A stretch of 64,000 bases of DNA from an uncultured Pseudomonadales bacterium. GTDB taxonomy: Bacteria; Patescibacteriota; Microgenomatia; UBA1400; PJMF01. Under the pieces are notes generated by a model that saw only the letters and a list, made by a program, of their open reading frames with translations, was not told the origin of the DNA and searched no databases. Where the stretch lies: NCBI GenBank assembly GCA_964607285.1, contig CAZSJW010000005.1, forward strand, positions 9,349 to 73,348, written 5' to 3'. The position numbers were made by a program, and so were the translations under genes. This document shows, one piece after another, positions 1 to 64,000 of the stretch (positions are counted from its first letter, which is position 1; every line of letters begins with the position of its first letter).

Positions 1-475
1 CAATCTGACATGCTTGCTTCACTGAGATAGGAACTGTAACTGAGTTGCGCCAAGTGTTGGTGGGGACGTTCAAGCCATATTTATCAAAGAGAGCTTTGAG
101 TGATGCAATGTGTTGTTCTTCTGCACCTTTGATGATCGAAAATGGCCGCACCTGTCCATACTTTGCCAACACTGCTTCGTAAGTAGAAAGTGCTTTGTAC
201 TCATCTTCAATAGCCATATTCAGTGCCTGCTGCATCTCCTCTGGCAAGTCATCAACCGGATACGCCAAATCTTCTACCGCCAGACAATCATCAGCCAAAC
301 AATTTGCTCTTGTAACCTGGGTATCTATCTGACTACCCTTTTTCTCAGAGCGAATAGTACGCATCGGCAAATTTGAAGTAAACGCAACATATATGGCTGT
401 CACCGCCAATAAGGCGGCTCCAAAATACAGCAAAGTTTTATTAGAAACAGGTGGAAAAGGTTTAGATTTGGGCAT
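1..475 (-). CDS. DUF2202/ferritin-like family protein, partial; N-terminus at 475, runs off the window start
   Basis: The minus-strand translation from the ATG at 475-473 stays open to position 1. It reads MPKSKPFPPVSNKTLLYFGAALLAVTAIYVAF...LNMAIEDEYKALSTYEAVLAKYGQVRPFSIIKGAEEQHIASLKALFDKYGLNVP. That matches my recollection of the DUF2202 ferritin-like signature (AIEDEYKA...RPFSNI...AEEQHI...KYG) and begins with a hydrophobic signal/anchor. It is absent from the ORF track, presumably because no stop lies inside the window. Confidence 0.5.
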   Translation of the reverse strand, partial: MPKSKPFPPVSNKTLLYFGAALLAVTAIYVAFTSNLPMRTIRSEKKGSQIDTQVTRANCLADDCLAVEDLAYPVDDLPEEMQQALNMAIEDEYKALSTYEAVLAKYGQVRPFSIIKGAEEQHIASLKALFDKYGLNVPTNTWRNSVTVPISVKQACQI

Positions 476-580
476 ATATCTATAGTATTCCTATTCGTCA
501 ATGACATGAAAGTTTAGAACTTGCATTTTCACCACAGCTAAGTTCTCGATAGATTAGGCTACAGTTCACCTGAACGGAAT

Positions 581-1318
581 TTACGCACTTCTATTGACTC
601 TTGAAAAGTAACTGAAATTTTTAAACTCTATCTCAGAAAGACTATTGATAATTGAAACACCAGGAGGCAACTCTCCCCTCTGACTAGGGAGCAAATTAGA
701 GTGTCGTTGAATTAAGAATCCTATTGCACCTGCAGGGAGTCCGGAAAAAGCTATGGGTTTGTCGTCAATTAGGCAAACAGATTGTGCTTTAACCGTAGTT
801 CCATCTGGTTGTTGCAAATGGTACAAGCTGTCTGGAGATTGCCAAGAGGTGATAATTGCACCTTTGCTTGTAGTATTCACTATCTTGTATGGACCGGTGT
901 ATCCTGAAGCCTGAATTTTCAACTCTTGCCAATCTCTGCTGACGCCATACGTAAGTACACAATGTGGCAGAAACTTGATTACTTCAAGAAATGTTTGTGC
1001 ATCTTCATATAAAATAGTTTCCCTACCCAACTGGATGAATGTTTTTTTAAAAATGCTTCTTTCGGACTCTGACAATAATCTATAAATATGACTCAATGGC
1101 TCAAATGAACCACCATCATCTTCAGTTTGTTTCTGAGCCACCTTTATTTGTTGGGTAGTAATGCCAACTACGTCTGAAGCAGCATACAAACATTGCATAC
1201 TTGCGTCTACGTCACCCAAAGTTCGATCAAAATCAATTATAAGTAGTTGTTTGAAAGGGACTTCTTTATCTGTGTCGATCTCAGGATTTCTGATCATTTG
1301 CTTACATCCAGTTTTCAA
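581..1318 (-). CDS. HAD-superfamily hydrolase
   Basis: A 245-aa ORF carrying the HAD motif I, LLIIDFDRTLGD (DxDxT), near its N-terminus. Confidence 0.55.
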   Translation of the reverse strand: MKTGCKQMIRNPEIDTDKEVPFKQLLIIDFDRTLGDVDASMQCLYAASDVVGITTQQIKVAQKQTEDDGGSFEPLSHIYRLLSESERSIFKKTFIQLGRETILYEDAQTFLEVIKFLPHCVLTYGVSRDWQELKIQASGYTGPYKIVNTTSKGAIITSWQSPDSLYHLQQPDGTTVKAQSVCLIDDKPIAFSGLPAGAIGFLIQRHSNLLPSQRGELPPGVSIINSLSEIEFKNFSYFSRVNRSA

Positions 1319-1494
1319 TATTCATACATTGTATGTGTGTATTATATAGTCTCTGCACGACCACTCATCATAAAAAGTTTAGATGCATTGTTTGACGTTG
1401 TAAATGTCAATCTGTTGAGAATTGGACAAATAAAACAGGGGATTGTTAATCAAAAGACGGGATTAGAAGCAAAGAGAACAAAGCTTGAATTGAC

Positions 1495-1683
1495 ATGGAT
1501 TCATTAGAAGAAGTACTAGCTTTCACTAGAGATATATTCCAAACTTACAAAGATACGCCAGACTTTATTAAGTGTCATTACTTAAAGTTTTTACACAAGA
1601 AGATTATCATCGAAAATAAGGGGATTTTGGAAACTGTACCAACACCGATTTTCTTGGTTTTGCAATCTAATCAGCAGTTTTAA
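1495..1683 (+). CDS. small hypothetical protein (62 aa)
   Basis: The only non-overlapping ORF in the 370-nt gap between the HAD gene and the tRNA. It has no recognisable motif. Confidence 0.2.
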   Translation: MDSLEEVLAFTRDIFQTYKDTPDFIKCHYLKFLHKKIIIENKGILETVPTPIFLVLQSNQQF

Positions 1684-1697
1684 TAACAAACTGTGTG

Positions 1698-1769
1698 CTC
1701 CCCGACTAGGACTCGAACCTAGAACCCTCTCGTTAACAGCGAGATGCTCTGCCATTGAGCTATCGGGGA
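1698..1769 (-). tRNA. tRNA-Asn (anticodon GUU), CCA end not encoded
   Basis: Reverse complement reads UCCCCGAUAGCUCAAUGGCAGAGCAUCUCGCUGUUAACGAGAGGGUUCUAGGUUCGAGUCCUAGUCGGGGAG. It folds into a cloverleaf with a 7-bp acceptor stem (UCCCCGA/UCGGGGA), a D arm (GCUC/GAGC), an anticodon stem (UCUCG/CGAGA) with loop CUGUUAA and anticodon GUU, a T arm (CUAGG-UUCGAGU-CCUAG) and a discriminator G. The following bases are CAC, not CCA. Confidence 0.85.
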
Positions 1770-1903
1770 TTGGCACAGATGTATCTGCTGCAGGCGCACT
1801 ACAACAAACAAATCTGACGAGTTATTGTAACAAGAGGCATCACAGAACGCAATGACTCTAGCTCCATATCCAAACATCTGCAAAAGACAAACCGTAAAGG
1901 TAT

Positions 1904-2146
1904 CTACTCACGCCTAAAAATCACCTGCTCCACAGATGCAACCATGTCATTTCTTGTATCACATTTGATGCAGTTCCAATCAATCAGCACAGGACCAGAG
2001 GTAATGCCGTGAGGCAAAGACTGTCGATGTATCACACCACACACCCTACAAGCAGACACAGCCTCATACATGACTGGGAATGTAAATTCTATGCTTTTTT
2101 GAACAACTGGTTTCCCAACTCTGCCTGGTGACCGCAAATCAGTCAC
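1904..2146 (-). CDS. small zinc-ribbon protein (CxxC...CxxC), hypothetical
   Basis: An 80-aa ORF between rpoD and the tRNA, with CRVCGV...CIKCD cysteine pairs about 23 aa apart. Confidence 0.35.
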   Translation of the reverse strand: MTDLRSPGRVGKPVVQKSIEFTFPVMYEAVSACRVCGVIHRQSLPHGITSGPVLIDWNCIKCDTRNDMVASVEQVIFRRE

Positions 2147-2302
2147 TGACTCTCCAGCAACATCAACAGTTGGAGGTGTTACCGGTGCATCCTCTTCAGT
2201 GACTGCAGGTTTGGATAAATATTTTTGTAAGTTAGCCCATGCTTCATCTAGGCTTTTTCTGGTGTTCCAGTCATAGCTACCCCTTGAGTGATTAATATAC
2301 TC

Positions 2303-3547
2303 TTACTCCAAAAAGTCCTGCAACTTCTTCCGTCTACTAGGATGCTTCAACTTCCGCAACGCCTTGGCTTCAATCTGCCGAATGCGCTCACGCGTCACGC
2401 CAAACTTGCGCCCAACTTCTTCCAAAGTCATCATTTTGTTGCCACTGAGTCCAAACCGCATCTTCAACACCTTTGCTTCTCGGTCCGACAGTGCTGCCAA
2501 AACCTCATCTACATTCTCGCGCAACATTTGCTGACTAGTTGCCTCGTACGGTGAAACCTGGCGGTCATCGGAAATGAAGTCTCCCAACACACTGTCGTCA
2601 TCACCGTCACCAACTGGTGACTCAAGGGAAGTGGTGTTTTGGGAAATTTTCAGAATCTCGCGAACCTTGTCTGGTTCCATCTCCATAGCCTGACCAATTT
2701 CCTCGGGGGTAGGCTCGCGACCCAAGTCTTGCATCAGGCGGCGGGAAGTGCGCATCAGTTTATTGATGGTCTCCACCATGTGCACCGGAATACGAATCGT
2801 TCGGGCTTGGTCTGCAATCGAACGGGTTATTGCCTGGCGAATCCACCATGTGGCGTAAGTAGAGAACTTGAAACCTTTTGTCCAGTCGAACTTCTCGACT
2901 GCACGAATCAGTCCTTTGTTGCCTTCTTGGATCAAGTCCAGGAACGTCATGCCGCGACCAATGTATTTTTTGGCTATCGAGACAACCAAGCGCAAGTTAG
3001 CGTCAGTTAAGCCTTTTTTAGCCTTCAGATCCCCAGCTTCCACCTGCTGAGCTAGGCGAATTTCTTCCTCGCGATTAAGCAAAGGAATGCGCCCAATTTC
3101 CTTGAGGTACATGCGGACAGGATCGGCCACACTTTTATCACCAAGGGTTGAAAGTGACTCCAATTCCTGTGCTAGAACATCTTCCTCAACAACATCTTTT
3201 TGCTCGGAAACGGACTCAAAAATATCTATACTTTTATGGATAATCTCATCATAAAAATCATCGAGTTGTACTATGTACTGCTCAGGCTCCACAAACACTT
3301 CTAAAATTTCATCTTGGGTGATGTACCCTTGTTTCTTGGCCTTTGTTAGGAGCTTCCGTACATCATCGACTAGAGCTGCTGGTACTTTTTTTGCCTGGCC
3401 AGTTAGACCCAAGGTAAAATCTTGATCAGTAGGCTCTGTAGCCTCAGCTACTGCAATCTCCAAGGCTGGCTCTGCAACAACATTTGATGTGTCTTCTGGA
3501 ACAGTTTTGGGGGCTTTTACTTTGGGAGAGGAAACTTTTTTAGGCAT
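2303..3547 (-). CDS. rpoD: RNA polymerase sigma-70 factor RpoD
   Basis: Carries sigma-70 region 2 ([34 protein letters not shown]), region 1.2/3 blocks and a region 4 HTH ([30 protein letters not shown]). The ORF track extends it to 3715. The probable true start is the internal ATG at 3547 (MPKKVSSPK...), because the upstream 56 aa are Trp/Cys-rich and look like junk. Stop codon is TAA. Confidence 0.9.
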
Positions 3548-3735
3548 AACAACAAAACATAGAACCACCCGCGCCAGCCCTCTAATCGGCCAGCTGTCAA
3601 TACCTATCGAGCGTGAGTACCATGACGTACACCAGGTGTACTCACTGCGGGGGTCATAAGTTTTATAATTATACACTTGAAAGTCTAAAAAGAAAGAGGG
3701 GGGATTGCTAGACATTTCAACTGCACTCGTGCACG

Positions 3736-4053
3736 ATGGAACATGCTATGGCCGAACAAATTTCAACAAGTCCTCCAGTTACTCTAGAGCAAGCCCGCCA
3801 GCTACTGAAACCAGCTGTAATGTATCAGCGCACCGTAGATACGCTGGTCATGGCCTATCAGCAACTGGTTGCAAGAAACCCCACACATCTGGACTCACTA
3901 TCCGAGAAACACCTCCTAACGCTAAGTACCAACCCCAAACTAGAACGGAACAACCCACACAACCTCCCACAGCTCGCCAGCGAGAGTCAGAAGCTAGGGA
4001 CCGAAATCGAAATGAGCAACTGCAATACTGGAAAGATCGCATGGATGCGCTGA
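3736..4053 (+). CDS. hypothetical protein; its N-terminal domain is paralogous to the N-terminus of the 5049..6800 protein; possibly the first fragment of a decayed gene
   Basis: [45 protein letters not shown]...[12 protein letters not shown] aligns with MLEHVSLDLSDTQKLLKSPVTPKEVVDALVMAFLQLSAANH...SEHLKRLSLNHN of the downstream gene. Confidence 0.45.
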
Positions 4054-4241
4054 CATCATTTAGCGAGCTGCCAGCATTTGCAAAAGAATTTAGCAGTATT
4101 GTTGTGAACGATATGTTCTTCAGCTTTAGATTTTTCTAAATAGCCAGGAGACTAATTATTGAAGCAATAGACCAGTCACAAGATATAAATGAAATCCTCC
4201 AAGTTATACAAACACTCTACGACAATAACATCATCATTGAA

Positions 4242-4982
4242 TTGCAAAAGGACACACTTATAGAAAAACTGGAAAAAACTGGCGACATGGTTCGAGAACT
4301 GACTGACAGGCTTGCAAAATTAAAGCAAACTACTCTTGAAACACCTCTTGAAGCGTTTCTTCAAAAAACTCTTTCAATACTTCGGACAGCTGAACACCCA
4401 AAAACAAGTACGACACAGTACACATTGTATTTGCAAGACCTCTCTGAAAAAATTGCTACTATTGTGCCTGATAATATTCGTATGTACAGTTCTGCCCTAG
4501 AAGATGCTCTCCAATGTTATGACCTGCAAAAAGGTGTAGATACCCTCTTTAGTGAAGAACTTATTTCCACAAGTTTTTACTACTCGATTTCAAAAAGAAT
4601 TGGACACGCTCGCCTCAAAATAAAAACTGGACAAAATACAGAAAACATGAATCGCGCCTTTGATCTAGAAATCCGAAACATTGAAGATAGCCCACTAGAT
4701 ACTCATCCTAACTCTGTCTTCACAAATATTGTCATCATCGCCACACAAATACTTGAAACCCCAATGTCTGAACAGAAGTACGCAGAGCTGAGAGGAGTAT
4801 TGCTTGCAGTAGCTGCAGCAAAACTCAATGTATACGCACAACATAGAACACGCACAATGACAGAATGCAGCAAACTGAAAGATGCAGTACAAACGCTCAA
4901 CACTGGAGGTATCATTACCTCTGAAGCATTGCAGTACTACAAACAAAAGATACATCAAAAAGAACTTTCACTACGCAGATAG
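4242..4982 (+). CDS. hypothetical protein (246 aa, TTG start); possibly the C-terminal part of the same decayed gene
   Basis: The first start in an open frame is TTG at 4242. That frame is open from 4140 and is the same frame as ORF 3705..4139, separated from it only by the TAA at 4137-4139. Confidence 0.4.
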   Translation: MQKDTLIEKLEKTGDMVRELTDRLAKLKQTTLETPLEAFLQKTLSILRTAEHPKTSTTQYTLYLQDLSEKIATIVPDNIRMYSSALEDALQCYDLQKGVDTLFSEELISTSFYYSISKRIGHARLKIKTGQNTENMNRAFDLEIRNIEDSPLDTHPNSVFTNIVIIATQILETPMSEQKYAELRGVLLAVAAAKLNVYAQHRTRTMTECSKLKDAVQTLNTGGIITSEALQYYKQKIHQKELSLRR

Positions 4983-5048
4983 TTAGTGTTCCTCACTAAA
5001 ATAATAGCTAGACAATAACAACACATTACTGCACAATTACCTATAAAT

Positions 5049-6800
5049 ATGCTTGAACATGTATCATTAGACCTTTCAGACACGCAAAAGCTACTGAAAT
5101 CTCCTGTCACCCCAAAGGAAGTAGTAGATGCACTCGTCATGGCGTTTTTACAACTGAGTGCCGCTAACCATGCTCTACCAGATGACAAACAGTCAGAACA
5201 CTTAAAACGATTGAGTCTCAACCACAATGATACCCAATCCCGCCGTTGGCTAAGCAGCCAGCTGGAGAGACTTCTAAAGCAAACCAGAGAGTCAGGCTCG
5301 AGCACCAAAGAAACAAAAATAGTTGATTTTCTCAACACATTTGAACAAAGAGTACAGGGTATTAGGTCATATCGATACGTCAGAGAGATTGATCTCTCGG
5401 GCACGGTGCAAAGAAGCTCTGTCTCACAAGAAGACTGCTATCAAGTACTTGGAGTAGACAGAAATGCTGACGTGAAAGCAATTAAGCAAGCCTATATAGC
5501 GTGTGCCGAAGTGCTCAGGCCTATCATCGAACAGCAAGATGGTGAGCTCAGTGCAGATGTAAAAAAACGAGCAAATGATGCACTCAAACGTATCAACAAT
5601 GCCTGGGGGGTGCTCAGAGACCCCAGACAAAAATCTGACTTTGACAGTGAACTAACATTTTCTGGTGGTACAAGCTATCAGTGGAATCAAACTACAACCC
5701 AACGCCCTCCTGAACCTGCACCCACTAGAGAAAGACCAAGGCCCACAGAACGAACAGATGGCTGGCAATCATTCACTGTGCAGGATTGGATGAACTATAT
5801 CGATAGGCTGGTTTCGTTTCGTGAGCTAACTACAGTTGTAAACCAACTTGAAAAAGCCACATACTCAACACTCTCAATGGTGGATGCAGATAGAGTAGCG
5901 AAAATATTTAAACAAAAAGCAATCAAACTCATTGAAACAGCAGCAGACATAGCTAGTACCACGGAAGATAGGGATGAAATAAGAAAAGTGGTTTTCCATC
6001 TTCACATCAGGTCTATTTTTACCAATGAGGAAAGAGATCGTTTATATGCACTTAGCGCAATTGCCTCCTATAGGAGGGATATTCTCATTGAATTAAAAGA
6101 TATTCAAGACCTTTCTGAAGATACACCATTCACTGAGGTGGTAGAAAAAATTCTTTCTCTCAATAGAGTGTTTGCATTTATTGATGCTATCAATAGCAAA
6201 ACAGCTGAGAAGCTATCTGATCTAAAAGAAATGCTTGCTAATCTTACACGAAGCATGGTAAAAAAGTACGGTTCAGGGCTTCAGAATGCAAAAGAGTGTT
6301 CTGACTTGCAGGTGGGAATTGCCGTGCTCTTGCAGGAAGAGCTTATATCAGAACGGTTGTATACCTCGACTGTGTCTCAAATCAATGAGTTCTTGGAAAG
6401 GCAGGAATTAAGTCACACAGGGAATGAAGAAATTAGCAAATGGTTTGAACTTGCCATCGACCAAATTTTCAATATGTGGGTCAATACAGACCCAAAAATT
6501 ATGTTTGAAAACGTCAGTCATGCACATAAGCAGCTAGAAAAAGCAAGGCGAATAAAGAAGATAACAAACAAAGCATATGAGGATCATCTCGATGCATTAC
6601 GAAGTGGCCTTGATGCAAAAATCAAATTGTATATACGAGCAAACACTAACACACTTGATGAGCTTGCTTCATTAGCAATAGACATAGACCAACTGTTTAC
6701 TGATCAAGTAATTGACAATATAAACTATAGAGAGTACATAACTCTGATAGACAAAAAACGAAAAAAGGACTTCTCTTGGTGGAAAAAAGGGTTTCTTTAG
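5049..6800 (+). CDS. hypothetical protein with a J-like (DnaJ N-terminal-like) domain lacking the HPD motif
   Basis: Residues ~128-200 read DCYQVLGVDRNADVKAIKQAYIACAEVLRPI...ALKRINNAWGVLRDPRQKSDFD. This is the J-domain helix II/III pattern (DYYxxLGV...IKKAY...(HPD)...INxAYxVLxDxxxRxxYD) with HPD replaced by LRP. The rest is alpha-helical with no recognised domain. Confidence 0.7.
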   Translation: MLEHVSLDLSDTQKLLKSPVTPKEVVDALVMAFLQLSAANHALPDDKQSEHLKRLSLNHNDTQSRRWLSSQLERLLKQTRESGSSTKETKIVDFLNTFEQRVQGIRSYRYVREIDLSGTVQRSSVSQEDCYQVLGVDRNADVKAIKQAYIACAEVLRPIIEQQDGELSADVKKRANDALKRINNAWGVLRDPRQKSDFDSELTFSGGTSYQWNQTTTQRPPEPAPTRERPRPTERTDGWQSFTVQDWMNYIDRLVSFRELTTVVNQLEKATYSTLSMVDADRVAKIFKQKAIKLIETAADIASTTEDRDEIRKVVFHLHIRSIFTNEERDRLYALSAIASYRRDILIELKDIQDLSEDTPFTEVVEKILSLNRVFAFIDAINSKTAEKLSDLKEMLANLTRSMVKKYGSGLQNAKECSDLQVGIAVLLQEELISERLYTSTVSQINEFLERQELSHTGNEEISKWFELAIDQIFNMWVNTDPKIMFENVSHAHKQLEKARRIKKITNKAYEDHLDALRSGLDAKIKLYIRANTNTLDELASLAIDIDQLFTDQVIDNINYREYITLIDKKRKKDFSWWKKGFL

Positions 6801-6838
6801 GCAGTTGTGGAGATCTACCAGACTCAACAGCAGAAGCC

Positions 6839-8155
6839 CTACACCGTCCCCCGCACCATCATAGCATCCACTACCGCCCTGACTGCTCCAGAATAGGTAG
6901 CCATACGGGCACTCACTCCTGTTTTTTCCTTCAGTTGCCACATTTGATCAAATGAGTGCTCCATCAGGGGCTGCAGTTTTGCAAGAACCTCATCCTTAGT
7001 CCAATAATACCCTGCTAAGTTCTGCACCCACTCAAAGTAAGAAGTTGTTACTCCACCAGCATTTGCCAGAACATCAGGAATTGAGATTACTCCTGCCTTT
7101 TCTAGAATTGCATCTGCCTCAGGCGTGACGGGACCATTAGCCATCTCAATAATTGCTTTAGCCTTGATTCGATTAGCATTTTCAGCTGTTATCACGTTTT
7201 CTAGTGCAGCTGGCACAAGGATATCTACATCAAGTTCAAGTAATTCTGAGTTAGTAATTTTCTGACCAAGTGAAATGTGGCACTGCTCATCGGTACACAT
7301 ACACTCCTGAATGTTTCCAAACTTCTGTTTGCACTCCAAAGTTTTTTCAGGGTGCATACTTTGCTCAGCCATGTATACGCCACCACTTGAGTCAGACAAC
7401 GCCACTATCTGGTACCCACGCTGGTAGGCATGCCAAGCAAACCAGTAGCCCACATTACCAAAGCCTTGTATAGCAATACGTGCATCCTGCTTGCGCTCAA
7501 AGCCCATTTTCTCTACTAATTTATCTAAGATGTACACCCCACCCAACCCCGTTGCTTCCTCCCGACCCTGCGAGCCACCCAACCCGAGTGGTTTGCCCGT
7601 AAAGCTAGCTAAGGGATTCTCTGAGGTCTTTCCCTGTTCTTTTTGCCATTTTGCATACTCATCCACCATCCAAGCCATTATCTGAGGGGTAGTGTTTACG
7701 TCTGGCGCAGGCACATCCACCCAAGGGCCAATTGCCTCTGCCACAAACCTTGAGTATGCCCGACTTAGTCGTTGCAGTTCACCTTCACTGAGCTTGCGGG
7801 GATCTACTACTACGCCCCCTTTACCACCACCATACGGAATGCCTGTGACAGCACACTTCCACGTCATCCAAGTAGATAGAGCCATCACTTCTTCTTTAGT
7901 CACGTCCTGGTGAAACCTGATACCACCCTTGTACGGCCCGCGGGCCGCATTGTGCTGCGCACGAAATGCTTTAAATGTTTGTTGTGCTCCTGAATCCATC
8001 TCAATACTCAGATCAGCTTCCAACACACGCTCGGGCTGCTGCAACTGGGTAATTGCCGCATCAAATCGTTTGCGCTCAGCCTCAGGATATTGATCTCGCA
8101 GCAACGCCGCTACCTGCTCGAGTTGCTTGATCGCACTTTGGTGTGGATTGGTCAT
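6839..8155 (-). CDS. gdhA: NAD(P)-specific glutamate dehydrogenase
   Basis: Carries the Glu/Leu/Phe/Val dehydrogenase signature KGGIRFHQDVTKEEVMALSTWMTWKCAVTGIPYGGGKGG and a C-terminal Rossmann domain (GFGNVG). Confidence 0.9.
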   Translation of the reverse strand: MTNPHQSAIKQLEQVAALLRDQYPEAERKRFDAAITQLQQPERVLEADLSIEMDSGAQQTFKAFRAQHNAARGPYKGGIRFHQDVTKEEVMALSTWMTWKCAVTGIPYGGGKGGVVVDPRKLSEGELQRLSRAYSRFVAEAIGPWVDVPAPDVNTTPQIMAWMVDEYAKWQKEQGKTSENPLASFTGKPLGLGGSQGREEATGLGGVYILDKLVEKMGFERKQDARIAIQGFGNVGYWFAWHAYQRGYQIVALSDSSGGVYMAEQSMHPEKTLECKQKFGNIQECMCTDEQCHISLGQKITNSELLELDVDILVPAALENVITAENANRIKAKAIIEMANGPVTPEADAILEKAGVISIPDVLANAGGVTTSYFEWVQNLAGYYWTKDEVLAKLQPLMEHSFDQMWQLKEKTGVSARMATYSGAVRAVVDAMMVRGTV

Positions 8156-8197
8156 GTCTCTCTTTCACTTTCTGGTTTTTATAACCCGATTACGAAC

Positions 8198-9259
8198 TTA
8201 CTGTCGTTCTAGCCACCGTTCCACATCGAGTGCTGCGCTACAGCCCTGTCCAGCAGCTGTGATTGCTTGCTTGTAGCGCACATCGACATTGTCACCTGCG
8301 GCAAAAACACCTTCAACTGAAGTCATAGTGGGATAGGCAATAAGACCTTCTTCAGTCAGAGCAGCTTGTGCTGCATCCAACCCAATTTTGGTAGCACTCT
8401 GGCGAGTCACCAAGTAGTCATGACCATCCAACTGCACTTGATCTGCAAAAACTTGGGTGGTGGGTTTATGGCCAATCGCCATAAACACGCCCTCTGCTGG
8501 CAGCTCTTTTTCCACCCCATTTTCGTTTATCTTGATTTTTTCTACCTTTTCTGCACCAAGTATCTCTAGCACCTGTGTGTTCCATAGTACCTTGATTTTA
8601 GGATTGGCTAACACGCGCTCTTGCATAATCTTACTAGCTTTAAACGAGTCTCGGCGGTGTAGGATAGTCACGCTTTTGGCAAACTTGCTTAATGCCGTGG
8701 CATCTTCCATAGCACTGTCTCCACCACCTACTACAAACACAGTTTTCTCTTTAAAAAACGCAGCATCACACACAGCGCAAGTGCTCACGCCTTTTGAGAG
8801 CAACTCTTTCTCACCAGGCACTCCTAGCATAATCGAGGAAGCACCAGTGGAAAGTACCACCGCATCTGCCGTCCATTGTGGTTCTGTCTTCCGTAGTGTG
8901 GTCATGACTTCATGTAACTCTTCAGGTTTACCCATTTTGTACAGTTCATAGGGCGTGCCGTCAGGTAGCTCAGTCCAGATCTTAAACGGTCTTTGACTAA
9001 AATCTACAGCGGTAACCAACTCATCTCGCATCACCGCCCCAAATCGCTCAGATTGTGCACGCATGGCAAACATTAGTTCAGGCCCCTGAATTCCCTCAGC
9101 AAACCCTGCAAAGTTCTCAACCTCAGTGGTGTACATGAGCTGACCACCACTTTCAGGCCCGGTGAAGACTGTGGGAGCAAGCAAGGCTCGGGCTGTATAG
9201 ACAGCTGCTGAGTACCCAGCTGGTCCTGATCCAATAATTGCAACTTTTGTATGTGCCAT
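8198..9259 (-). CDS. trxB: thioredoxin-disulfide reductase
   Basis: FAD motif VAIIGSGPAGYSAAVYTARA, redox-active CAVCD, NADPH motif VVGGGDSAMEDA. The ORF track starts at 9301 and overlaps trxA. The likely start is the internal Met at 9259 (MAHTKVAIIG). It contains a ~30-aa insertion (LPDGTPYELYKMGKPEELHEVMTTLRKTEPQW) relative to the classical enzyme. Confidence 0.85.
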   Translation of the reverse strand: MAHTKVAIIGSGPAGYSAAVYTARALLAPTVFTGPESGGQLMYTTEVENFAGFAEGIQGPELMFAMRAQSERFGAVMRDELVTAVDFSQRPFKIWTELPDGTPYELYKMGKPEELHEVMTTLRKTEPQWTADAVVLSTGASSIMLGVPGEKELLSKGVSTCAVCDAAFFKEKTVFVVGGGDSAMEDATALSKFAKSVTILHRRDSFKASKIMQERVLANPKIKVLWNTQVLEILGAEKVEKIKINENGVEKELPAEGVFMAIGHKPTTQVFADQVQLDGHDYLVTRQSATKIGLDAAQAALTEEGLIAYPTMTSVEGVFAAGDNVDVRYKQAITAAGQGCSAALDVERWLERQ

Positions 9260-9284
9260 ACGTGCTTTCTGAGAAACGGTATTG

Positions 9285-9653
9285 TTAGTCGTTTGAAACA
9301 ACTACTTTGTCTAGTAACTTTCTGTAACCTGGTTCTCCAGGAAAACCGATGACTTTATCAACGGGCTTGCCATCTTTGAATGCAATGACTGTTGGAATAC
9401 TCATTACCCCAAACTTACCAGGTGTTTGCGTGTTTTCATCTACGTCCATTTTAACTATGATGGCTTTATCTGCGTACTCGTCAGATAATTTATCAATAAT
9501 AGGTGCGGCCAAGCGGCAGGGGCCACACCAAGTTGCGAAAAAGTCCACGATAACGGGCTTTTTTTCATCGGCAGCTTTTTTTAGCAGCGTGTCAAAGTCT
9601 GCATCAGTCCAATGTGCTGCACCTTTGTGTTGTGTGTTTTGTTGATCGTTCAT
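9285..9653 (-). CDS. trxA: thioredoxin
   Basis: Carries the WCGPC active site (FFATWCGPCRLAAP) at thioredoxin size (122 aa). Confidence 0.9.
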   Translation of the reverse strand: MNDQQNTQHKGAAHWTDADFDTLLKKAADEKKPVIVDFFATWCGPCRLAAPIIDKLSDEYADKAIIVKMDVDENTQTPGKFGVMSIPTVIAFKDGKPVDKVIGFPGEPGYRKLLDKVVVSND

Positions 9654-9688
9654 ACACTCCTTCTTATACCGAGCTGTGCTCGTATATG

Positions 9689-9934
9689 TTAATACCGAAA
9701 TACTTCTTTAAGAACATCTTCAAGTTCATCTGTTTTACGCTCCTGGGTACACCGAGAAGCTTCACTAGTCAGTAAGTCTCGGGCTACTCTGCCCAGGCTA
9801 CTGCGAGCGGCTATCACCTGGCGGACAATATCCACGCAATTGCGCTCGTCCTCATACATCTTAACGAGTCCATCAAGCTGACCGCGTATTCGCTTCAGCT
9901 GGGTAATTACTTTGTCTGATGGTTGTGCCGACAT
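9689..9934 (-). CDS. CsoR/RcnR/FrmR-family metal- or stress-sensing transcriptional repressor
   Basis: An 81-aa protein reading LKRIRGQLDGLVKMYEDERNCVDIVRQVIAARSSLGRVARDLL...CTQ. This is the DUF156 helical-bundle pattern with Cys residues at the conserved sensing positions. Confidence 0.7.
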   Translation of the reverse strand: MSAQPSDKVITQLKRIRGQLDGLVKMYEDERNCVDIVRQVIAARSSLGRVARDLLTSEASRCTQERKTDELEDVLKEVFRY

Positions 9935-10011
9935 GGAATCAATATACCCCTAGGGGGTATGTGGTGTCAAGCGGGAAAAGGTGTTTTGGTAATCACTAAC
10001 TGTACTTGATC

Positions 10012-11910
10012 TCAACGCCAGCGACCCAGATCTATACCTTGTTGTCCGTACAGTGCTACCTCAGGATATTGGCGTTCCAACGACTGATTTTGTAGTGCAG
10101 AAAGCAGTCTATTTCGTAGAGACGCTATAATTGCTCCAACCTCTTTGTTTGCTTGATTGAGAGTATCAGTGACTGCAGTATAGGTTGACTGCAATCTCTG
10201 CAATTTTCCTTCAGCTAACAAACGCCTTTCAGACATTGGTTCCAAATGCAAGTATTTTTCAGCGAACGCATACCCTTGCAATTCTGTCAGCAAACTATCA
10301 CTCTCCAGTGGGATCCTATTGAGGGGTGGCAAGTACTTTTGTCTCCAAAAGAAACCGAGTCCTTTTTGCCTGCCTGGATCAGTAGGTGCCTCTGATTTTG
10401 TGTACAAAGGAACTGAAGAAATGCGATCTGCCTCTGCTGATGGATCTGTGCTCACAGGAGCAAGTTCAGTTGCTTGCGGATTAACGGCAATAAGCCAATC
10501 ACTGACTGCCTGACTAATCTTGTCAGTGTCATACGAAAGTCTGAGACCTGCAGCAAACGCCAAGACACAAGCAACTTGTGCAGACCCTTCTGGAATCTGC
10601 TTGGATGTAAACAGTTCTTCAAGTTTGACCGCTCCCACAAAGGACAAATCTAGGACGACAAACAGTTTATTCCTCCAAGGAAAACCAGATTCGCTACTCC
10701 AAAGTTGGGCATGCTTAAACTCCAACTCTTCTATGGTGTCCCCAGGTTTTCTACCCGTTTTGAAACAGTCAATGATACTGTCATACAAATGAGCACCCTC
10801 AGTCTGAAAAGACTCTAGCGTTTCAGTTGGCAGCTCAGCACCCTTCTGTTCTGAATACAGCTTAGAAAACTCCAGTTGTGTGTGTGCTGCAACCACTGTA
10901 GCCTTAGCACGCTCTACGACAGCTTCACTGCGATGTTTGATATCGAACTTATCTTTTATTGATAGTCGATCTATAGTAAGGGAAAGTGGTGCAACATTGA
11001 CTCCTGAATCCTTCAATAACTCCCAAGCGTATGCTGATACTCCATCCTGTTTTTGTGATTTTAGTTCAAACAAACTAGACCATACTGGTCGGTCACCATC
11101 AATTACTCTCTTATACATCTCTTGAGCGCCTTGTATCTTCTGCATCAAAAGATACTCTTCCATGCTTGGATTCTCTATGGTGATCCCAATTTCTCTCTGG
11201 AGTGCACTACTGCTTTTTCGGTCCATCTGGCGCAAGCTATCTGTAAGCGTTGATGGTGTCTCTGGTACATTGGCCTGTGGTGCATTGCGGTCAGTCCTGA
11301 CTGTATTGCGAGACCAATTCTGTTGAAGTGCCTCTTGATGTCTAGGGTTTGCCAGTCTCTCATAGTACTCCCGAACCGAAGCTTCCTTTTTTTCCTGAAC
11401 TTCCCGCCATAACTTTTCATTACTCTTAAAACTATCCAACTTCACTCCATCATCAAGCAAAGTGTCGGATAGATTGTACAGTTTCCTCTCATTTTCCCGA
11501 ACATTAATCGGCTCTACTCGGGGAATAGAAAAAAGATTAAACCTTTTGCCAAAGTTGGCAAACATGTTTTGAACTCTGGCTAATAACTTTGAGCGATGCT
11601 GTAGCTTACTTGCTTCCCACTCCTGATTCTCGCGTTCTTCCCGTAGCTGCAAGCCTGTCTCAAACTTTTTATGTGATAGAAGTCTACGCTTAAAGTCAAT
11701 TGCAGGACCTGCCTCAGCTAGCTCTCTCAATTTTTGCTCAGCCCACTGTTGCTCTGGTGAAAAACTCCCAGAAGCTGATGTGCGAATTGGTCTAGAGGCT
11801 TGGTGCTTTTCTTGTGGATCAGAAATCATTGCCAGGGGCTGTTCACCATCAGAACTGTACCGTTTTTTGTCTCTATCAAATACTGATGTATCGAACTCTT
11901 TGTCTATCAT
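10012..11910 (-). CDS. large hypothetical protein (632 aa), no recognisable domain
   Basis: Long uninterrupted ORF, hydrophilic and helical, with no catalytic motif recognised by eye. Confidence 0.6.
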   Translation of the reverse strand: MIDKEFDTSVFDRDKKRYSSDGEQPLAMISDPQEKHQASRPIRTSASGSFSPEQQWAEQKLRELAEAGPAIDFKRRLLSHKKFETGLQLREERENQEWEASKLQHRSKLLARVQNMFANFGKRFNLFSIPRVEPINVRENERKLYNLSDTLLDDGVKLDSFKSNEKLWREVQEKKEASVREYYERLANPRHQEALQQNWSRNTVRTDRNAPQANVPETPSTLTDSLRQMDRKSSSALQREIGITIENPSMEEYLLMQKIQGAQEMYKRVIDGDRPVWSSLFELKSQKQDGVSAYAWELLKDSGVNVAPLSLTIDRLSIKDKFDIKHRSEAVVERAKATVVAAHTQLEFSKLYSEQKGAELPTETLESFQTEGAHLYDSIIDCFKTGRKPGDTIEELEFKHAQLWSSESGFPWRNKLFVVLDLSFVGAVKLEELFTSKQIPEGSAQVACVLAFAAGLRLSYDTDKISQAVSDWLIAVNPQATELAPVSTDPSAEADRISSVPLYTKSEAPTDPGRQKGLGFFWRQKYLPPLNRIPLESDSLLTELQGYAFAEKYLHLEPMSERRLLAEGKLQRLQSTYTAVTDTLNQANKEVGAIIASLRNRLLSALQNQSLERQYPEVALYGQQGIDLGRWR

Positions 11911-11931
11911 ATCCTCAGTACCTTTATGGAG

Positions 11932-12750
11932 TTAGTTCCTACCTTGCTTGTCATCCACTAAGCAGATGACACATACGTATTTGCCTCCAACTTTTTCGAA
12001 CCATATCGTACATGTCTGAGCATCATATGGATACGGTAGCGTAATCAGCAATGAGTTTTCATTCGCCTTGACGCGCGATAGGGTATTGATAGCCGACTCC
12101 CCTGACACAAAGTCAACTTTGCAGTCTAACCCCAAACCAGCCGTCCCTTGAGCCAAAATGTTGATTAAAGTATCTATCCCAACTTCCTCAAGTGCAATTT
12201 CATTCACTAAAAATAATTCCATACCAAACAGAAACTCACTGAGCACTTTATGAGCCATTCCAGTAATTGGCTCAATGTTCACGCCAAACTCACGAGCTCG
12301 AATACGGCTGGCTTCTACACCCTTTTGCACTAAACTAGCTATGCGTTTTTCCAATGTTTGTCTGCTTCCCAATTTTTCGAGATCTTTAATCAACACCATC
12401 GGGTCTAACAAAGTATCACCTTCACCATCCTTTATTAAGCTCAAGTACTGTTCTGGTTCAATCTTCAGATGTGCTGTGTGGCCAATTCTCTGTTCAACAG
12501 CTCCAAGGAAGACACCCTGATCAATGGCAGATAAACGCATTGAGCCTGCACTAATCTCTACTGTTTCGTCTGCAAGCATTGTATAGAATTCAAATTGACG
12601 TCCGTCATACCGAGCAAGGCTTTTCTGAAGCTCTGGCTTACTCTGGAATGCAGGGATGAGTGTGGCAGGAAAAACACTGTAGCGTTCATCTCGAATCAAA
12701 TAATTTACAACAAACTGCCACTCGGGATTTTGTTGTGAAAATACCTTCAT
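11932..12750 (-). CDS. hypothetical protein (272 aa)
   Basis: An ORF 21 nt downstream of the 632-aa gene on the same strand, with no recognisable motif. Confidence 0.55.
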   Translation of the reverse strand: MKVFSQQNPEWQFVVNYLIRDERYSVFPATLIPAFQSKPELQKSLARYDGRQFEFYTMLADETVEISAGSMRLSAIDQGVFLGAVEQRIGHTAHLKIEPEQYLSLIKDGEGDTLLDPMVLIKDLEKLGSRQTLEKRIASLVQKGVEASRIRAREFGVNIEPITGMAHKVLSEFLFGMELFLVNEIALEEVGIDTLINILAQGTAGLGLDCKVDFVSGESAINTLSRVKANENSLLITLPYPYDAQTCTIWFEKVGGKYVCVICLVDDKQGRN

Positions 12751-12988
12751 CTGCCCAAGCTACCAGGTAGTCAGCTCTTGTTTTCGAGGATGCTCCAACA
12801 ATTGCTCAAAATCTACTTCGGGTCGTACTTCAAATGAAGGTCTCTCAGATTGCTGCATACTACAATACTCCTTTAATGGGTATTATCCATTGTAGCAGCA
12901 CTACTAACCCAACTACAATCACTTATTTCAGCGATAGACACAAGGATATAAGCATTGCTATCATGTTGCTAGAAAATCAAAAAATTAT

Positions 12989-15619
12989 ATGCAAGAAGAA
13001 AAAGAAAAAATGGTCGGAACCTCAGGTGAATCACCAGAAGTGGAACAAGCCAAGCAAATCGGTGATCAACTTGCCGCCAGGTTTAAACGACTGGAGGACC
13101 CATATAGTCCCGATCCTGCAGCGAACCCCACACCAGAAACCATACAGCACCCAATTGAAGACTACCTTGGTGAAATTCACCTGTCGGGTGGCAGATGCCT
13201 ACAAGTTGCAATCGATGAAAAAGGCGATTTAGTAGTTTCTGACTCCTTCCAAAACCTGCAAATCCCTGATGACATTCTGCACCTACGCAGAGGCAACATG
13301 ACAGGATCGAACGAAGTCGATTTATCAAATTCAGGTTATACAAACATCATCCCAGTAGTCATGCCCATGGACAAAGCAAGTGTGGATTGGCAACATCTCA
13401 CAGAAAGCACCCGAGTCATCATCAACTTTGATGTCCAAATGCCACTGATGATACAGGATGGTACCAAGCGCAAACCATTTAGTGGGAGACCACTTCCCCT
13501 GCAATACACACCCGAACAGTTCCTACAAATTTTTGCTGAAAACAAGTCACCATTCTTTGAGCTGGCCCGACACAACAGACGTGACGCATCTGTTTTTATG
13601 TTGCTCCCTGTTCCCCCAGAATTCTCACTTGGTGATGACGCGACAGCTCTAGCCATATGCTTTGAAGATATCATCAATCCAGATATAAGATTGACTGGGA
13701 TGCAAGGGAGTGAATCACTAATTACCTTAGCTAAATTTATCTCATCAGTGATTGACGGATTAAACGAGCACTACAACGGAAAGTACACCGAGCTCCTGCA
13801 AATGGTTGATGAGCAAATGATTGAGAATAAGCCAGGTCTGCTTGCCCGCATACTAGAAAAAATAGTCGATCATACCGATGGCAAAGTAAAAAAACTGCTG
13901 CGACTCATGCGCAATGAAGTGTCAGCTCCAAAGCATCCATTTAAAACGTTACTGCGCCAAATTCAAGCTATGGCTCAATTTGACAAAATTTTGGAGTTAC
14001 CTGCGCCGATTGGCCAAAGAATTTCCTACAAAACTCGAGCTAGGCTTTTAGGTAGAGATCCTAGCCAAACCCTAACACCAAAACAAGTGTCTATATGGCT
14101 AAATGAGCATAAACCCCAACCGCTGCAACTGCATAATGAGCCGCTGCCAGCTCTCGCTGCTGGTGCAGAACAACCGCAGCAGATTGAAGCTCATGCTATA
14201 CAACAGCACGGTTTTTACTTTGAAAGCAACCCCGTACTGTTTCCAAAACTAGCAGTGATCGATAGCAAACATCTTAGGATGGAAAAAACTCCAAACGTTC
14301 CTTGGGGACACGAGGCACACAAACCAAAGGATTTGATTTCCTGGGCTACACAACTGACAGAAGCTGTCAAAGCTTCAGGTTCGCCAATTCCTGTGGGAAT
14401 AGAAGTTTTACGAAAATTTTCTGTATACCTAAAGAGTGGTCATCATAAAGACGCGGAGTTTGAGCTGACTATTGATAACATCAGTAAGTTGCAGAGTATC
14501 AGACAAGCATTTCAGTTTGAAGCAACAAAAATTTTAAATCACATACTTGATTTTAGTCAGGACGATTTAGATTTACATAACGTCTATACTTCAAGCTTTA
14601 TTACAGTTGCTGGTCAATTTTTAGTAGCAGACATGTTCAAAAGTAAGGTAAATGCTGAATACTCGAGACTATCCGATTGGTTGTATCGTGGATTTCGTAT
14701 AATAAATGGTTTACACACACCATACCAGAAAGCTGACAAGGAGATTTTAGAATCTCTTCTAGAAGCAACTGATGAGTTACTAGAAAAGTATGATAATCAG
14801 ATCCAAATGAATCACCCTAACTTTGCATTAATTCGCCAGATGATTATTGCCCTGAAATCTACAGTGAAAATACGAATACTCACTTATAGTTCAAAGGTGT
14901 TTCCCAATTACGTTACTGACATTGCTCTTGATAAAAAACTCTTTACACTAAATAACTTCACCGCGAGAAAAAACTCTTGGATAATCGAGTACCAGCAGTT
15001 CTCCCCAACTACAAAGGAGTACGAGGCATGGCTGAAAGAACTTCCAGCTCTTGTTGAAAAATCTCAATCGCTACAGCTCCGCAGAAGCATGCTGGAGAAA
15101 CTTGAAAACTTTAGGGTTAATAAAATGAGCTACACTTCTTCTGTTCCCCTCAGTTATCTGATGAGTAATAACCGAACACTAGAACAAATGATACTTGATA
15201 CTCAGATCGAAATTCGCAGCATGGACATTCCAGAGCACACTATGGCAGACACGGAGGAAATTAAGGAAGCTGAGTATCTCCTTGAGATGCTCTATGGGTA
15301 TAACCACAATAATAATGAGGTTGTGAATCGGCACTCGATACCAATTGAAATTTACGCCCGTTTCATCAGTGAAAGTTATCATTTGCTAAACGGCATTAAT
15401 TCAAAAACCGATCTTTTTAACTTTATTTCTACAGATCACCGCGCGCAAGAGATGATAAAAAAGTTACTTGAAGCAATAAGTTCCGTAATCAGCTATTTCG
15501 GAACCATGCAAAGACATTCGCTGTTAGCTCCAACTTCAAAAAGAGAAATCATATTACTAGAAACAGTAACTAAAAACATCAAAAAAAGCCTTGAATCAGC
15601 AGCCAAAGTTGCAGAATGA
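12989..15619 (+). CDS. large hypothetical protein (876 aa), no recognisable domain
   Basis: Long ORF transcribed divergently from the 272/632-aa pair across a 238-nt AT-rich spacer. Confidence 0.6.
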   Translation: MQEEKEKMVGTSGESPEVEQAKQIGDQLAARFKRLEDPYSPDPAANPTPETIQHPIEDYLGEIHLSGGRCLQVAIDEKGDLVVSDSFQNLQIPDDILHLRRGNMTGSNEVDLSNSGYTNIIPVVMPMDKASVDWQHLTESTRVIINFDVQMPLMIQDGTKRKPFSGRPLPLQYTPEQFLQIFAENKSPFFELARHNRRDASVFMLLPVPPEFSLGDDATALAICFEDIINPDIRLTGMQGSESLITLAKFISSVIDGLNEHYNGKYTELLQMVDEQMIENKPGLLARILEKIVDHTDGKVKKLLRLMRNEVSAPKHPFKTLLRQIQAMAQFDKILELPAPIGQRISYKTRARLLGRDPSQTLTPKQVSIWLNEHKPQPLQLHNEPLPALAAGAEQPQQIEAHAIQQHGFYFESNPVLFPKLAVIDSKHLRMEKTPNVPWGHEAHKPKDLISWATQLTEAVKASGSPIPVGIEVLRKFSVYLKSGHHKDAEFELTIDNISKLQSIRQAFQFEATKILNHILDFSQDDLDLHNVYTSSFITVAGQFLVADMFKSKVNAEYSRLSDWLYRGFRIINGLHTPYQKADKEILESLLEATDELLEKYDNQIQMNHPNFALIRQMIIALKSTVKIRILTYSSKVFPNYVTDIALDKKLFTLNNFTARKNSWIIEYQQFSPTTKEYEAWLKELPALVEKSQSLQLRRSMLEKLENFRVNKMSYTSSVPLSYLMSNNRTLEQMILDTQIEIRSMDIPEHTMADTEEIKEAEYLLEMLYGYNHNNNEVVNRHSIPIEIYARFISESYHLLNGINSKTDLFNFISTDHRAQEMIKKLLEAISSVISYFGTMQRHSLLAPTSKREIILLETVTKNIKKSLESAAKVAE

Positions 15620-15629
15620 TTTTTTACAT

Positions 15630-16232
15630 ATGAATTCTGAAGAACCAACAAAAATCAAACGAAATATATTTCGAACACTCGAGGCTAAATCACTTAGGCA
15701 AAGACCCTTTACAACTCGAATGGCTGATGAACTCACACAGTTGACTAGTACACCTACCTTCCTCTTTCTAAACGCTATCTTTTTTATACTCTGGATTCTA
15801 GTAAACACCGGAGTCATTCCCTTGTTCACACCGTTTGATCCCTATCCTTTTGGTTTTCTCACTATGGCTGTTTCTTTAGAAGCGATCTTTCTTTCCATCT
15901 TTGTGCTGGTCTCACAGAATAGAGCAGCGCAAATAGCTACGCTCCGTGATGAGCTGAACTTACGGGTAAACCTCATAGCTGAACAGGAAATTACCAAGTT
16001 ACTGCAGTTAGAGGTAGAATTACTTAAAAAATTGAATTCAGCTGATATCGTGGATAAAAAGGATACTGAACTGCAATTAATGCTCCAAGACCTCAGTGCC
16101 AGCTCACTGGAGCAATCCATTATCGATCAGTTGGAGCGAGCTGATCAGCCTTTGTTTCACGCCATCACCAAAAAAGAGTTTCCCGAAATTATCCAGGCAC
16201 TCACAGGTATCAGAAAAAAGAAACAAGCCTAA
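15630..16232 (+). CDS. DUF1003-family membrane protein
   Basis: Two TM helices and the motif FTPFDPYPFGFLTMAVSLEAIFLSIFVLVSQNRAAQ followed by a coiled coil, which fits my recollection of the DUF1003 signature (PFDPYPF...SQNRQ). The ORF track starts at 15591 inside the preceding gene. The internal Met at 15630 is more plausible. Confidence 0.5.
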   Translation: MNSEEPTKIKRNIFRTLEAKSLRQRPFTTRMADELTQLTSTPTFLFLNAIFFILWILVNTGVIPLFTPFDPYPFGFLTMAVSLEAIFLSIFVLVSQNRAAQIATLRDELNLRVNLIAEQEITKLLQLEVELLKKLNSADIVDKKDTELQLMLQDLSASSLEQSIIDQLERADQPLFHAITKKEFPEIIQALTGIRKKKQA

Positions 16233-18019
16233 CCCTGCTGCAACTGGACAATCTTTCGTAACAGTTCTTCCTGTCGGGCCTCCTGTTCAGGTGTTTTTTG
16301 AGAATTTGTATCCAGTTCAGTCAGCTCCCGAGTGAGTTCTTGTACTTCAATTTTACGAATCTCTTGTTGCAACTCTGCAAAACTGGATGCTAATTCAGGC
16401 TCAGGATGAAATCCTTTGGGTGCTTCTTTCAGAACAATGTGTTGTGGATCAGTGGTAATTTCAAACAACAGTAGCTGCTGATCATCAGCCAGTGATCGAT
16501 TAAACGCAGCTAAGTCAAAATCGCTTGAATTCTGTTTCAACTGCTTTACTAAATCTGCAATACCTGGTGTAGAAAACTGTACCGTAGAAAGTTTCGCACT
16601 CCAGGTGGCAAATGAAGTGCCTGACAGGTGCAAAAGAAGGAATACACACAGTTGCTCAAGAACCTGCCTTCTCGTTGCTTTAGAAATTGGCTTGGACTCT
16701 GGCTCTGCAATTTTCTGGTTGGTACTTTGCCCAAACTGTTTACCATGCTTAAACTTCTCCATATCAGCGCGAACACTGTCTTGTTTGACACCCAGCAGCT
16801 CTGCCACCTCACGTATGTAGTGCTCCTGCTCCACAGCGTGTGGAATGCCAGAGAGCAGTGGCGCAAGCTCAGCCATAATTTTTCTCTTGCCATCACCTGT
16901 TTTTTGATCAAACTGTTTACACGTAGCCCTAATCACAAATTCATACGCTGGTATAGCGGAGTTGACACTCTCTCTCCACAACTTAGGATCTGAGCGTGCT
17001 AAATCATCGGGATCTTTACCTTTTGGTAATACCACTACTTTTAGATCTAAAGTTGTCTCACGTAAAGTGATAATTGCTTTCTTTGTCGCTGCCACACCTG
17101 CTGCATCAGTATCTAGTGCCAACAGTACCGTTTGGACAGTCCTTCCCAGCAACTTAGCATGATCTGTAGTGAGAGCTGAACCTTTGATTGCTGCTACGGT
17201 ATCTACATGAGCCTGAGCGGATGAGATCACATCAAACTCACCCTCAACAATCACAATATGCCCAGCCTTCCTGATCTGCTGATACAACTCACTCAAACCG
17301 TACAGCATTTTGCTTTTGTGGTACACCATCGTTTCTGGGGAGTTTATATACTTTGCTTCTTTCTCAGATTTCTCCAAAACTCTACCCGAAAAACCAACTA
17401 TTTGTCCACGATGATTGCGCAGCGGAAACATAATCCGACCTCTGAACCGATCGTAGTACCGTCCAGAATTTCCTTTAAGTATCAGTCCTGCCTTTTCTAA
17501 AACTACCATGGAGTACTTTTTTTTGCCGTTCATGAACGTGAGCAATCCATCCCAAGCAGGCAGAGCATACCCAAGCTGAAAAAGCTTAATAGAATCTTTT
17601 GAAATGCCCCGCCCTTTTAGTACTACACGACCTGGTTCACCAGCTTTGTGTTCAGTTAATAGAAAATGGTAATACTCTTTTGCTAAGCTTAATGCAGCTA
17701 AGATCTCATCTCGCTCTGAGTCATCTGAGGTTTTATGAAACGTCTCCAGCTGCACCCCTTGCTCGTCAGCAAGGTACTTGAGTGCTTCATAGAAGCTCAT
17801 GCCATCATATTTTTCAAGAAAGGTGTACACATCACCAGTTTCTCCACACCCAAAACATTTATACCGTTGCATGGTTTGGTTGACGAAAAATGACGGACTG
17901 CGTTCTGAATGGAACGGACACAAGCCCCGATAGTATGCTCCAGAGCGCGACAAGTTCAGCCGTTCGCCAATAACGGCCACAATATCTGCTGCTTCTTTGA
18001 TCTGACGGATTTGGGACAT
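16229..18019 (-). CDS. dnaG: DNA primase
   Basis: CHC2 zinc finger CPFHSERSPSFFVNQTMQRYKCFGCGETGD, a TOPRIM region (EGEFDVIS...DTDAAG) and a C-terminal helical domain. It overlaps the preceding gene by 4 nt. Confidence 0.9.
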   Translation of the reverse strand: MSQIRQIKEAADIVAVIGERLNLSRSGAYYRGLCPFHSERSPSFFVNQTMQRYKCFGCGETGDVYTFLEKYDGMSFYEALKYLADEQGVQLETFHKTSDDSERDEILAALSLAKEYYHFLLTEHKAGEPGRVVLKGRGISKDSIKLFQLGYALPAWDGLLTFMNGKKKYSMVVLEKAGLILKGNSGRYYDRFRGRIMFPLRNHRGQIVGFSGRVLEKSEKEAKYINSPETMVYHKSKMLYGLSELYQQIRKAGHIVIVEGEFDVISSAQAHVDTVAAIKGSALTTDHAKLLGRTVQTVLLALDTDAAGVAATKKAIITLRETTLDLKVVVLPKGKDPDDLARSDPKLWRESVNSAIPAYEFVIRATCKQFDQKTGDGKRKIMAELAPLLSGIPHAVEQEHYIREVAELLGVKQDSVRADMEKFKHGKQFGQSTNQKIAEPESKPISKATRRQVLEQLCVFLLLHLSGTSFATWSAKLSTVQFSTPGIADLVKQLKQNSSDFDLAAFNRSLADDQQLLLFEITTDPQHIVLKEAPKGFHPEPELASSFAELQQEIRKIEVQELTRELTELDTNSQKTPEQEARQEELLRKIVQLQQG

Positions 18020-18065
18020 CTATGGGTAATTGTACCCTATTGAAACAAATAATTGGAATTACTTC

Positions 18066-18314
18066 CTACCGAAGGTTAAACCAAAACCCAGAGGGAACAT
18101 CTTGGCTTGGGTAGGTCAAACGGTTCGCTATTTTTATAGCATCTGGGCCGAACTGTCTCTTAAGAGTAGCGGCACATTCACTTCCAAGTGTCTGAGAGCG
18201 TGCCCTTGCCCCGAAATCGTCCATCTCCGCAATTTCTTCCAGCAGCCGCTGTAAATAACCCTCTACCACTTCATAAATTGCAGTTTCGTCCAACGATTCT
18301 TTGTTCTCGCTCAT
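18066..18314 (-). CDS. small acidic hypothetical protein (82 aa) immediately upstream of dnaG
   Basis: ORF in the position where rpsU often sits, but the sequence is acidic and unlike S21. It could be spurious, as the mazG-like gene starts 23 nt away on the other strand. Confidence 0.3.
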   Translation of the reverse strand: MSENKESLDETAIYEVVEGYLQRLLEEIAEMDDFGARARSQTLGSECAATLKRQFGPDAIKIANRLTYPSQDVPSGFWFNLR

Positions 18315-18336
18315 ATGCTGTGTATACTACACATAT

Positions 18337-18690
18337 ATGCAGCAACCAAAAAAACAAACAAAACAAGCCTATCACACCACACCTTTCAGTAAGTACTTCA
18401 ATGCCCTCTCTGACATAGATAAAAACAGACGCTACTCCCCTGAGTATGGTTCTATTCTTATTCTCAGTTTGGTGGAAGAGGTTGGCGAGATGGCTCGTGC
18501 GTATTTGGCAGAACATGGGCGAAAGAAACTAAACAAGGCTGCGCAGATGGACGAAACCTACGTGGAAGAATTGGGCGACTTGCTACTTACAATTTTGAGA
18601 TTTGCACGAATCAAAAAGATTAATTTAGACAAACAGTTGACACGATCCCTGGAAAAAGTTAAAAAACGCTTGACTCAGCCGAAAGAGTAG
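18337..18690 (+). CDS. MazG-like nucleotide pyrophosphohydrolase (small all-alpha NTP-PPase)
   Basis: SLVEEVGEMARAY...EELGDLLLTILRFARIKKINLD is the EExGE...EExGD/L pattern of MazG/HisE-type pyrophosphatases. The likely start is Met 13 of the tracked ORF. Confidence 0.55.
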   Translation: MQQPKKQTKQAYHTTPFSKYFNALSDIDKNRRYSPEYGSILILSLVEEVGEMARAYLAEHGRKKLNKAAQMDETYVEELGDLLLTILRFARIKKINLDKQLTRSLEKVKKRLTQPKE

Positions 18691-18691
18691 C

Positions 18692-20272
18692 ATGCCTGCA
18701 CTCCCATCCCAGCGCGTGCTAGGGCACATTGCCTTATGGGCACTCATAGGGTACACCTGTCTTTTTTTTCTACAACAAACAAATTTGGTAACATCGGATT
18801 TAGGTAGACATATCACTAACGGCCGTGTGGCGACTGCAGCAATACAAACAGGTAACTGGCAGCAATTTACCCAACTGCTCACCACAAACTTCTATTCCTA
18901 CACCGAACCAAACTTTTCTACGCAAATGCACCATTGGCTGTTTGGGGTGCTGGCATCTGGAGTAGAACATACCTTCGGCTTTGCTGGTTTGACATTGCTC
19001 AACATGAGTGTGGTTGGGACAGCATTTGGACTGGTAGTGTGGCTGACTGCTAAACAGTTTGGCATACGAATTGCGGCAGCAGCTGGGTTGCTAGTACTCC
19101 CACTACTTGCCAGTCGAACCGAGGTCCGCCCTGAATCCTTCAGCTTACTTTTCTTAGCTCTGAGCATTTGGCTTATCGATCATGCTACTCAGGGAAAAAG
19201 CTTCATGCGACTTGCAGTACTGGGTGGAGGAACACTACTTATGCAAGCGCTGTGGGTCAACATACATATTTTTTTTGCCCTTGGTTTAGGCGTTTTTTTC
19301 CTCAGCTGGCTAGAGCACTGGTGGCTCAAGCGAGCTCCAAACCCTGGACTCACTGCACTAGTACTCGGCAGTATCCTTGGCACTTTTTTCACCCCCTTAG
19401 GACTAGCTGGTGTATTTGCTCCTTTCACTTTATTTCGCAACTATGGCTATCAGATAGCTGAGAATATGCCTCTGTGGTTCATGCTGGAGCGAATTGGCTC
19501 TCCGTTGTATTGGTACATTGCCAACCTGTTTATAGCAGTGCTACTAGCGTTAGTGGTTTTACACCAAAAAATATTGAGTACTAAACCTAAAATAGTGGTT
19601 TTAGCACTGATTGGTATATTGGGCACGACTGTGCTCAACCGCTTTGCAAATGTTGGCGCTCTGCTGCTTGTACCCGCTCTTAGCCTGCTACTTGCAGAGA
19701 TACCTGTACACAGGATTTGGCACAAACTTACCAACTCAACCTCAGGCTTGCTGCTCACTTCAACAGTAGCAACTAGCACGGTAATTGCTGCCATTTCTAC
19801 ACAGTTGTTCATACCCCAACTCGCAACAGTTGGTGTAGGGTTGCAACCTGATTCCCTACTAGCAGCTGAGTTTATTCGCACCCAACAATTACCTGGACCA
19901 ATGTTTAATAACTACGATATCGGTAGTTACCTAATTTATGCCCTCCCTCCAAACGAAAAAGTATTTGTAGATAATCGACCTGAAGCCTACTCAACAGAAT
20001 TTCTACAAAAAAGGCTAGTAGCAGCCCAAGAAGATGAAGAAGTATGGAAGGAACAACTATCACAGTACCAGTTCAACTCGATTATGTTTTATCGTCATGA
20101 TCAGACTCCTTGGGCGCAGCCATTCTTGATTCGCCGCATACAGGATGAGGACTGGGAACCAGTGCACGTAGATGCATATACTTTAGTGCTAGTGCGCAAC
20201 ACGCCAGAAACAGCCGAATTCATCCAACAGCACAAACTTCCTAAGAGTATGTTCAACACAGTGCCACAGTAA
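18692..20272 (+). CDS. polytopic membrane protein with a C-terminal soluble domain (possible GT-C-type glycosyltransferase)
   Basis: A 526-aa protein with ~12 predicted TM segments followed by a ~150-aa hydrophilic tail (PPNEKVFVDNRPEAYS...). That architecture is typical of GT-C/ArnT/PMT-like enzymes. No catalytic motif confirmed. Confidence 0.45.
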   Translation: MPALPSQRVLGHIALWALIGYTCLFFLQQTNLVTSDLGRHITNGRVATAAIQTGNWQQFTQLLTTNFYSYTEPNFSTQMHHWLFGVLASGVEHTFGFAGLTLLNMSVVGTAFGLVVWLTAKQFGIRIAAAAGLLVLPLLASRTEVRPESFSLLFLALSIWLIDHATQGKSFMRLAVLGGGTLLMQALWVNIHIFFALGLGVFFLSWLEHWWLKRAPNPGLTALVLGSILGTFFTPLGLAGVFAPFTLFRNYGYQIAENMPLWFMLERIGSPLYWYIANLFIAVLLALVVLHQKILSTKPKIVVLALIGILGTTVLNRFANVGALLLVPALSLLLAEIPVHRIWHKLTNSTSGLLLTSTVATSTVIAAISTQLFIPQLATVGVGLQPDSLLAAEFIRTQQLPGPMFNNYDIGSYLIYALPPNEKVFVDNRPEAYSTEFLQKRLVAAQEDEEVWKEQLSQYQFNSIMFYRHDQTPWAQPFLIRRIQDEDWEPVHVDAYTLVLVRNTPETAEFIQQHKLPKSMFNTVPQ

Positions 20273-20280
20273 AGCGAACA

Positions 20281-21963
20281 CTACCTCCTGTGGAACAAAG
20301 TCTCTAGCTGCTCTACTCTGAGCAGCACTTGCGTTGGTCTTCCATGTGGGCAGGTGAGTGCACCAGTTTCTCTGATTTTTTCCACCAACTCGCGCTTTTG
20401 CTCTTGGGTTAAGACCTCACCTGCTTTAATAGCAGTACGACACGCCAAATAGGAAAGTGTACGGTGCGTGGTTTGATCCAGCTGCGGTACACCCGTCTCT
20501 GCCGCTTCTGCTAGTTCTATGAAATAGTCATGCAAAGGGTACCCTTCAAGGAGTATCGGTATTTGTTTGACAACTACTGAATGCGTCTCAGGAACAAACT
20601 GTACGGAAAATCCCATGGCTTCTAAATCTGGCAATAATTCTTGAAGCACTTGCCAATGGAACAGTGAGAGTTGTATTGTTTCTGGAGGATGGCAGGTTTG
20701 TGACTCACTGTTCTCTCGTTCTAACTCTGTTTGTGCTTTCATCTGCGCATACAATATAGACTCATGAGCAGCGTGTTGATCTATTAGCAGCATTCCCTCC
20801 GAAGTTGGCACTACCAAATACGTTTTTGCAATCTGCTGAATGGATGAAAGATCAAGTTCTGCATGTACAGCAGGCATCCAAGGCTCTACTGTTTGTCTAA
20901 ACTGTGCTGCAAGCTCCTCGTTTATACCATATTTTTTCAGCACCCCAAAAGGCGTCTGGTGTATACCTGCACTGGCAGCACGCACCACCTCTTCGGCTGC
21001 TTGGCGAACTGCTTGTAATACAGCGTCAGTATGCATAAACCGTACTGTAGACTTAGTTGGATCAACATTTACATCAACTAATCCAGGATCAAGCTGAATA
21101 TCGAGTAAAAACACAGGGACCGCTTTGGGTTCAAGCAGCGTAGCGTAAGCAGCTTTGATAGTTTGCACGAGCTGTGGAAACTGCACGGGTCTTTTATTCA
21201 CAAAAATAAATTGATTGCGATACGCGCGCTCTGCGTGCTCAGGTGGTGCTAAATGCAATGTTGCCCGCAAATGCGGCTCTGCAATTTCCTGTGCTACGAT
21301 CACAGCCTTTTCTGGCAAGCCTATACATTCACGGAAGCGCAGTAATACATCTTGGTTCGGTGACACTGTTAGCGTGCGCTGCCCATTGTGTGTCACGCTA
21401 AAACTCACCTCGGGGTGCGCCAAACTCAAGTTCACAATAATCGCTATAATTGCGCGATACTCTGATTGGGCTTTTTTTAGAAATTTTTTCCGAGCTGGCA
21501 CGGTAGCGAATAGATCCTCGACCACTAGTTGAGTGCCAACTGGCATACCCAGTGGGCGCGCTGGTGTAGTAACACTACCATCTTGCACTGTCAGCTGAAA
21601 CCCATGCGCTGAGCCTGCAGCTCTGCTTGCAATTGTGACCCTAGCAACTGCAGCCATACTAGCCAAAGCCTCCCCGCGAAACCCAAAACTGTGTATTGCT
21701 TGCAAATCATCGACTGTAGCTATCTTGCTAGTGGTATGGGGTAGAAAACTTTGTTCTAAGTCTGCCAGCTCCATGCCGTGACCGTCATCCAATACTACAA
21801 TTTTTTCAATACCTCCAGCTTGCAATGAGATATCAATGGTTCTGGCTCCAGCGTCGAGGGCGTTTTCAATCAGTTCCTTAACCATCGCTGATGGACGGTC
21901 TACTACTTGGCCAGCTGCGATGCGTTGGATGACTTTATTGGAGAGTTGTTTGATTATTCCCAT
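20281..21963 (-). CDS. mutL: DNA mismatch repair protein MutL
   Basis: GHKL ATPase motifs (ELIENALDAGA, DDGHGM, GFRGEALASM) and a C-terminal dimerisation domain. Confidence 0.9.
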   Translation of the reverse strand: MGIIKQLSNKVIQRIAAGQVVDRPSAMVKELIENALDAGARTIDISLQAGGIEKIVVLDDGHGMELADLEQSFLPHTTSKIATVDDLQAIHSFGFRGEALASMAAVARVTIASRAAGSAHGFQLTVQDGSVTTPARPLGMPVGTQLVVEDLFATVPARKKFLKKAQSEYRAIIAIIVNLSLAHPEVSFSVTHNGQRTLTVSPNQDVLLRFRECIGLPEKAVIVAQEIAEPHLRATLHLAPPEHAERAYRNQFIFVNKRPVQFPQLVQTIKAAYATLLEPKAVPVFLLDIQLDPGLVDVNVDPTKSTVRFMHTDAVLQAVRQAAEEVVRAASAGIHQTPFGVLKKYGINEELAAQFRQTVEPWMPAVHAELDLSSIQQIAKTYLVVPTSEGMLLIDQHAAHESILYAQMKAQTELERENSESQTCHPPETIQLSLFHWQVLQELLPDLEAMGFSVQFVPETHSVVVKQIPILLEGYPLHDYFIELAEAAETGVPQLDQTTHRTLSYLACRTAIKAGEVLTQEQKRELVEKIRETGALTCPHGRPTQVLLRVEQLETLFHRR

Positions 21964-21977
21964 AGAAACTACTACCG

Positions 21978-22448
21978 TTAGAAACTTGCTTCGTGTAACT
22001 CTAGTTTAATTACTTTTAAGTTGGTATCAAAAGTAAACATACCTATAATTTTGTGCCCATTCAAAATGGCTGGCAACCAAAATTGAGCATCATCCCACAT
22101 GTGCTGCAACGGCAACTCACTGATACTAAACCATTCGGGCCTGATTTCCTCAGTTTCCTGTGGAATATTCTGCCATTTTTTAGTTAGATACACATGAACC
22201 TGTTGACTCCATGTTGGCTTTTCGGGAAAGTAAAAATTCAGATCTGCCACTTTTTCTAATTCTAAATCCTCTACCACTATTTCCTCTTTTACTTCTCTGG
22301 TCGCTGCTTGCTCAATTGTTTCATTTTCTTCGACTTTCCCACCAATTCCCAAGTACTTTCCACTGCCAAACCCTGTCTTTTTGTACCCTAGCAGAACTTG
22401 CCGACCATCAATAAGGAATGTCACTGTGCTCTGACTAAGATTTTGCAT
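21978..22448 (-). CDS. Nudix hydrolase (MutT-like)
   Basis: Nudix box GGKVEENETIEQAATREVKEEIVV. The track starts at 22475, abutting the mutS stop. Met 10 at 22448 is an alternative start. Confidence 0.7.
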   Translation of the reverse strand: MQNLSQSTVTFLIDGRQVLLGYKKTGFGSGKYLGIGGKVEENETIEQAATREVKEEIVVEDLELEKVADLNFYFPEKPTWSQQVHVYLTKKWQNIPQETEEIRPEWFSISELPLQHMWDDAQFWLPAILNGHKIIGMFTFDTNLKVIKLELHEASF

Positions 22449-22471
22449 ATCAAGCCCATTGTAACAAAAAT

Positions 22472-24931
22472 TCAAACCTTCACGTTCCGTGTCTCCATCT
22501 CCCGCAGCAGCTCTTCCGCCCGCTCCGTCACGCCCTTTGGCACTCCCGCCAACCGCGCCACTGCTACCCCATAACTATGTGATGCAGCACCCTCAGTCAG
22601 AGTATGCAAAAACACAGGCTCACCGTTATGCTCTGCTACAGCCAGGTGGTAATTGCGAATCGCTTTGGGAAACTCACTTTCCAACTGCTGCAGCTCATGG
22701 TAGTGGGTAGCAAACAAAGTTTTACTATGCCGCTGAGTCAAATGTTCTGCCACAGCCCAAGCAATGCTAATGCCATCGTATGTACTTGTACCTCGACCGA
22801 TCTCATCTAAAATAACCAAACTGCGCTCAGTAGCATGCTGCAAAATAAACGCGGTTTCCACCATCTCCACCATAAATGTAGAAAGTCCACCTGCAATTGC
22901 ATCAGACGCACCACTACGGACAAATATTCTATCTACTAAACTGATCTCAGCTGTCTGCGCAGGCACAAAACACCCAATGTGTGCCAACAACACTACCACA
23001 GCCACTTGCCGCATATACACCGATTTGCCAGCCATGTTTGGACCCGTCAGTACAAGCAGTTGATGATCAGATTGATTGAGGAGGGTATCATTTGGCACAA
23101 AAAGCGTATCGCCCAACGCTTGTTCCACCACTGGGTGCCGCCCTGCCTTGATGCCAATACTACCATCTGTTGTAAACTGCGGTCGCACTAGCCGCTGCTC
23201 CACAGCCAGGTGCGCAAACGCCGCAATGCAGTCTAGCCAACTGAGGGCTGCAGCCAACTGCAACAGTGGTTGGCGATGAGCGAGCACCTGTTCAACAAGC
23301 TCAACAAATAGTTGGTACTCTAACTCCTGAGCTTTTTCTTGGGCAGTAAGAATGATTACTTCTTTCTCTTTTAATTCTGGGGTGATGAAACGTTCAGCGT
23401 TTACTAATGTCTGCTTCCGCTCATACTCGGGTGGTACTGCTGCCAACTGTCCACGACTGATTTCAATATAGTAACCAAACACCTTGTTGTATCTTACTTT
23501 TAATGTCCCTATGCCTGTTCGTTCACGCTCCTGAGTTTCTAGGTTCTTCACCCAAGCTTTGCTGCCGCCAAGCATAGAGCGCAGTTCGTCTAGCTCAGCT
23601 GAATAGCCATCTGAAAACATCTTCCCACCCCGAATGTCCGCTGATGGGTCTGGTAGTAGCTGTTCATCAATCACTGTAGCAATCACAGAACAATCACGCA
23701 GTAGTGCTGAAAAATTTACAAGAAACTCACTTTGTTCAGCTGCTGCCAATAGCTCATCAATACGCTGGGCTGCAACTACTGACTGTGACATCGCCACTAA
23801 GTCTCGTGCCGTGCCCAACCCAACTGAAAGCCGAGAAACAATACGCTCAATATCACCAACACTCCGAAGATCTTCTCTTAGTCTGATGCGCAAACTTTTT
23901 TCTTGCACTAACCGCTCTACAGCTGCCAGTCGCTCCTCAATTGGCAGTAACTCAGCCAATGGCTGCCGTAGCCAGGTACGCAGTAATCTACCCCCACCAG
24001 CAGTTTTAGTGTGCGCCAAAAACTGCAACAACGTACCGTCCTGCCCACGGCCACGTACACTCTGGAACACTTCTAAGTTCGCAACAGTTGCCTGATCTAG
24101 AGCCACAAACGCCTCGGGAGCATACGTCCGCAACTCCCAACACTGTGGAACTTCCGCTTGCTGCGTATACTTGAGGTATCCAAGCAATGCACTTGCGGCC
24201 TTGTGTGCCACAGAGCCAGTAGTTATCCCAAATCCTGCCAAGGCTTGCACCCCGAACTGCCGCTCCACATGCTTAGCACTTGGTCTTGCATCACGATCCC
24301 AATCTGGATAGTGATACACCATAAGTCCAGTATGCCTGCGCAATACTGCCAGTAATTCTGGTCTCTCATAATGAGCCGTGTTTACTATACACTCAGCGGG
24401 ATTAAACCTTAGTAGCTCAGGCTCCAATGCTACCGCTAGAGACTCCCCGAGTGGTAACTCAGCAACTTGAAAGTCTCCAGTAGAGATGTCTGCCCAGGCA
24501 ACCCCCACCCTGTTCTTGTGTTCAAACAGGCTCAGCACATATCGGTTTTCTGTAGCACGCACTGCTTGTTCTGAAAGTTGTGTTCCTGGTGTGATAATCC
24601 GCACCACTGCCCGATCCACTAAACCTTTGGCGGAAGGATCACTAACTTGTTCACAAATAGCCACTTTATGGCCAGCACGCACCAGTTTAGCAATGTACCC
24701 GTCAGCTGCATGAAACGGCACACCTGCCATTGGAATGTCCCCATCCCCCCCTCTTGGGCGAGCCGTAAGAGTTATGTTCAGAATTTCTGCCCCTAACAGG
24801 GCATCATCCAGAAACAATTCGTAAAAATCTCCTAAGCGAAAGAATAGTAAACAGTCAGGATACTCAGCCTTGATACGCAAGTACTGTTGCATCATGGGGG
24901 TAGAAAACTCGCGCTCTGATCCACTAGACAT
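22472..24931 (-). CDS. mutS: DNA mismatch repair protein MutS
   Basis: An 819-aa protein with the N-terminal mismatch-binding motif GDFYELF, Walker A GPNMAGKSVYMRQVA and the ABC signature/TH motif (STFMVEM, LILDEIGRGTSTYDG). Confidence 0.9.
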   Translation of the reverse strand: MSSGSEREFSTPMMQQYLRIKAEYPDCLLFFRLGDFYELFLDDALLGAEILNITLTARPRGGDGDIPMAGVPFHAADGYIAKLVRAGHKVAICEQVSDPSAKGLVDRAVVRIITPGTQLSEQAVRATENRYVLSLFEHKNRVGVAWADISTGDFQVAELPLGESLAVALEPELLRFNPAECIVNTAHYERPELLAVLRRHTGLMVYHYPDWDRDARPSAKHVERQFGVQALAGFGITTGSVAHKAASALLGYLKYTQQAEVPQCWELRTYAPEAFVALDQATVANLEVFQSVRGRGQDGTLLQFLAHTKTAGGGRLLRTWLRQPLAELLPIEERLAAVERLVQEKSLRIRLREDLRSVGDIERIVSRLSVGLGTARDLVAMSQSVVAAQRIDELLAAAEQSEFLVNFSALLRDCSVIATVIDEQLLPDPSADIRGGKMFSDGYSAELDELRSMLGGSKAWVKNLETQERERTGIGTLKVRYNKVFGYYIEISRGQLAAVPPEYERKQTLVNAERFITPELKEKEVIILTAQEKAQELEYQLFVELVEQVLAHRQPLLQLAAALSWLDCIAAFAHLAVEQRLVRPQFTTDGSIGIKAGRHPVVEQALGDTLFVPNDTLLNQSDHQLLVLTGPNMAGKSVYMRQVAVVVLLAHIGCFVPAQTAEISLVDRIFVRSGASDAIAGGLSTFMVEMVETAFILQHATERSLVILDEIGRGTSTYDGISIAWAVAEHLTQRHSKTLFATHYHELQQLESEFPKAIRNYHLAVAEHNGEPVFLHTLTEGAASHSYGVAVARLAGVPKGVTERAEELLREMETRNVKV

Positions 24932-24983
24932 AGGTATTCACTATAGCAAACTGGTTAAAGTTGTCACGATCAAACTGCACTGC

Positions 24984-27401
24984 TCAATTCGGCACTGAGA
25001 CCCTTTGTTTGGATTCAACAATATCTCGCCTGGCACGAAATAAATTGAGTGCAAATAAATGGAACAAGAGTCCTTTGTAAGATGCTTGAACATCAGAAGC
25101 TGTCTCTTCTTGATCTAAAACAGCACCTTCATATCCTGTTAGGGTAAAGAAATTGTCAACTGAAATTTTTAGCAACGTAACTCCACCTCGAGCAGTTGCT
25201 GTTGCCGTTCTCACCCCAAGTCCTAACAAAGCTGCGTCCCCAAAACACCATCTTTTTCCAACTCCACGCTTGCAAATGGATTTCCAGTAAAAGAGTCGAG
25301 CACAACTGGTGGGCCTTCCCCAATACTATCAAGCACAATATATACACTATTGTTCTTATCGCCCACTGCAAAAAGAACTGTTTGCTCGGTTACTTCAATC
25401 CGCTCATAGGGAATAGACTTACTATCCAACGCCTGAAGGACAGTGTTTCCATCGTCGGGCACGAACCACTGATGCATGGAATTTTTTCTGGATTAGCTAT
25501 CTCTGCCGCAATCTCTTTACTAACTCTTGCTTGCCCACTTTTTCCTGGGCTTCTATCTCTGACAGTCGCTATAAACTCAAATGGAAAGTATCGCAGGAAG
25601 TACTCAGCCAGATACTGCAAAAGGGTAGCTGTATCTGTAGCCGTTTTAAGCTCAAGGAGAAAATTGTTTTGAGAATTGGATTTTGCAACACACTGCGAAT
25701 ACCTTCCCCACTGAGCTTGTACACGGTAACATCATCTATCGCACTTACGTCTGCAGTGCGAGGAATACCTAGTAAAACTAGGATCTCTCCTACACTCAGA
25801 GAGTATGGTCGTACTAACTTTTTTTGCGATCCCCCTTCCTCTGTAAACCTAATTTCCAGCAGACCTTGCTTAGAATGTCCAGGCTCTGAAGGCGGAATGA
25901 TCTACAGAGCATCTTCAGAATCATCACCTTGCGAAATTAGTGTAGTGCCAGCCAAGATATGCTCTTTTGTTATACCTAAGGCCTTACTTAACCGAAGCAG
26001 TACATCCATCAGTGCACGCCCCGTAGCATTACTGTCATAAATATCTTCAGCAGAACGTCGGTACTCTATACCAGCTGAGCTTGCCCAGTTAAAAATTAAC
26101 AGCTCACACTTAGCGCAATACTTACCCCAAACAGAAGGGTTAAAACGTAGTGACTCAGATTGATCTGGATACGTAAGCAGTGAGGTAGTGCTAGGGGAAT
26201 CTAGTGTGTACAGGGGATCTGTGCGAAGTCGTTCTGCTTGCTGCAAGAGTGCGAGCACGCTGACAGAAATTGATTCTTCACCGTACTTTCTGATAAAAGA
26301 CATAAAGATCGTTTCTGGTGGATAACTAGCGTGCAGCAACAAATGGGTCAAGTGTTGTTGTGCTTCTCTTTGATTTCTTTCTGGTATGCCTGCAAACGCT
26401 TTTGCTAAACCTATACGTATAGCAGTTTTTGACACCCGTTTTGCTCTAGAAACCCAGTCTTCTTTACCTCGCGTCTCAGCATTATATGTATCTGATCGAA
26501 CAAAAGAAGAAAAAACAAGTGCATCCAATCTATAGAATCACCACGCTCTAAAACAATTCTCTCAGCAATCTCAGTCGGACACACCTGAACCTGTGTCCAT
26601 TCTCTCAACCACAATGTTTTTCTGACCAATTTTTCTACTTCCCTAACTGAATGAGAGAGCATTCGCATACTCATGTATGTATACAGAGCAACTAGCCCAG
26701 AATGTTCTATCCTTTGTGAGGATACCTCCAAAGTTGGGTCTATAGACTCCATGACAGTTATAGCACCATCCTCACCGACAACACCGTTTAAATACTCATA
26801 CAATCGCTGGAAGTGTACCTCAATCGGCCTATGCTGATTTACGCGCTCATCGATGGTCTTTAAAAGATGCTTAGAAATTGCTTTCTATCTCCGTTTGAGA
26901 GTGTTCCCACATAGATACAACGCATATCAAAATCAGATATTGTATCACCTGGGGTGGGTGATTGATTACCATACTCAGTAAAAAAAAGTACTTGGGGAAA
27001 TTGCTGTGAATCACACAACTCACGTGTGATACTTGCCATTGCCTGGCGTTCAGAACTCACAAAAGGATCCATAGGACGTTCACCTATTGCTTGCTTGTTG
27101 GATCGAACAATAAATCCTGGATCATCAGGATCTGAAATGTTTCTCCCCTCACGCTGTATCGCTTGTTTAAAATGGTGTATCTCTTGATCGACTAATCTAG
27201 ATGTTGATCTTCGATTAACTGATCGCAATGGATCTGCGAACGACTTTTGTCCATCATACTGAGCAACAAACTTTTTTTTCGCCCCCTGGGGGGGGCCTCT
27301 TTCCATTTCCTGAGTACTGCAATCAGCTCTTGCTCTGTCAATTGCGCCGCAGGTAATTCAGTATCAGGTAGTTGTGATTTTTCAATGGCATTAACTATCA
27401 A
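24984..27401 (-). pseudogene. decayed ~800-codon multi-domain gene; the C-terminal half encodes two tandem cyclic-nucleotide-binding domains, the N-terminal half is of unknown function
   Basis: Six or more partly overlapping minus-strand ORFs tile 2.4 kb contiguously, each in a different frame. They start at 27401, 27306, 26803, 26528, 25620 and 25477, with an unlisted segment at 25900-25620. The minus-strand translation across 25900-25620 reads ...LAGTTLISQGDDSEDAL*IIPPSEPG...SVGEILVLLGIPRTADVSAIDDVTVYKLSGEGIRSVLQNP, a cNMP-binding domain with an in-frame TAG at the position where the conserved Tyr of GDxGDxxYIIxxG is expected. A second cNMP-binding domain (VLFAVGDKNNSVYIVLDSIGEG...GLGVRTATATARGGVTLLKISVDNF) is split by a frameshift near 25225. 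Confidence 0.55.
27272..27296. repeat. homopolymer cluster T8-CG-C5-T-G8 inside the frame-overlap zone of the decayed gene
   Basis: The plus strand reads cttttttttcgccccctggggggggcc. It encodes the GPPQGAKKK stretch of one fragment and lies where two fragment frames overlap (27192-27306). Confidence 0.6.
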
Positions 27402-27512
27402 TACAGATCACTGCTGGTTTCTGAAGTTGGCTTAGATAGCCAGAGCTAAAATCTGTCTAGCAAGTATAATAAAGATTAGACTCCGTGCACGACACCCACT
27501 GAGTATGTACTT

Positions 27513-27797
27513 TTACTCTTGCCCCTGATTGACATTTACGTCAACTTCATCTGGAATATCGATGTTTGGATCGGGTACATTAATCTCTTGTGTAGCATTT
27601 CCACCTTCACCACCAATTGGTGCATCAGTTTCATCCATACTTGGCCCTGTAGACTGACCATTTGGCTTTGTAACGGGAGTGGTTACTCTGTCAATCTCTC
27701 CCATTCCAACCACTACTAGTGCTACAAGCACTACAACTACTACCAGAATACCAACTACCATACCTGTTCCCATTCCAGACTGTGACTCATCTTTCAT
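27513..27797 (-). CDS. small membrane-anchored protein with an acidic/Pro-rich tail
   Basis: A 94-aa protein with one strongly hydrophobic segment (VVGILVVVVVLVALVVVG) followed by a D/E/P-rich tail. It is transcribed divergently from the two-component system. Confidence 0.4.
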   Translation of the reverse strand: MKDESQSGMGTGMVVGILVVVVVLVALVVVGMGEIDRVTTPVTKPNGQSTGPSMDETDAPIGGEGGNATQEINVPDPNIDIPDEVDVNVNQGQE

Positions 27798-27961
27798 AAA
27801 GACTCCTTACAATGTAATACTACGAGAAGTTAAGCAAATTACTTTGTCTAGATGTTGAAAGCTAGGTAAGAGTTGCGTGAGAAGTTGTTCAGTATGTCGC
27901 TATCAAGTCAGGTATTAAACTTCAGCAGTTTTTCAGAATCGCTAAGCTATACTATCTGAGT

Positions 27962-28645
27962 ATGCGCATCCTGGTTGTCGAAGACGAACATCGCATCGCG
28001 GCCGCACTCAAAAAAGGTTTTGAACTTGAACAGTTCGCAGTCGATGTAGCTCACACTGGTGCTGAAGGCTATGATTTAGCAACTTCGGAAAATTATGATG
28101 CTATATTGCTAGACCTGATGCTTCCAGAAATGGATGGCGTCACCATTTGCAAAAAACTGAGAGAAAAACGCATTCATACTCCTATACTCATTTTAACAGC
28201 TAGAGGACAGCTGGAAGACAAAATCTTAGGTTTAAACACTGGTGCTGACGATTACGTAACTAAACCATTTTCATTTGAAGAGTTACTTGCCCGAGTACGA
28301 GCACTGCTACGAAGACCACCGCAAACCCAAACTACTGTACTTAGCTTAGCAGATTTAGTCCTAAATCCTCAAGATTTTACGGTAAGCAGAGGTGACACAG
28401 CTATTAGCTTGTCCAGTAAGGAATTTGCTTTACTTGAATACCTGCTACGGCACAAAAACACTATACTCAGCAAGCAGCAACTCATAGACCATGTTTGGGA
28501 CTACGATGCTGATATTTTGCCAAATACTGTAGAGGTCTATATCAAAAATTTACGTACCAAGATTGATGCGCCGTTCCCAAATTCACCTTCACTACTACAG
28601 ACAGTACGTGGTTTTGGCTACAAGTTAGCGAAGGAGAAAGTCTAG
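27962..28645 (+). CDS. OmpR-family two-component response regulator
   Basis: Receiver domain (MRILVVEDE...LDLMLPEMDG...KPF) plus a C-terminal winged-helix trans_reg_C domain. Confidence 0.9.
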   Translation: MRILVVEDEHRIAAALKKGFELEQFAVDVAHTGAEGYDLATSENYDAILLDLMLPEMDGVTICKKLREKRIHTPILILTARGQLEDKILGLNTGADDYVTKPFSFEELLARVRALLRRPPQTQTTVLSLADLVLNPQDFTVSRGDTAISLSSKEFALLEYLLRHKNTILSKQQLIDHVWDYDADILPNTVEVYIKNLRTKIDAPFPNSPSLLQTVRGFGYKLAKEKV

Positions 28646-28651
28646 GAACCT

Positions 28652-29707
28652 ATGTTTCGCTCAGCTCGATTTCAACTAATGATCTGGTATGCATTCACTA
28701 TCATGATGGTAAGCGTGCTGTTTAGCCTGATCATTTACCGTGGAGCATCACAAGAAATTGACCGCTTCTCACAGTCTCAAAGAACTCGTATCCAACGCCA
28801 GCTACGGGAAAGCGAGCTACTACCTGCAGAAATTCGCAAAAATATTGTAATCCCTGTTCCGCTACTGGCTGACCCAGATTTAGCTGAAGAGACGAAAGTG
28901 CGTTTCGCTGTGCTGCTGATAATTTTAAACAGCAGCATTGTTTTTTTGGCAACCATATTTGGGTATTTGTTGGCAGGGAAAACGTTGGGTCCAATCCAAA
29001 CCATGATGTCAGAACAGCATAGATTTATTTCAGACGCCTCGCATGAGCTACGCACGCCACTCACTGCACTCAAAGCCTCACTAGAAGTAGGATTACGAGA
29101 TGCCAAGCTAAGTGCATCTGAGGCAAGAACACTGTTGGAAGAAAGTCTAACAGACGTACACAAATTACAAAAACTTTCCGATAATCTTCTACACTTAGCT
29201 CAGTACCGAAAACCCACTACTATAGAACAGTTTAGCGCAGTTTCAATTGAATCACTCATCAAGCAGGCTGTTAAAGCAGTTTCAGGGTTAGCCAAGAAAA
29301 AACATATTTCTATTGAACGCATGGTCGACCCAGGCACAATCTGGGGACAAGCTGAGAGTTTGCATGAACTGCTAGTTATTATTTTAGACAATGCTATCAA
29401 GTACAGTCCCGCCGAAACGAAGATAACTTGCTCTACCAAATCAAGCCGCAGCAAACTTATAATTACCATTTCAGACCAAGGTGAAGGGATTGCCCAGGTA
29501 GACCTTCCGCATGTCTTTGATAGATTCTATCGTGCTGATGCTGCTCGTCAGCATGATACAGCTGATGGGTACGGACTGGGTTTAGCCATCGCGAAAGAAA
29601 TTGTGAGCAGACATGGCGGTACAATTACAGCTGAAAGCAACCTTGGTACAGGAACTAGTATTCGCATTACACTGCCTGGTTATAAACTAGTAAAGTCACA
29701 TGCCTAG
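28652..29707 (+). CDS. two-component sensor histidine kinase
   Basis: Two N-terminal TM helices, the HisKA H-box SHELRTPLTALK, and HATPase N/G boxes (DNAIKYSP, GEGI, GLGLAIAKEIV). Confidence 0.9.
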   Translation: MFRSARFQLMIWYAFTIMMVSVLFSLIIYRGASQEIDRFSQSQRTRIQRQLRESELLPAEIRKNIVIPVPLLADPDLAEETKVRFAVLLIILNSSIVFLATIFGYLLAGKTLGPIQTMMSEQHRFISDASHELRTPLTALKASLEVGLRDAKLSASEARTLLEESLTDVHKLQKLSDNLLHLAQYRKPTTIEQFSAVSIESLIKQAVKAVSGLAKKKHISIERMVDPGTIWGQAESLHELLVIILDNAIKYSPAETKITCSTKSSRSKLIITISDQGEGIAQVDLPHVFDRFYRADAARQHDTADGYGLGLAIAKEIVSRHGGTITAESNLGTGTSIRITLPGYKLVKSHA

Positions 29708-29800
29708 TCAACACCTCTTTGGGAATCATATGAATGTGTCCACCATTAAGCTAAATTTCAGCTTTGACTCGTACAGTACACACTAAGAAAGGATGAGTTT

Positions 29801-30304
29801 ATGAACAGACACCTCATCATACCAGTACTCGCAGTTACAATCGCAGGAGCCACCGCTTTCGCGGCGAGCCAAGCATCCGCCCAAACAGCGGATGACACGC
29901 CAACTCGTTTGGTACAGCGAATCGCGCAACGCTTTAACCTCAGTGAATCTGATGTTCAAGTAGTGTTCAATGAAGCTCGGGCCGATCATAGAATCGAGAT
30001 GCAAGCTCGATTCGAAGAACGACTCAACGCTGCGGTAACTAATGGGAGTATTACACAAGAACAAAAACAAGCCATCATCACCAAACACACGGAACTCATG
30101 GCTGAACACGAAGCTGAGTATGAAGCTTTGAGGGATATGACCCCAGAGGAACGCAGGGCGCACCATGCATCTGAGCGCGCTGAGCTTGAAGCCTGGGCTG
30201 AGTCACAAAATATAGACCTTCAATTCTTTATGCCAATGGGCAGAAAAGGTGGCAACCATATGCGAGGCGCCTACGGCGCACCTGCTGAATTTAATAAGCA
30301 GTAA
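29801..30304 (+). CDS. secreted/periplasmic helical protein, possibly CpxP/Spy-like (LTXXQ-type)
   Basis: A signal peptide (MNRHLIIPVLAVTIAGATAFAASQASA) is followed by a helical, charged body with two xTxxQ/E motifs (ITQEQKQAI, MTPEERRAH) reminiscent of the CpxP/Spy LTXXQ repeats. It lies immediately downstream of the kinase and is preceded by the SD-like sequence aaaggatgag. Confidence 0.45.
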   Translation: MNRHLIIPVLAVTIAGATAFAASQASAQTADDTPTRLVQRIAQRFNLSESDVQVVFNEARADHRIEMQARFEERLNAAVTNGSITQEQKQAIITKHTELMAEHEAEYEALRDMTPEERRAHHASERAELEAWAESQNIDLQFFMPMGRKGGNHMRGAYGAPAEFNKQ

Positions 30305-30315
30305 AAATAACCCGC

Positions 30316-30334
30316 CTCCCACAAGAGGTGGGAG
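30316..30334 (+). other. perfect 7-bp stem-loop (CTCCCAC-AAGAG-GTGGGAG), not followed by a U tract
   Basis: Read directly from the sequence 12 nt after the stop codon of the preceding gene. Confidence 0.5.
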
Positions 30335-30353
30335 AAGCTGGACAGACACTAAA

Positions 30354-30383
30354 CCTCCTCATCGTACGTGGGGAGGTTTTTTT
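30354..30383 (+). terminator. intrinsic terminator (8-bp stem CCTCCTCA/TGGGGAGG, 7-nt loop, T7)
   Basis: The stem has one G-U wobble and is followed by ttttttt. It would terminate the TCS/LTXXQ transcript. Confidence 0.6.
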
Positions 30384-30441
30384 ATGAATGACAAAACATT
30401 CGTGCTTGCCAAAACATACTGTATGCGTATATACTCACGTC

Positions 30442-30468
30442 CTAGTGCCAACCACTAGATTTTTTTTT
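30442..30468 (+). terminator. intrinsic terminator-like hairpin (CTAGTG-CCAAC-CACTAG followed by AT then T8)
   Basis: Perfect 6-bp inverted repeat with a 5-nt loop followed by a T-rich run. Confidence 0.5.
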
Positions 30469-30532
30469 GCCAGTTTGACCAAAAAGCTTCTCCAAGACAA
30501 AATCGGAGACGCACAGTCGTTTAATTTCATTC

Positions 30533-30557
30533 CCCGCCAAAAGGCGGGATTTTTTTT
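30533..30557 (+). terminator. intrinsic terminator-like hairpin (CCCGCC-AAAA-GGCGGG followed by A then T8)
   Basis: GC-rich 6-bp stem, tetraloop and a T8 run, 66 nt upstream of the argG start. Confidence 0.6.
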
Positions 30558-30622
30558 GCAATTTTTGATTCACCCTTTTCCACCTGTACAAACCCCTCTC
30601 GGCTCCCAAAGGAAGCCACTGC

Positions 30623-32239
30623 ATGCAAACACTTCCCTACACTAAGGTATCCAACTACGAAGGCCGCAAGGGCGAAGTCAAGAAAGTAGTCCTTTTATAT
30701 TCCGGTGGGCTAGACACGTCAGTCATGCTCAAATGGATACAAGATGAGTACAACGCAGAGGTAGTTGCATTGACTATAGATATCGGCCAGCAAGCCGATG
30801 ACTTGGAAGCAATTCGCCAAAAAGCCATCAAGCTGGGTGCAGTCAAAGCAATGGTCATAGACGCTAAAAACGACTTTGCCTACAACTACATCGCCAAAGG
30901 TATCAAGGCCAACGCAAGTTATCAAGGTCGCTATCACCTGAGCACCCCTCTCGGCCGTCCGCTGCTCGCTAAACTGGCAGTCCAAGTCGCCCGCGAAGAG
31001 AACTGTGACTGTATCGCCCATGGCTGTACGGGTAAAGGCAACGATCAAGTTCGCATTGAGGGTTCTGTGCTGACATTAGCACCAGAGATGAAAATTATTG
31101 CCCCAGTTCGAGAGTGGAGTATGGGACGTGATGAAGAACTGGTATATGCAAAAAAACACAACATCCCCGTCAAACAAACCGTCGACTCGCCCTACTCCTA
31201 CGATGACAATATGTGGGGAGTGACTGGTGAGAGTGGTGAAATTGAGAATCCCACACTCATTCCTCCACTCGAAAAAATCTTGCAAGTTTGTAGCATTGTA
31301 GAAAAAACGCCCAACAAACCTGAGTATGTAAAAATTCAATTCATCAAAGGATTACCTGTTTCGGTCAACGACGAAGCCATGAATTTAACAGATCTGATTT
31401 TGCACCTCAATCTGGTAGGTGCCAAACACGGCGTGGGTGTCACCCATCACATTGAGGATCGCGTAGTCGGCCTCAAAGTCCGCGGTCTCTATGAAGCACC
31501 AGCTGCCGAAATCATCATCAATGCTCACTTCAACCTAGAAAAATACGTTTGTACCCGGGTTGAAAATGAGTTTAAATCAGAAGTGGACACCAAGTGGGCG
31601 TATCTCTGTTACGGCGCACTCTGGTATGAGCCGCTACTTGATGATCTGAATGCTCTGATTGATCATGTCAACGAAAAAGTCAGTGGTTTGGTTACAGTCA
31701 AACTGTTCAAGGGCGTTGCCGAAGTTGTGGCTGTGGAAACTGCCAACACAATTTTTGACGAAAAGCTGGCAACATTCATGAAAAACTCAGCCTTCAATCA
31801 AAACGCTTCACCAGGATTTATCGAAATTTACACTTTGCAAATGCGCATGGCACAGCACAAGGAACGGTTTGCACTCCTCACCATTGGCGAAGAGAAAAAT
31901 AAAAAGGCCTTCCTGCCTGTAGTAGAAGAACTCGTGAAACTTGGGTTCAAGTTTTATGCCACCGAGAACTCACATGCTTTTTACAAGCAGCATGGCATCG
32001 AGTCCGTGCTCCTGCACAAAATGTATGCCAAACAGGCGCCCAAACTTGAGGACGCGATGAAGCAGAATTTGTTTGATTTGGTGATAAACCTGCCATATGC
32101 CAAGCAAACTGACGAGTCTAAAAAAGACGAGGCTACTATTCGAAAATGGGCAGTGGCAAATGAAATTCCACTTATCACCGATTTACAGACAGCGCAAACG
32201 CTGGTTAGTAAGTTGCAGCAGCATATGATTGTGCGGTAA
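30623..32239 (+). CDS. argG: argininosuccinate synthase fused to a C-terminal MGS-like domain
   Basis: ArgG motifs VLLYSGGLDTSV, AHGCTGKGNDQVRIE and PVREWSM. An extra ~120-aa C-terminal domain (LLTIGEEKNKKAFLPVVEELVKLGFKFYATENSHAFYKQHGIESVLLHK...DLVINLPYAKQTD...) resembles the methylglyoxal-synthase-like allosteric domain at the C-terminus of CarB. Total length is 538 aa against ~400-450 for a classical ArgG. Confidence 0.85.
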   Translation: MQTLPYTKVSNYEGRKGEVKKVVLLYSGGLDTSVMLKWIQDEYNAEVVALTIDIGQQADDLEAIRQKAIKLGAVKAMVIDAKNDFAYNYIAKGIKANASYQGRYHLSTPLGRPLLAKLAVQVAREENCDCIAHGCTGKGNDQVRIEGSVLTLAPEMKIIAPVREWSMGRDEELVYAKKHNIPVKQTVDSPYSYDDNMWGVTGESGEIENPTLIPPLEKILQVCSIVEKTPNKPEYVKIQFIKGLPVSVNDEAMNLTDLILHLNLVGAKHGVGVTHHIEDRVVGLKVRGLYEAPAAEIIINAHFNLEKYVCTRVENEFKSEVDTKWAYLCYGALWYEPLLDDLNALIDHVNEKVSGLVTVKLFKGVAEVVAVETANTIFDEKLATFMKNSAFNQNASPGFIEIYTLQMRMAQHKERFALLTIGEEKNKKAFLPVVEELVKLGFKFYATENSHAFYKQHGIESVLLHKMYAKQAPKLEDAMKQNLFDLVINLPYAKQTDESKKDEATIRKWAVANEIPLITDLQTAQTLVSKLQQHMIVR

Positions 32240-32247
32240 GGAACCAT

Positions 32248-33219
32248 ATGCAAAACTGGGATTTGATAACACCTATTCTTGAGAACATCGAAAAAAAGGG
32301 CGGTTGGGTGAACACACACACTCACTTAGATCGAGCCTACACGATCACACCAGAAACACTTAAACATGCCAATGCGCCGCTAAAAGCTAAATGGGACTTG
32401 GTTGATGATTTAAAAAAACGTTCTAGTGTTGACCAAATTTATGATCGTATGGCGTATTCCTTAGAGCGTCAACTAGAGCAAGGGGTAACTGCACTCGGAA
32501 CCTTTATAGATGTCGACGAAGTCATTCAGGATAAAGCCATTCTAGCGGCTGATCGTTTACGGGAAAAGTACAAGGATGTTATTCAACTGAAGTTTTTAAA
32601 CCAAACACTCAAGGGAGTGCTTACCCCTGATGCTCGCGAATGGTTTGATCGTGGTGCAGAGTTTGTAGATATCATAGGTGGATTACCTGGCAAAGACCAA
32701 GGACATGAGGCGGAGCACTTTGATGTATTGCTTGGTACTGCAAAACGAATGGGAAAAATGGTACATGTGCACACAGATCAATTCAACGACCAAACTGAAA
32801 CTGAAACTGAGCTGTTAGCGCTAAAAACAATCGAACATGGTATGGAGGGAAAAACTTGTGTCATACATGGCGTTTCAGTTGCCGCCCACCCAATACAGTA
32901 TCGTCAAAAAGTATATACGTTGCTGAAAAAAGCCAAAGTTCAGTGGATTTGCTGCCCAACTGCCTACATTGATGCTCGTCGCAACGAAACTCTGACAGTG
33001 ACCCACAATTCTATTTCGCCTGTTGATGAGCTAGTGCCTGCTGGCATTAGTGTTGGCATAGGAACCGACAACATTGCAGATATCTATTTACCTTTTGGCA
33101 CAGGGAGTATGCTAGAAGAACTTTTACAATTGATTCGTTGTACTCGCATCTTTGATCCTGAATTGTTAGCAGCAATTGCAACGACAAATGGTAGAAAAAT
33201 TTTGGGAATTTCCGCATGA
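32248..33219 (+). CDS. amidohydrolase-superfamily protein, cytosine-deaminase (CodA)-like
   Basis: Conserved blocks align with CodA: NTHTHLDRAY (HxH metal site, cf. EPHIHLD), VHVHTDQFND (cf. VHCDEIDD), CVIHGVSVAAH (cf. VTASHTTAMH) and GIGTDNIADIYLPFGTGSMLEELL (cf. [23 protein letters not shown]). It lacks the N-terminal beta-sandwich and sits directly upstream of pyrD-pyrE. Confidence 0.55.
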   Translation: MQNWDLITPILENIEKKGGWVNTHTHLDRAYTITPETLKHANAPLKAKWDLVDDLKKRSSVDQIYDRMAYSLERQLEQGVTALGTFIDVDEVIQDKAILAADRLREKYKDVIQLKFLNQTLKGVLTPDAREWFDRGAEFVDIIGGLPGKDQGHEAEHFDVLLGTAKRMGKMVHVHTDQFNDQTETETELLALKTIEHGMEGKTCVIHGVSVAAHPIQYRQKVYTLLKKAKVQWICCPTAYIDARRNETLTVTHNSISPVDELVPAGISVGIGTDNIADIYLPFGTGSMLEELLQLIRCTRIFDPELLAAIATTNGRKILGISA

Positions 33220-34298
33220 ACCGACCCACACCGTTCTACGACCCAAGCAAGTCATACCAAGAAAACTACGATCAAGGTCCCTTTGGATTATTTGCAGAAG
33301 AAGCTTCTCCGTTCAAACGCCAAGGCAAACCCGAACACACGTTTCTTGGACACGCAGTCTTTCTGCCATTCGGTATCCCAGCAGGTCCGCTACTCAATGC
33401 AAAGTTTGTAACTGCAGCGTTCAAACAAGGGTTTGACATCTGTACCTACAAAACTGTTCGTACTCGCCCCCATCCCTGTCACCCCTGGCCGAATGTGTTG
33501 GCGGTGCATCCAGAGGGTAAACTCGTGGCGGATCGCCCTGAGCCACTAATTGCTGATCAAATATACGATGCCCCCGTTTCAATTACTAACTCATTTGGCG
33601 TACCTTCAGCCAACCCCGATATCTGGCAAGCAGACATGCAACTCGCCCTCAAATCTGCTGGCAAAGGTCAAGTGATGATCGGCAGTTTCCAAGCAACAAG
33701 CGATGGTTCGGGGTCTGTCAAACAGTATATCGATGACTTCGTAAATGCAGCCAAGCTCGTTACCGAAACGGGTGCCAAAATCCTGGAAGCAAACTTAAGT
33801 TGCCCCAACGAAGGATCTGCACACTTGCTTTGTTTTGATATCGAGCGAACCACACAAATCGCAGCCAACATCAAAGAAGCAATTGGCAACATTCCATTGA
33901 TCCTGAAAATTGCATACTTTGCCGAAGACAAACAGCTAGAAACCCTCGTCAAAAATCTCGCCCCAATAGTCGATGGATTCGCTGCAATCAACACCATTCC
34001 CGCAGCAATTGTTGATGCTACTGGCGAACAAGCCCTCCCTGGCCAAGGCCGTCTGCGCAGCGGAGTCTGTGGTTCGGCAATTCAGTGGGCAGGCTTGGAA
34101 ATGACCGAGCGACTCGTGGCGATGCGAGAAAATCTCAACTTGCAGTACACTGTAATAGGAGTGGGCGGGGTCACCACAGCTGAGGACTTTACTAGATACC
34201 GAGCAGCTGGAGCAGACGCAGTGCAAAGTGCCACTGGCGCTATGTGGAATCCTGATTTAGCACAAAATATTTGGAAAAAACAGAAAGAATCAGTATGA
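33216..34298 (+). CDS. pyrD: dihydroorotate dehydrogenase-family flavoprotein
   Basis: FGIPAGPLLNAKFV...TYKTVRTRP (substrate/FMN N-terminal block) and EANLSCPN (the NLSCPN active-site loop of DHOD/DHPD). It overlaps the upstream gene by 4 nt. Confidence 0.7.
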   Translation: MNRPTPFYDPSKSYQENYDQGPFGLFAEEASPFKRQGKPEHTFLGHAVFLPFGIPAGPLLNAKFVTAAFKQGFDICTYKTVRTRPHPCHPWPNVLAVHPEGKLVADRPEPLIADQIYDAPVSITNSFGVPSANPDIWQADMQLALKSAGKGQVMIGSFQATSDGSGSVKQYIDDFVNAAKLVTETGAKILEANLSCPNEGSAHLLCFDIERTTQIAANIKEAIGNIPLILKIAYFAEDKQLETLVKNLAPIVDGFAAINTIPAAIVDATGEQALPGQGRLRSGVCGSAIQWAGLEMTERLVAMRENLNLQYTVIGVGGVTTAEDFTRYRAAGADAVQSATGAMWNPDLAQNIWKKQKESV

Positions 34299-34951
34299 AC
34301 ACACAGTCAGTCATTGCCCAAGCACTTGTCGACATCGGTGCAGTCGGATTTGCCGTTGAGTCGCCAATAACTTTCAAATCTGGCATAGTGTCCCCTATTT
34401 ACATTGATAACCGTACATTCCCTGCACATCCCACCGAGTGGAAACTAGTTGTGCAAGGTTTTTCAAAGTTAATCACTGACAAGAAACTCAAGTACGACAT
34501 GATTGCAGGCATTGAAACAGCAGGTATTCCCCACAGTGCAGCTCTTGGATTAACCCTTATGAAGCCTTCAGTGTTTGTGCGAAAAACTGCCAAAGATCAT
34601 GGAACAAAAAAATTGGTTGAAGGTGGTTCGGTTGTAAGCAAAACAGTACTGCTTGTAGAAGATCACGTTTCTACTGGGCTTTCCAGCCTAGCAGGAGTTG
34701 CAGCACTCCGTGACTCTGGCGCAGTAGTTACTGACTGCCTATCTATCACAAGCTTCGAAATGCAAGAGGCCACTGAACAATTTGCTACTGCAAATGTAGA
34801 ACTGCATACATTGACAACAATTACCCATATAGTCCAGGCAGCAGTAACTTCCAAAGTGATTTCCTTATCAGATGCTACAATAATCAAAGAGTGGCTAGCA
34901 GATCCACATGGCTGGTTTGCCAAACGCTCAAAAAAGTCAGGCAATCTATGA
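34295..34951 (+). CDS. pyrE: orotate phosphoribosyltransferase-like type I PRTase
   Basis: PRPP-binding motif VLLVEDHVSTGLSS. ATGA overlap with the pyrD stop (ATG 34295-97, TGA 34296-98). The ORF track begins at an upstream TTG at 34271. Confidence 0.6.
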   Translation: MNTQSVIAQALVDIGAVGFAVESPITFKSGIVSPIYIDNRTFPAHPTEWKLVVQGFSKLITDKKLKYDMIAGIETAGIPHSAALGLTLMKPSVFVRKTAKDHGTKKLVEGGSVVSKTVLLVEDHVSTGLSSLAGVAALRDSGAVVTDCLSITSFEMQEATEQFATANVELHTLTTITHIVQAAVTSKVISLSDATIIKEWLADPHGWFAKRSKKSGNL

Positions 34952-36399
34952 TGCAACCGAACGACGTATATACAGCTGTATACAAAAACAACAATCTGTT
35001 CGGCCTCGAAAAAGCATCTAAAACTGATCTCTTCCATCCCAAACATCGCCGACAGAACTCAATCGCAGTGGTGGGTGGCGCACTAGGCGATGAAGGCAAG
35101 GGACGCCTAACTGACGAGCTTACCGCTCAATTTCTAAAAAAACATAAAAAAGTCATCCACTATCGTGATAACGGTGGATCGAACGCTGGACATACGGTTT
35201 CAGTCGGGAAAACCAAAATTGCGTTACACCAACTGGGATCGGGCATTCTACAACCAGGCTGTGTGGTGATACTCGGGAAAGAAATGGTGTTACACCCCAC
35301 TGATCTTGTTTCTGAGATCGAAGCAGTTGCAGCAGTTTCTCCTAAAAAAAACTTGCCCTCTGAACTACAAATAGATGAACAGGCATTCCTTTGCTTGGAT
35401 GTACATCGTGCATTTGAACAAGTACTTAAACAACACTCAACTGGCAGCTCTGGGGCAACAGGACGAGGCATAGCACCAGCGTATGCTGACGTACTATATC
35501 GGCATCCTCTTCGAGTGAGAGATTTGTTCGCTCGAAACTGGCAAGATCTGCTGCGCACCCATTACGAACTGTACAATCGGCTTGTGCAAGGCTTTGGCCA
35601 GAACCTTGCAGACATTTCAGTCCCACAGTTTATTGGGCAATCAATTGTAGTGGGAACAATAGAGAACCAAATTCAGCGACTGAAAACAGCAAAACTAATA
35701 CTAAAACCATACGTACAGAATGTGCGCATTTCACTCGATCAACTTTGGCGTTCAGACTGCCCCTTTGTCTTCGAGAAAGCACAAGCACTTGGTCTGGATA
35801 AACGATGGGGAGTATACCCAGATGTAACAGCGTCTAATTGTGGATTTGATGGCATTTTCTCTTCTACTGAAGGCGTGGTAGACCATCAAGACATTGCTGT
35901 CAGGGCGGCTGCTATCAAAGCTACTTATACCTCCAGTGTTGGTTCTCGCAAACTGCCCTCAATCATGGACGAAGCACTTGCGCATCGAATTCGCGAGGAC
36001 GCTAATGAATACGGTGCTACAACTAAACGGCCCCGAGATATCGTCCACATCGATATCCCCATGCTTTCCTACCTACTTGAAACTGGACGTGTTGAGTACC
36101 TGCTGCTCACACACCTTGATATTGCTTACCCAGACGTTCCAATACGCGTGTGCACAGAGTATAAAATCGGGACTCTCACGGTTCCATATCGCCCAGATCA
36201 AGCTTATCTGTCGCTAGTTGAACCTGTGTATATTGAAGTGCCTTCTTGGGACGGTGTAGCTGCACAGAACGCAACATCTCCCGCCGAACTTCCCCTGGCT
36301 GCCATACAGTATGTCGCTTTCCTCACCCAGTGTCTGGGAGTACCACCACTGTGGGCAACTACTGGTCCAAAACGTCACCAGACAGTGCGATGGTTTTAA
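34948..36399 (+). CDS. purA: adenylosuccinate synthetase
   Basis: P-loop IAVVGGALGDEGKGRLTDEL, LHQLGSGIL and the GTP/IMP-loop TGRGIAPAYAD. ATGA overlap with the pyrE stop. It has a ~35-aa N-terminal extension before the P-loop. Confidence 0.85.
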   Translation: MMQPNDVYTAVYKNNNLFGLEKASKTDLFHPKHRRQNSIAVVGGALGDEGKGRLTDELTAQFLKKHKKVIHYRDNGGSNAGHTVSVGKTKIALHQLGSGILQPGCVVILGKEMVLHPTDLVSEIEAVAAVSPKKNLPSELQIDEQAFLCLDVHRAFEQVLKQHSTGSSGATGRGIAPAYADVLYRHPLRVRDLFARNWQDLLRTHYELYNRLVQGFGQNLADISVPQFIGQSIVVGTIENQIQRLKTAKLILKPYVQNVRISLDQLWRSDCPFVFEKAQALGLDKRWGVYPDVTASNCGFDGIFSSTEGVVDHQDIAVRAAAIKATYTSSVGSRKLPSIMDEALAHRIREDANEYGATTKRPRDIVHIDIPMLSYLLETGRVEYLLLTHLDIAYPDVPIRVCTEYKIGTLTVPYRPDQAYLSLVEPVYIEVPSWDGVAAQNATSPAELPLAAIQYVAFLTQCLGVPPLWATTGPKRHQTVRWF

Positions 36400-36409
36400 G
36401 AGAAGTTGT

Positions 36410-37054
36410 ATGCAAACTGACACCGTAGAAGAAGTCGACATCCTTATCCCGCCACTTTTTGTAAAAAGTGGCATAGTCAAATCTAGAACAGAGGCATTCA
36501 ATGCAGGTGACTGGATTGGTACGTTTAACCTTTGGATTATTCAGTCACAACCAATTCCAGCAATTTTGTACCAACAGCGCAGTTCAAACTCAACTTGGGA
36601 GCCCAACAAGCTTGACGTTTCAGCAGGTGGGCACTTCACAGCAGGTGAGTCAATTTACGATGGATTACGGGAAGTACGAGAAGAGCTAGGGCGTGACTAT
36701 CAAACTGAGTCGTTGACCAGTGTAGGCAGGAAATTGTATGTTGGTCCAGATGCCAGAGGAAAGGAGAGAAGAAACATTGTAGATATCTTTTTTGTGACGG
36801 ACAACTCACCAATCGAGTCTTTCCTGCTTGAAAAGAATGAAGTGTTTGCCCTCTTCTCTTGCCCAATCGCTCAGCTCATTGCTGTGCATGAAGCCAATAT
36901 GCCATTTACTGCACATGGGTGTACAAACGCTGGAGACACAATTAGTTTAAATGTGACCAAAGATTCTTTTCCCATAAACTGGGATAACTACCACTACAAA
37001 ATTGCTTTACTTGCCAAACGGTACCTAAATGGAGAACTACATCTAGTATACTGA
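36410..37054 (+). CDS. Nudix hydrolase
   Basis: Nudix box SAGGHFTAGESIYDGLREVREELG. The tracked ORF begins at 36311 inside purA. The ATG at 36410 just after the purA stop is the likely start. Confidence 0.7.
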   Translation: MQTDTVEEVDILIPPLFVKSGIVKSRTEAFNAGDWIGTFNLWIIQSQPIPAILYQQRSSNSTWEPNKLDVSAGGHFTAGESIYDGLREVREELGRDYQTESLTSVGRKLYVGPDARGKERRNIVDIFFVTDNSPIESFLLEKNEVFALFSCPIAQLIAVHEANMPFTAHGCTNAGDTISLNVTKDSFPINWDNYHYKIALLAKRYLNGELHLVY

Positions 37055-37059
37055 TCACT

Positions 37060-37404
37060 ATGACTACTCTCTCCCAAAAACACTGCGCCGCTTGTGAAGG
37101 TGAAGCTGATCGACTCAATTCAGCGAAAGCTATTCAGCTCCAATCTAAAATCAATCCCAAGTGGTTTCTAGATGTACAACAACAAACCATTAGCCGTAAC
37201 TGCAAGTTCACTGACTTTGGGGCGGCAGTGCGGCTTTTCAATCAAGTGGCTGAGCTAGCTGAGTCTGAAGGTCATCATCCAGACATATATCTGCATAATT
37301 ACAGGTATGTGAAGATAACACTCACCACCCATGCAGTAAATGGACTTTCTGAAAATGATTTCATTCTTGCAAGCAAAATAGACCAACTGTTGCCTTCTAA
37401 ATAA
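37060..37404 (+). CDS. phhB: pterin-4a-carbinolamine dehydratase (PCD/DCoH)
   Basis: Signature [EDKH]-x(3)-H-H-P-x(5,6)-[YW]-x(9)-H-x(8)-D: ESEGHHPDIYLHNYRYVKITLTTHAVNGLSENDF. Confidence 0.85.
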   Translation: MTTLSQKHCAACEGEADRLNSAKAIQLQSKINPKWFLDVQQQTISRNCKFTDFGAAVRLFNQVAELAESEGHHPDIYLHNYRYVKITLTTHAVNGLSENDFILASKIDQLLPSK

Positions 37405-37409
37405 GAAAC

Positions 37410-39269
37410 CTACTGTAAAGGAACAGTGATTGTATGATAGCCATGGTATTTTTTTGCTTCAAGGTAAGCAAGACTCGTGTGCAACGTGTATGCAGCTGCA
37501 TTCAGTTCTGAAGGCTGCTGGGTGAAACTATCTGTAAATATTAAAAACTTAATCTTTCCTTCTTTTGGTGTTATATAGAGTCGGATGCTATTTCCAATAT
37601 TCACGGTTATTTTCTCAAGAAGACTATCCTTTTTTTCTTTGTATGCTAACTCAAAAGTCATGTAATCACTTAATACTGAAAAATCCATAACACCCATATT
37701 CTTAAACCTTTTGGTTACACCATCCTGCTTAAAGCCAGTAATCATTGAAAAAACGCCAGCAATTTTGCTATACACAGTTTCACTTAAAATAGTGTCACTG
37801 ACCTCGGCAAAAGGGTTATCGAACTGACTAGGCTGCAGTATGTCTTCGTGCGTTCCCTCACTTGGGTGTCGCCACGGCCAATGTTCATACACATCTGCCA
37901 GAGTCAGAGGCATGCGAAGCACGGGTGAAATGGGTAGCCCAAAAGTGTTGATTGTTAAGGTAAGATAAATGACGCCATTTTCTGTAACCTGAACACTGCA
38001 TCTTTCATGATTATAGCTTTCTGCTTCAAGATCTACGCCTTTAATTTTTTCCCGAAGCTGGATGTACATTTCTTCGAGAGATAGAGGTCTGTCTAGGGAT
38101 TTCGGGACTGTAGCCATACTGTCACGCAGCATTTGCATTCCTGCCTCTTTGGCATTTGAACGGGAACCGATTACACCTGCCATTGCGTATCGCACCATCG
38201 CTTTCTCATCTGAATTCCTCAGGTTATTCTTAACTTTACTGAGTACATCATCAATATAATTTGAACCAAACACATGATCCTTAATAATTTCTGTTATACG
38301 TGGAATATCCAATCGAGGAAAAACACTATCAGAGTACAACTCAAAATCGTATATGGCACAAAACTCGGGAAAGTTTTTTCTCATGCCTTCAAAAAACCAA
38401 CTATCTCCAAGCGTAAACATGAAATTTACTGGATCTTTACTCAAGTAATCCATACTTTCATAATCTGTAAAAATGACATCACCATTCCGATTTTTAAACG
38501 CATTATGTCCGTCAATTTCAAAAAATGCATGTGAAAACATATATGCATCAGTTAAAAACGGTAAAATTTTTTTTATTTGCTTTAGCAACTCTTTTCTTGA
38601 TACATTTCTCTTACCATCATCTCTTATGACTGCGGAACACTCTGCCACATCATACCGATATTCCATCCATGGCTGATACTGTAGAATCTTATAAATTCTG
38701 GCAAACTGGGGCTGGCCAAAGTGTAAGTATGATTGGGTCCACAATCTTTCTGCATAGTGCTTTTGCAGATCTACACTCGTGCTGTCTACACCCCCACCTA
38801 TATCAATGGCACCTGAGTTTCTCACAAATGGTCCATCAACACCAAACCCACGCTGTTCTCTTCCCTCGTAGTGCACTAAACCAGTGCCTTGCACACTGTA
38901 CTGCCCAAACAAGTATGCACGAGCGGCATTGTTAGTTAATTGTGAAGTCCTCCAACCATAGCCAAAAATCCCACCCGAATATTGCGTCGTCTCACCTCCA
39001 ACACTCAAATGAGGGACTCCATCAGTTTCACCAACTAAGTTCAACTCCTGCATAACATCCAGTAATCCAAACTCTCTGCCATCGCACTCAAATGAAGCAG
39101 TCTGGAACTGGGATTCCTCAAAAGGAATGCCCAACATAGCAGCAACAGGCCCTTCACTTCCTCCTGGTGAAAAAAATCTAGCAATTTTCAGCTTAGAATC
39201 CAGTGGTTCTGTTTCAAGTGCTCTCGTTCTTTCACTTCTGAAACTATGATCAACGCTGCCTTCATTCAT
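37410..39269 (-). CDS. large hypothetical protein (619 aa), no recognisable domain
   Basis: Long ORF rich in Gly/aromatic residues in the N-terminal third (FGYGWRTSQ..., GAIDIGGGVDSTS). Nothing matches a family I can name. Confidence 0.6.
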   Translation of the reverse strand: MNEGSVDHSFRSERTRALETEPLDSKLKIARFFSPGGSEGPVAAMLGIPFEESQFQTASFECDGREFGLLDVMQELNLVGETDGVPHLSVGGETTQYSGGIFGYGWRTSQLTNNAARAYLFGQYSVQGTGLVHYEGREQRGFGVDGPFVRNSGAIDIGGGVDSTSVDLQKHYAERLWTQSYLHFGQPQFARIYKILQYQPWMEYRYDVAECSAVIRDDGKRNVSRKELLKQIKKILPFLTDAYMFSHAFFEIDGHNAFKNRNGDVIFTDYESMDYLSKDPVNFMFTLGDSWFFEGMRKNFPEFCAIYDFELYSDSVFPRLDIPRITEIIKDHVFGSNYIDDVLSKVKNNLRNSDEKAMVRYAMAGVIGSRSNAKEAGMQMLRDSMATVPKSLDRPLSLEEMYIQLREKIKGVDLEAESYNHERCSVQVTENGVIYLTLTINTFGLPISPVLRMPLTLADVYEHWPWRHPSEGTHEDILQPSQFDNPFAEVSDTILSETVYSKIAGVFSMITGFKQDGVTKRFKNMGVMDFSVLSDYMTFELAYKEKKDSLLEKITVNIGNSIRLYITPKEGKIKFLIFTDSFTQQPSELNAAAYTLHTSLAYLEAKKYHGYHTITVPLQ

Positions 39270-39346
39270 GTTTATATTCTAGAAAGTGTAGCTATACTAC
39301 TGAGACCCTCAACGGTAAGTTTAGCATAATTTTTCTCAGCTTTTTA

Positions 39347-40312
39347 TCAACGAAAATTAAAAAGAAGCCGTAGCAGCAAGGTATGTGAGAGATAGATGTG
39401 ATACGACCAAACTCCAAGCCACTCTACTATTGTAGGCACTCTTTTTATGGACTGAACTGCCGTAAGCAGCGTTGTCACTGCTAGTGTGGCATACAAAACA
39501 ACTTCGTATCGAGTAAACTTGAGTGCCAGCAGCGGATCAATGCCACTGTTGATTGCACTCACCGCACCTACTACCATGCCAACCCAAACAACTGAACTGA
39601 GCAGCATTAAAACTGTAAATACCTGTCTCTGCCGTAGATACGAAATAACACTAGGCAGCTGCATACCAAGCACAAAGTACCAAATCCAGTTCGGTGACCA
39701 CAGGTATTGTTCACTATCACCCATGAAAAACACAAGATCCAACGGCACATGCATGCCGTAACTATAGTACGCATACCAAGCGAGTTGCACTGCTAGTGCA
39801 CCAACAAGCAGCACCATAGGCCACCGCCACTGCACCCATGCCAACAAGGGAAATAACAGGTACAACTGCAAAATCATTGGCACAAAGTATAGGTGATAAT
39901 CAGCTCTACCCCATACCAACTGCCATGGAAAACTTGGCAGAGTTTCTCTGGTCGTCCATGTTGGAAAAATAGTAAAAACCAATGCAAACACAATGCTCCA
40001 CGCTACATAAGTGGGCAGCAATTTACGTAAACGTCTATACAAAAACCCTGGAAAATCTTGGAATTTCATACTCTGCCCATACCCCAGCCACAACCCATAG
40101 CCTGAAAGTGCCACAAATAATGGAACACTAACTCTTGAGGCCTGATCCAAACCAACCGCTACCCATTGCCACACACCAGAGTCTGCATAAAATGGTGATG
40201 GCTTAATACTGGAAAGCACATGGATTAGCACAACAGCAACTATGGCAACTGCACGTAGTACAGTGTCCGCACTTCGCTCTGTCTGCACTGCTGCTTTACT
40301 TGGTTTTGTCAT
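39347..40312 (-). CDS. acyltransferase family 3 (OatA/NolL-like) integral membrane protein
   Basis: About 10 TM helices and the N-terminal LRAVAIVAVVLIHV motif typical of acyltransferase_3. The start is ambiguous between 40339 and 40312. Confidence 0.55.
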   Translation of the reverse strand: MTKPSKAAVQTERSADTVLRAVAIVAVVLIHVLSSIKPSPFYADSGVWQWVAVGLDQASRVSVPLFVALSGYGLWLGYGQSMKFQDFPGFLYRRLRKLLPTYVAWSIVFALVFTIFPTWTTRETLPSFPWQLVWGRADYHLYFVPMILQLYLLFPLLAWVQWRWPMVLLVGALAVQLAWYAYYSYGMHVPLDLVFFMGDSEQYLWSPNWIWYFVLGMQLPSVISYLRQRQVFTVLMLLSSVVWVGMVVGAVSAINSGIDPLLALKFTRYEVVLYATLAVTTLLTAVQSIKRVPTIVEWLGVWSYHIYLSHTLLLRLLFNFR

Positions 40313-40922
40313 AGTAGGCCCAGAGTGCAAACGCGCCAAAACTTCTATGCGGCGCCCAAGCAGCCGTCACAGTTGGCAACTGGGTACGCGCTGCAGCTTC
40401 ATCAGCTATACCATACAACTTCTGGAATCCACGCAGCAACCCCAAATCACCAAACGAAAACACATCTGGTCTTCCTAGGGTAAACATGAGGAACATTTCG
40501 CTAGTCCAACGCCCAATACCTTTGACTTTGGTAAGTTCGATGACAACATCTTCATCCGATAGCTCATTGAGACGCTCGAACTGCACAGTACCTGCTACTG
40601 TTTGTGCAGCTAAATCCCGCACATACCGAACTTTTGCCCAAGATAAACCCACATCACGCAGTTGCTGTTCTGGTATTTTCAGTAGTGTTTCAGGGTTTAC
40701 TCGTCCACCAGGAAACAATCCAATCACTCGCGCCCAGATTGCATCAGCAGCTTTGATAGCTAGCTGTTGCGAAACAATTGAGTCAAAGAGCTTAGTAAAA
40801 AACTGTGTATGGTCGAGCATGGGCTCAATTTGACGACAGAGTAAGTTCTGCTCAGTGATAGCTTGGTATAAGTGTGGATCTGCCACCTTGAAGTGTTTTA
40901 GAACAGGCTCTGGAAACTGCAT
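40296..40922 (-). CDS. HhH-GPD base-excision DNA glycosylase (AlkA/3-methyladenine glycosylase II-like)
   Basis: QQLAIKAADAIWARVIGLF...LLKIPEQQLRDVGLSWAKVRYVRDLA (helix-hairpin-helix) and a Gly/Pro-rich loop with catalytic Asp (GIGRWTSEMFLMFTLGRPDVFSFGD). Confidence 0.7.
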   Translation of the reverse strand: MQFPEPVLKHFKVADPHLYQAITEQNLLCRQIEPMLDHTQFFTKLFDSIVSQQLAIKAADAIWARVIGLFPGGRVNPETLLKIPEQQLRDVGLSWAKVRYVRDLAAQTVAGTVQFERLNELSDEDVVIELTKVKGIGRWTSEMFLMFTLGRPDVFSFGDLGLLRGFQKLYGIADEAAARTQLPTVTAAWAPHRSFGAFALWAYYDKTK

Positions 40923-40981
40923 AGCTGAATTGTATCAAGATGAGCCAGATGTGCACAGGTGAGTATTGTATAGTCAACTGT

Positions 40982-41257
40982 ATGAATTCAATACCTTGGC
41001 ACGTCTACATAGTCCGCTGTGCTGACGGTACATACTACACAGGGGTCACGAATGATGTAACCCGAAGAACGGCACAACACTCAGAAGGGACTGGCGCGCG
41101 GTATACACGAGGTAGAGGACCAGTAGAGTTAGTGTATGCAGAGCAAGTTATTGACCGTTCAACTGCGCTAACTAGAGAAGTAGCAATCAAGAGGCTTACT
41201 CATAAACAAAAAGTTGCATTAATCCAGACAAGTGCTACTCAGATGAGTAACCAGTGA
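40982..41257 (+). CDS. GIY-YIG nuclease-domain protein (UPF0213-like)
   Basis: WHVYIVRCADGTYYTGVTNDVTRRTAQHSEGTGARYTRGRGPVELVY. The tracked ORF starts at 40940, and Met 15 at 40982 is more typical for the family. Confidence 0.7.
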   Translation: MNSIPWHVYIVRCADGTYYTGVTNDVTRRTAQHSEGTGARYTRGRGPVELVYAEQVIDRSTALTREVAIKRLTHKQKVALIQTSATQMSNQ

Positions 41258-41263
41258 AACTGC

Positions 41264-41827
41264 TTATTTTTCAAGTGAGATGTGCCCCACAACAGTTTTT
41301 TTCTGTCCTCTAACTCCCACTACCACCGCAACCACACTGCAAATAATACCAATACCCGCAATCAAAAGTGGAGTGAACAAACTGGCCCCCTCCTCAACAC
41401 TAGGTGCTGCTGCGACTTGCCGCACTACTCGAACCTCATACTCCAGCGTAAACTCATCAAACCAATCATTTGTGACAGGCTTACCAATCAGCTGAACTTT
41501 GTATACTCCGATCTCCGGGAAAACCACAGTAGAGTACAACGTCTTGGCACCATCAGCTAAATCATACCCACTAATTCTGGCAGAAGTAATGACAGTGTCG
41601 TTTTGCAACACTTGTACGCTGCAGTAACACTGCGCGGGATCAAAAGCACCAGCCTTATCAGTTAACTCAAAAACTAAATCTGTGTTTGTTCCAGCGATGG
41701 GATCATCGTTGGGCACTACATGTAGGACTGCACCAATTGGTTCATTAGTCTCAAGTACATGTGCGAAACTTGGCACTACAGCTGCCATGAACAAAATTAG
41801 TATTGTAATTGCTGAAACTACTTTCAT
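41264..41827 (-). CDS. secreted beta-rich protein with a C-terminal membrane anchor
   Basis: Signal peptide (MKVVSAITILILFMAAVVPSFA), a ~130-aa beta-strand-like body and a C-terminal TM segment (LLIAGIGIICSVVAVVVGV). ATGA overlap with the upstream membrane protein gene. Confidence 0.5.
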   Translation of the reverse strand: MKVVSAITILILFMAAVVPSFAHVLETNEPIGAVLHVVPNDDPIAGTNTDLVFELTDKAGAFDPAQCYCSVQVLQNDTVITSARISGYDLADGAKTLYSTVVFPEIGVYKVQLIGKPVTNDWFDEFTLEYEVRVVRQVAAAPSVEEGASLFTPLLIAGIGIICSVVAVVVGVRGQKKTVVGHISLEK

Positions 41828-42627
41828 TCAGTGTGATGTGTCCCTTGCGTACCTACTACATTCTCGTACTCATAATGCCCATCATGGCCACTAAGCGAGT
41901 ATGGGTTGACTGGATTATGTATCATATACCAGCCAGTTGCCAGAACCAATATGCTGCCCGCCACCTCAACCAGATGCCATTGCCGCAGTTTTGGCTGCAA
42001 GTTGCCCAACCAAACGTCAGCTCTATTACACTCTAGCAAGCATAAAAATGAAACAGCGAGATAACTTAGCACTGCTACCCAACCATGCAAATCTGCAAAT
42101 CTACTCCCTAACAAGACCATATGAAACAGCACTAACACCCCAACCAGATACACCAAGCGATGAATTACCTTCCACATACTCCTCCCAAGCCAGAGCACTA
42201 CTCTATTTGGAGATGTGGCTGTCAGCAAAACTAATAGCAGTGCTGCATTCAAGCCTAGTGCCAATGCAAATAAGTATCGAGTAGATAAGAACTGTAAACC
42301 AGCAATCCCACCAAGCTGAAACAAAAACGCCGTACCACTATGCAACAAACCAAACAGCAAAACACAGATACCAACTGACTGTCGAGCTTTCAGAGCAACA
42401 GCTGACCATAGATTACTTTTTGTCCAGTATGTCAAGGGACCAATCAACAGTGTGAGGTATAAATAAATACCAGCTGTATCAGCAAAAATTCGTGATAGCT
42501 GAATGTACCTAGATGAACTTGGAGGGACTGTAGCAACTAAAAAACTAAGTACTAATGCTATCCAAAAAAAACTTGTTATCCAAATCATTTTTCGAATGTG
42601 CAAAAGAAACCATGTGATTCTAGCCAT
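41824..42627 (-). CDS. ferric-reductase-like / MsrQ-like haem-binding transmembrane protein
   Basis: Six TM helices with the paired conserved His pattern of PF01794-type domains (ARQSVGICVLLFGLLHSGTAFLF and WKVIHRLVYLVGVLVLFHMVLLG) and a His-rich C-terminal tail. Confidence 0.45.
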   Translation of the reverse strand: MARITWFLLHIRKMIWITSFFWIALVLSFLVATVPPSSSRYIQLSRIFADTAGIYLYLTLLIGPLTYWTKSNLWSAVALKARQSVGICVLLFGLLHSGTAFLFQLGGIAGLQFLSTRYLFALALGLNAALLLVLLTATSPNRVVLWLGRSMWKVIHRLVYLVGVLVLFHMVLLGSRFADLHGWVAVLSYLAVSFLCLLECNRADVWLGNLQPKLRQWHLVEVAGSILVLATGWYMIHNPVNPYSLSGHDGHYEYENVVGTQGTHHTE

Positions 42628-42701
42628 CTAAGCAGTATACCGATAATAGTCAACTTGAGCAAAGATGATAAAATCGACGCAAGTTAAACCCAGAAAATGA
42701 A

Positions 42702-43322
42702 GTGATTGTGTGCGATACGGATGGTGTCTTGGTAGAGTCGCATGTACCTATGACTGATGCCATAAATAACAAGCTCATACACTATTTTCTCCATGGAAAG
42801 CTCCTCCACTAACATGAATGGATCACTGATAAAGACTGGAAATCATTTGAGGCACCGATAGAAATTTGTGAAAAGTTTCTTGGGCAAGCACCAACAGAAA
42901 TTGCTGCATGGTTATTTGCAAATGAAGTCCTCTGCGCAGGACAAGGAGTTTCTGCCGCACAGCACTACCTAGCTGCAATGGCAAGCAAGGGTGCAAAAGT
43001 ACATGTTGTTACAAGTAGAGCTCCAGACCAACTCCAGGCTACAAAGGAATCTATACAAAAATGGTACCCATTCATTCCGCAATCTAACATACATTTGCGC
43101 ACTGACTCAACACAATCTGGCCGAGAGTTTAAACTGGAATAAGCTATTGAACTAGGAGCGACTCAATACTTTGATGATGATGTCTCAGTCATTCGCTTAG
43201 CAGAAAAACTCCTGCCTCCTTGGATTGCACTCCATATGATCCGTCAAAGATGGAACGAGCAGCATGTAGATTTCCAAAAATACCTTGTTACATGGCAACA
43301 ACTAGTATCACGCCTCAAATAA
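42702..43322 (+). pseudogene. HAD-superfamily 5'(3')-deoxyribonucleotidase-like gene interrupted by two in-frame TAA codons
   Basis: A single frame open from 42672 reads (V/M)IVCDTDGVLVESHVPMTDAINNKLIHYFLHGKLLH*HEWITDKDWKSFEAP...AKVHVVTSRAPDQLQATKESIQKWYPFIPQSNIHLRTDSTQSGREFKLE*AIELGATQYFDDDVSVIRLAEKLL...SRLK*. HAD motif I (DTDGVL), motif II (VVTSR) and motif IV (YFDDD) are all present. The gene is invisible in the ORF track because every piece is under 60 aa or lacks a start. Confidence 0.6.
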
Positions 43323-43352
43323 AAACTTTTCCTTCATGCTACAATTCCTGAT

Positions 43353-44258
43353 ATGGAATTCAAAATAGCTGTACCATCAGGCTGGCAAGACTATGAACTG
43401 CTCGATAGCGGCGATGGAGAGAAACTAGAGCGATACGGTGCCTACACCATCCGCAGACCAGACCCCCAAATTTTGTGGAAAAGGACACTACCTGAGTCCG
43501 AGTGGCGTTCTGCCGATGCTTCATTCCTGCGTACCATTGGTGACAAAGGCGACTGGAGAACAACTAGCAAACTCCCAGAGTCCTGGGAAGTGCACTGGCA
43601 AAATATAACACTGCACGCACGGCTCTCACCGTTTAAGCATACGGGGATCTTTCCAGAACAAAGTGCGCATTGGCAGTGGATTCGCGATATTTTAGCAGCT
43701 GATCACACACAAAGACCTGACTATCAACCCAACATCTTGAACCTGTTTGCGTATACTGGAGGCGCCAGCGTTGTCTGCGCTGCAGCAGGTGCCAAAATCA
43801 CACACGTGGATGCGTCTCGCTCTAGCATAGGATGGGCAAAACAAAACCAGCTAGCATCAGGCTTAGATGAGCGTTCAATTCGCTGGATACTCGATGACGT
43901 GATGAAGTTCGTTCGCCGTGAAGCTACACGTGGTGTGCAGTACGACGGCATCATTATGGATCCACCTGTGTACGGCCACGGACCAGCGGGTGAGCGATGG
44001 GAATTCAAGGAGTCTTTACCTCAGTTATTAGAAGTCTGCCAAAACATCCTGAGTCCTCAGCCACTCTTCTTCGTGATAAATGCTTATGCAGTGAGTACCT
44101 CAGCCGTTACATTAGGCAACTTGGTCGATGACCTACTTGGTAAGCTCGGGGGTAAAACTGAGATGGGCGAACTAGCACTCACACAAAAAAGCGGTAGGAT
44201 GATCTCAACCGGAATTTTTGCACGGTGGCAGACAGAATCTGGGAAATCAAAAACTTAA
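43353..44258 (+). CDS. class I SAM-dependent methyltransferase, RlmI/YccW-like (PF10672-type)
   Basis: LNLFAYTGGASVVCAAAGAKITHVDASRSSI...IRWILDDVMKF...YDGIIMDPPVYG, i.e. SAM motifs I, II and IV with the DPP motif of nucleic-acid methyltransferases. Confidence 0.65.
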   Translation: MEFKIAVPSGWQDYELLDSGDGEKLERYGAYTIRRPDPQILWKRTLPESEWRSADASFLRTIGDKGDWRTTSKLPESWEVHWQNITLHARLSPFKHTGIFPEQSAHWQWIRDILAADHTQRPDYQPNILNLFAYTGGASVVCAAAGAKITHVDASRSSIGWAKQNQLASGLDERSIRWILDDVMKFVRREATRGVQYDGIIMDPPVYGHGPAGERWEFKESLPQLLEVCQNILSPQPLFFVINAYAVSTSAVTLGNLVDDLLGKLGGKTEMGELALTQKSGRMISTGIFARWQTESGKSKT

Positions 44259-44719
44259 TGCGCACTAACTCCCGCTAACCCCGGTGACTGCTCCGCTAAT
44301 TGCAAAACTTTCGCCAGTACTGGCAACTGCACATCTGCCAATTTTTTAAACCGAATGCAACTCTTCCCTACGCTCACTTTCCCAAGTTCAGCAGCATAGT
44401 TTTCAGCTAAATACTTGCCATCCGTCACGGCACAAACATAGATGCTGACATAGTTTTTCTGGTTTGCCAAAGCAATAATCGGCCACTCAATTGATTCTTT
44501 TTTGTAGTTTTTATATGGGAAACTGCCATACCCAAGCATGTTGTATGCAAAGTGTGGTTTAAGTGCAGGGACAGTCTTCTGTATAAACGCATGTAGTGTC
44601 TCAATTAGTTCCTTGCGTTCTGCAGGCACAGCTGCTAAGTATGACTCGATACTGGTAGCTTTCGTTTTGGCGAACATGTTCATATAGTGCACACAGTATA
44701 CCGTATCTGTGTTTTGCAC
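44255..44719 (-). CDS. hypothetical protein, possibly DUF1801 (YdhG-like)
   Basis: A 154-aa ORF overlapping the upstream gene by 4 nt. Weak resemblance to DUF1801 proteins (SIESYLAAVPAERKELIETLHAFIQK...). Internal Met residues at positions 13 and 15 are alternative starts. Confidence 0.4.
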   Translation of the reverse strand: MQNTDTVYCVHYMNMFAKTKATSIESYLAAVPAERKELIETLHAFIQKTVPALKPHFAYNMLGYGSFPYKNYKKESIEWPIIALANQKNYVSIYVCAVTDGKYLAENYAAELGKVSVGKSCIRFKKLADVQLPVLAKVLQLAEQSPGLAGVSAH

Positions 44720-44742
44720 AAAAATGAACTTATACTAAATGC

Positions 44743-46059
44743 ATGCATACGCCAGACTCTTTTGATCAAGAACCACCTGTTCAAAACAGTACTAGCGAAG
44801 TAAAAAAATACCCTGCATTCTTACTTTTCATCATTCTTACCGTTTTTCTTGGATTTCTAGTTACTCTGTATCTCTGGAAATCAGCAGAACAGCACAGCAC
44901 AAATACCCTGACTCAACCTGAATTTCTCATATCCAACTCTGCACAGAAGTATGAAGACCCCGCCACAGGATATGCTTTTTCATACCCTGGCTCCTACGTA
45001 CTGCACGCAAATGCTAGATTGCAAGGCATTAGTCTCGGTCTTGGTACTACCGAAAAAAGTGCACTAGACATAGTTGTTATCAGTGACACTGACGACCTGA
45101 CAAGCTGGTGGAACTCCGTGGGTGCTGAGTTTTTTTCGTATTACTTCTCAAGAAGCGCGAATGATGAAGATCTGTTCGTGTTTTCAGAAGTACCTGTAAG
45201 TACTACAGACAAGCCGAAAACTACAATCTCGGTTGTAAAGAAGATTTACCATGGTGCTCAAGAGACTAATCCAGTTGCATCAATCAGGTTTCTGCCTGTC
45301 TCAGATCACTATCTGGCTATAATTTCGTATCCAACAAGTTCTGAAGTTGATGTTCAAGGCATAGTCGAGAGCATACATGAAACTGCAACCAGTGCAGTGC
45401 CTGCCCAAAAACGAAGATTTGATCCTAACATTCCTATGATCTCACTTGGTATGTACCAGAACCAGCCTGGGCTTTCGGCCTCTTGGCCAGAAGAGTTGTT
45501 ATCCATAGAAGAATCAGAACTCGTTGGGGTAACTTGTGCGAAATACTTCATGGCTCACACTGCACTAAGTTTTTCACAGGAAACCCAACAATTCATTGCG
45601 CAAAACTATCTGCACCTTACTATTCGTGATATGGTTTCTGAGTACTTGCAAGCCACAGAGCTTGTAGAGCTTGCCATTTGCAGCACTTCTGATGAAATTT
45701 CATACATTTCAGTTGGCAGTGGATACTCGGGAAAAGATATAAGTTTTTCATTGATTCCAAAAGCGTATGCTGCAGGTGGCAGTGGAACTGATACGCACTT
45801 CTTCACCTACTCAAGTGAGTCAAAACAGCTTCATAAGTTTGGCTATATACCAGTAGGCGAGTTCGCATACTGGAGTTGCCAACGGATACTTCAAATTACT
45901 AGCTCTGGGTATCTGTATGTACTGTGCGGGGGTGGTGATGGGGGTGGACCAAGCAATCAAAGCGTATACCGAATTAACTCTATAAACAAATCTGTGCAAA
46001 AAATTTACAGTTGCACTATTTCCCAAGTGAATCAGAAACCTCAACTTCATTGTAAGTGA
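44743..46059 (+). CDS. membrane-anchored hypothetical protein (438 aa)
   Basis: An N-terminal TM helix (FLLFIILTVFLGFLVTLYLW) followed by a large extracytoplasmic body with no recognised domain. Confidence 0.55.
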   Translation: MHTPDSFDQEPPVQNSTSEVKKYPAFLLFIILTVFLGFLVTLYLWKSAEQHSTNTLTQPEFLISNSAQKYEDPATGYAFSYPGSYVLHANARLQGISLGLGTTEKSALDIVVISDTDDLTSWWNSVGAEFFSYYFSRSANDEDLFVFSEVPVSTTDKPKTTISVVKKIYHGAQETNPVASIRFLPVSDHYLAIISYPTSSEVDVQGIVESIHETATSAVPAQKRRFDPNIPMISLGMYQNQPGLSASWPEELLSIEESELVGVTCAKYFMAHTALSFSQETQQFIAQNYLHLTIRDMVSEYLQATELVELAICSTSDEISYISVGSGYSGKDISFSLIPKAYAAGGSGTDTHFFTYSSESKQLHKFGYIPVGEFAYWSCQRILQITSSGYLYVLCGGGDGGGPSNQSVYRINSINKSVQKIYSCTISQVNQKPQLHCK

Positions 46060-46065
46060 GGTGAC

Positions 46066-47082
46066 TTACTGCTGTAACACTGTCTGCCCATTCGTCTCCA
46101 ACCTGATAGGGATTTCTCGAAACTGCATAGTGGCATCAGGCAGTATCAGCATCTCGACTAGCCAACCAGCTCGCACTGCTGGCTCAAAATACTGATCAAA
46201 CACAAAGTTGCCAAGCGAGTAGTAAATCCGTTTTCCACGGTAGTCCTCCACTGACTGTATGACATGCGGATGTGCGCCAATAATTACATGCGCGCCCGCA
46301 TCAATCAATTGGTGGGCTTGCTGCTGGATTACTGTGTTTGGTTCGGGTGTATACTCTTCCCCCCAATGCGGCATAACAATCACGACATCAGCACTTTTAG
46401 TGGCTTCCTTCGTGTCAACCAGTGCTGACTCAAATCCTCTGCTTGTGAACTGATTGAGATTAACAAATGCTACTGTGAGTTGGCCAAACTCCTGATAGTG
46501 AGTTCGCTCTGCAGGCACTAGTTCTTGGCCAGTATTGCCAAAAAAAGCTACGCCACCTGCTTGGAGCAACTGTTTTGTCTCCGCAATACCCTCCACGCTA
46601 AAGTTAGTGATGTGATTATTGCCAAGATTCACAATGGATAGGTTATTCGCCAAAAGCATAGGAACAATCTCTGGCTGAAACGTGAAGAAAAAGTTATTAG
46701 TGGATCCAGGTTCAGAACCAACACTTCGGGACTTGGAGGAAGTAATTGGACCTTCCAAGTTAGCTATTACCGCATCATAGCTACTTAACAAAGGTGTTAG
46801 TTGTTCAAGCGGATGGTCTACCCCAAACTCCTGCATACGCAACCGAATATTGCGGTCAAACATCAGATCCCCGCCGAACAACAAACGCACAGGCTGTGTA
46901 GTCGGTGATGGCTCAGGCTCAACCAGTTGTTCTTCTGAAATCGGCACAGCCACAGCTGAAACAGATTCTCCGTCTGCCTGACCACGTAACTGCGTGAGAA
47001 ATACCAGTCCTACAGAAACTACACTGAGTACTATGACAACCACAAACAAAATCCGTGAACCATACCCCATATCTTTCTCCAA
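46066..47082 (-). CDS. capA: CapA-family metallophosphoesterase (poly-gamma-glutamate/capsule biosynthesis-like)
   Basis: An N-terminal TM segment and the calcineurin-like phosphoesterase blocks LLFGGDLMFDR, NLEGPIT, VNLGNNH, VIVMPHWGEEY and GAHPH. Confidence 0.8.
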   Translation of the reverse strand: MEKDMGYGSRILFVVVIVLSVVSVGLVFLTQLRGQADGESVSAVAVPISEEQLVEPEPSPTTQPVRLLFGGDLMFDRNIRLRMQEFGVDHPLEQLTPLLSSYDAVIANLEGPITSSKSRSVGSEPGSTNNFFFTFQPEIVPMLLANNLSIVNLGNNHITNFSVEGIAETKQLLQAGGVAFFGNTGQELVPAERTHYQEFGQLTVAFVNLNQFTSRGFESALVDTKEATKSADVVIVMPHWGEEYTPEPNTVIQQQAHQLIDAGAHVIIGAHPHVIQSVEDYRGKRIYYSLGNFVFDQYFEPAVRAGWLVEMLILPDATMQFREIPIRLETNGQTVLQQ

Positions 47083-47090
47083 GCACTAGC

Positions 47091-47942
47091 CTATTGTAGC
47101 AAATAAGCAATGAGTGGATCGCCTTCACGCAACACAACAATGTTTTGGAAGCCAAACAACTCATGTGTTACAGGGCGATACGGACCAAGTGGAAACAAAC
47201 CATTTGGTAATAGCCTGAAAAAAACATACCCAGGTATGACCTCAATGAAGTCCTTCAAAAATGTACGGGTGTACACATTCATCTCATTAAACTCAAACTG
47301 GATCACTCTAATTTTTTGTTGCTTGAGCAGTCGCTTTGCACCCTGTAGCACCGCGAGCTCAAACCCTTCAGTATCTATTTTCAATACATCAATGTACTCA
47401 ATCTTCAATTGCTTAGTCAGTCTATCTAGCGTATCAACTTTCACTGAAAAACTTTGCGCTGTTTGACCATGCAGTTCCTCAATAACCTCTTTGCTGAGTG
47501 ATGATAACGTAGAGGTTGGCTGCAAGTGTTTTTTATCAGCATCAGCTGCAAAATCCCAAAGTTGCATCGTGCCTGCTCGCACTCCAATTGCTAACTCATG
47601 CACCTGAACCTGCTTGAAGCCATTTTTTTTCACAATAGCTCTCAGTTTGCGAGCTGTTTTTGGATGTGGTTCTATGGCGTAAATCTTTGCGTTCGGTAGT
47701 TCGACTACACCAAATACGTCTGTATTGGCCCCAACATCTACGACAGTGCGTACCTGTCCACTTGCTGCTAACTGACGAATAAACCAAGCTTCACCCGTTG
47801 CCACTGGGCCTTCAGAGTTAAGCACACCAAGCCCGCGCAACACAAGTTTAAATACGTGAGTATTCCATACATGCAGCCACGAACGAGCTGTGATCCATCG
47901 ATACCAAGAAACCAAAAAATACATGTTTTCCTTGGTATGCAT
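47091..47942 (-). CDS. FkbM-family methyltransferase
   Basis: VVDVGANTDVFGV (SAM glycine-rich motif) and the C-terminal block IDVLKIDTEGFELAVLQGAKRLL...IQFEF typical of Methyltransf_21/FkbM. Confidence 0.75.
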   Translation of the reverse strand: MHTKENMYFLVSWYRWITARSWLHVWNTHVFKLVLRGLGVLNSEGPVATGEAWFIRQLAASGQVRTVVDVGANTDVFGVVELPNAKIYAIEPHPKTARKLRAIVKKNGFKQVQVHELAIGVRAGTMQLWDFAADADKKHLQPTSTLSSLSKEVIEELHGQTAQSFSVKVDTLDRLTKQLKIEYIDVLKIDTEGFELAVLQGAKRLLKQQKIRVIQFEFNEMNVYTRTFLKDFIEVIPGYVFFRLLPNGLFPLGPYRPVTHELFGFQNIVVLREGDPLIAYLLQ

Positions 47943-48039
47943 TGTACTGTGGTTTCTGTAAATTTCTACTCATGCTTGCTAAGCTTTGTCAGCACGGTAT
48001 ACTCAAGGTGTATCACATGTATCTTCCTACAAGGACCTT

Positions 48040-49335
48040 ATGCCAACTATTTCCAAAATAATCGGTCGAGAAATCTATGACTCGCGTGGCGGGCCAACTG
48101 TTGAAGTTGACCTAACCCTCAGTGATGGTTCTTTCGGTCGGGCTTCCGTACCTTCGGGTGCTTCCACAGGTGCCTATGAAGCAGTTGAACTGCGTGATGG
48201 AGATACAGGTAGACTAGAAGGAAAAGGTGTTCGTACAGCCGTAGAAAATGTAAGTGTTACGCTGCAAAGCAAACTAGTGGGCACTGAAGCCGAGCAGTCA
48301 GTAGTAGACGCCCAAATGATCGAACTGGATGGCACCCCAAACAAGGGCAAACTTGGTGCGAATGCAATTCTTGGCGTTTCAATGGCACTCAGCAAAGCAG
48401 TGGCGCAATCTCGCAAACAACCACTGTGGGAGTACTTTAGCAGTCTTTCCCAGACTGCACCAAAGCAGTGGACTATGCCCGTACCCATGATGAACTTGAT
48501 GAACGGCGGGAGACACGCCACCAAATCTGCTGACTTCCAAGAGTTTATGATTATGCCTGTAGGTGGTACTAGCTTTGCTCACGGATTGGAAATGGGTGCT
48601 ACTGTTTTCATGAAACTTAAAAAAATCCTCCATGAGGCTGGCCATGCAACAACGGTAGGAGATGAGGGTGGATTTGCACCCAGCCTGGGTACAAACCAAG
48701 CAGTGCTCGATATTCTAGTACAAGCTGTCGAGCAATCAGGGTACACACTAGGAACTGACATTGTGTTTGCACTCGATGTAGCAGCCAGTGAGCTTTATAA
48801 AGATGGTAAGTATGAACTAGCTAGCGAACACCGTACACTCAGTGCTGTTGAGCTGATTGATGTCTATGCTGATTGGATAAAGAGATACCCAATAGTTTCC
48901 ATTGAAGATGGACTAGACCAAGATGCATGGAGTGATTATCAGGTATTGACCGAACGCTTAGGGAACACCACCCAAATCATGGGTGATGACTTCTTTGTGA
49001 CAAACGTAGAGCGTCTGCAGCGTGGTATTACTGAAAAATCTGCCAACTCTATTCTCATAAAACTAAACCAGATTGGTACCGTCACAGAGACTGTGGCGAC
49101 AATTGACCTTGCACGCCAAAATGGCTTTACCGCGATTGTCTCTCACCGTAGTGGAGAAACTGAGGATACGACAATTGCAGATTTTGTGGTTGGACTTGGA
49201 ACAGGACAGATAAAGACTGGCTCGCTATCTCGGTCGGAGCGGATGGCTAAGTACAACCAACTTCTACGCATTGAAGAAACCCTGGGTTCTTCTGCAGTAT
49301 ATCTCGGTATGGAGACTTTCCACTCCCGAAAATAA
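48040..49335 (+). CDS. eno: enolase (phosphopyruvate hydratase)
   Basis: IIGREIYDSRGGPTVEVDL N-terminus and SHRSGETEDTTIADF (active-site loop). The tracked ORF begins at 47986. The likely start is the Met at 48040 (MPTISKIIGREI). Stop is TAA at 49333-35. Confidence 0.9.
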   Translation: MPTISKIIGREIYDSRGGPTVEVDLTLSDGSFGRASVPSGASTGAYEAVELRDGDTGRLEGKGVRTAVENVSVTLQSKLVGTEAEQSVVDAQMIELDGTPNKGKLGANAILGVSMALSKAVAQSRKQPLWEYFSSLSQTAPKQWTMPVPMMNLMNGGRHATKSADFQEFMIMPVGGTSFAHGLEMGATVFMKLKKILHEAGHATTVGDEGGFAPSLGTNQAVLDILVQAVEQSGYTLGTDIVFALDVAASELYKDGKYELASEHRTLSAVELIDVYADWIKRYPIVSIEDGLDQDAWSDYQVLTERLGNTTQIMGDDFFVTNVERLQRGITEKSANSILIKLNQIGTVTETVATIDLARQNGFTAIVSHRSGETEDTTIADFVVGLGTGQIKTGSLSRSERMAKYNQLLRIEETLGSSAVYLGMETFHSRK

Positions 49336-49336
49336 C

Positions 49337-49353
49337 AAGACAGTTACTGTCTT
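49337..49353. terminator. short perfect hairpin (AAGACAG-TTA-CTGTCTT) between convergent genes, overlapping the stop codon of the minus-strand gene
   Basis: A 7-bp inverted repeat 2 nt after the eno stop. The stop of the 1104-aa minus-strand gene lies within its 3' arm. Confidence 0.4.
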
Positions 49354-52300
49354 ACCTGCCTTGCTGTTTGGGCGGCTTCGGTTTGTCCCGCTTATCTGCT
49401 GCCTCCCTGATTCTGTCCGCTGCACGCTTTTCATCTTGCCGTTGTTTAAGCTGCCTCTCAACTGCATCCTGACGTTCTTTTCTATCTGCTTCAGCTACAG
49501 CTCTATCCGCTGCCTCTTTCCGCTTTTTCTGCTCGTCTAGTTCCCGTTGTTTTTCTCTCTGTTTTTCCTCCAAAGCCTCACGTACCTTTTGCTTTTTTCT
49601 TTCCTCTAGATCTATAGCATCCTGACGTTCCTTTGCTTTGCGCCTCTCTTCCGCAGCCTCTGCTTCACGCCTGGCTTGTTCACGTGCTTCTGCTGCTACA
49701 ACTATTGCAATGGCTTCTTCTGCTGCCCGTCTAGCTTGGTTTGCCAAACTCTCTGCAGATGCCGCCTTGGTGATGACACTCTCTACGAAACTGACTGCAG
49801 CTCCTCGATTAGGCATCGGCGGCAATGCATCTGTCGCTGCATTCATGTATGAATTTCCTGCTCCTTTTGCCCTATGGTCGTTGACTTTATTTTCTGCTTC
49901 TCTAATTGCCGATCTTGCCGAACCTATGGCACTATCAGCTCTATCTAATAACTGCTCATACTCTCTTTTATCCTCAGCAAGATACTCCAACACTTGGCGC
50001 ACTTGCTGTCTTTCTAATCTTTCGTACGCATCAATCGTGTTCTGTAGCTCAGATGCAAGCTGCCTATCTTCAAAACGATTCAGCCGCTGCTCTGAGTTTT
50101 GGAGCTCTGTGAGCTGTCCTTTCATTCGCCTATCTGCCTCCATTGTCCGTATAGAAACAATGGCATCCTCTTCTGCTGCAACTTCTCTTGAAGTATTCTG
50201 AACTATTCTTACAGCATCTGATTTAGCAGCTTCTAACTCCGAGTACAACGATTTTATTTCAGAAATCTGCTGATTTTTCTCTTGCTTTGCTACTATGGCA
50301 ATTCGACTTGCCTCGTTGGCTAAGGAGTTTGCTGTAATAAATATTTTGCTTACGCCTTTTTCTCTCGCCTCTGTAAGTAGCCTTCTAGCTTCATCCAGTT
50401 GTGCATCTACTTCAGGACCAACCATCCTATTTAGGAACGGATCAGATCCAGCAAGTGTTGCAGATGAAACATCTCGTTCTGCAGAGCTAATAGCAGATGC
50501 GTATCCATCACGTGCTGACTCGACAAGCTTATGGTGACTTTGTAGTTGGTCCATCAGTGACTCTGCTGTAACGAAAGATCGCTCCATCTTCTTTATTGTT
50601 GCTTCAGCTGTAGTAAATGCTTGCTGCTCCATTGAATTTTCTCTACCTGCTTGGCTGGCAAGATCGTTCTCGGATGCAGGATCGTCAAACACTTCTTGCA
50701 GCAGTTTACTGGCATTTGCGAAATGAGATTCAAATCCCCTATAGTTCTCAGTATGGTAGTTCATTTCTAAATCGCTCCACAGTGCCGCAATTGTTGTGGA
50801 ATGAAGCGATTGCGCCAGAGATACACTCGAGCTTAATCTTTGCAATGCAGCTTCATTTCGCTGCCTGAGCTCTCTAATCGTCTGCATTTCCTGAACACAA
50901 GCATCTGCAGTATCCTTGATGATATTGACTGACTCTAGTGCTGTATCCCACTGTCCACTTCTACCGAGCTGCACTGCCTGATTGATGTAGCGTGCAACAG
51001 CCTCTTTAGTTTCCGCAATGTGAGACTCACTAAACCCTTGGCCTGTAAACTCAAGTAGTGCAGTAAACTTTGCATCACGGTACTGTAGAGCACGTTCTAA
51101 CTCTCTGCAGTACTTTTCAGTTGTCTCCAGCTGCTCTGAAGCTCTATCTATCAAAGCACTTACTTCTGAGCTTGGAGCGTGCTGCCTGAGTGCATCTGAT
51201 ATTTCCTCAAGTTGCTTCAGCACAGGTGAAAGAAACGCGGCAGGCTCACTGATGTCCTCAGACCAGTCTTGAAACCTTTGGGGTTGTTCTGTTTGTGCAG
51301 CTTGTGCAGCAGTAATCAGGTTGGGAAACTTGGTAAATATACTCTTTTCTTCTTCAAGTTGCTGGATTATTTTTGCGAGTAAATCACTGCCAAGCAGCAA
51401 TTTTTTATTTTCAGTGCCAAAACATTCTGATGCTTCTTTCAGTTTTTGATAAATGTCTGAGAGCAATTCATCTGCAGGGCCAATATACTCTGGGTGCTTT
51501 GTATGTAACCTGCTTACCCAATCCGTTGTAGTTGCTACCATAGATTTTACCAAGTCAAAACGCGCATTTGCTTGATCAATCTGATCCTTAATCACATTAA
51601 ACTGGCCGATGGTTTTTTCAATCTCATCCAGAATATTTTGCAGGAAATTATAGAGATCTGTCTGCTCAATGCGAACTGCATCAATCGCAGCTCGTTTGCT
51701 AAAGTAGCCTACTTTAGTCGTTTCAATATAGCTGTACGCTTTATTGATAATACTGACAATACTCAAGAAGTTTGTATACCTATTTTGTACAGAAACTGCT
51801 TCCTTAGGATAGCTTTCCGTATATATTTCCTGTAGTAACCTGTATGCCTTAGAAGGCGTATCCCACTCCATGTGTTTTACAAATTTTTCATAAAGTGGTG
51901 CAATTTTTTTATTTAGTTCAGAAATTTGAGCAAAGACGGCCCTTCTGCGGGTAAACTCAGCTTTCCCATACAGTGCCATTGTAACTAGTCCAATAATTCC
52001 CAAAGCTCCCCCCACCCACGACACTACTTTCTCTGGTCGTACGCCTGTTTCAGGAACACCCACAGAAGTCTCTAGCTCAGCCTCCGATTCTTGCTCAGCC
52101 ATGCTCGCTTGTATTTCTTCTGCAAAATACTCCAGCGCAAACCTGACAGCAGCTTGGTTGTTTTCCACACTACCCCTGCCTGCTTGACCATCGATCATCC
52201 GCTCTGCCAAATCCAGCTCGTGCTGTTCTAAGGCCGACCCCCAAGTATTACCAGCATCACAGGCAACACCAGTCACGTTCCCCTGATCAAAAGCAATAAG

Positions 52301-52666
52301 ACAGGCAACTACGTCTGGTTTAATATCACCACTGCTGTCTGTAAAACCAGTATCAATAAGTTCTTTTGTAAGAGCAGCTTCTGCTGACAGAATTTGTCCT
52401 ACATCAGACCTGCTGACTCCGTCTGTAGTGAATACTACAACCTGCACACCAAGATCAGTTAGTTTTTCGATCGGTACTTTGAGTTTAGAGAAAAAATCAC
52501 TACCTAAAGTTCTTGCATCATCAATCAAGTAAAACTCTCCACCTGGTCTCTGCTGCTCCTGCCCACCCCGCTGAGCAATCATCTGGTTTTCAGATTCGCG
52601 TGAACCAAAGAACTCTGTTGCTGGAAGGTTGTCCATAAAACCAAAATAATCTTCAGATGAGTGCAT
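49352..52666 (-). CDS. giant coiled-coil protein with an N-terminal TPM-like domain, one TM helix and a K/E/R-rich C-terminal tail
   Basis: An 1104-aa protein. The N-terminal ~180 aa (GVQVVVFTTDGVSRSDVGQILSAEAAL...DVVACLIAFDQGNVTGVACDAGNTWGSALEQ) fit the TPM (TLP18.3/Psb32/MOLO-1) pattern as I recall it, followed by a TM segment (VVSWVGGALGIIGLVTMALYG). About 800 aa of heptad-like helical sequence follow, ending in ~100 aa of REQARREAEAAEERRKAKERQD... charge repeats. Confidence 0.6.
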   Translation of the reverse strand: MHSSEDYFGFMDNLPATEFFGSRESENQMIAQRGGQEQQRPGGEFYLIDDARTLGSDFFSKLKVPIEKLTDLGVQVVVFTTDGVSRSDVGQILSAEAALTKELIDTGFTDSSGDIKPDVVACLIAFDQGNVTGVACDAGNTWGSALEQHELDLAERMIDGQAGRGSVENNQAAVRFALEYFAEEIQASMAEQESEAELETSVGVPETGVRPEKVVSWVGGALGIIGLVTMALYGKAEFTRRRAVFAQISELNKKIAPLYEKFVKHMEWDTPSKAYRLLQEIYTESYPKEAVSVQNRYTNFLSIVSIINKAYSYIETTKVGYFSKRAAIDAVRIEQTDLYNFLQNILDEIEKTIGQFNVIKDQIDQANARFDLVKSMVATTTDWVSRLHTKHPEYIGPADELLSDIYQKLKEASECFGTENKKLLLGSDLLAKIIQQLEEEKSIFTKFPNLITAAQAAQTEQPQRFQDWSEDISEPAAFLSPVLKQLEEISDALRQHAPSSEVSALIDRASEQLETTEKYCRELERALQYRDAKFTALLEFTGQGFSESHIAETKEAVARYINQAVQLGRSGQWDTALESVNIIKDTADACVQEMQTIRELRQRNEAALQRLSSSVSLAQSLHSTTIAALWSDLEMNYHTENYRGFESHFANASKLLQEVFDDPASENDLASQAGRENSMEQQAFTTAEATIKKMERSFVTAESLMDQLQSHHKLVESARDGYASAISSAERDVSSATLAGSDPFLNRMVGPEVDAQLDEARRLLTEAREKGVSKIFITANSLANEASRIAIVAKQEKNQQISEIKSLYSELEAAKSDAVRIVQNTSREVAAEEDAIVSIRTMEADRRMKGQLTELQNSEQRLNRFEDRQLASELQNTIDAYERLERQQVRQVLEYLAEDKREYEQLLDRADSAIGSARSAIREAENKVNDHRAKGAGNSYMNAATDALPPMPNRGAAVSFVESVITKAASAESLANQARRAAEEAIAIVVAAEAREQARREAEAAEERRKAKERQDAIDLEERKKQKVREALEEKQREKQRELDEQKKRKEAADRAVAEADRKERQDAVERQLKQRQDEKRAADRIREAADKRDKPKPPKQQGR

Positions 52667-52853
52667 GAGTTTTTCCTATTCAAACAATACGTACTACTCT
52701 GTATGAATGTAGTGCTGCATATATCATACCAAAATTCACACTACAAAACGATAGAAATAGGATGAAATATAGGCTGATCGGGGACAATGCTGTACAACAA
52801 GCTACTAGTTCTAGTATAGTTGATCTCAACATTCCTAAACACCTCATGCATCT

Positions 52854-54989
52854 ATGGTTTCCGAAGATACTTCATTCATAAACAATCAATCAGATGCAGC
52901 ATATGAAATACATGTGCATGGCAGGCCTGCTGCTTTCTTAGATCAAGCAAACAATTCAGTACAACACCTGCTTGAAAAGGACTTTAAACGAAGAGAATTT
53001 TTAGTACAAGGTTTAGAGCGTTGGCTACAAAAAAAATATGGCAATGAAACGCTAAAGCTCAAACCAATTATGGAGCTGTTTGCAGAACTTCAAAACTACT
53101 ACAATAGTTACAAAGTACTTCTCTCCCCAGAAAGAATTGTACCTCAGCAGTACCAAGAGTTTCAAGGTTTTCAGACTGGTGTGACGATTCAATCACAAGG
53201 AAAATCAAGAAAAGAGAGGAATATAGGAAACGTTGAACTTAATGACCTTCACTTTAGAATCGGAGTCTTAGCAATTGAAATTGGTGAGGATGCCTCAAAC
53301 AATATTAAACTTGCTAACTGTCAAGTTGATCATACCGTATGGCGATTGTATAACTTACTATACCCTGACAAACTCTATGCTGAACTTGCGTCCCGAGATA
53401 CGTCTGGTACCAATACAAGTCTTGAGTTAGCCAGACGGTTCTCTCGTGCTGTCTTTCCTCGAGAATTTATTGCTATGCTCAATGCAATTGAACTCGGCAA
53501 TCATGACTTTACCGTTCATGCACTCTTTGATGACAATCCAAATATTTCATCATCTGCTGGAGATATCAAAAAAGACTACAATTTGAGCGAAATTCCAATC
53601 ACTGCAGTTATCAACCAGATTGATGGTAAAGCTATCTCTCAGCCACCACTTTCTACAAAACCAGACTCCGATGGCACATTCAGCACGATGAACATCTATG
53701 AAGTCCTTGCATTCCATCTCCATGCCATGGCATGGAAAGAGGTTTTTTCCAAACAGCCCGAAGGTCCAAAGATAAAAAAAGCACTACTTAACCAAATCAA
53801 ATCTCTTCATTATTCGTTGTATGGCAACGAGTCAAACCAGCAATCAGTCTTACAGCGAGCCTTATCTACACCCGCAATTCAAAACGAGTTTACACCCAAA
53901 CAAACTCAAGACGCTGTGGGATACGTACAGAAAGTACAACTTAACTTCCTGTTTAACATACTTGATCCTCAGGACCCTGAAGTGGCACGAACGCTTGCGG
54001 AACTCGGTATTCATCACACCGTAAGTGACAAGCAAAGAATTTTACATCACGAAAATCTACTTGATGAACTGAAACTTGATGTCTCTAAACTACTTATTGA
54101 TTTTCATGATCGACTCAAAGAGGCCAAGCCTGAACATGCTAAGAAGAAGCTAGTTAAGCAGGCTGAGAAGCTATTGGCTGAATTAGGGAGCGACAAACTG
54201 ACGATCAGTAAACAACTAGATGAAATGCTACCAACTATTGAAAAACTACTACAAGAATCTTTTTCTATTACAGATAGAAAATTACTTGCCCACATTTTCT
54301 TTGCTACAGATCAGTCAGAAAAAGCTCTGAAACTTCTGATAGATACTAGTTTTAACACCGTTGATTTTGGAGCTCCAATCGCTGTGCAAGTTAACCGATG
54401 CCTGAATATACTCGTGGAATCTAGCCAAAATCTGCCTGTCGATGTACTTGATTTTGCAAAACGAATTGCTGTAAGAATCAAGCAACTGCCTACTGAAAAT
54501 AAACCCACCATTGAGGAAGTTGATAGTATCGTCTCGAAAATTACACTAAGATTAGGCATGTTATCACTCGACGGTGAGATACTACCTATCACGAACTCAT
54601 TACTTGAGTCGCTCGATCTTACTGAAATACAGAAGCTACGCACTATTCTCTCTACCATGGAGTGGTATGCCAAATCAGTTGAACCCAGCCAAGTCTGCTC
54701 AATACTGGCAGATGTAACAAAACGGTACTCAGAACTTAACCACCCTGACTTTTTACTAGACACAGATCCAGAAGGAGATCCAGATAATCATCGTGAAGCA
54801 AGACTTTTTATGAATATTGCCGAACATTACTTTGACATTGGCCAGTTTGCTGAAGCCAAACAAGTTGCAGATTTTGCCTTACGTGCAGTCAATCCAGCGG
54901 TAAAAATTCAAGGCGTGTCTTTTTCTCACCTGATAGCGAAGCTCAACAGGATATCAGCTGAGAGCGAGCAGCGACAGGAAACAAATTAA
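52854..54989 (+). CDS. large hypothetical protein (711 aa), no recognisable domain
   Basis: Long ORF transcribed divergently from the TPM coiled-coil gene. Helical and Leu/Lys/Glu-rich. Confidence 0.6.
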   Translation: MVSEDTSFINNQSDAAYEIHVHGRPAAFLDQANNSVQHLLEKDFKRREFLVQGLERWLQKKYGNETLKLKPIMELFAELQNYYNSYKVLLSPERIVPQQYQEFQGFQTGVTIQSQGKSRKERNIGNVELNDLHFRIGVLAIEIGEDASNNIKLANCQVDHTVWRLYNLLYPDKLYAELASRDTSGTNTSLELARRFSRAVFPREFIAMLNAIELGNHDFTVHALFDDNPNISSSAGDIKKDYNLSEIPITAVINQIDGKAISQPPLSTKPDSDGTFSTMNIYEVLAFHLHAMAWKEVFSKQPEGPKIKKALLNQIKSLHYSLYGNESNQQSVLQRALSTPAIQNEFTPKQTQDAVGYVQKVQLNFLFNILDPQDPEVARTLAELGIHHTVSDKQRILHHENLLDELKLDVSKLLIDFHDRLKEAKPEHAKKKLVKQAEKLLAELGSDKLTISKQLDEMLPTIEKLLQESFSITDRKLLAHIFFATDQSEKALKLLIDTSFNTVDFGAPIAVQVNRCLNILVESSQNLPVDVLDFAKRIAVRIKQLPTENKPTIEEVDSIVSKITLRLGMLSLDGEILPITNSLLESLDLTEIQKLRTILSTMEWYAKSVEPSQVCSILADVTKRYSELNHPDFLLDTDPEGDPDNHREARLFMNIAEHYFDIGQFAEAKQVADFALRAVNPAVKIQGVSFSHLIAKLNRISAESEQRQETN

Positions 54990-55001
54990 ATCTCGCAGTG
55001 G

Positions 55002-55565
55002 TTACTTCAGAGATACATTACTTATGTTTCCAAGTAGTAATTTTGCAACACTTGCAACTGCTTGCTGGATGTTTCGGATCTTGTCAAAAGAATACACATC
55101 TGCACTTACTCTTTCTGACATTGCCAGTAACGTATTTGGATGTTCTAGTTCCATATGTGTGACAATATTTTCTGCTCGCCGCTCTACATCCGGAAACTCA
55201 TTTCTCATCTCATCCAGAGTACCTGCTGCTCTAGCTTCTGCTAAAAGCCACACACAGTTCGCGTCTCGAGTTTCGCCATAGGCGGTTCTAAAAAATGCTG
55301 CCACCTGTTCATACCCTACTGGTGCTACTTTACCCGCATCGATTGCCAGGGCTGCTTCCAAATTCATAACAGTTGAACCATTGATTAGTTCTTCAGCCGT
55401 AAGTCGCAAACCCTCGGGTTTTTCTGCATCATTAGAAATTTCTGATGTAGAACTAAATGGCTCTCGATCTGCCATGATGTCAACCACTTTTAAGCGATTT
55501 AATCGGTTATCGCGTTCTGGTGCGGCTGCACCAGCAGGAGCTTTCTCTCCTGGTCTATTTGTCAT
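55002..55565 (-). CDS. hypothetical protein (187 aa)
   Basis: ORF convergent with the 711-aa gene. Ala/Gly-rich N-terminus, no motif. Confidence 0.5.
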   Translation of the reverse strand: MTNRPGEKAPAGAAAPERDNRLNRLKVVDIMADREPFSSTSEISNDAEKPEGLRLTAEELINGSTVMNLEAALAIDAGKVAPVGYEQVAAFFRTAYGETRDANCVWLLAEARAAGTLDEMRNEFPDVERRAENIVTHMELEHPNTLLAMSERVSADVYSFDKIRNIQQAVASVAKLLLGNISNVSLK

Positions 55566-55766
55566 GTCGTTCAGTAACTCAAGAATTTTTTAAGTGGCTT
55601 GCCTGTCTGTCCCTTGAAGCGTGTGAACCCATCAATTCTCCAAGAGTGCTTTCACTTTGCATAGTTGTTTCCTTTTTTCATTGAGTACCTAAGCTCAATC
55701 GTACCATATTTTCACAGTAAGACCTAAAAGTAATCATCTCTGTCAGTTCATTTACTGTATTAGTAA

Positions 55767-58700
55767 GTGCAGTTCTGCCACCATATTGCTACACTCAATG
55801 TAGCCTATATGGAAACTACCACAGAAGAGTATACACAAAAGATTGCAAGCATAGCGTCAGATGAGCTGTCAAAAAGAACAGTGGGTGTTGCATTTATTGC
55901 CTTGGAACAAGGAGGCGTCAAATTAACCGATGAGTCGTTGCAGTTACCACCTGAACTGCAAGCAAGGATCACAAACTTGCTAGGAATTACAGAATTGATT
56001 ACAGAGCTTCGTCACTCCTTGTTTGAACAAGCCTTAAAAAGCGAAATTACCGATCAAAGTAAGTTATATCCCGATCCTGTAGCAATACCAAATCAAGAAA
56101 CATTCGTACAAGACCTTTTGGGGAAAAGTCCGAAATTGTTGGAAAAATTGGCTGAAATCACGGCAAAAGCAAGCGTTTGTCTTACGGTATTACAAGATAC
56201 ACCTCAACATCCAAAAGTATCTGCAATCAAAACTCAAATGGCTGCATGGAAAAGCACTATTGATGCAGTTGCAAGCTCCTTATGTGCAAATGAAACAACT
56301 GAACAGAACTTCTACACGCTCGTTCAAAATAATATTTCTCTGCTAAGAACTGCATCAGAGAAACAGCTGAATCCCACAAACCCACACGGTAAAAAAAATC
56401 GCGGGGAAAGTTATGCTGAGAAATTTACTAGATTACTGCAGATTCCAAGAGCGGTTGATCTCATAGCAGCAGGCACGGATGCTGGGCGTGCTAAAGAATT
56501 TTCAGACAAGCTTATTGATGAGTATTTAGAGACTGCATTTACATTGAACGCTGTCAAAGTACTACACAGAATTCAAAGCCCGCTTACGCTAGAGGGCAAA
56601 GTTAGTAAGTTATTTTCTTGTTTGCGCCAGCACGAGAGTGACCCTATATACTTAGAAATTATTCAAAATAATGGTATAGCAGTTGAGTTTGCAGCGTTAG
56701 GAAATAAGATCAAAAATATCAAGAATGCTGGGTTACTCTACAAAGATGAAAAGCAACAAATTCAAGATCTGAATGCAGCTTTTAAAGAAAAATGTACAAC
56801 AATTGTCGCGACATACTTTGAAAATAACCCAATAGATGAAGAAGTCATAGATCTTGTCTCCACAAAACAAAAACTCCGCGCATTTTTTTTACAATCTGAA
56901 GCACTACGAGCCTCGGGCTCAGATTCTGAAGAGTCAAAAGGCAAGATAACTAAACTTGATGAACAAATGCAAGAGCTGATGATACAAATTGCCAATAAAA
57001 TTGCCCGCATTTTCCCTCATAAAACCTCAACCAATCTCATTGACGTTATAGAAAATTCTGATGCAATCTGTGCTGGAAAGGTAAACATTTTGCTTGCGGT
57101 CTCTAAATACTTAGACCTAAATGCCCGAGCAAACTCGGTGAGAGAAATGATGATTCCAAGCAACAGTGGTCATGTCTGTTTAGAATGCGACCTACCAAGT
57201 GGCAAAAAATTAGTGATTGATGCTGATAGCTCTAATAAAAATAGGCTAGAATCTGCATCCACTACAGATCTTATTGCGTTGATTCGCAAAAACTCACCAG
57301 GTATCACCGATCAGGAACTAAAGTCTGCATTGCGGTATTATGACTTGGCAATACCAAACGCAAGTTCTATCCCATCCAATGCACGTATCGTGCTGTACAC
57401 TACTGAAGAAACAGATATTATCGCCGCAGATGCAGACCAAATAAAGAAATTCAAAAATACTCCCTACCACTTCATCAGACAAAATCCTTACTCAGGAATA
57501 AAGGAAGTCTGGAAAGCAAGCATTCCTTATCCTCACCATATTACGTTGCCTGATAGAGATGGCTACTTTCACATAAACTCTTCGTTCACAAATAATTCAG
57601 GACATTTTCTCGCTAGAGGTTATACAGAACTCGGGTTATATCTGTTTAAAAAACACCTAGCTATGAATCCTTACGATGTTAAAGCATATAAAGGAATTGG
57701 GGGACTGTTACCAAAAACAGAGATGCATACTTTCTTTGCCCAGGTAAAAAAAGAGCAGCCATCACTGTATTGGGACGGAATCAGTGTAGAACACGCAGTA
57801 CTGTGTGCTTATAACGCAATGTTTGATACCGCACTAGAAATCTTTGAACAAACAAAAGCTAAAAGCCCACTCCAATACTACAACAACTTATGGCAACTCT
57901 CTCTAGCAATACGAAATACTATGGGAACAGATGAGTATCAAAATATTACTAAACGAAAATCCAAAGTTAGAAGTTTGCTGCAAGAAGCAAAAAATGCAAA
58001 TCCCACACTTTTTTTCTCAAACTTGTCTAATCCAGAAGAACTTCTTCGTCTGTATGATGCTGAAGCTGATAAAGAGATCGCTATCTTAGAAGAATTGAAA
58101 AAAAATAACCCAAATGGTTTTTGGGATGAAGAACACACTATTCAGTTTTTTCAGAAGCTTCTGAAGCTGTATGCACAAAAGGGATCGAAAGACATTTCAC
58201 AACGTAGTACGGCAGAAAAGATGGCGGAGGAAATAAAAAATAAGCTAAGAGCTTGGTACGATAAAGGTATTTGCAACTATGTTTCTGAACTATACTTACA
58301 CGGGAGTATAAGAGACCCCGACCAAGCATTGTTAGTTCTTCAAGAGTCGAAAACTCATTCGCCTGCTACTTTTTTTAGCAAACCAGAAAATTGCAATCTT
58401 ATGATCCGTATCTATGAAGCACAGAAGGACTTTGCAGGTGCGATCGCTTTTTGTAATGAAGTAAAACAGCAAAATCCAAACTTATTTTGGACCTATCAAT
58501 ACACACCAATTCATGAAGTTTTAGCGGGACTACAAGTAAAAACTGGACTGATTGATACAGCGATCCATCTCTTTGAGGAAGCAAAATCAAAGAACAAACA
58601 TTTCTGGACTGCTTCATACAATGGAGGTTATGCTCAACTTGTAAAGTTATACGCTGCAACTCAGCGAATCCCTGAGGCACTTGCCTTATGTACAGAAGCG

Positions 58701-59141
58701 CAAACTAAAGATCCCAAGTTTATGAGTTCAGAAAGTGGGTATGGAGGGTATGTTCAGCTAGCAGAACTATTCGATTTGAGTGGTCGCACTAGTGATGCTA
58801 TCGAACTACTGCTAGAAGCTCAGCACACAGACACTCGGTTCTGGCAAAGAGAATACTTAAACCCAAACGTGTTTAAATTAGTTGAGTATTATACAAAGAC
58901 AAATCAACTAGCTGAAGCTATAGATTTCCTTGAACAGCTCAAAGTAAAAAATCCTAACTACTTAGGTACCGACTACTATACGCTGTGTGAACTTTACGAA
59001 AAAAACGGTCAACACGCTGAAGCAATACAATGTAAAGCAGACTTACTTCGCACATATGAGGCACTCAGCCTATCAAATCCCAATGTATTCAAGCAATATG
59101 CGGCAAAAGTTAATAGATTGAAGGCAATTGCCTTATCCTAA
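55767..59141 (+). CDS. very large repeat protein (1124 aa) with a C-terminal array of ~36-40-aa TPR/Sel1-like repeats and a possible transglutaminase-like Cys-His-Asp core
   Basis: The C-terminal ~450 aa contain at least 8 repeats of the form A(I/L)xLxxEAxxxNPxxFW (AIELLLEAQHTDTRFW, ALALCTEAQTKDPKFM, AIHLFEEAKSKNKHFW, AIAFCNEVKQQNPNLFW, LLVLQESKTHSPATFF, and others). Mid-protein, ICAGKVNILLAVSKYLDLNARAN...SGHVCLECDLPSGKKLVIDAD places a Cys, a His 43 residues later and an Asp 17 residues after that, as in transglutaminase-like cysteine proteases. An alternative start is the ATG at 55809. Confidence 0.6.
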   Translation: MQFCHHIATLNVAYMETTTEEYTQKIASIASDELSKRTVGVAFIALEQGGVKLTDESLQLPPELQARITNLLGITELITELRHSLFEQALKSEITDQSKLYPDPVAIPNQETFVQDLLGKSPKLLEKLAEITAKASVCLTVLQDTPQHPKVSAIKTQMAAWKSTIDAVASSLCANETTEQNFYTLVQNNISLLRTASEKQLNPTNPHGKKNRGESYAEKFTRLLQIPRAVDLIAAGTDAGRAKEFSDKLIDEYLETAFTLNAVKVLHRIQSPLTLEGKVSKLFSCLRQHESDPIYLEIIQNNGIAVEFAALGNKIKNIKNAGLLYKDEKQQIQDLNAAFKEKCTTIVATYFENNPIDEEVIDLVSTKQKLRAFFLQSEALRASGSDSEESKGKITKLDEQMQELMIQIANKIARIFPHKTSTNLIDVIENSDAICAGKVNILLAVSKYLDLNARANSVREMMIPSNSGHVCLECDLPSGKKLVIDADSSNKNRLESASTTDLIALIRKNSPGITDQELKSALRYYDLAIPNASSIPSNARIVLYTTEETDIIAADADQIKKFKNTPYHFIRQNPYSGIKEVWKASIPYPHHITLPDRDGYFHINSSFTNNSGHFLARGYTELGLYLFKKHLAMNPYDVKAYKGIGGLLPKTEMHTFFAQVKKEQPSLYWDGISVEHAVLCAYNAMFDTALEIFEQTKAKSPLQYYNNLWQLSLAIRNTMGTDEYQNITKRKSKVRSLLQEAKNANPTLFFSNLSNPEELLRLYDAEADKEIAILEELKKNNPNGFWDEEHTIQFFQKLLKLYAQKGSKDISQRSTAEKMAEEIKNKLRAWYDKGICNYVSELYLHGSIRDPDQALLVLQESKTHSPATFFSKPENCNLMIRIYEAQKDFAGAIAFCNEVKQQNPNLFWTYQYTPIHEVLAGLQVKTGLIDTAIHLFEEAKSKNKHFWTASYNGGYAQLVKLYAATQRIPEALALCTEAQTKDPKFMSSESGYGGYVQLAELFDLSGRTSDAIELLLEAQHTDTRFWQREYLNPNVFKLVEYYTKTNQLAEAIDFLEQLKVKNPNYLGTDYYTLCELYEKNGQHAEAIQCKADLLRTYEALSLSNPNVFKQYAAKVNRLKAIALS

Positions 59142-59857
59142 TGCTTTTTCTTGAACTGGAACACTATATAACTTGGAGTTCCTTTTGCATGAATTTTGTT
59201 GGCGATTTCGACAGGAGTATCTGCTGATAATGGGCACTCATCCAAAGCAGTTAGCTGCAAATTAGCACGATGTGCAGCTTTCATGTAGTCGGTGAATGTC
59301 CAGTGATAATCAGTGAATACAAAGTCTGAGTCACCTAACTTTCGCATAACCTTGTACTTGCTGCCTGACTGAAAGTATCCTTTGAACTCTGTCTCAATAT
59401 CCGTTCTTCCAAAAAACTTTTTTCCCATGTATCCATCGAAACAAGGATGACCTGAGCTTACAATCAATGTTCCATCATCTAGCAGTAAATCTGCTCCTGT
59501 TTGAAACACAGCGTTGAAGGCAGCTTTCGTTGCAACTGAAGGCAGCAACATATTACATAGTACAACGTCAAACATGTCACTTCGTTTCAATTCTGTAGCA
59601 TCACCAAGTAAAAACGTTCCGTCAGGATGTCTCCTTTTTGCCTGAGCAAGCATGTCCTCTGAAATATCAATTCCTGTGTACGAGTACCCTTTGTTTCCAA
59701 CAAAAGAATATAGGTCGCCTGTGCCGCAAGCCAAATCTAACAATGATTGCTTGCCCTTTGCATCTGCTAGTAAGCGATCAAGCGCAGGAAAGAGTGTGTA
59801 AAATTTATCCTGAGGTTGCTTGTAGTTTTTTACTGAACTGCCATAATATTCTTCCAT
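59138..59857 (-). CDS. class I SAM-dependent methyltransferase
   Basis: LLDLACGTGDLYSFV (motif I), GIDISEDML (motif II/post I) and FDVVLCNMLL (motif IV region). It overlaps the preceding gene by 4 nt. Confidence 0.75.
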   Translation of the reverse strand: MEEYYGSSVKNYKQPQDKFYTLFPALDRLLADAKGKQSLLDLACGTGDLYSFVGNKGYSYTGIDISEDMLAQAKRRHPDGTFLLGDATELKRSDMFDVVLCNMLLPSVATKAAFNAVFQTGADLLLDDGTLIVSSGHPCFDGYMGKKFFGRTDIETEFKGYFQSGSKYKVMRKLGDSDFVFTDYHWTFTDYMKAAHRANLQLTALDECPLSADTPVEIANKIHAKGTPSYIVFQFKKKH

Positions 59858-59913
59858 ACATACCTTTTGATTGATACTCTGCTCCCCAGTGTATTGTATA
59901 GTATGCAGTATCT

Positions 59914-60276
59914 ATGCTTAATGCGAACGAGGTAACTGCAGTAAACTGGGATGATGATCCCACGCAATTGTACATAGGCCCTGATGAAGCTTTTAGCAGA
60001 CTTGCCAGCAGATGTTTAGAGGTCATCAGTAGTGAAAAGCTTGAAGAGCTAATGCAGGGATATAGTAAGTTTAATGAACCAATCTACATTCGGGGCCTTA
60101 GTTCTTATCACAAAGATGATAACTTCAAACTCAAAGCATTTTTTAGGGTTATCCCCGAGTATTTTGCAAGTGCACTGCAAGTAGGCTTGTCACAGGATCA
60201 GGCGCAAAAGCTAATTCTTACTGTTCTAGAAGCCAGTCCATATGTTTTGATCAACCAGAGAAAACATTTCTACTGA
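59914..60276 (+). CDS. hypothetical protein (120 aa)
   Basis: First ORF of a three-gene plus-strand run transcribed divergently from the methyltransferase. Confidence 0.45.
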   Translation: MLNANEVTAVNWDDDPTQLYIGPDEAFSRLASRCLEVISSEKLEELMQGYSKFNEPIYIRGLSSYHKDDNFKLKAFFRVIPEYFASALQVGLSQDQAQKLILTVLEASPYVLINQRKHFY

Positions 60277-60305
60277 TTAGTCGAGCATTTAGAAATGCAA
60301 AATCA

Positions 60306-60962
60306 ATGCACCTACCCCTCCCTAAAGAGGATTTTGTTGCACTGTGTGATTTTTTTGCTTCGGCTGCTAAGTATGGAGTTGATGATTCTTCTGCGTATGC
60401 GTACTCATTAGCACAACGCATGGGACTATCTACTTCTCAGAGCATACAATTGATCTCCAAACTAATAGACGCTGATGGAGCAATCAGTGGCTATACATTT
60501 GGCTCATTTTCTAGAGCATTACGAACACTGGTCCTTTCGGATGTTAAACCAGAAAGTGTTGTCAGAATGTTCGATGTATTAGGTGGTACAAGACCGTACT
60601 TGCACCAAGACAAGTTTGATGCTTTCCAGAACATGGTGACGTTTGATTGCCCACTGCATAGAATTTCACCACAAGAACTAATGGATATGCTGCTGAGTGC
60701 TGTCGATTCAGGAGAAACCATAGAAGCAGTGTTAACTCGATTTCAAAATAGTGATCAAAAGCAACTATCTGGAACATTGCCTTTTGAAGTATTCAGTAGT
60801 CAATCTGAAAAAAACCAATATTTTATACAAAAACCAGGAAAACTTGAACTTGCAGCTTTGCCCTATCAGACAAAGAGGTCACTGCAAAACGGACATCGAG
60901 ATTTAGAGGAAATAGCTATAGCGTCATCGGCTGAAATGCAAGAAGTTGGAGAGGGTTTTTAG
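60306..60962 (+). CDS. hypothetical protein (218 aa)
   Basis: ORF 30 nt downstream of the previous one, with no motif. Confidence 0.5.
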   Translation: MHLPLPKEDFVALCDFFASAAKYGVDDSSAYAYSLAQRMGLSTSQSIQLISKLIDADGAISGYTFGSFSRALRTLVLSDVKPESVVRMFDVLGGTRPYLHQDKFDAFQNMVTFDCPLHRISPQELMDMLLSAVDSGETIEAVLTRFQNSDQKQLSGTLPFEVFSSQSEKNQYFIQKPGKLELAALPYQTKRSLQNGHRDLEEIAIASSAEMQEVGEGF

Positions 60963-61040
60963 GTATATGATCCTGATACACAGACTTGGTATTCGCTGGG
61001 AGGAAAATTAGAGGTCAAACACAGTGGAGTAAGACATACT

Positions 61041-61532
61041 ATGGCGAACTATGATGTGAGTCAACTGAGCGCAAAACCATTGTTATTTCACTGTCACCCA
61101 GAAGAGTATGAAATAATGGTCATGCCCCCAAATAAATCAAACATTTGCCCCGAACAATATAGAGATCAAGTTACAAAATTTTTCAGTGCAACACCGAGTG
61201 GAGCAGATTATGCCGTGATTGCTGATTTTATAGAGCAAGCTACCAGCCCTATGACCACTCGTTCCTTTATTGTGCATTCTCTGGGTACAACAGAATGTAC
61301 CTACACACCTGATCTTGAGTTGCTTAATAAAATGTCACTTTTTTCAAGATGGCTGAGAGATCAGGTGCTGTTTGATTTTAACTGGAACGAGCTAGGAGGT
61401 AGAGATATAGCACCTATGGAACTAGTAGAGCACTTGGTAAGCAGACTGAACAGGAAACTACCTCCAGGTTTCAGCATTTCACTATACCCACCTGGCCATA
61501 TTATTGACAACACGGATAAACCTCCAGCCTAA
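61041..61532 (+). CDS. hypothetical protein (163 aa)
   Basis: An ORF containing FHCHPEE and PSGADY segments. A JAMM-like reading was considered and rejected. Confidence 0.5.
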   Translation: MANYDVSQLSAKPLLFHCHPEEYEIMVMPPNKSNICPEQYRDQVTKFFSATPSGADYAVIADFIEQATSPMTTRSFIVHSLGTTECTYTPDLELLNKMSLFSRWLRDQVLFDFNWNELGGRDIAPMELVEHLVSRLNRKLPPGFSISLYPPGHIIDNTDKPPA

Positions 61533-62123
61533 CTACTGAAGGAGATCTATATCATTCCTAGCATTCACTGTATTGTTAGGTCTAAACTTATCATAGACTT
61601 TTTGTGCAGGTACTTTTAAGACACTAGTATCAACCTGCAAGATTATCGCATTGAACACTAACTTCCAAGCTGATAACGCCAGTGTTACCCCTAACGCATT
61701 TTCAATAAATGGCCTGCTTCCACTACCTGCCTGGACCGATAAAACATTTAAAATCTGAACAGGATTTGCCAAAAAAACCTGAGTAAAGTTGATAAGATGA
61801 CCTGCTGCTGCAATTCCCATTGAATTTCTAATGAAAACTTTGATTGCTGTAGACATAACACTAGCACTGTAAAATTTTTCTTCCAATGCTTTCGTTTCTA
61901 ATGCCACACTAACAATGTTTGCTATGCCAATCATAGCCACAGCAATCAGTTGCATTTGTTCATTGGATAGATGCTCACCTACTTCATGAACTAGGTACGT
62001 TAAAAAAGATTGAAGAGGAACCAATACTGGGAGTGAAATCGTCCCGATCGCACCAGAAATCACCAATTTTTCAGGATGAACTGCTTTTTTGGCAGCTTCA
62101 TATTTTTCTAAAAAACTTACCAT
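61533..62123 (-). CDS. hypothetical integral membrane protein (196 aa)
   Basis: Four to five hydrophobic segments and no motif. Confidence 0.5.
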   Translation of the reverse strand: MVSFLEKYEAAKKAVHPEKLVISGAIGTISLPVLVPLQSFLTYLVHEVGEHLSNEQMQLIAVAMIGIANIVSVALETKALEEKFYSASVMSTAIKVFIRNSMGIAAAGHLINFTQVFLANPVQILNVLSVQAGSGSRPFIENALGVTLALSAWKLVFNAIILQVDTSVLKVPAQKVYDKFRPNNTVNARNDIDLLQ

Positions 62124-62149
62124 TGGATATTCCCATGCGCAAACAATGA

Positions 62150-62722
62150 CTAAGTATACATTTCTAAATCCAACTCAAATCTGACTCGGCCTGCCTGAAC
62201 TGTACCTTCACCAAATTGATTTGTAAGATTCTTCTTTGATCCTTCATTCTTTTCAGAAGTTGAGGCCATTACCTTCTTAAAACCAAGCTCTTTTGCATGT
62301 TTGAGTATCATATTTCCCACGGTGCTTGCTATGCCTTGTCTCCAGTATTGTTTCTCACCAATTGTAATTGCTCTCTCAAAGATCATATCATCAAGAGCTA
62401 TACCGTTCATGCTTACATGACCAATAAATCCATATTGTGGATGCTCAATGCGAAAGAAAGCGAACATAGGACTTTCAACCGTGTACCTTATAAACTCGGA
62501 TACTGCCACTTTGGTATTTCTATCAACTGTGTACGGAGTATTTGTAGCAAGATATCGAAAAACTTCTAAATCTGCAAACCACTTTTCATGCTCAGCAACT
62601 TCAGTTCCGTTAAAAGGTACGAGTTGAATTCCTGACACCTCATCCCAAACGGCTATCGTTTTGAGCTTCTGAATTACCAAAGGATATCCCAGGAATTCAC
62701 CATACTGTGCTACCTCTTTCAT
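62150..62722 (-). CDS. GNAT-family N-acetyltransferase
   Basis: Acetyl-CoA binding motif A, RQGIASTVGNMILKHAKELGFKKV (R/Q-x-x-G-x-A/G), at RimL/RimJ-like size. Confidence 0.6.
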   Translation of the reverse strand: MKEVAQYGEFLGYPLVIQKLKTIAVWDEVSGIQLVPFNGTEVAEHEKWFADLEVFRYLATNTPYTVDRNTKVAVSEFIRYTVESPMFAFFRIEHPQYGFIGHVSMNGIALDDMIFERAITIGEKQYWRQGIASTVGNMILKHAKELGFKKVMASTSEKNEGSKKNLTNQFGEGTVQAGRVRFELDLEMYT

Positions 62723-62836
62723 ATCTTATAATAGTATGCAATAAATGGATACAATTCACTACCTGCAGACAAAAATACAATAACTGACCACATTCTAGCA
62801 GTCAGTTACTGTGTAAATACTCTTACCTCAGCTATG

Positions 62837-63151
62837 TCAATCAGTGGCACGATCCCATAATTCCTCAGCACGATTTTGGAGCATATCTAGCCTGTCTTTT
62901 ACGCTAACTTTAAACTCAGACCAGGATTGCTCAGCATCTGTTTGCATATCACTTACATCATTCGTGTACGTGTTGATCTTAATCTCTATTTGATCACGGC
63001 GGTTGCGAAACTCAGTTTTCCAGTCCTTGCTTCTCATCTCATCATCATTTTTTTTCACCATCCAGTCATCTACTTCGCTCTGGAAATCAGATATTGTTTG
63101 CTCAACCTGATCCTTAAAAGTTGGTTTTGCTAACTGTGTATCATTCATCAT
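62837..63151 (-). CDS. small acidic helical hypothetical protein (104 aa)
   Basis: ORF with coiled-coil-like composition. Confidence 0.45.
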   Translation of the reverse strand: MMNDTQLAKPTFKDQVEQTISDFQSEVDDWMVKKNDDEMRSKDWKTEFRNRRDQIEIKINTYTNDVSDMQTDAEQSWSEFKVSVKDRLDMLQNRAEELWDRATD

Positions 63152-63172
63152 GACCTTTCTTGTAATTGATAC

Positions 63173-63379
63173 TTACTTTTTCTCTCCCTCTACCCAGTCG
63201 CCAGCCTTATTTTTGTGATACTTATGTTTCACAGCTGACCAGGCGACCTTATGGGCAGTTACTTCTTCATCATACTGTTCAAGTGCGCAGTTGAACGCTT
63301 CGCGATATATTTCCTGCGCATGATAGGGTAGACTGCCTCGTACTGATTCTGGTAAATCTGTATTTTTTGCAAATGGCAT
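63173..63379 (-). CDS. chaB: cation transport regulator ChaB
   Basis: MPFAKNTDLPESVRGSLPYHAQEIYREAFNCALEQYDEEVTAHKVAWSAVKHKYHK aligns almost residue for residue with E. coli ChaB (MPYKTKSDLPESVKHVLPSHAQDIYKEAFNSAWDQY...ETAHKVAWAAVKHEYAK). Confidence 0.8.
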   Translation of the reverse strand: MPFAKNTDLPESVRGSLPYHAQEIYREAFNCALEQYDEEVTAHKVAWSAVKHKYHKNKAGDWVEGEKK

Positions 63380-63399
63380 GCAAGTCCTCTAAGCTGTCT

Positions 63400-63774
63400 C
63401 TACAACACCATGACAATTATTCTGTATACAAGGATTATTACTAAAACGCTTATCAAAATGTCGAATACTGCACCCAGTGCTAGAGGACCTCTTCCAACCA
63501 CAGCGCCTACTATAAGGAGAATTAAAATTAGTTCAAGCAATCCCCTACGTTCCTTTCCTTTGAACCATCGGTTCGAGAGTACTTCAGCATACGGTTGCTG
63601 TCTGTATATAAGTTTAAAGTGGCCGTTTGTGAATTTGGCAAGCCTTATGTAACAGTCCCGTAAGTGAGAAATGTCTGGATCTACCTGAATTATAAAGCTG
63701 ATAATGAAATGTAGATAACGTACACAACGTACATTCCAATTAATAGCAGCCCTGCTCTTCTCCCAATTGTCCAT
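63400..63774 (-). CDS. small membrane protein; only the C-terminal ~50 aa look genuine
   Basis: The C-terminal [42 protein letters not shown] resembles DUF1328/YtjA-like small membrane proteins. The 5' part of the tracked ORF overlaps the exchanger gene and is probably not translated. Confidence 0.3.
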
Positions 63775-64000
63775 TTTCGGACTACTAGAATGAATAAAAT
63801 AGCTATTACCGTAGCGAATAGGAGAAAGACACTACTCAGTAAGTTATCAGTACCTACAGCAATTGAGCCACCTCTTGCTAACAGGATTATTAGCCAAGGT
63901 AGACCTAAACCAACCAGAATATCAAAAATATTTGACCCAACAGCATTGCTCACTGCCATGTCGCCTCTGCCTTGCTTAGCTACGATGATTGATGAGAGCA
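63690..64000 (-). CDS. CaCA-family cation/Ca2+ exchanger, C-terminal part only; the gene continues beyond the window end
   Basis: [22 protein letters not shown] is the alpha-2 repeat signature (GSNIFNIL) of Na+/Ca2+ and H+/Ca2+ exchangers, followed by two TM helices. The ORF is open to position 64000. Confidence 0.7.

What the first reader, a model, noticed from the sequence alone, without database searches (positions are those of the whole stretch)
30623..32239. Argininosuccinate synthase carrying a C-terminal MGS-like (CarB-type allosteric) domain
ArgG is normally ~400-450 aa. Here a complete ArgG core is followed in-frame by ~120 aa whose pattern (GFKFYATENSHAFYKQHGIESVLLHK...DLVINLPYA) matches the methylglyoxal-synthase-like domain. 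In carbamoyl-phosphate synthetase that domain binds the allosteric effectors ornithine, IMP and UMP. Fusion to ArgG would imply direct allosteric control of the penultimate arginine step, perhaps by a urea-cycle or nucleotide metabolite. I do not recall this architecture being characterised. No argH, argF or carAB is nearby. The gene sits next to pyrimidine and purine genes.
Basis: partly seen in the sequence, partly recalled or inferred. Interest (0 to 1): 0.6.

Follow-up and report, generated by a model that had tools for sequence, protein, structure and literature searches.

The report
ArgG-MGS fusion heading a pyrimidine operon
A Patescibacteria argininosuccinate synthase really does carry the regulatory domain of carbamoyl-phosphate synthetase, and together with an unusual amidohydrolase it sits where the first three pyrimidine-synthesis genes normally lie, which suggests an undescribed way of making pyrimidines from citrulline.

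Summary
ORF 30623-32239 (+) encodes 538 aa: a complete ArgG core plus a C-terminal MGS domain of the CarB allosteric type. Pfam, NCBIfam and a structure prediction all agree. The fusion is not an artefact: more than 120 protein clusters and 36 of 36 complete ArgG genes in related loci carry it. The four phosphate ligands of CarB's IMP/UMP site are kept in 63-64 of 64 domains.

The context changes the interpretation. The gene heads an operon of ArgG-MGS, a CodA/AtzC-type amidohydrolase, PyrD and PyrE, with PyrF following in 22 related loci. A close relative (L070) has CarA-CarB(MGS)-PyrB-DHOase in the same slot between the same flanking genes. The amidohydrolase is recurrently fused to PyrD. 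Elsewhere it neighbours ArgH, OTC or a DDAH-like enzyme.

Best reading (about 0.5, chemistry inferred): citrulline plus aspartate gives argininosuccinate. The amidohydrolase then expels ornithine and yields dihydroorotate, bypassing carbamoyl phosphate. The MGS domain provides nucleotide feedback. I found no publication describing this. A genome-wide absence of carAB/pyrB/pyrC could not be tested.

The parts
30406..30435 (+). Promoter-like site TTGCCA-N18-TATACT upstream of the operon
   Evidence: Consensus scan, 10 of 12 matches. The -35/-10 pair aligns with TTGC..TATACT/TACACT in the leaders of related loci. It is only a consensus match, and the region holds no more such sites than shuffled sequence does.
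30441..30467 (+). Leader hairpin P1 (CCTAGTGCCAACCACTAG) followed by U9. The sequence is conserved at the 5' end of the presumed transcript.
   Evidence: The same motif is found in 10 loci, always upstream of the operon's first gene and nowhere else in the 68 loci scanned. There is no Rfam match.
30533..30557 (+). GC-rich terminator-like hairpin P3 (CCCGCCAAAAGGCGGG) plus U8, 66 nt before the start codon. Candidate attenuator.
   Evidence: An equivalent hairpin plus T-run of different sequence lies 25-75 nt upstream of ArgG-MGS in 13 of the 34 loci examined, and 16 of 34 carry at least one such element within 260 nt.
30623..30682 (+). N-terminal 20-residue extension of ArgG-MGS with family-invariant residues (Y6, K8, E13, G17), absent from canonical ArgG
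   Evidence: Family alignments. T. thermophilus ArgG starts at the position of residue 21.
30683..31849 (+). Argininosuccinate synthase core (residues 21-409): PP-loop ATP-pyrophosphatase domain plus the ArgG C-terminal domain
   Evidence: The substrate ligands Y84, G114, T116, N120, D121, R124, S173, E258 and Y270 (T. thermophilus numbering) are invariant. S89 becomes P and S182 becomes T.
31865..32224 (+). MGS-like domain of the CarB allosteric type (residues 415-534), with the phosphate-binding set K427, T447, S450, K466
32248..33219 (+). Partner amidohydrolase (NCBIfam PRK06886 'hypothetical protein'), a mononuclear CodA/AtzC-type TIM barrel lacking the N-terminal beta-sandwich
   Evidence: NF005365 scores 428.9 bits against a cutoff of 340. 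Best PDB matches by sequence are AtzC at 1e-20 and cytosine deaminase. The model has pLDDT 85. Foldseek top hits are 5-methylcytosine deaminase, AtzC and CodA (TM 0.78-0.85), with no DHOase in the top 50. H24, H26, H175, H207 and D274 are invariant in 66 of 66.
33216..34298 (+). PyrD (dihydroorotate dehydrogenase, divergent ~360-380 aa subtype with the class-1 NLSCPN catalytic motif)
   Evidence: Pfam DHO_dh 71.5 bits. NLSCPN aligns with L. lactis DHODB. It is 64 % identical to the DHOD half of a DHOase-DHOD fusion in a canonical pyr operon. The subtype is also fused to PyrE plus PyrF.
34271..34951 (+). PyrE (orotate phosphoribosyltransferase)
   Evidence: TIGR00336 scores 110.2 bits against a cutoff of 106.8.
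34891..36399 (+). PurA-like adenylosuccinate synthetase, same strand. The true start is probably near 35065.
   Evidence: Pfam Adenylsucc_synt 1.2e-82, with the match starting at residue 59. PurA is present in 12 of 66 related loci.
36311..37054 (+). NUDIX hydrolase, the last same-strand gene of the cluster
   Evidence: Pfam NUDIX 2.2e-06.

Best explanation
ArgG-MGS is the regulated entry enzyme of a pyrimidine operon in which two genes, ArgG-MGS and a CodA/AtzC-type amidohydrolase, replace the four genes CarA, CarB, PyrB and PyrC. Proposed mechanism: (1) ArgG-MGS condenses citrulline and aspartate, using ATP, into argininosuccinate. This places citrulline's carbamoyl carbon on the aspartate nitrogen. 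(2) The amidohydrolase attacks the guanidino carbon with metal-activated water and expels ornithine, in the way AtzC expels isopropylamine and CodA expels ammonia. It acts either on linear argininosuccinate, giving carbamoyl-aspartate, or on its six-membered cyclic anhydride, giving dihydroorotate directly. (3) PyrD, PyrE and PyrF then complete UMP synthesis. Citrulline therefore acts as the carbamoyl donor in place of carbamoyl phosphate. In Saccharimonadia the operon also encodes a DDAH/arginine-dihydrolase-like enzyme that could make citrulline from arginine. The MGS domain, taken from the CarB lineage, keeps the phosphate-binding pocket of the IMP/UMP site and most likely gives feedback or feed-forward control by a nucleotide on this new committed step. 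Shown: the fusion, its fold and pocket residues, the operon, the displacement of the canonical genes, and the gene fusions. Inferred: the substrates, the amidohydrolase reaction, the effector, and the absence of the canonical genes elsewhere in these genomes.
For: (a) The fusion is real and strongly conserved. (b) Gene order is ArgG-MGS > amidohydrolase > DHOD in the window and in independent genomes. Of 66 non-redundant amidohydrolase loci, 38 have ArgG-MGS, 29 of those also have DHOD, and 22 also have PyrE and PyrF. PyrE and PyrF pass their NCBIfam cutoffs. (c) In-situ displacement: relative L070 has Tmk / CarA / CarB(MGS) / PyrB / DHOase-DHOD / PyrE / PyrF / RecR / HPF, whereas L007, L010 and L046 have Tmk / ArgG-MGS / amidohydrolase / DHOD / PyrE / PyrF / RecR / HPF. 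The orthologues are 50-73 % identical, and the window's DHOD is 64 % identical to L070's. (d) Amidohydrolase-DHOD fusion proteins occur in at least 7 clusters, so the two steps are probably consecutive. The same DHOD subtype is fused or adjacent to canonical DHOase, PyrE and PyrF elsewhere, so its substrate is dihydroorotate. (e) The amidohydrolase is not a DHOase. No DHOase model or structure matches it, its neighbours are AtzC, CodA and 5-methylcytosine deaminase, and its mononuclear ligand set is invariant. All of those neighbours displace an amine from an amidine or guanidine-type ring carbon. (f) Outside this operon the amidohydrolase sits next to ArgH (9 loci), OTC (L060) or the DDAH-like gene (14 loci). 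All of these handle argininosuccinate, citrulline, ornithine or arginine. (g) The ArgG substrate residues are conserved, and the protein scores far above the argG equivalog cutoffs. (h) No CarB, ATCase or E. coli-type DHOase was found in roughly 0.9 Mb of loci or in the 64 kb window. (i) The CarB IMP/UMP phosphate ligands are kept in 63-64 of 64 MGS domains, although only 9 % of the domain's columns are invariant.
Against: There is no biochemical evidence. Whole genomes could not be inspected, so carAB, pyrB, pyrC and argH may lie elsewhere. One Patescibacteria contig has CarA next to the amidohydrolase (L039). A preprint reports argG and argH together in some Saccharimonadia with 'near-complete' pyrimidine modules. 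A single amidohydrolase would have to both release ornithine and deliver a closed ring, unless cyclisation is spontaneous or another DHOase exists. In Bacteroidia and Melainabacteria, which presumably have canonical pathways, the amidohydrolase occurs without ArgG-MGS, so its role there is unclear. The window's operon lacks PyrF. The MGS domain also occurs inside a canonical pyr operon (L068), so it is not diagnostic of a bypass. Family-specific substitutions on the citrulline loops leave open the possibility of a different ureido substrate.
Confidence: 0.5

Rival explanations
1. This is a conventional ArgG that makes arginine from scavenged citrulline, with ArgH encoded elsewhere. It has merely acquired a CarB-type regulatory domain and sits in a pyrimidine operon because both pathways draw on aspartate and carbamoyl units. 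The amidohydrolase is a non-orthologous dihydroorotase, and carbamoyl phosphate and ATCase are encoded elsewhere.
For: ArgG scores well above the equivalog cutoffs and keeps the citrulline and aspartate ligands. The amidohydrolase-DHOD fusions mirror the canonical DHOase-DHOD fusions. CarA lies beside the amidohydrolase in L039. argG and argH are reported together in some Saccharimonadia.
Against: No ArgH, PyrB or CarB lies within about 10 kb in any of the 38 ArgG-MGS loci, whereas a close relative keeps CarA-CarB-PyrB-DHOase exactly in that slot. The amidohydrolase has a CodA/AtzC-type mononuclear site and no similarity to DHOases. This reading does not explain why every ArgG in this context carries MGS, nor why the amidohydrolase pairs with ArgH, OTC and DDAH-like genes elsewhere.
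Confidence: 0.24
2. The bypass logic is the same but the ureido substrate differs. ArgG-MGS adenylates urea, or another small ureido compound, and adds aspartate to give guanidinosuccinate. That cyclises to 2-imino-dihydroorotate, and the CodA-like enzyme deaminates it to dihydroorotate, in the manner of isocytosine or cytosine deaminase.
For: Family-invariant substitutions cluster on the loops that hold the amino-acid end of citrulline: S89P, S182T, G185S, V187E, D255H, I256H and N259D. These loops are the low-confidence parts of the model. The amidohydrolase's nearest structures are deaminases of exocyclic amines on pyrimidines. Eleven of 66 members keep the CodA-type Glu at position 178.
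Against: E258, Y270, S173 and R124 are invariant. From my own knowledge these residues bind the citrulline backbone. The DDAH-like gene, OTC and ArgH as neighbours point to citrulline, ornithine and argininosuccinate. Position 178 is Gln in 54 of 66 members.
Confidence: 0.12
3. The amidohydrolase is a metabolite-repair enzyme that reopens the spontaneously formed cyclic anhydrides of argininosuccinate. That would explain why it clusters with ArgG and ArgH. ArgG-MGS would then be an ordinary arginine enzyme.
For: The amidohydrolase associates with ArgG or ArgH, the two enzymes that make or use argininosuccinate. From my own knowledge, argininosuccinate is known to cyclise non-enzymatically. The ArgH-amidohydrolase pairs occur in Bacteroidia, which should have complete pathways.
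Against: This does not explain the recurrent fusion to PyrD, the PyrD-PyrE-PyrF operon, or the replacement of CarAB-PyrB-PyrC. Ring-opening amidohydrolases such as DHOase and hydantoinase belong to a different active-site class from the CodA/AtzC group.
Confidence: 0.07
4. The extension is an artefact: a missed stop codon, a frameshift, or two genes merged by the assembly.
For: None found.
Against: The frame is open throughout. More than 120 independent clusters from NCBI, JGI, ENA and Logan assemblies share the architecture. In species-level genomes 36 of 36 complete ArgG genes next to the amidohydrolase carry MGS. The model shows a continuous folded protein.
Confidence: 0.01

Closest known systems
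Type I argininosuccinate synthase (ArgG; e.g. T. thermophilus 1J1Z/1KOR, L. pneumophila 6XNQ, human ASS1 2NZ2)
   Same: The whole 390-residue catalytic core, the PP-loop, and the ATP, aspartate and most citrulline ligands. Sequence matches reach 1e-97 and Foldseek reaches 1e-35.
   Different: It has a 20-residue conserved N-terminal extension and a 125-residue C-terminal MGS domain. There are 27 family-invariant substitutions at positions that are invariant in canonical ArgG, many of them on the citrulline loops. The genomic partners are PyrD, PyrE and PyrF rather than ArgH.
Allosteric (MGS-like) domain of carbamoyl-phosphate synthetase large subunit CarB / CPS1 (E. coli 1CE8 with IMP; human CPS1 2YVQ, 5DOU)
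   Same: The fold matches (TM 0.74 to 2yvq). The Pfam MGS and CarB C-terminal HMMs match. The IMP/UMP phosphate ligands K954, T974, T977 and K993 are conserved. The domain sits at the C-terminus of the entry enzyme of a pyrimidine operon.
   Different: It is attached to an N-type ATP pyrophosphatase rather than to ATP-grasp CPSase domains. It is only 25-38 % identical to any CarB. The ribose and base contacts (N1015, T1017) are not conserved. The Lys at the K993 position distinguishes it from the N-acetylglutamate-binding CPS1 domain. The effector is unknown.
AtzC (N-isopropylammelide isopropylaminohydrolase) and cytosine / 5-methylcytosine deaminase (CodA), the closest relatives of the partner amidohydrolase
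   Same: A TIM-barrel amidohydrolase with the mononuclear ligand set HxH, H, H, D, at TM 0.78-0.85. Their chemistry, hydrolytic displacement of an amine from a ring carbon flanked by nitrogens, is what the proposed step needs.
   Different: It is 323 aa and lacks the N-terminal beta-sandwich domain. The CodA catalytic Glu is Gln in 54 of 66 members. It forms its own NCBIfam family, PRK06886 'hypothetical protein'. It is linked to ArgG, ArgH and PyrD rather than to triazine or cytosine catabolism.
Canonical bacterial de novo pyrimidine operon (carA-carB-pyrB-pyrC-pyrD-pyrE-pyrF), as found in relative L070
   Same: The downstream half (PyrD subtype, PyrE, PyrF) and the flanking genes (Tmk, RecR, HPF) are the same, and an MGS domain sits on the first enzyme.
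   Different: CarA, CarB, PyrB and the DHOase are missing, and ArgG-MGS plus the amidohydrolase stand in their place.
Arginine-derived carbamoyl supply without carbamoyl-phosphate synthetase in CPS-lacking Thermococcales (PMC13260591)
   Same: According to the paper's title and the start of its abstract, which is all I read, an arginine-linked pathway supplies the carbamoyl unit in organisms that have no CPS.
   Different: That route still produces carbamoyl phosphate, so it presumably still feeds the canonical ATCase step. The route proposed here would bypass carbamoyl phosphate altogether.

Membership tests
Argininosuccinate synthase (ArgG, type I) | Score above the curated equivalog HMM cutoffs | tested here: met
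   NF001770 scores 498.8 bits (cutoff 334) and TIGR00032 scores 455.7 bits (cutoff 268.2).
Argininosuccinate synthase (ArgG, type I) | PP-loop SGGxDTS and the ATP, aspartate and citrulline ligands (Tth Y84, S89, G114, T116, N120, D121, R124, S173, S182, E258, Y270; the residue list is from my own knowledge of the UniProt/HAMAP annotation) | tested here: met
   Nine of 11 are identical and invariant in 118 family members. S89 becomes P (L. pneumophila ArgG has a gap at this position) and S182 becomes T.
Argininosuccinate synthase (ArgG, type I) | Works with ArgH in arginine synthesis (pathway context) | tested here: not met
   No ArgH in the 64 kb window or within about 10 kb in any of 38 ArgG-MGS loci. 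Whole genomes were not inspected.
Argininosuccinate synthase (ArgG, type I) | Catalyses citrulline + aspartate + ATP -> argininosuccinate | not testable with these tools
   Requires an enzyme assay.
MGS-like domain, CarB allosteric type (Pfam PF02142) | HMM match above the gathering score | tested here: met
   57.7 bits against 24.1, plus matches to the CarB C-terminal region in TIGR01369 and NF003671.
MGS-like domain, CarB allosteric type (Pfam PF02142) | Three-layer alpha/beta MGS fold | tested here: met
   pLDDT 78-93 with alternating strands and helices. 2yvq superposes at TM 0.74 and 2.3 A, and CPS1 and E. coli CPS hit at about 1e-10.
MGS-like domain, CarB allosteric type (Pfam PF02142) | Nucleotide-phosphate pocket (E. 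coli K954, T974, T977, K993; the residue list is from my own knowledge of the 1CE8 structure) | tested here: met
   K427 in 63 of 64, T447 in 64 of 64, T/S450 in 63 of 64, K466 in 63 of 64.
MGS-like domain, CarB allosteric type (Pfam PF02142) | Binds UMP, IMP or ornithine and changes catalytic activity | not testable with these tools
   The ribose ligands are only partly kept (N1015 as N in 44 of 64; T1017 as P in 56 of 64). Binding assays are needed.
Carbamoyl-phosphate synthetase large subunit (CarB) | Two ATP-grasp CPSase_L domains | tested here: not met
   No CPSase domains in the protein. Only the MGS region matches L070's CarB.
Canonical de novo pyrimidine operon | CarAB, ATCase (PyrB) and DHOase (PyrC) present | tested here: not met
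   None found in the window or in the ArgG-MGS loci by motif search, phmmer or tblastn. They are present in relative L070.
Canonical de novo pyrimidine operon | PyrD, PyrE and PyrF present | tested here: inconclusive
   The window has PyrD-like and PyrE but no PyrF. All three are present in 22 related loci.
CodA/AtzC subgroup of the amidohydrolase superfamily (partner gene) | Mononuclear metal ligands HxH, H, H, D, and the HxxE proton shuttle | tested here: inconclusive
   The ligands are invariant in 66 of 66. The shuttle position is Gln in 54 and Glu in 11. The nearest folds are 5-methylcytosine deaminase, AtzC and CodA.
Dihydroorotase (PyrC) (partner gene) | Match to DHOase models or structures; binuclear site with carboxylated Lys or Asp | tested here: not met
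   No DHOase family appears among the NCBIfam or Pfam hits. No DHOase appears among the PDB sequence hits or the top 50 Foldseek hits. phmmer with E. coli PyrC (sequence recalled from memory) finds nothing.

The most novel reading that the evidence does not exclude
Many Patescibacteria, and at least one Chlamydiae MAG, make pyrimidines without carbamoyl phosphate. ArgG-MGS transfers the carbamoyl carbon of citrulline onto aspartate as argininosuccinate. A new enzyme, the PRK06886 amidohydrolase acting as an 'argininosuccinate ornithine-hydrolase / dihydroorotate-forming' enzyme, then releases ornithine and feeds PyrD. Two genes thus replace CarA, CarB, PyrB and PyrC. The CarB allosteric domain has moved to the new committed step, and a U-tract attenuator leader controls the operon.
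Probability: 0.45. Interest if true: 0.9.

Novelty: new variant of a known kind. Interest (0 to 1): 0.78.

Why it matters
The first three steps of de novo pyrimidine synthesis (CPS, ATCase, DHOase) are regarded as universal. A two-gene bypass that uses citrulline as the carbamoyl donor would be a new branch of central metabolism and would define a new enzyme activity. It would also assign a function to a widespread 'hypothetical' amidohydrolase family (PRK06886).

It would change how the metabolic capacity of Patescibacteria is scored. Genomes that pathway modules now call 'pyrimidine-incomplete' would be prototrophic given arginine or citrulline from the host. That links their nucleotide supply to the arginine economy of the symbiosis.

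It would also be a clean example of an allosteric module being moved between unrelated catalytic scaffolds while the pathway logic is preserved.

Even under the conservative reading, a nucleotide-sensing ArgG is an uncharacterised regulatory architecture.

Tried and rejected
- The word-indexed homologue search with the MGS domain alone found only 3 fragments, so it was uninformative. The exhaustive representative search replaced it.
- Nine literature searches and one paper read found no description of the fusion, of PRK06886, or of such a pathway. The one relevant preprint has no supplementary tables held as text.
- Whole-genome co-occurrence of the pair with carAB, pyrB, pyrC and argH could not be computed.
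- Looking up the window's own protein in the contig index failed because it is not on record.
- RNAalifold on the leader gave almost no covariation. P1 is sequence-conserved and the other hairpins do not align. I therefore did not build a covariance model, and the leader stays a side observation.
- Rfam found nothing in the leader.
- An early idea that the MGS module marks only non-canonical front ends was dropped after L068 showed an MGS-containing fusion inside a canonical carAB-pyrB-pyrC operon.
- The PyrB-like hit next to the amidohydrolase in L060 looked at first like support for the PyrC-analogue reading. Its SMG and HCLP motifs identify it as OTC.
- Missed stop or assembly artefact: rejected.
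Full report
**1. The observation**

The ORF at 30623-32239 (+) is a single 538-codon frame with no internal stop.
- Pfam places Arginosuc_synth at residues 21-182, Arginosuc_syn_C at 191-409, and MGS at 430-519. The MGS match scores 57.7 bits against a gathering score of 24.1.
- NCBIfam scores the protein at 498.8 bits on the argG equivalog (cutoff 334). It aligns residues 397-534 with the last ~130 positions of the CarB models.
- An AlphaFold2 model built on 59 family members has a mean pLDDT of 77.6. The C-terminal domain (415-534) scores 78-93 and is an alternating beta/alpha domain.
- In Foldseek the ArgG structures come first. CPS1 and E. coli CPS follow at about 1e-10. The isolated MGS domain of human CPS1 (2yvq) superposes at TM 0.74 and 2.3 A.

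**2. Not an artefact, and under selection**

All 120 listed homologue clusters (69-100 % identity, named Patescibacteria, Pacebacteria or Woesebacteria where named) have the same three domains.

The ArgG core is strikingly conserved: 61 % of N-domain columns are invariant across 118 sequences. The MGS domain is loose, with 9 % invariant.

The few invariant MGS residues are the informative ones. In a joint alignment with E. coli CarB and a Patescibacteria CarB, the four phosphate ligands of the CarB IMP/UMP site map as follows:
- K954 maps to K427 (63 of 64).
- T974 maps to T447 (64 of 64).
- T977 maps to T/S450 (63 of 64).
- K993 maps to K466 (63 of 64).

The residue list comes from my own knowledge of the 1CE8 structure. 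The ribose ligands are less well conserved. The Lys at the K993 position also separates this domain from the N-acetylglutamate-binding CPS1 domain. A phosphorylated ligand, most simply a nucleotide, is therefore the likely effector. This is an inference.

In the 50 %-identity library the fusion collapses into a handful of representatives (P0129, P0202, P0182, P0127), and no CarB is more than about 38 % identical to it.

**3. The catalytic core**

Relative to T. thermophilus ArgG, residues Y84, G114, T116, N120, D121, R124, S173, E258 and Y270 are invariant in the family. S89 becomes Pro and S182 becomes Thr.

Twenty-seven positions that are invariant in three canonical ArgGs are invariantly different here. 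Several lie on the two loops beside the citrulline site: HISYEGGVLEDP becomes GVTGESGEIENP, and VDIVENR becomes THHIEDR. These loops are also the low-confidence parts of the model.

Citrulline plus aspartate remains the most likely substrate pair, but a modified ureido substrate is not excluded.

**4. The context is the main result**

Downstream on the same strand, with overlaps or gaps of a few bases, lie:
- an amidohydrolase at 32248-33219 (NCBIfam PRK06886 'hypothetical protein', 429 bits);
- a DHO_dh protein at 33216-34298;
- PyrE at 34271-34951 (TIGR00336, 110 bits against a cutoff of 106.8);
- PurA, then a NUDIX hydrolase.

Two independent genomes show the same ArgG-MGS > amidohydrolase > DHOD order. 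One of them continues with PyrE and PyrF.

A scan of one genome per GTDB species with the amidohydrolase returned 64 loci. I called ORFs and labelled them by BLAST. Of 66 non-redundant loci:

| Feature | Loci |
|---|---|
| ArgG-MGS present | 38 |
| Complete ArgG genes carrying MGS | 36 of 36 |
| ArgG-MGS plus DHOD | 29 |
| ArgG-MGS plus PyrE and PyrF | 22 |
| DDAH/arginine-dihydrolase-like gene (usually between ArgG-MGS and the amidohydrolase in Saccharimonadia) | 14 |
| ArgH instead, never together with ArgG-MGS (Bacteroidia and some Microgenomatia) | 9 |
| OTC directly after the amidohydrolase (L060; SMG and HCLP motifs) | 1 |
| CarA beside the amidohydrolase (L039) | 1 |

No CarB, ATCase or E. 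coli-type DHOase was found in any locus or in the 64 kb window.

**5. In-situ displacement**

A search with the fused amidohydrolase-DHOD protein of L043 showed four things:
- This fusion recurs in at least 7 clusters.
- The same DHOD subtype is fused to a canonical DHOase.
- It is also fused to PyrE plus PyrF.
- It is also fused to an MGS plus class-II aaRS-like module.

The context of the DHOase-DHOD fusion (L070) is decisive. Its order is HD, Tmk, CarA, CarB(MGS), PyrB, DHOase-DHOD, PyrE, PyrF, PNP, Upp, RecR, HPF.

Its DHOD is 64 % identical to the window's. Its PyrF is 62 %, RecR 73 % and HPF 50 % identical to those of the ArgG-MGS loci. Those loci read Tmk, ArgG-MGS, amidohydrolase, DHOD, PyrE, PyrF, RecR, HPF.

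So ArgG-MGS plus the amidohydrolase occupy exactly the slot of CarA-CarB-PyrB-DHOase in a close relative. Other relatives pair this DHOD with canonical DHOase and PyrB, so it is a genuine PyrD acting on dihydroorotate.

**6. The partner amidohydrolase is not a dihydroorotase by family**

By sequence it matches only AtzC (1e-20) and cytosine deaminases among solved structures. No DHOase model matches it.

Its model (pLDDT 85) is closest to 5-methylcytosine deaminase, AtzC and CodA (TM 0.78-0.85), with no DHOase in the top 50.

The mononuclear ligand set H24, H26, H175, H207 and D274 is invariant in 66 of 66 members. The CodA Glu position is Gln in 54 members and Glu in 11.

All of its relatives displace ammonia or an alkylamine hydrolytically from a ring carbon flanked by nitrogens.

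**7. Proposed mechanism (inferred)**

Citrulline, aspartate and ATP give argininosuccinate (ArgG-MGS). The amidohydrolase then expels ornithine from the guanidino carbon. If it acts on the six-membered cyclic anhydride of argininosuccinate, the product is dihydroorotate. This is the direct analogue of the AtzC reaction. From my own knowledge, this anhydride forms spontaneously. If it acts on the linear molecule, the product is carbamoyl-aspartate and a ring closure is still needed.

PyrD, PyrE and PyrF finish the pathway. Citrulline could come from host arginine through the DDAH-like enzyme. The MGS domain would provide the UMP/IMP-type control that CarB provides in the canonical operon.

I put this at about 0.5. 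The rivals are:
- a conventional ArgG with canonical genes elsewhere (0.24);
- the same bypass with urea or another ureido substrate (0.12);
- an argininosuccinate-anhydride repair enzyme (0.07);
- an artefact (0.01).

The main weaknesses are these:
- There is no biochemistry.
- Whole genomes were not inspected.
- CarA sits next to the amidohydrolase in L039.
- A preprint reports argG and argH together in some Saccharimonadia.
- One enzyme has to carry a dual chemical demand.
- The window itself lacks PyrF.

**8. Leader**

Between a promoter-like site (30406-30435) and the start codon lie two elements:
- a sequence-conserved hairpin plus U9 (30441-30467);
- a GC-rich hairpin plus U8 (30533-30557).

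The first hairpin motif occurs in 10 loci, only upstream of the operon's first gene. In L036 that first gene is the DDAH-like gene. There is no Rfam match, and covariation could not be assessed.

This looks like an attenuator, as is usual for pyrimidine operons, but it is untested.

**9. Novelty and verdict**

The fusion is present in databases, where it is annotated simply as argininosuccinate synthase. I found no characterisation of it in the searchable literature.

I classify the finding as a new variant of known kinds, with a substantial chance that it marks a new pathway. Interest 0.78.

Noticed in passing
window 30406-30622; also L001 9861-9963, L004 2642-2753, L036 7391-7491, L040 8223-8323, L041 from 8219, L046 3740-3852, L049 7943-8053, L064 8158-8267, L067 8135-8245: A conserved 5' leader: a promoter, then hairpin CTAGTGCC-NNN-CACTAG plus U8-9, a variable middle hairpin, and a GC-rich hairpin plus U7-8 just before the operon's first gene. 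It has no Rfam family. It is a candidate (UTP-sensitive?) attenuator specific to this operon.
   Followed up: partly
L068 8001-10424 and L069 1185-3608 (P0389); also P0383-P0385, P0390, P0148, P0131: Proteins of 807-839 aa fuse a class-II aaRS-like domain (Pfam tRNA-synt_2), an MGS domain and DHO_dh. In L068 the gene lies inside a canonical purC-purM-pyrB-carA-carB-DHOase-[fusion]-pyrF-pyrE operon. The role of the aaRS-like-MGS module in pyrimidine synthesis is unknown.
   Followed up: partly
L017, L027, L029, L034, L038, L045 (Bacteroidia/Chitinophagales-labelled MAGs); L006, L008 (Microgenomatia); L021: The PRK06886 amidohydrolase forms a two-gene module with ArgH (TIGR00838, 323 bits), with no other arg genes nearby and no ArgG-MGS. 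This suggests the enzyme's substrate is argininosuccinate-related in organisms that should also have canonical pathways.
   Followed up: partly
L044, L047, L050, L051, L053, L059, L061, L062, L066 (between ArgG-MGS and the amidohydrolase); L036 7501-8319; L011, L012, L019: A 265-290 aa protein ending in GGGIHC belongs to the DDAH/arginine-dihydrolase family (NF045659 at 206 bits and NF052232 at 178 bits, both below cutoff). It is inserted in the operon, mainly in Saccharimonadia. It is a possible source of citrulline from arginine.
   Followed up: partly
window 30623-30682 (residues 1-20 of ArgG-MGS): An N-terminal extension absent from canonical ArgG has family-invariant residues Y6, K8, E13 and G17. 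It may contact the MGS domain or the active site.
   Followed up: no
P0158, P0237, P0227, P0206: There are other fusions of closely related MGS domains: CarA-GATase-MGS (427 aa), Amidohydro_1-MGS (491 aa), and half-size CarB-MGS. The allosteric module appears to be mobile among enzymes of carbamoyl and aspartate metabolism. Some of these may be gene fragments.
   Followed up: no
L004, L007, L008, L016, L023, L024, L028, L032, L036, L043, L048, L049, L054, L055, L064, L065 (record titles): Contigs titled 'uncultured Pseudomonadales' or 'Gammaproteobacteria bacterium' (TPA assemblies) carry Patescibacteria-type operons. L004 is 93 % identical to the window's ArgG-MGS. The taxonomic labels of these records look wrong.
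   Followed up: no
L071 8001-9224 (Kribbella sp., 8.6 Mb chromosome; P0301): A paralogue of this PyrD subtype, annotated as hypothetical, sits in an actinomycete next to dCMP deaminase, thymidylate synthase, a nucleoside deoxyribosyltransferase-like gene and ureidoglycolate lyase. This may be a modified-nucleoside cluster.
   Followed up: no
window 34891-36399 and 36311-37054: The longest PurA ORF overlaps PyrE by 61 nt, but the Pfam match starts at residue 59, so the real start is probably near 35065. A NUDIX gene overlaps the PurA 3' end by 89 nt. PurA accompanies the operon in 12 of 66 loci.
   Followed up: no
L060 1996-3297: A 433-aa protein of unknown family lies directly downstream of the amidohydrolase-OTC pair in a Saccharibacteria contig. 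I did not annotate it.
   Followed up: no
window 27962-29707 and 29801-30304: An OmpR-type response regulator and a histidine kinase lie just upstream, followed by a small secreted protein with its own terminator (30351-30379). They probably do not belong to the operon.
   Followed up: no

What the first reader, a model, noticed from the sequence alone, without database searches (positions are those of the whole stretch)
49352..52666. 1104-aa protein combining a TPM-like N-terminal domain, a TM helix, ~800 aa of coiled coil and a 100-aa K/E/R charge tail
TPM-domain proteins are normally ~200-300 aa. Here the TPM-like region and its adjacent TM helix are followed by an enormous helical rod and an extremely charged repetitive tail (AEERRKAKERQDAIDLEERKKQKVREALEEKQREKQREL...). 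Such tails can bind nucleic acids or make long ionic spacers. The gene is convergent with eno and shares a hairpin overlapping both stops. It is divergent from a cluster of further large orphan genes.
Basis: partly seen in the sequence, partly recalled or inferred. Interest (0 to 1): 0.5.

Follow-up and report, generated by a model that had tools for sequence, protein, structure and literature searches.

The report
Giant TPM-domain membrane rod protein
This gene from an uncultured Patescibacteria (candidate phyla radiation, CPR) bacterium encodes a 1104-residue protein with a small TPM fold, one membrane helix, a long rod of stacked helical bundles that resembles the division scaffold EzrA, and a highly charged helical tail; it belongs to an unnamed family of about 100 sequence clusters.

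Summary

**What each part is**
- **Membrane helix (214-232):** present in every full-length relative, always with positive charge on its C-terminal side.
- **Tail (1001-1095):** an ER/K-type stretch that is 62-65% charged.

**Family**
- The protein is not an orphan. An exhaustive search finds 101 cluster representatives, most about 1000-1100 aa and collinear. The named members and contexts seen are Patescibacteria.
- 47 of 64 full-length members carry a signal peptide and a Ser/Gly/Arg-rich tail. That makes them YgcG/Psb32-like proteins with about 750 residues of rod inserted.
- The query's clade has lost the signal peptide, has a weaker membrane helix and has an ER/K-rich end.
- No gene neighbourhood is conserved.

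**Reading:** a transmembrane scaffold or tether. The function is inferred, not shown.

The parts
49352..52666 (-). Complete CDS, 1104 aa plus stop codon (TAA at 49352-49354)
   Evidence: ORF list and translation. Collinear homologues reach E 2.6e-141.
52674..52677 (-). AGGA Shine-Dalgarno, 7 nt upstream of the ATG. An in-frame TGA lies 5 codons upstream, so no N-terminal extension or signal peptide is possible.
   Evidence: Read directly from the sequence.
52541..52666 (-). Residues 1-42: acidic, hydrophilic leader predicted to be disordered. It is not a signal peptide.
   Evidence: AF2 pLDDT 33-36. The maximum 11-residue hydropathy in the first 40 residues is 0.28, against at least 2.0 in signal-peptide-bearing relatives.
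52097..52540 (-). Residues 43-190: diverged TPM-fold domain. Four strands (45-49, 75-81, 119-127, 130-138) are flanked by four main helices. The clade-conserved residues include D49, G73, C122, C136 and G139.
52028..52096 (-). Residues 191-213: acidic, Pro/Thr/Glu-rich linker between the TPM domain and the membrane helix
   Evidence: Low pLDDT. Relatives have an equivalent P/T/Q-rich linker. Psb32 has the same kind of linker (10.1101/2025.05.08.652833).
51971..52027 (-). Residues 214-232: single transmembrane helix VVSWVGGALGIIGLVTMAL, rich in small-xxx-small motifs. The 15-residue flanking net charges are -1 (N-terminal side) and +3 (C-terminal side).
   Evidence: Kyte-Doolittle 2.04. The helix is conserved in position, and the C-terminal flank is positive in all 64 full-length relatives.
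49667..51970 (-). Residues 233-1000: all-alpha rod of about 17-18 helices. By inference it forms about 6-7 head-to-tail helical bundles of about 100-120 aa each.
49697..50989 (-). Residues 560-990: the most conserved core of the family. Most distant relatives align only here.
   Evidence: phmmer alignment ranges, conservation profile, and nearly invariant residues N604, W630, N641, D661, N677, Q682, Q800, D867, A917, A944.
50597..50704 (-). Residues 655-690: signature block, consensus (V/L)FDDPxxxxDLASxxxxxNSMxxQxF, lying in short helices and loops between two long helices
   Evidence: This is the highest column conservation in the family (mean top-residue frequency 0.57).
49796..49882 (-). 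Residues 929-957: conserved loop DxRAxGAGxSxLxxAxxxLPxxPxxG. It is flanked by helices with Ala/Ile at 3-4 spacing (913-924 and 968-985), an alanine-zipper-like hairpin.
   Evidence: Alignment consensus and invariant columns A917, A924, G937, A944, A968, A975, A978, A982.
49382..49666 (-). Residues 1001-1095: ER/K-type charged helix, a candidate single alpha-helix spacer
   Evidence: The stretch is 62-65% charged and 10% hydrophobic. The i/i+3,4 opposite-charge score is 0.38-0.47, against 0.15 or less elsewhere in the protein. AF2 continues the helix 958-1054 with falling confidence. No a/d hydrophobic pattern is present.
49355..49381 (-). Residues 1096-1104: short basic Pro/Lys end, PKPPKQQGR
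   Evidence: Translation. Similar basic ends occur in the two closest relatives, P0003 and P0004.
49337..49353 (.). 7-bp hairpin (AAGACAG-TTA-CTGTCTT) between the convergent stop codons. On the minus strand it is followed by GTTATTTT, so it is a plausible weak intrinsic terminator for this gene.
   Evidence: Sequence read on both strands. The terminator scan did not call it, and the local fold is not exceptional.

Best explanation
The gene encodes a diverged member of an unnamed family of about 1000-1100-residue single-pass membrane proteins. The named members and genomic contexts seen so far are Patescibacteria.

**Family ground plan**
- The N-terminal part is a YgcG/Psb32-type module: signal peptide, extracytoplasmic TPM domain, Pro/Thr-rich linker and one transmembrane helix.
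- About 750 residues of cytoplasmic all-alpha rod follow. The rod is built from head-to-tail helical bundles like the spectrin-like repeats of EzrA.
- Next comes an Arg/Glu-rich helix, and the protein ends in a Ser/Gly/Arg low-complexity tail.

**Proposed mechanism (inferred)**
- The protein is a transmembrane scaffold or tether, not an enzyme.
- The TPM domain acts as a binding or assembly module for an envelope partner, as Psb32 does on photosystem II.
- The membrane helix anchors the protein and probably promotes self-association.
- The rod, with its conserved DDP...DLAS...NSM block and alanine-zipper hairpin, provides a long cytoplasmic platform for partners.
- In this protein the ER/K helix holds a short basic peptide about 10-14 nm beyond the rod.

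**The query's clade**
This clade has lost the signal peptide, weakened the membrane helix and reduced the Ser/Gly tail. Which side of the membrane its TPM domain faces is therefore unresolved. I favour the family topology: acidic N-domain outside, exported as a signal-less N-tail, with the rod inside.
For: **Shown**
- The ORF and its start are secure.
- An exhaustive phmmer search finds 101 representatives (23 below 1e-30), most about 1000-1100 aa and collinear.
- 11 of 45 relatives hit PF04536 (best E 3.2e-12). Two of these, P0007 and P0014, lack a signal peptide and still score above the gathering cut-off.
- The family profile hits Psb32 (9i83) at E 1.6e-10 across the signal peptide, TPM domain and membrane helix.
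- The query's N-domain scores 26.6 bits, E 4e-9, against an HMM built from the 43 strongest signal-peptide-bearing relatives. hhalign gives 99.6%.
- The membrane helix is conserved, and its C-terminal flank is positive in all 64 full-length members. 47 of the 64 have classical signal peptides.
- Ser/Gly/Arg tails are typical of the family. They recall the glycine-rich C-terminal extension reported for Psb32 homologues in non-photosynthetic bacteria. JGI labels one member YgcG.
- The ER/K character of the tail.
- The host is a Patescibacteria bacterium: MutS is 50-56% identical to Parcubacteria, Paceibacter and WWE3 sequences, and P0007 is MBU0975122.1, labelled Patescibacteria.

**Inferred**
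- The scaffold role. It rests on Psb32's non-catalytic role in an assembly intermediate and on the proposal that TPM domains assist assembly of membrane-linked complexes (PMC11237479).
Against: - The query has no signal peptide, and its N-domain gives no direct Pfam or PDB sequence hit. A profile built only from the signal-less clade also fails to hit TPM structures.
- Foldseek on the full-length model found nothing significant and did not return the TPM structures.
- The similarity to EzrA may be what any chain of three-helix bundles would give. EzrA's sequence match is insignificant (E 0.028), and PF06160 hit none of 45 members at E<=0.01.
- No gene neighbourhood is conserved in the window or in the ten contexts of relatives examined, so no partner is implied.
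- The AF2 alignment has only 55 sequences, the membrane region is low-confidence, and I could not inspect the coordinates. The count of bundles comes from one-dimensional secondary structure only.
- No experiment exists on any member of the family.
Confidence: 0.55

Rival explanations
1. Relocated-domain variant. In the query's signal-less clade the whole protein stays on the cytoplasmic side, or the TPM-like domain is inside with the helix acting only as a weak or peripheral anchor. The TPM fold would then have been re-used as a cytoplasmic binding module at the membrane-proximal end of the rod.
For: 17 of 64 members, including the query and its nearest relatives, lack a signal peptide, and the query's start codon cannot be moved upstream. 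Their membrane helices are significantly less hydrophobic (median 1.89 against 2.54, p = 1.4e-4), and their tails have also changed. Exporting a folded domain of about 210 residues without a signal peptide is uncommon (general knowledge).
Against: The positive charge after the helix is kept in this clade (+2 to +5). The N-domain is very acidic (median net charge -19 against -11), which favours N-tail translocation. The Pro/Thr-rich linker is kept, as is a conserved Cys pair in adjacent strands (C122/C136) that could form an extracytoplasmic disulfide. A single 19-residue helix cannot leave both large domains on the same side of the membrane if it spans it.
Confidence: 0.25
2. EzrA analogue. 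The protein is a membrane-anchored spectrin-like regulator of the division ring or envelope synthesis in bacteria that lack EzrA. The TPM domain would report on or bind the outside of the cell.
Confidence: 0.12
3. Enzyme on a stalk. The TPM domain is an extracytoplasmic acid phosphatase or nucleotidase, as reported for TLP18.3 and BA41/BA42, and the rest of the protein merely anchors or regulates it.
For: The closest structural neighbours (BA41, TLP18.3) have reported weak phosphatase or ATPase activity. An Asp (D49) at the end of strand 1 is invariant in the clade.
Against: The reported activities are low and disputed, and a non-enzymatic assembly role is now favoured. Conservation in this family is concentrated in the rod (residues 560-990), not in the TPM domain. 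Few polar residues in the N-domain are conserved family-wide.
Confidence: 0.08
4. YdjH-like partner of a PspA/ESCRT-III membrane-stress system.
For: [quoted passage not shown]
Against: No pspA, band-7 or zinc-ribbon partner genes lie next to the gene in the window or in the ten contexts of relatives examined.
Confidence: 0.07
5. Generic coiled-coil, SMC-like or surface-fibril protein whose resemblance to TPM is due to chance.
For: The query has no direct Pfam hit. Weak SMC and coiled-coil hits appear in a few members.
Confidence: 0.02

Closest known systems
Psb32 / TLP18.3 / YgcG-type TPM membrane proteins (Pfam PF04536, COG1512)
   Different: About 750 residues of conserved helical rod and an Arg/Glu-rich helix are inserted between the membrane helix and the tail, making the protein three to five times longer. 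The query itself falls below the Pfam threshold, lacks the signal peptide, and has an ER/K tail in place of the Ser/Gly tail.
Bacillus subtilis YdjH-type proteins (TPM domain plus 'low-complexity segment or long coiled coil', partners of PspA; PMC11237479)
   Same: The architectural theme is the same: a membrane-associated TPM domain followed by a long helical or low-complexity cytoplasmic part.
   Different: No pspA, band-7 or zinc-ribbon operon partners are present here. The rod here is a conserved, family-specific segmented domain with its own motifs, not generic coiled coil. No sequence comparison with YdjH itself was made.
EzrA (Firmicutes septation-ring regulator; PDB 4uy3, 4uxv; PMC4243239)
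   Different: There is no detectable sequence homology. EzrA has essentially no extracellular domain, five repeats, a terminal four-helix bundle and a QNR patch. Here a TPM domain precedes the membrane helix, the rod is about 40% longer, and its conserved motifs are different.
ER/K single alpha-helix (SAH) domains, such as those in myosin VI/X and caldesmon (from general knowledge)
   Same: About 95 residues with over 60% E/K/R/D, dense i/i+4 opposite-charge pairs, almost no hydrophobic core positions, and a predicted helix.
   Different: This is a compositional analogy only. The AF2 confidence falls along the segment, no experiment exists, and only the query and its two nearest relatives have so long a stretch.

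Membership tests
TPM domain (PF04536, TLP18.3/Psb32/MOLO-1) | Sequence match to the Pfam profile above the gathering score (22.1 bits) | tested here: not met
   The query gives no hit even at E<=10, whether full-length or as residues 1-250 or 41-230. Relatives do: 11 of 45 hit PF04536 (best E 3.2e-12), including P0007 at 24.2 bits and P0014 at 25.2 bits.
TPM domain (PF04536, TLP18.3/Psb32/MOLO-1) | Fold: a central four-stranded beta-sheet flanked by four amphiphilic helices (10.1101/2024.10.28.620569) | tested here: met
TPM domain (PF04536, TLP18.3/Psb32/MOLO-1) | Homology that can be traced to a solved TPM protein | tested here: met
   The family profile A1 hits Psb32 (9i83_3) at E 1.6e-10 and 8c7i at E 1e-6. 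The query scores E 4e-9 against an HMM of the 43 strongest signal-peptide-bearing relatives, and hhalign gives 99.6%. The link is transitive: a profile of the signal-less clade alone finds no TPM structure.
YgcG/Psb32-type membrane architecture | N-terminal signal peptide that places the TPM domain outside the cytoplasm | tested here: not met
   The query's first 42 residues are hydrophilic and acidic, and an in-frame stop lies 5 codons upstream of the ATG. 47 of 64 full-length relatives have a classical signal peptide.
YgcG/Psb32-type membrane architecture | Single membrane helix after the TPM domain, with a cytoplasmic (positive) C-terminal flank | tested here: met
   Residues 214-232 score Kyte-Doolittle 2.04, with flank charges -1 and +3. 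The same holds in all 64 full-length relatives. This is a hydropathy prediction only.
YgcG/Psb32-type membrane architecture | Gly/Ser-rich low-complexity C-terminal tail | tested here: not met
   The last 40 residues of the query are 3% S/G/T, against a median of 62% in signal-peptide-bearing relatives. The query ends in an ER/K stretch followed by PKPPKQQGR.
EzrA (PF06160) | Sequence match to the EzrA family | tested here: not met
   PF06160 hit none of 45 members at E<=0.01. The family profile against EzrA 4uxv gives E 0.028, with no stretch that passes on its own.
EzrA (PF06160) | Membrane helix followed by head-to-tail triple-helix bundles of about 100 aa | tested here: inconclusive
EzrA (PF06160) | QNR patch, C-terminal four-helix bundle and FtsZ binding | not tested
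   No alignment to EzrA's C-terminus was obtained. Binding cannot be tested with these tools.
PspA-associated YdjH-type TPM proteins | Operon with pspA, band-7 or zinc-ribbon genes | tested here: not met
   None of these families appears among the neighbours in the window or in the contexts of relatives examined (L002-L010 and one place without DNA; L001 partly).
SMC / classical two-stranded coiled-coil proteins | ATPase head domains, and long uninterrupted heptad repeats | tested here: not met
   No SMC_N or ABC head domains are present. Heptad a/d occupancy is notable only around residues 310-470. The helices are interrupted every 10-97 residues.
ER/K single alpha-helix | Over 60% charged residues with alternating E and K/R at i/i+4, no hydrophobic seam, and a monomeric stable helix | tested here: inconclusive
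   Composition and charge pattern are met. The helix is predicted, but with pLDDT falling from 78 to below 50 across residues 1001-1054. Monomeric stability cannot be tested with these tools.

The most novel reading that the evidence does not exclude
These Patescibacteria carry their own transmembrane cytoskeletal scaffold, unrelated in sequence to EzrA or spectrin but built on the same principle. An extracellular TPM domain would physically couple the scaffold to events on the cell surface, such as envelope assembly or contact with the host cell on which such episymbionts live. In the query's clade the TPM domain would either cross the membrane without a signal peptide or have been moved to the cytoplasmic side. 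The second case would be an unusual change of compartment for a fold otherwise known only outside the cytoplasm or in the thylakoid lumen.
Probability: 0.15. Interest if true: 0.7.

Novelty: new variant of a known kind. Interest (0 to 1): 0.5.

Why it matters
- **TPM function.** TPM domains are widespread, and their function is still debated (phosphatase or assembly factor). This family ties one covalently, through the membrane, to a conserved 750-residue cytoplasmic rod. That argues for a structural or coupling role and offers a system in which binding partners on both sides could be fished out.
- **CPR biology.** Patescibacteria have tiny genomes and lack many known cytoskeletal and envelope factors. 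A conserved gene of about 3.3 kb is therefore a large investment for them. A membrane-anchored rod resembling EzrA is a concrete candidate for organising their envelope or division.
- **A natural topology experiment.** The signal-less clade lets one ask how, or whether, a 200-residue folded domain is exported without a signal peptide.
- **Method.** The word-index homologue search returned only the query itself, because the charged tail swamped the index, while an exhaustive HMMER search found about 100 relatives. Orphan status based on fast searches should be treated with caution for proteins with low-complexity tails.

Tried and rejected
1. The word-index homologue search with the full protein returned only the query itself. 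With the family alignment it returned only SMC proteins pulled in by the charged tail. I rejected the orphan reading after the exhaustive search.
2. The genome-contig scan found one locus only (L001, labelled Pseudomonadales, probably mis-binned). Wider alignments had no stretch conserved enough to search with. The metagenome-contig scan found nothing.
3. Single-sequence AF2 of residues 1-250 gave pLDDT 42, and its Foldseek hits were meaningless.
5. A profile of the signal-less clade's N-domains against PDB sequences gave only spurious hits.
6. PADLOC and PHROGs gave no hits for the gene or its orphan neighbours, so I dropped the defence-system and phage readings.
7. Conserved neighbourhood: the divergent 711-aa orphan is unrelated to the 638-aa orphan at the same position in L002. 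Neighbours in L001-L010 share nothing consistent.
8. No paralogue exists in the window or in any locus examined.
9. The internal repeat search gave only weak signals.
Full report
**1. The observation**

The ORF at 49352..52666 on the minus strand is 1104 codons long and starts at ATG. An AGGA lies 7 nt upstream of the ATG. An in-frame TGA lies 5 codons upstream, so the N-terminus cannot be extended.

The gene converges on enolase (47986-49335; TIGR01060 E 1e-181). It diverges from orphan genes of 711, 187 and 1124 aa.

A 7-bp hairpin (49337-49353) sits between the two stop codons. It overlaps this gene's stop by 2 nt and starts 2 nt after eno's stop. Only on the minus strand is it followed by a T-rich run (GTTATTTT), so it looks like a weak terminator for this gene and not a shared one. 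The terminator scan did not call it, and its fold is unexceptional.

Hydropathy shows one clear membrane segment at 214-232 (Kyte-Doolittle 2.04). The last 100 residues are 62-65% charged.

**2. Host**

The window is ordinary chromosome. It carries rpoD, dnaG, mutS, mutL, gdhA, trxB, argG, a purA-like gene and eno, mixed with many genes that match no family.

Its MutS is 50-56% identical to proteins that their sources call Patescibacteria group, Parcubacteria, Paceibacter, WWE3, Roizmanbacteria and Moraniibacteriota. The organism is therefore a member of the Patescibacteria (candidate phyla radiation, CPR).

**3. Not an orphan**

The fast word-index search returned only the query itself. An exhaustive phmmer search with residues 1-990 found 101 cluster representatives (72 below 1e-10, 23 below 1e-30). 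Most are 980-1130 aa and align collinearly; the shorter entries are fragments.

One relative is MBU0975122.1, a hypothetical protein of a Patescibacteria group bacterium. Another is labelled "uncharacterized membrane protein YgcG" by JGI. One contig is labelled Pseudomonadales, but it is a 7.6-kb MAG fragment with 42% GC and is probably mis-binned.

The contigs I could examine look like CPR genomes, and each holds a single copy.

**4. The N-terminal domain is a TPM domain**

The query itself has no Pfam, NCBIfam or PDB sequence hit in this region, even at E<=10. Four lines of evidence nonetheless agree.

- 11 of 45 relatives hit PF04536 (best E 3.2e-12). Two of them, P0007 and P0014, lack a signal peptide like the query and still score above the gathering threshold, at positions that align with query residues ~45-185.
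- The family profile hits Psb32 (Tll0404; 9i83) at E 1.6e-10. The alignment covers the signal peptide, TPM domain, linker and membrane helix.
- An HMM built from the 43 strongest signal-peptide-bearing relatives scores the query's N-domain at 26.6 bits, E 4e-9. hhalign between the two groups gives 99.6% probability, E 3e-24.

The four-strand, four-helix pattern is the published definition of the fold (10.1101/2024.10.28.620569).

A profile of the signal-less clade alone does not find TPM structures. The domain is therefore strongly diverged in sequence while keeping the fold.

**5. Family ground plan and the query's deviations**

All 64 full-length members have a hydrophobic helix at about residues 170-245, and the 15 residues after it carry net positive charge. 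This puts the C-terminal 800 residues in the cytoplasm.

47 of the 64 have a classical signal peptide, with a K/R n-region, a hydrophobic core and AQA-type cleavage sites. Most end with an Arg/Glu-rich stretch followed by a Ser/Gly/Arg low-complexity tail, for example ...SSSRSSSFGSSSRSSSMGSSRRR or ...GGGGSSSRSGF.

[quoted passage not shown] The difference is about 750 residues inserted after the membrane helix.

The query and 16 others lack the signal peptide. One of these, P0049, appears to be truncated within its signal peptide.
- Their membrane helices are less hydrophobic (median 1.89 against 2.54; Mann-Whitney p = 1.4e-4).
- Their tails are poorer in Ser/Gly/Thr (0.28 against 0.62; p = 0.003).
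- In the grouping (21 against 43 sequences, made with a stricter hydropathy cut-off) their N-domains are more acidic (median net charge -19 against -11).
- In the 16-sequence alignment of this clade, nearly all share two cysteines in adjacent strands, C122 and C136.

Only the query and its two nearest relatives (34% and 32% identical) end in a long ER/K stretch and a short basic Pro/Lys peptide.

**6. The "coiled coil"**

Heptad a/d occupancy is notable only around residues 310-470.

AF2 predicts, mostly at pLDDT above 90, about 18 helices of 10-97 residues separated by short loops. They include four of 56-66 residues: 325-390, 573-636, 684-739 and 867-928. Long helices alternating with pairs of shorter ones is what serial bundles look like when one helix runs from one bundle into the next. 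I infer about 6-7 bundles of about 100-120 residues, but I could not inspect coordinates.

Sequence methods see no relation to EzrA, and Foldseek found nothing significant. I therefore treat this as an architectural analogy, not homology.

The rod is not generic. Residues 560-990 are the best conserved part of the family. Three features stand out:
- a signature block at 655-690, (V/L)FDDPxxxxDLASxxxxxNSMxxQxF, in a loop-rich insert;
- a conserved FED motif at 865-867;
- a conserved loop at 929-957, DxRAxGAGxSxLxxAxxxLPxxPxxG, between two helices with Ala/Ile at 3-4 spacing.

No Pfam or NCBIfam model covers any of this.

**7. The tail**

Residues 1001-1095 have 62-65% charged residues and 10% hydrophobic residues. 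The i/i+3,4 opposite-charge score is 0.38-0.47, against 0.15 or less elsewhere in the protein. There is no a/d seam. AF2 continues the helix from 958 to 1054 with falling confidence.

This is the signature of an ER/K single alpha-helix (general knowledge). At 1.5 A per residue it would be a stiff spacer of about 10-14 nm. Nucleic-acid binding is not excluded, but nothing specific supports it.

**8. Context**

The neighbours differ in the window and in every context of a relative examined (L001-L010 and one place listed without DNA). They include eno, greA, ribosomal protein genes, thrS, a MerR-type regulator, an alpha/beta hydrolase, a histidine phosphatase, and many small orphans. The large divergent orphan in the window is unrelated to the one at the same position in L002. 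PADLOC and PHROGs give nothing. The gene appears to be a stand-alone unit, so context names no partner.

**9. Mechanism**

What is shown is the architecture, the TPM fold and the membership of a family. What is inferred is the role.

The literature has moved from "TPM phosphatase" towards a non-catalytic assembly role:
- Psb32 sits on a photosystem II assembly intermediate, with its TPM domain on the lumenal face and its helix in the membrane.

In this family the conservation is concentrated in the rod, not the TPM domain. I therefore read the protein as a transmembrane scaffold or tether. A TPM binding module sits at the outer face, a helix rich in small-xxx-small motifs anchors it, and a conserved cytoplasmic rod with specific interaction motifs extends inward. 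In the query, an ER/K spacer ending in a basic peptide follows.

For the query's signal-less clade the side on which the TPM domain sits is open.
- I favour the family topology: the positive flank after the helix is kept, the N-domain is very acidic, the linker is kept, and the Cys pair is conserved.
- I give about 25% to a relocated, cytoplasmic TPM domain.

The other rivals I rate lower, for the reasons listed under each: an EzrA-like division regulator, a true phosphatase, a PspA partner, and a generic coiled coil.

**10. Novelty and score**

The parts are known kinds: the TPM fold, a bitopic anchor, a spectrin/EzrA-like rod and an ER/K helix. TPM followed by a long helical region has been noted in passing in the literature.

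The new element is a conserved, unnamed family of about 1050-residue proteins, seen so far in CPR bacteria, with its own rod domain and motifs. Within it, the clade lacking a signal peptide is also new. I found no paper on it.

I rate it a new variant of a known kind, with interest 0.5. It is a solid, testable lead for the cell biology of CPR bacteria and for the function of TPM domains, but no mechanism has been demonstrated.

Noticed in passing
window 30623-32239 (+): The argininosuccinate synthase gene is 538 aa. ArgG covers residues 18-414, and an extra ~120-residue C-terminal part matches the C-terminal (MGS-like) domain of the carbamoyl-phosphate synthase large subunit (E 1e-14). This is an unusual fusion, and an arginine-biosynthesis gene is itself not typical of a reduced CPR genome.
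   Followed up: no
window 52854-54989 (+), 55002-55565 (-), 55767-59141 (+): The divergent neighbours are orphans. The 711-aa protein is a singleton cluster among 15 billion sequences. The 187-aa protein has no hits. The 1124-aa protein has only C-terminal TPR repeats (about residues 880-1100) after about 850 residues that match nothing. None hits PADLOC or PHROGs.
   Followed up: partly
window 10012-11910 (-), 12989-15619 (+), 18692-20272 (+), 37410-39269 (-): Four further large ORFs (632, 876, 526 and 619 aa) have no NCBIfam match at E<=1e-5. They are interleaved with housekeeping genes (dnaG, mutS, mutL).
   Followed up: no
window 34891-36399 (+): The PurA-like protein scores well below the equivalog cut-off (251 bits against 402) and carries an N-terminal extension of about 55 residues. 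It overlaps the preceding ORF, so it may be a divergent paralogue or have a mis-set start.
   Followed up: no
L001 6836-7369; L003 8178-8654; L005 8661-9131; L006 10846-11415; L007 8514-9083: NUDIX hydrolase genes lie within 1-3 kb of the family gene in three of the ten loci. A histidine-phosphatase (His_Phos_1) gene lies immediately downstream in L006 and L007, which hold the same protein. This may be chance, but both are phosphohydrolases next to a so-called TPM phosphatase.
   Followed up: no
L001 (CAZBTU010000054.1): The contig carrying the second-closest relative is deposited as 'uncultured Pseudomonadales bacterium'. It is a 7.6-kb MAG fragment with 42% GC and is probably a mis-binned CPR contig.
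   Followed up: partly
window 5049-6800 (+): A 583-aa protein whose only recognisable part is a J-domain at residues ~126-200. The rest matches nothing.
   Followed up: no
family-wide (P0020, P0029, P0034, P0039 and others): Many signal-peptide-bearing relatives have a cysteine within a few residues of the predicted cleavage site (for example ...AQDCPNV...AQNCGG) and exactly two cysteines in the N-domain. The signal-less clade instead has its two cysteines in strands 3 and 4. These look like two different disulfide solutions, or a lipobox-like feature.
   Followed up: no

Follow-up and report, generated by a model that had tools for sequence, protein, structure and literature searches.

The window analysed in this work (the whole stretch of DNA, 64,000 nucleotides long) carries three neighbouring open reading frames, of 711 aa on the forward strand, 187 aa on the reverse strand and 1124 aa again on the forward strand, for all of which the coordinates given in a preliminary description of this DNA were confirmed (Table 1). 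The largest product consists of an N-terminal helical domain, an alpha+beta core and a C-terminal repeat array. Its true start is probably M15, an ATG at nucleotide 55809, which would give a protein of 1110 aa, because all of its homologues (17 of 17) begin or align at that position, as does the NCBI copy (P0001), which is itself 1110 aa long. A scan for promoters and terminators returned no more sites than were found in shuffled sequence.

Table 1. Features of the locus; positions are those of the window, and residues are counted from the GTG of the longest reading.
Feature	Position	Strand	Remark
711-aa near-orphan ORF	52854..54989	+	soluble; no tie to the transglutaminase-like family
187-aa near-orphan ORF	55002..55565	-	without family or structure match
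1124-aa protein ORF, longest reading, from GTG	55767..59141	+	ORF call, codons checked
N-terminal all-helical domain, residues 15-383, family-specific	55809..56915	+	
Transglutaminase-like/papain-like alpha+beta core, residues 384-620 (predicted)	56916..57626	+	
Cys435 codon, predicted nucleophile, motif AICAGKVN, predicted helix N-terminus	57069..57071	+	
His469 codon, predicted general base, first residues of predicted beta strand (GHV)	57171..57173	+	
Asp485 codon, predicted third triad residue, next predicted beta strand (VIDA[ND])	57219..57221	+	
About 11 TPR-like helical repeats, 40-aa period, residues 667-1103	57765..59075	+	

The three genes had been described as a cluster of large orphan proteins, and both halves of that description need revision. 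No neighbour is kept at other loci of the family, and the three proteins are mutually unrelated; no paralogy was seen among the 711-, 187-, 1124- and 1104-aa proteins. A conserved operon was sought with 12 window proteins by tblastn against 10 related loci, and by all-against-all clustering of their ORFs, and only the family gene was common to them, with the single exception of enolase at one locus. The 756-aa and 187-aa neighbours of the homologues proved unrelated to the 711-aa and 187-aa genes of the window, and the 711-aa gene is absent from the other loci bearing the 1124-aa family gene. ‘Orphan’, on the other hand, comes near the truth for these two, each with one homologue among the 5.8 billion sequences searched: P0020 for the 711-aa protein (35% identity over 620 aa) and, for the 187-aa protein, the partial match P0023 (E 2e-14, covering 52% of the query at 37% identity), which sits in an unrelated context. 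Neither of the two has a transmembrane segment or signal peptide; the 711-aa protein is without a PDB relative, and the 187-aa protein has neither a family nor a PDB match. Searches of Pfam, NCBIfam, PADLOC and PHROGs with all three proteins and those encoded nearby returned TPR matches only, in the 1124-aa protein, and no defence or phage matches. The 711-aa and 187-aa genes are independent and lineage-restricted, and not partners of the enzyme proposed below.

The 1124-aa protein is no orphan but a member of a small and clear family. It has 17 full-length homologues with 32-46% identity, from Beckwithbacteria, Dojkabacteria and other Patescibacteria MAGs; a search of 1.84 billion representatives with the core profile of the family retrieved 45 clusters, and the family gene was found at 7 loci when 185,579 species genomes were searched with two exact peptide patterns. 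A literature search for a transglutaminase-like plus TPR architecture in Patescibacteria returned nothing specific. The family is previously undescribed and so far seen only in bacteria of the candidate phyla radiation (Patescibacteria).

The at least eight degenerate C-terminal helical repeats claimed earlier are real and number about 11, with a periodicity well above chance: across residues 840-1100, BLOSUM62 autocorrelation is strongest at lag 40 (z = 6.3 relative to 500 shuffles) and has harmonics at 79-80 and 119-120, and no such signal is seen in the N-terminal and core regions. Six of the roughly 11 units fit the pattern A[IL]x..E[A]..x[NSD][PKT]x[FY][WFL] strictly. As to their kind, the label ‘TPR/Sel1-like’ stands in its first half, with TPR_14 (42.6 bits, cut-off 23.5) and TPR_19 (39.2 bits, cut-off 25) both above the Pfam cut-offs, and falls in its second, as Sel1 (PF08238) gives no match at E <= 1 and is not listed among the families of the distant members. 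Repeat length alone (36-44 aa for Sel1) would fit the array. Nor is it a PPR array (PF01535/PF13041), PPR_2 reaching only E 0.012 and 16.1 bits (cut-off 30), and the period being 40 rather than 35. A PDB search with the family profile aligns the repeat region to OGT, kinesin-light-chain-like, designed TPR and designer PPR structures; the strong matches to designed consensus PPRs are treated here as a generic solenoid similarity. With a period of 40 and not the canonical 34 residues, the repeats are classed as TPR-like and not as canonical TPRs.

At the other end of the protein, residues 15-383 have no relative in Pfam or by sequence in the PDB. This domain carries an invariant block, DEYLETAFTLNAVRVLDRIQRPL, at residues 251-272, and residues 235-415 are modelled as helices, with pLDDT mostly 75-95.

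Between the two lies the core, on which the interpretation of the whole protein depends. The motifs ICAG (residues 434-437), SGHV (467-470) and IDAD (484-487), in which a transglutaminase-like Cys-His-Asp arrangement had been proposed, are present, though separated by 29 and 13 residues and not by the 43 and 17 first stated; counted between the candidate catalytic residues themselves, the spacings are 34 from Cys435 to His469 and 16 from His469 to Asp485. All three residues are invariant in an alignment of 18 close sequences. Across 32 distant members, where mean column identity is down to 15%, they are the sole three invariant columns. Histidines 418 and 590 are near-invariant in addition. 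The motifs flanking the triad (eAxCaGK...LGlxaR, then H, then l.iDaNy) resemble the transglutaminase-like signature reportedly described by Makarova, Aravind and Koonin in 1999. Beyond the triad, the core has two helices inserted behind the Asp strand and, at its C-terminal end, a beta subdomain in which the motif PYPHxxTxPDxDGxxxxNSS is invariant.

The remoteness of the family is apparent in the profile searches. The 1124-aa protein itself has no Transglut_core match at E <= 1 in Pfam, and PDB sequence searches with the family profile and with the single protein find nothing in the core. Transglut_core (PF01841) does match 6 of the 32 distant members, and 7 of 10 core segments of distant members at 17-23 bits; the best of these matches (23.2 bits, cut-off 23) covers profile positions 35-108 of 108, running from before the Cys to just past the Asp.

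Structure prediction leads in the same direction. The model of residues 235-650 (pLDDT 82, pTM 0.80) and that of the trimmed core (pLDDT 76) both show a papain-like topology, with the Cys at the N-terminus of a helix and the His and Asp on consecutive, adjacent strands, although confidence is low near the Cys (pLDDT 41-72 just before and at it) and in the pre-His loop (65-67). In the trimmed core, DSSP places local residue 52 (Cys435) in helix 51-65, local residue 86 (His469) in strand 85-92 and local residue 102 (Asp485) in strand 98-106. Foldseek against the PDB gave no significant match (best E 0.076; top matches SseI, 3isr and vasohibin), and the best structural neighbours of the core include SseI, the PMT C3 domain, Ceg10 and SpvD. 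The predicted topology and these nearest folds point to the transglutaminase-like superfamily, and the earlier reading of the core, on the strength of the models and of the invariant triad, appears to hold.

Taken together, we consider it probable that the 1124-aa product is a thiol enzyme, soluble and most likely located in the cytoplasm, founding a new and very divergent transglutaminase-like family (i.e., with a papain fold and a Cys-His-Asp triad). It has no signal peptide or transmembrane segment, and its maximum 19-residue Kyte-Doolittle mean is 1.22. In such an enzyme Cys435, at the helix N-terminus, would be activated by His469 and Asp485 on the two neighbouring beta strands, and would attack a protein or peptide substrate at an amide or peptide bond to give a thioester intermediate. 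This could then be resolved either by water, as in a protease, amidase or deamidase, or by an amine, as in a transglutaminase or another acyl transfer. Our tentative preference is for hydrolysis (peptidase or amidase), since hydrolases predominate among the bacterial members of the superfamily. The solenoid of about 11 repeats and the N-terminal helical domain may serve as a scaffold that binds the substrate or a partner and sets specificity.

The same candidate triad could be at work elsewhere. The preliminary description likened the protein to the secreted effectors of intracellular bacteria, and a life attached to host cells is generally assumed for Patescibacteria; a secreted or injected protease or deamidase would in that case act on proteins of the cell hosting the (epi)symbiont, its TPR array mimicking host interaction domains. 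The structural neighbours just named are effector or toxin catalytic domains, and the rare, patchy distribution of the family (45 clusters and 7 loci) is more typical of accessory than of core functions. Yet the Sec signal peptide and transmembrane segment are both absent, no secretion-system or conserved partner genes adjoin the gene in the window or at the related loci, and the family genes are embedded among housekeeping genes (argS, ftsA-ftsZ, ileS and eno). With a mean column identity of 69%, the core is, moreover, highly conserved, unlike fast-evolving effectors, and the homologues come from Patescibacteria MAGs, with nothing to mark the organism as intracellular. An effector role is on these grounds unlikely, and the label is not retained.

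It is similarly improbable that the N-terminal domain, the core and the beta subdomain, a module of about 600 aa that includes the two near-invariant histidines H418 and H590, form a protein-modifying machine specific to Patescibacteria, with a chemistry or target new for the fold. Its substrate would then be read by the solenoid of 40-aa repeats; one option is the trimming or cross-linking of a conserved protein of the cytoskeleton or cell surface, belonging either to the episymbiont or to its host cell.

A change of chemistry within the same fold, towards a non-protein substrate, would make the protein an N-acyltransferase that depends on acyl-CoA, comparable to the arylamine N-acetyltransferases or GdmF, or an RNA-associated enzyme guided by PPR-like repeats. 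Among PDB sequences, the repeat region matches consensus PPR proteins best (E 2.5e-18), and faint PF01535 matches occur in homologues; designed consensus PPRs, however, attract any alpha-solenoid, and it is the TPR models that exceed their Pfam cut-offs, PPR_2 remaining below its own and the 40-aa period departing from that of PPRs. Since N-acetyltransferases also score below hydrolases and transglutaminases in the structural comparison, we regard this as quite unlikely. Very unlikely, finally, is a fold kept for binding only in an adaptor built of helical repeats: such non-catalytic members of the fold exist in menin and Rad4/XPC, but menin and Rad4 lack the catalytic triad, whereas in this family Cys, His and Asp alone are invariant throughout, which is a signature of catalysis.

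Patescibacteria account for much of bacterial diversity, and most of their lineage-specific proteins have no function assigned. For one such family the probable thiol enzyme proposed here provides a testable biochemical hypothesis, with Cys435 as the candidate nucleophile and a TPR-type specificity domain; the analysis also sets the bounds of the family at about 45 sequence clusters, and frees the protein from the misleading name of a ‘pathogen effector’.

LapG, a small protease of the periplasm, depends on calcium and is made with a signal peptide. The window protein shares 11% identity with this LapG/BTLCP type (PDB 4fgo), has no signal peptide or other hydrophobic N-terminus, and is multidomain and more than 1100 aa long, and does not belong there. 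Membership of the SirB1/YchA type, which combines Transglut_core2 with TPR_9, fails likewise: Transglut_core2 (PF13369) has no match in the window protein and is not listed for the distant members, and TPR_9 occurs in only 2 of those 32. With the effector domains of SseI, PMT-C3 and Ceg10 (PDB 4g29, 2ebf and 9b8d) there is no detectable sequence similarity; the accessory domains are different, a Sec-type translocation signal and a secretion-system context are both lacking, and the sources of the family are Patescibacteria, not intracellular pathogens. Menin, in turn, differs from this family by the invariance of the triad in the latter.

The candidate phyla radiation has an enzyme of this general kind, the conserved vasohibin-like cysteine protease CPR-C4 (PDB 7pjo; PMC9108980). 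It forms a homodimer, has a single domain of 221 residues, and combines a zinc site with the triad Cys61-His93-Leu115(carbonyl) (PMC9108980). The window protein has the canonical Asp instead, is five times the size, carries TPR repeats and shows no sequence similarity to it, and is not a member of the CPR-C4/vasohibin family, with its Cys-His-Leu(carbonyl) triad and single domain of about 220 aa. CPR-C4 nonetheless sets a precedent, in that a remote transglutaminase-like assignment in organisms of this radiation could be confirmed by experiment (PMC9108980).

The closest kinship is with the transglutaminase-like superfamily at large (PF01841, clan Peptidase_CA). The order Cys, His, Asp is shared (here with the spacings given above), as is, in the models, the placing of the Cys at a helix N-terminus and of the His and Asp on strands that lie next to each other; motifs around these residues are like those of the superfamily (C..fa...l.r.lG.paR, H.w.e and.D.t.), and one core segment of a distant member just reaches the PF01841 cut-off. 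The window protein and its close homologues, in contrast, have no PF01841 match at all, and to the common core the family adds its two-helix insertion, the beta subdomain with its invariant motif, and an N-terminal helical domain of about 370 aa found nowhere else. TPR-fused transglutaminase-like domains being already known, this is not a new class of system; it is a new family inside a known superfamily.

Three independent lines of evidence, namely conservation, structure prediction and transitive sequence comparison, support a transglutaminase-like (papain-fold) Cys-His-Asp core in the 1124-aa protein, as the preliminary description had proposed from three short motifs. These motifs are indeed present (ICAG at residues 434-437, SGHV at 467-470 and IDAD at 484-487); the spacing quoted for them was wrong, the true gaps being 29 and 13 residues, with 34 residues from Cys435 to His469 and 16 from there to Asp485. 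All three residues are invariant in 18 of 18 close sequences, and they are the sole invariant columns among 32 distant members (mean column identity 15%). The motifs around the triad, eA-x-C-a-G-K...L-G-l-x-a-R, then H, then l-x-i-D-a-N-y, resemble the classical transglutaminase-like signature reportedly defined by Makarova, Aravind and Koonin in 1999. In the structure models of residues 235-650 (pLDDT 82, pTM 0.80) and of the trimmed core, residues 384-620 (pLDDT 76), the Cys lies at the N-terminus of a helix, the His at the start of a beta strand and the Asp on the next strand, model confidence (pLDDT) being low to moderate directly around the Cys and ahead of the His. Foldseek against the PDB gave no significant match (best E 0.076; SseI, 3isr and vasohibin once more at the top), and the family profile matched no PDB sequence in the core. 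Pfam Transglut_core, which has no match in the window protein itself, matches 6 of the 32 distant members and seven of ten excised core segments (17-23 bits). The segment from the distant member P0060 reaches the curated cut-off (23.2 vs 23 bits; profile positions 35-108 of 108), and the matched stretch starts shortly ahead of the Cys and ends shortly past the Asp.

Positions of the features discussed, in window numbering
Feature	Position	Strand	Basis
Argininosuccinate synthase gene	30623-32239	+	
1104-aa protein	49352-52666	-	
711-aa protein	52854-54989	+	ORF call
187-aa protein	55002-55565	-	ORF call
1124-aa protein	55767-59141	+	ORF call, GTG start
Met15 codon (ATG)	55809		
His418 codon	57018-57020		
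His590 codon	57534-57536		
SAM-methyltransferase gene	59138-59857		
Run of four small ORFs	59914-62123		

Far from being an orphan, as had been thought, the protein belongs to a small but real family, with 17 full-length homologues at 32-46% identity (one annotated as Candidatus Beckwithbacteria) and, for a core profile built from residues 384-620, 45 clusters at E <= 1e-3 and 35 at E <= 1e-10 among 1.84 billion representative proteins. Closer members have about 900-1200 aa and long repeat tails, distant ones 480-950 aa and recognisable TPRs in only about a third of cases; the N-terminal motifs and the core are kept in all of them. The scan of species-representative genomes placed the gene at seven loci, with MAG labels that include Candidatus Beckwithbacteria, Patescibacteria group and Candidatus Dojkabacteria, and we regard as unreliable the Pseudomonadales and Gammaproteobacteria labels of some third-party assemblies that carry it. 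The window itself probably belongs to a Patescibacteria (CPR) genome. At one locus (L008 7295-10835; CAYGEH010000001.1, 691 kb), in a record labelled Gammaproteobacteria yet with homologues from Patescibacteria, the gene occupies two reading frames, with the break near residue 254, owing to a frameshift, decay to a pseudogene or misassembly.

The ORFs of the 711-, 187- and 1124-aa proteins lie exactly where they had been placed. Since the database copy of the largest (P0001, 1110 aa) and every homologue begin at Met15, sequence comparison makes the shorter reading from this ATG the more likely one. At the other end (59136-59141; columns 1150-1245 of the close alignment), the last ~70 residues of most homologues, comprising two further repeats and a conserved ...A..GI.L tail, are missing, and the stop overlaps by 4 nt the 3′ end of the convergent methyltransferase gene.

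The C-terminal repeat array is real, as BLOSUM62 autocorrelation over residues 840-1100 has its maximum at a lag of 40 (z = 6.3 relative to 500 shuffles) and shows harmonic peaks at 79-80 and at 119-120; no comparable signal was seen in the N-terminal and core regions. About 11 units fit between residues 667 and 1103, six of them strictly meeting the consensus first proposed. Of the original 'TPR/Sel1-like' label, the first half holds, TPR_14 and TPR_19 exceeding their Pfam cut-offs, and the second does not, no Sel1 model matching the protein. The tail is a TPR-like solenoid, and the family profile also matches OGT, kinesin-light-chain-like and designed TPR proteins. The best matches of the profile are consensus-designed PPR proteins (E 2.5e-18), which we take for generic solenoid similarity because the repeats recur every 40 aa rather than every 35, and PPR_2 falls far short of its cut-off.

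Ahead of the core, a helical domain spans residues 15-383; it contains several invariant blocks (e.g., DEYLETAFTLNAVRVLDRIQRPL), and no relative of it was found outside the family. The Asp strand is followed by two inserted helices and by a small beta subdomain, in which the motif PYPHxxTxPDxDGxxxxNSS is invariant. His418 (FPH in IANKxxRxFPH) and His590 (PYPH in PYPHxxTxPD) are near-invariant across the family, distant members included, and may make up a second site that binds a metal or a substrate.

The window is ordinary chromosome (rpoD, dnaG, mutS, mutL, argG, eno and one tRNA-Asn), and PADLOC and PHROGs returned zero matches. No conserved neighbour of the family gene emerged from tblastn of 12 window proteins against 10 related loci, and all-against-all ORF clustering across related loci left that gene alone in common, plus enolase in one locus. 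The gene lies directly 3′ of argS at one locus (L013) and adjoins unrelated metabolic genes at others; at L014 (951-8060) it is four ORFs downstream of ftsA-ftsZ, on the same strand, and upstream of ileS and ftsW. Vasohibins, which are among the structural neighbours of the core, are tubulin tyrosine carboxypeptidases; the proximity to ftsZ, seen in one genome, may be coincidental.

All three proteins lack a hydrophobic N-terminus and any transmembrane segment, their maximum 19-residue Kyte-Doolittle mean being at most 1.22 vs 2.04 at the single such segment of the 1104-aa neighbour. This, the failure to find secretion genes near the family gene, and the housekeeping setting tell against the secreted effector first suggested. 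The rarity of the family and the effector domains among the structural neighbours of its core keep an effector role in consideration at low probability; the lack of nearby secretion genes, the housekeeping context and the well-conserved core (mean column identity 69%) make a cytoplasmic enzyme the default reading. In such an enzyme, we infer, the solenoid and the N-terminal domain would recruit a protein or peptide substrate, and Cys435, activated by His469 and Asp485, would attack the carbonyl of a peptide or amide bond to form a thioester. Hydrolysis of the thioester would make the enzyme a protease, amidase or deamidase, and aminolysis a transglutaminase or acyltransferase. The analysis itself establishes the family, the invariance of the triad, and the predicted topology with its fold neighbours; catalysis, the kind of reaction, the location and the role of the scaffold are inferred.

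The neighbouring 711- and 187-aa genes are probably real. For the first, a single homologue (P0020, 35% identical over 620 residues) turned up among 5.8 billion sequences, and there is no domain, structure or transmembrane match, bar a sub-threshold TPR at residues 642-672; for the second, the only homologue, P0023 (E 2e-14), is partial and lies in an unrelated context. Since neither was found beside the transglutaminase-like gene at other loci and none of the three proteins is a paralogue of another, the supposed cluster is mere adjacency. The adjoining 'TPM coiled-coil gene' has no TPM or other Pfam match at E <= 1; its 1104-aa product shows one clear transmembrane segment (residues 214-232) and a highly charged, Lys/Glu/Arg-rich C-terminal tail. 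Elsewhere in the window, ArgG residues 18-414 are followed by a C-terminal extension of ~120 aa matching the C-terminal domain of the carbamoyl-phosphate synthase large subunit (E ~1e-14); this fusion of two modules of the arginine pathway is unusual. The run of four small ORFs encodes 120, 218, 163 and 196 aa; nothing was found for the first three in Pfam, NCBIfam, PADLOC or PHROGs, nor for the last in PADLOC or PHROGs, the two sets scanned. From 52 kb to 64 kb G+C is 0.39-0.42, slightly under the 0.43-0.47 of most of the window.

Assigning the family, though not surprising in kind, helps to annotate CPR 'dark matter' and is easily tested. By analogy, the 1124-aa protein would act as transglutaminase-like cysteine enzymes do, with the repeats for a scaffold, and menin and SirB1/YchA-type proteins already show this architecture. 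It lies outside every described family of the superfamily and we class it as a new one, since it does not itself reach the PF01841 threshold, lacks the signal peptide of LapG and the Leu-carbonyl triad of CPR-C4 and vasohibins (PMC9108980), and is set apart by an N-terminal domain and a beta subdomain of its own.
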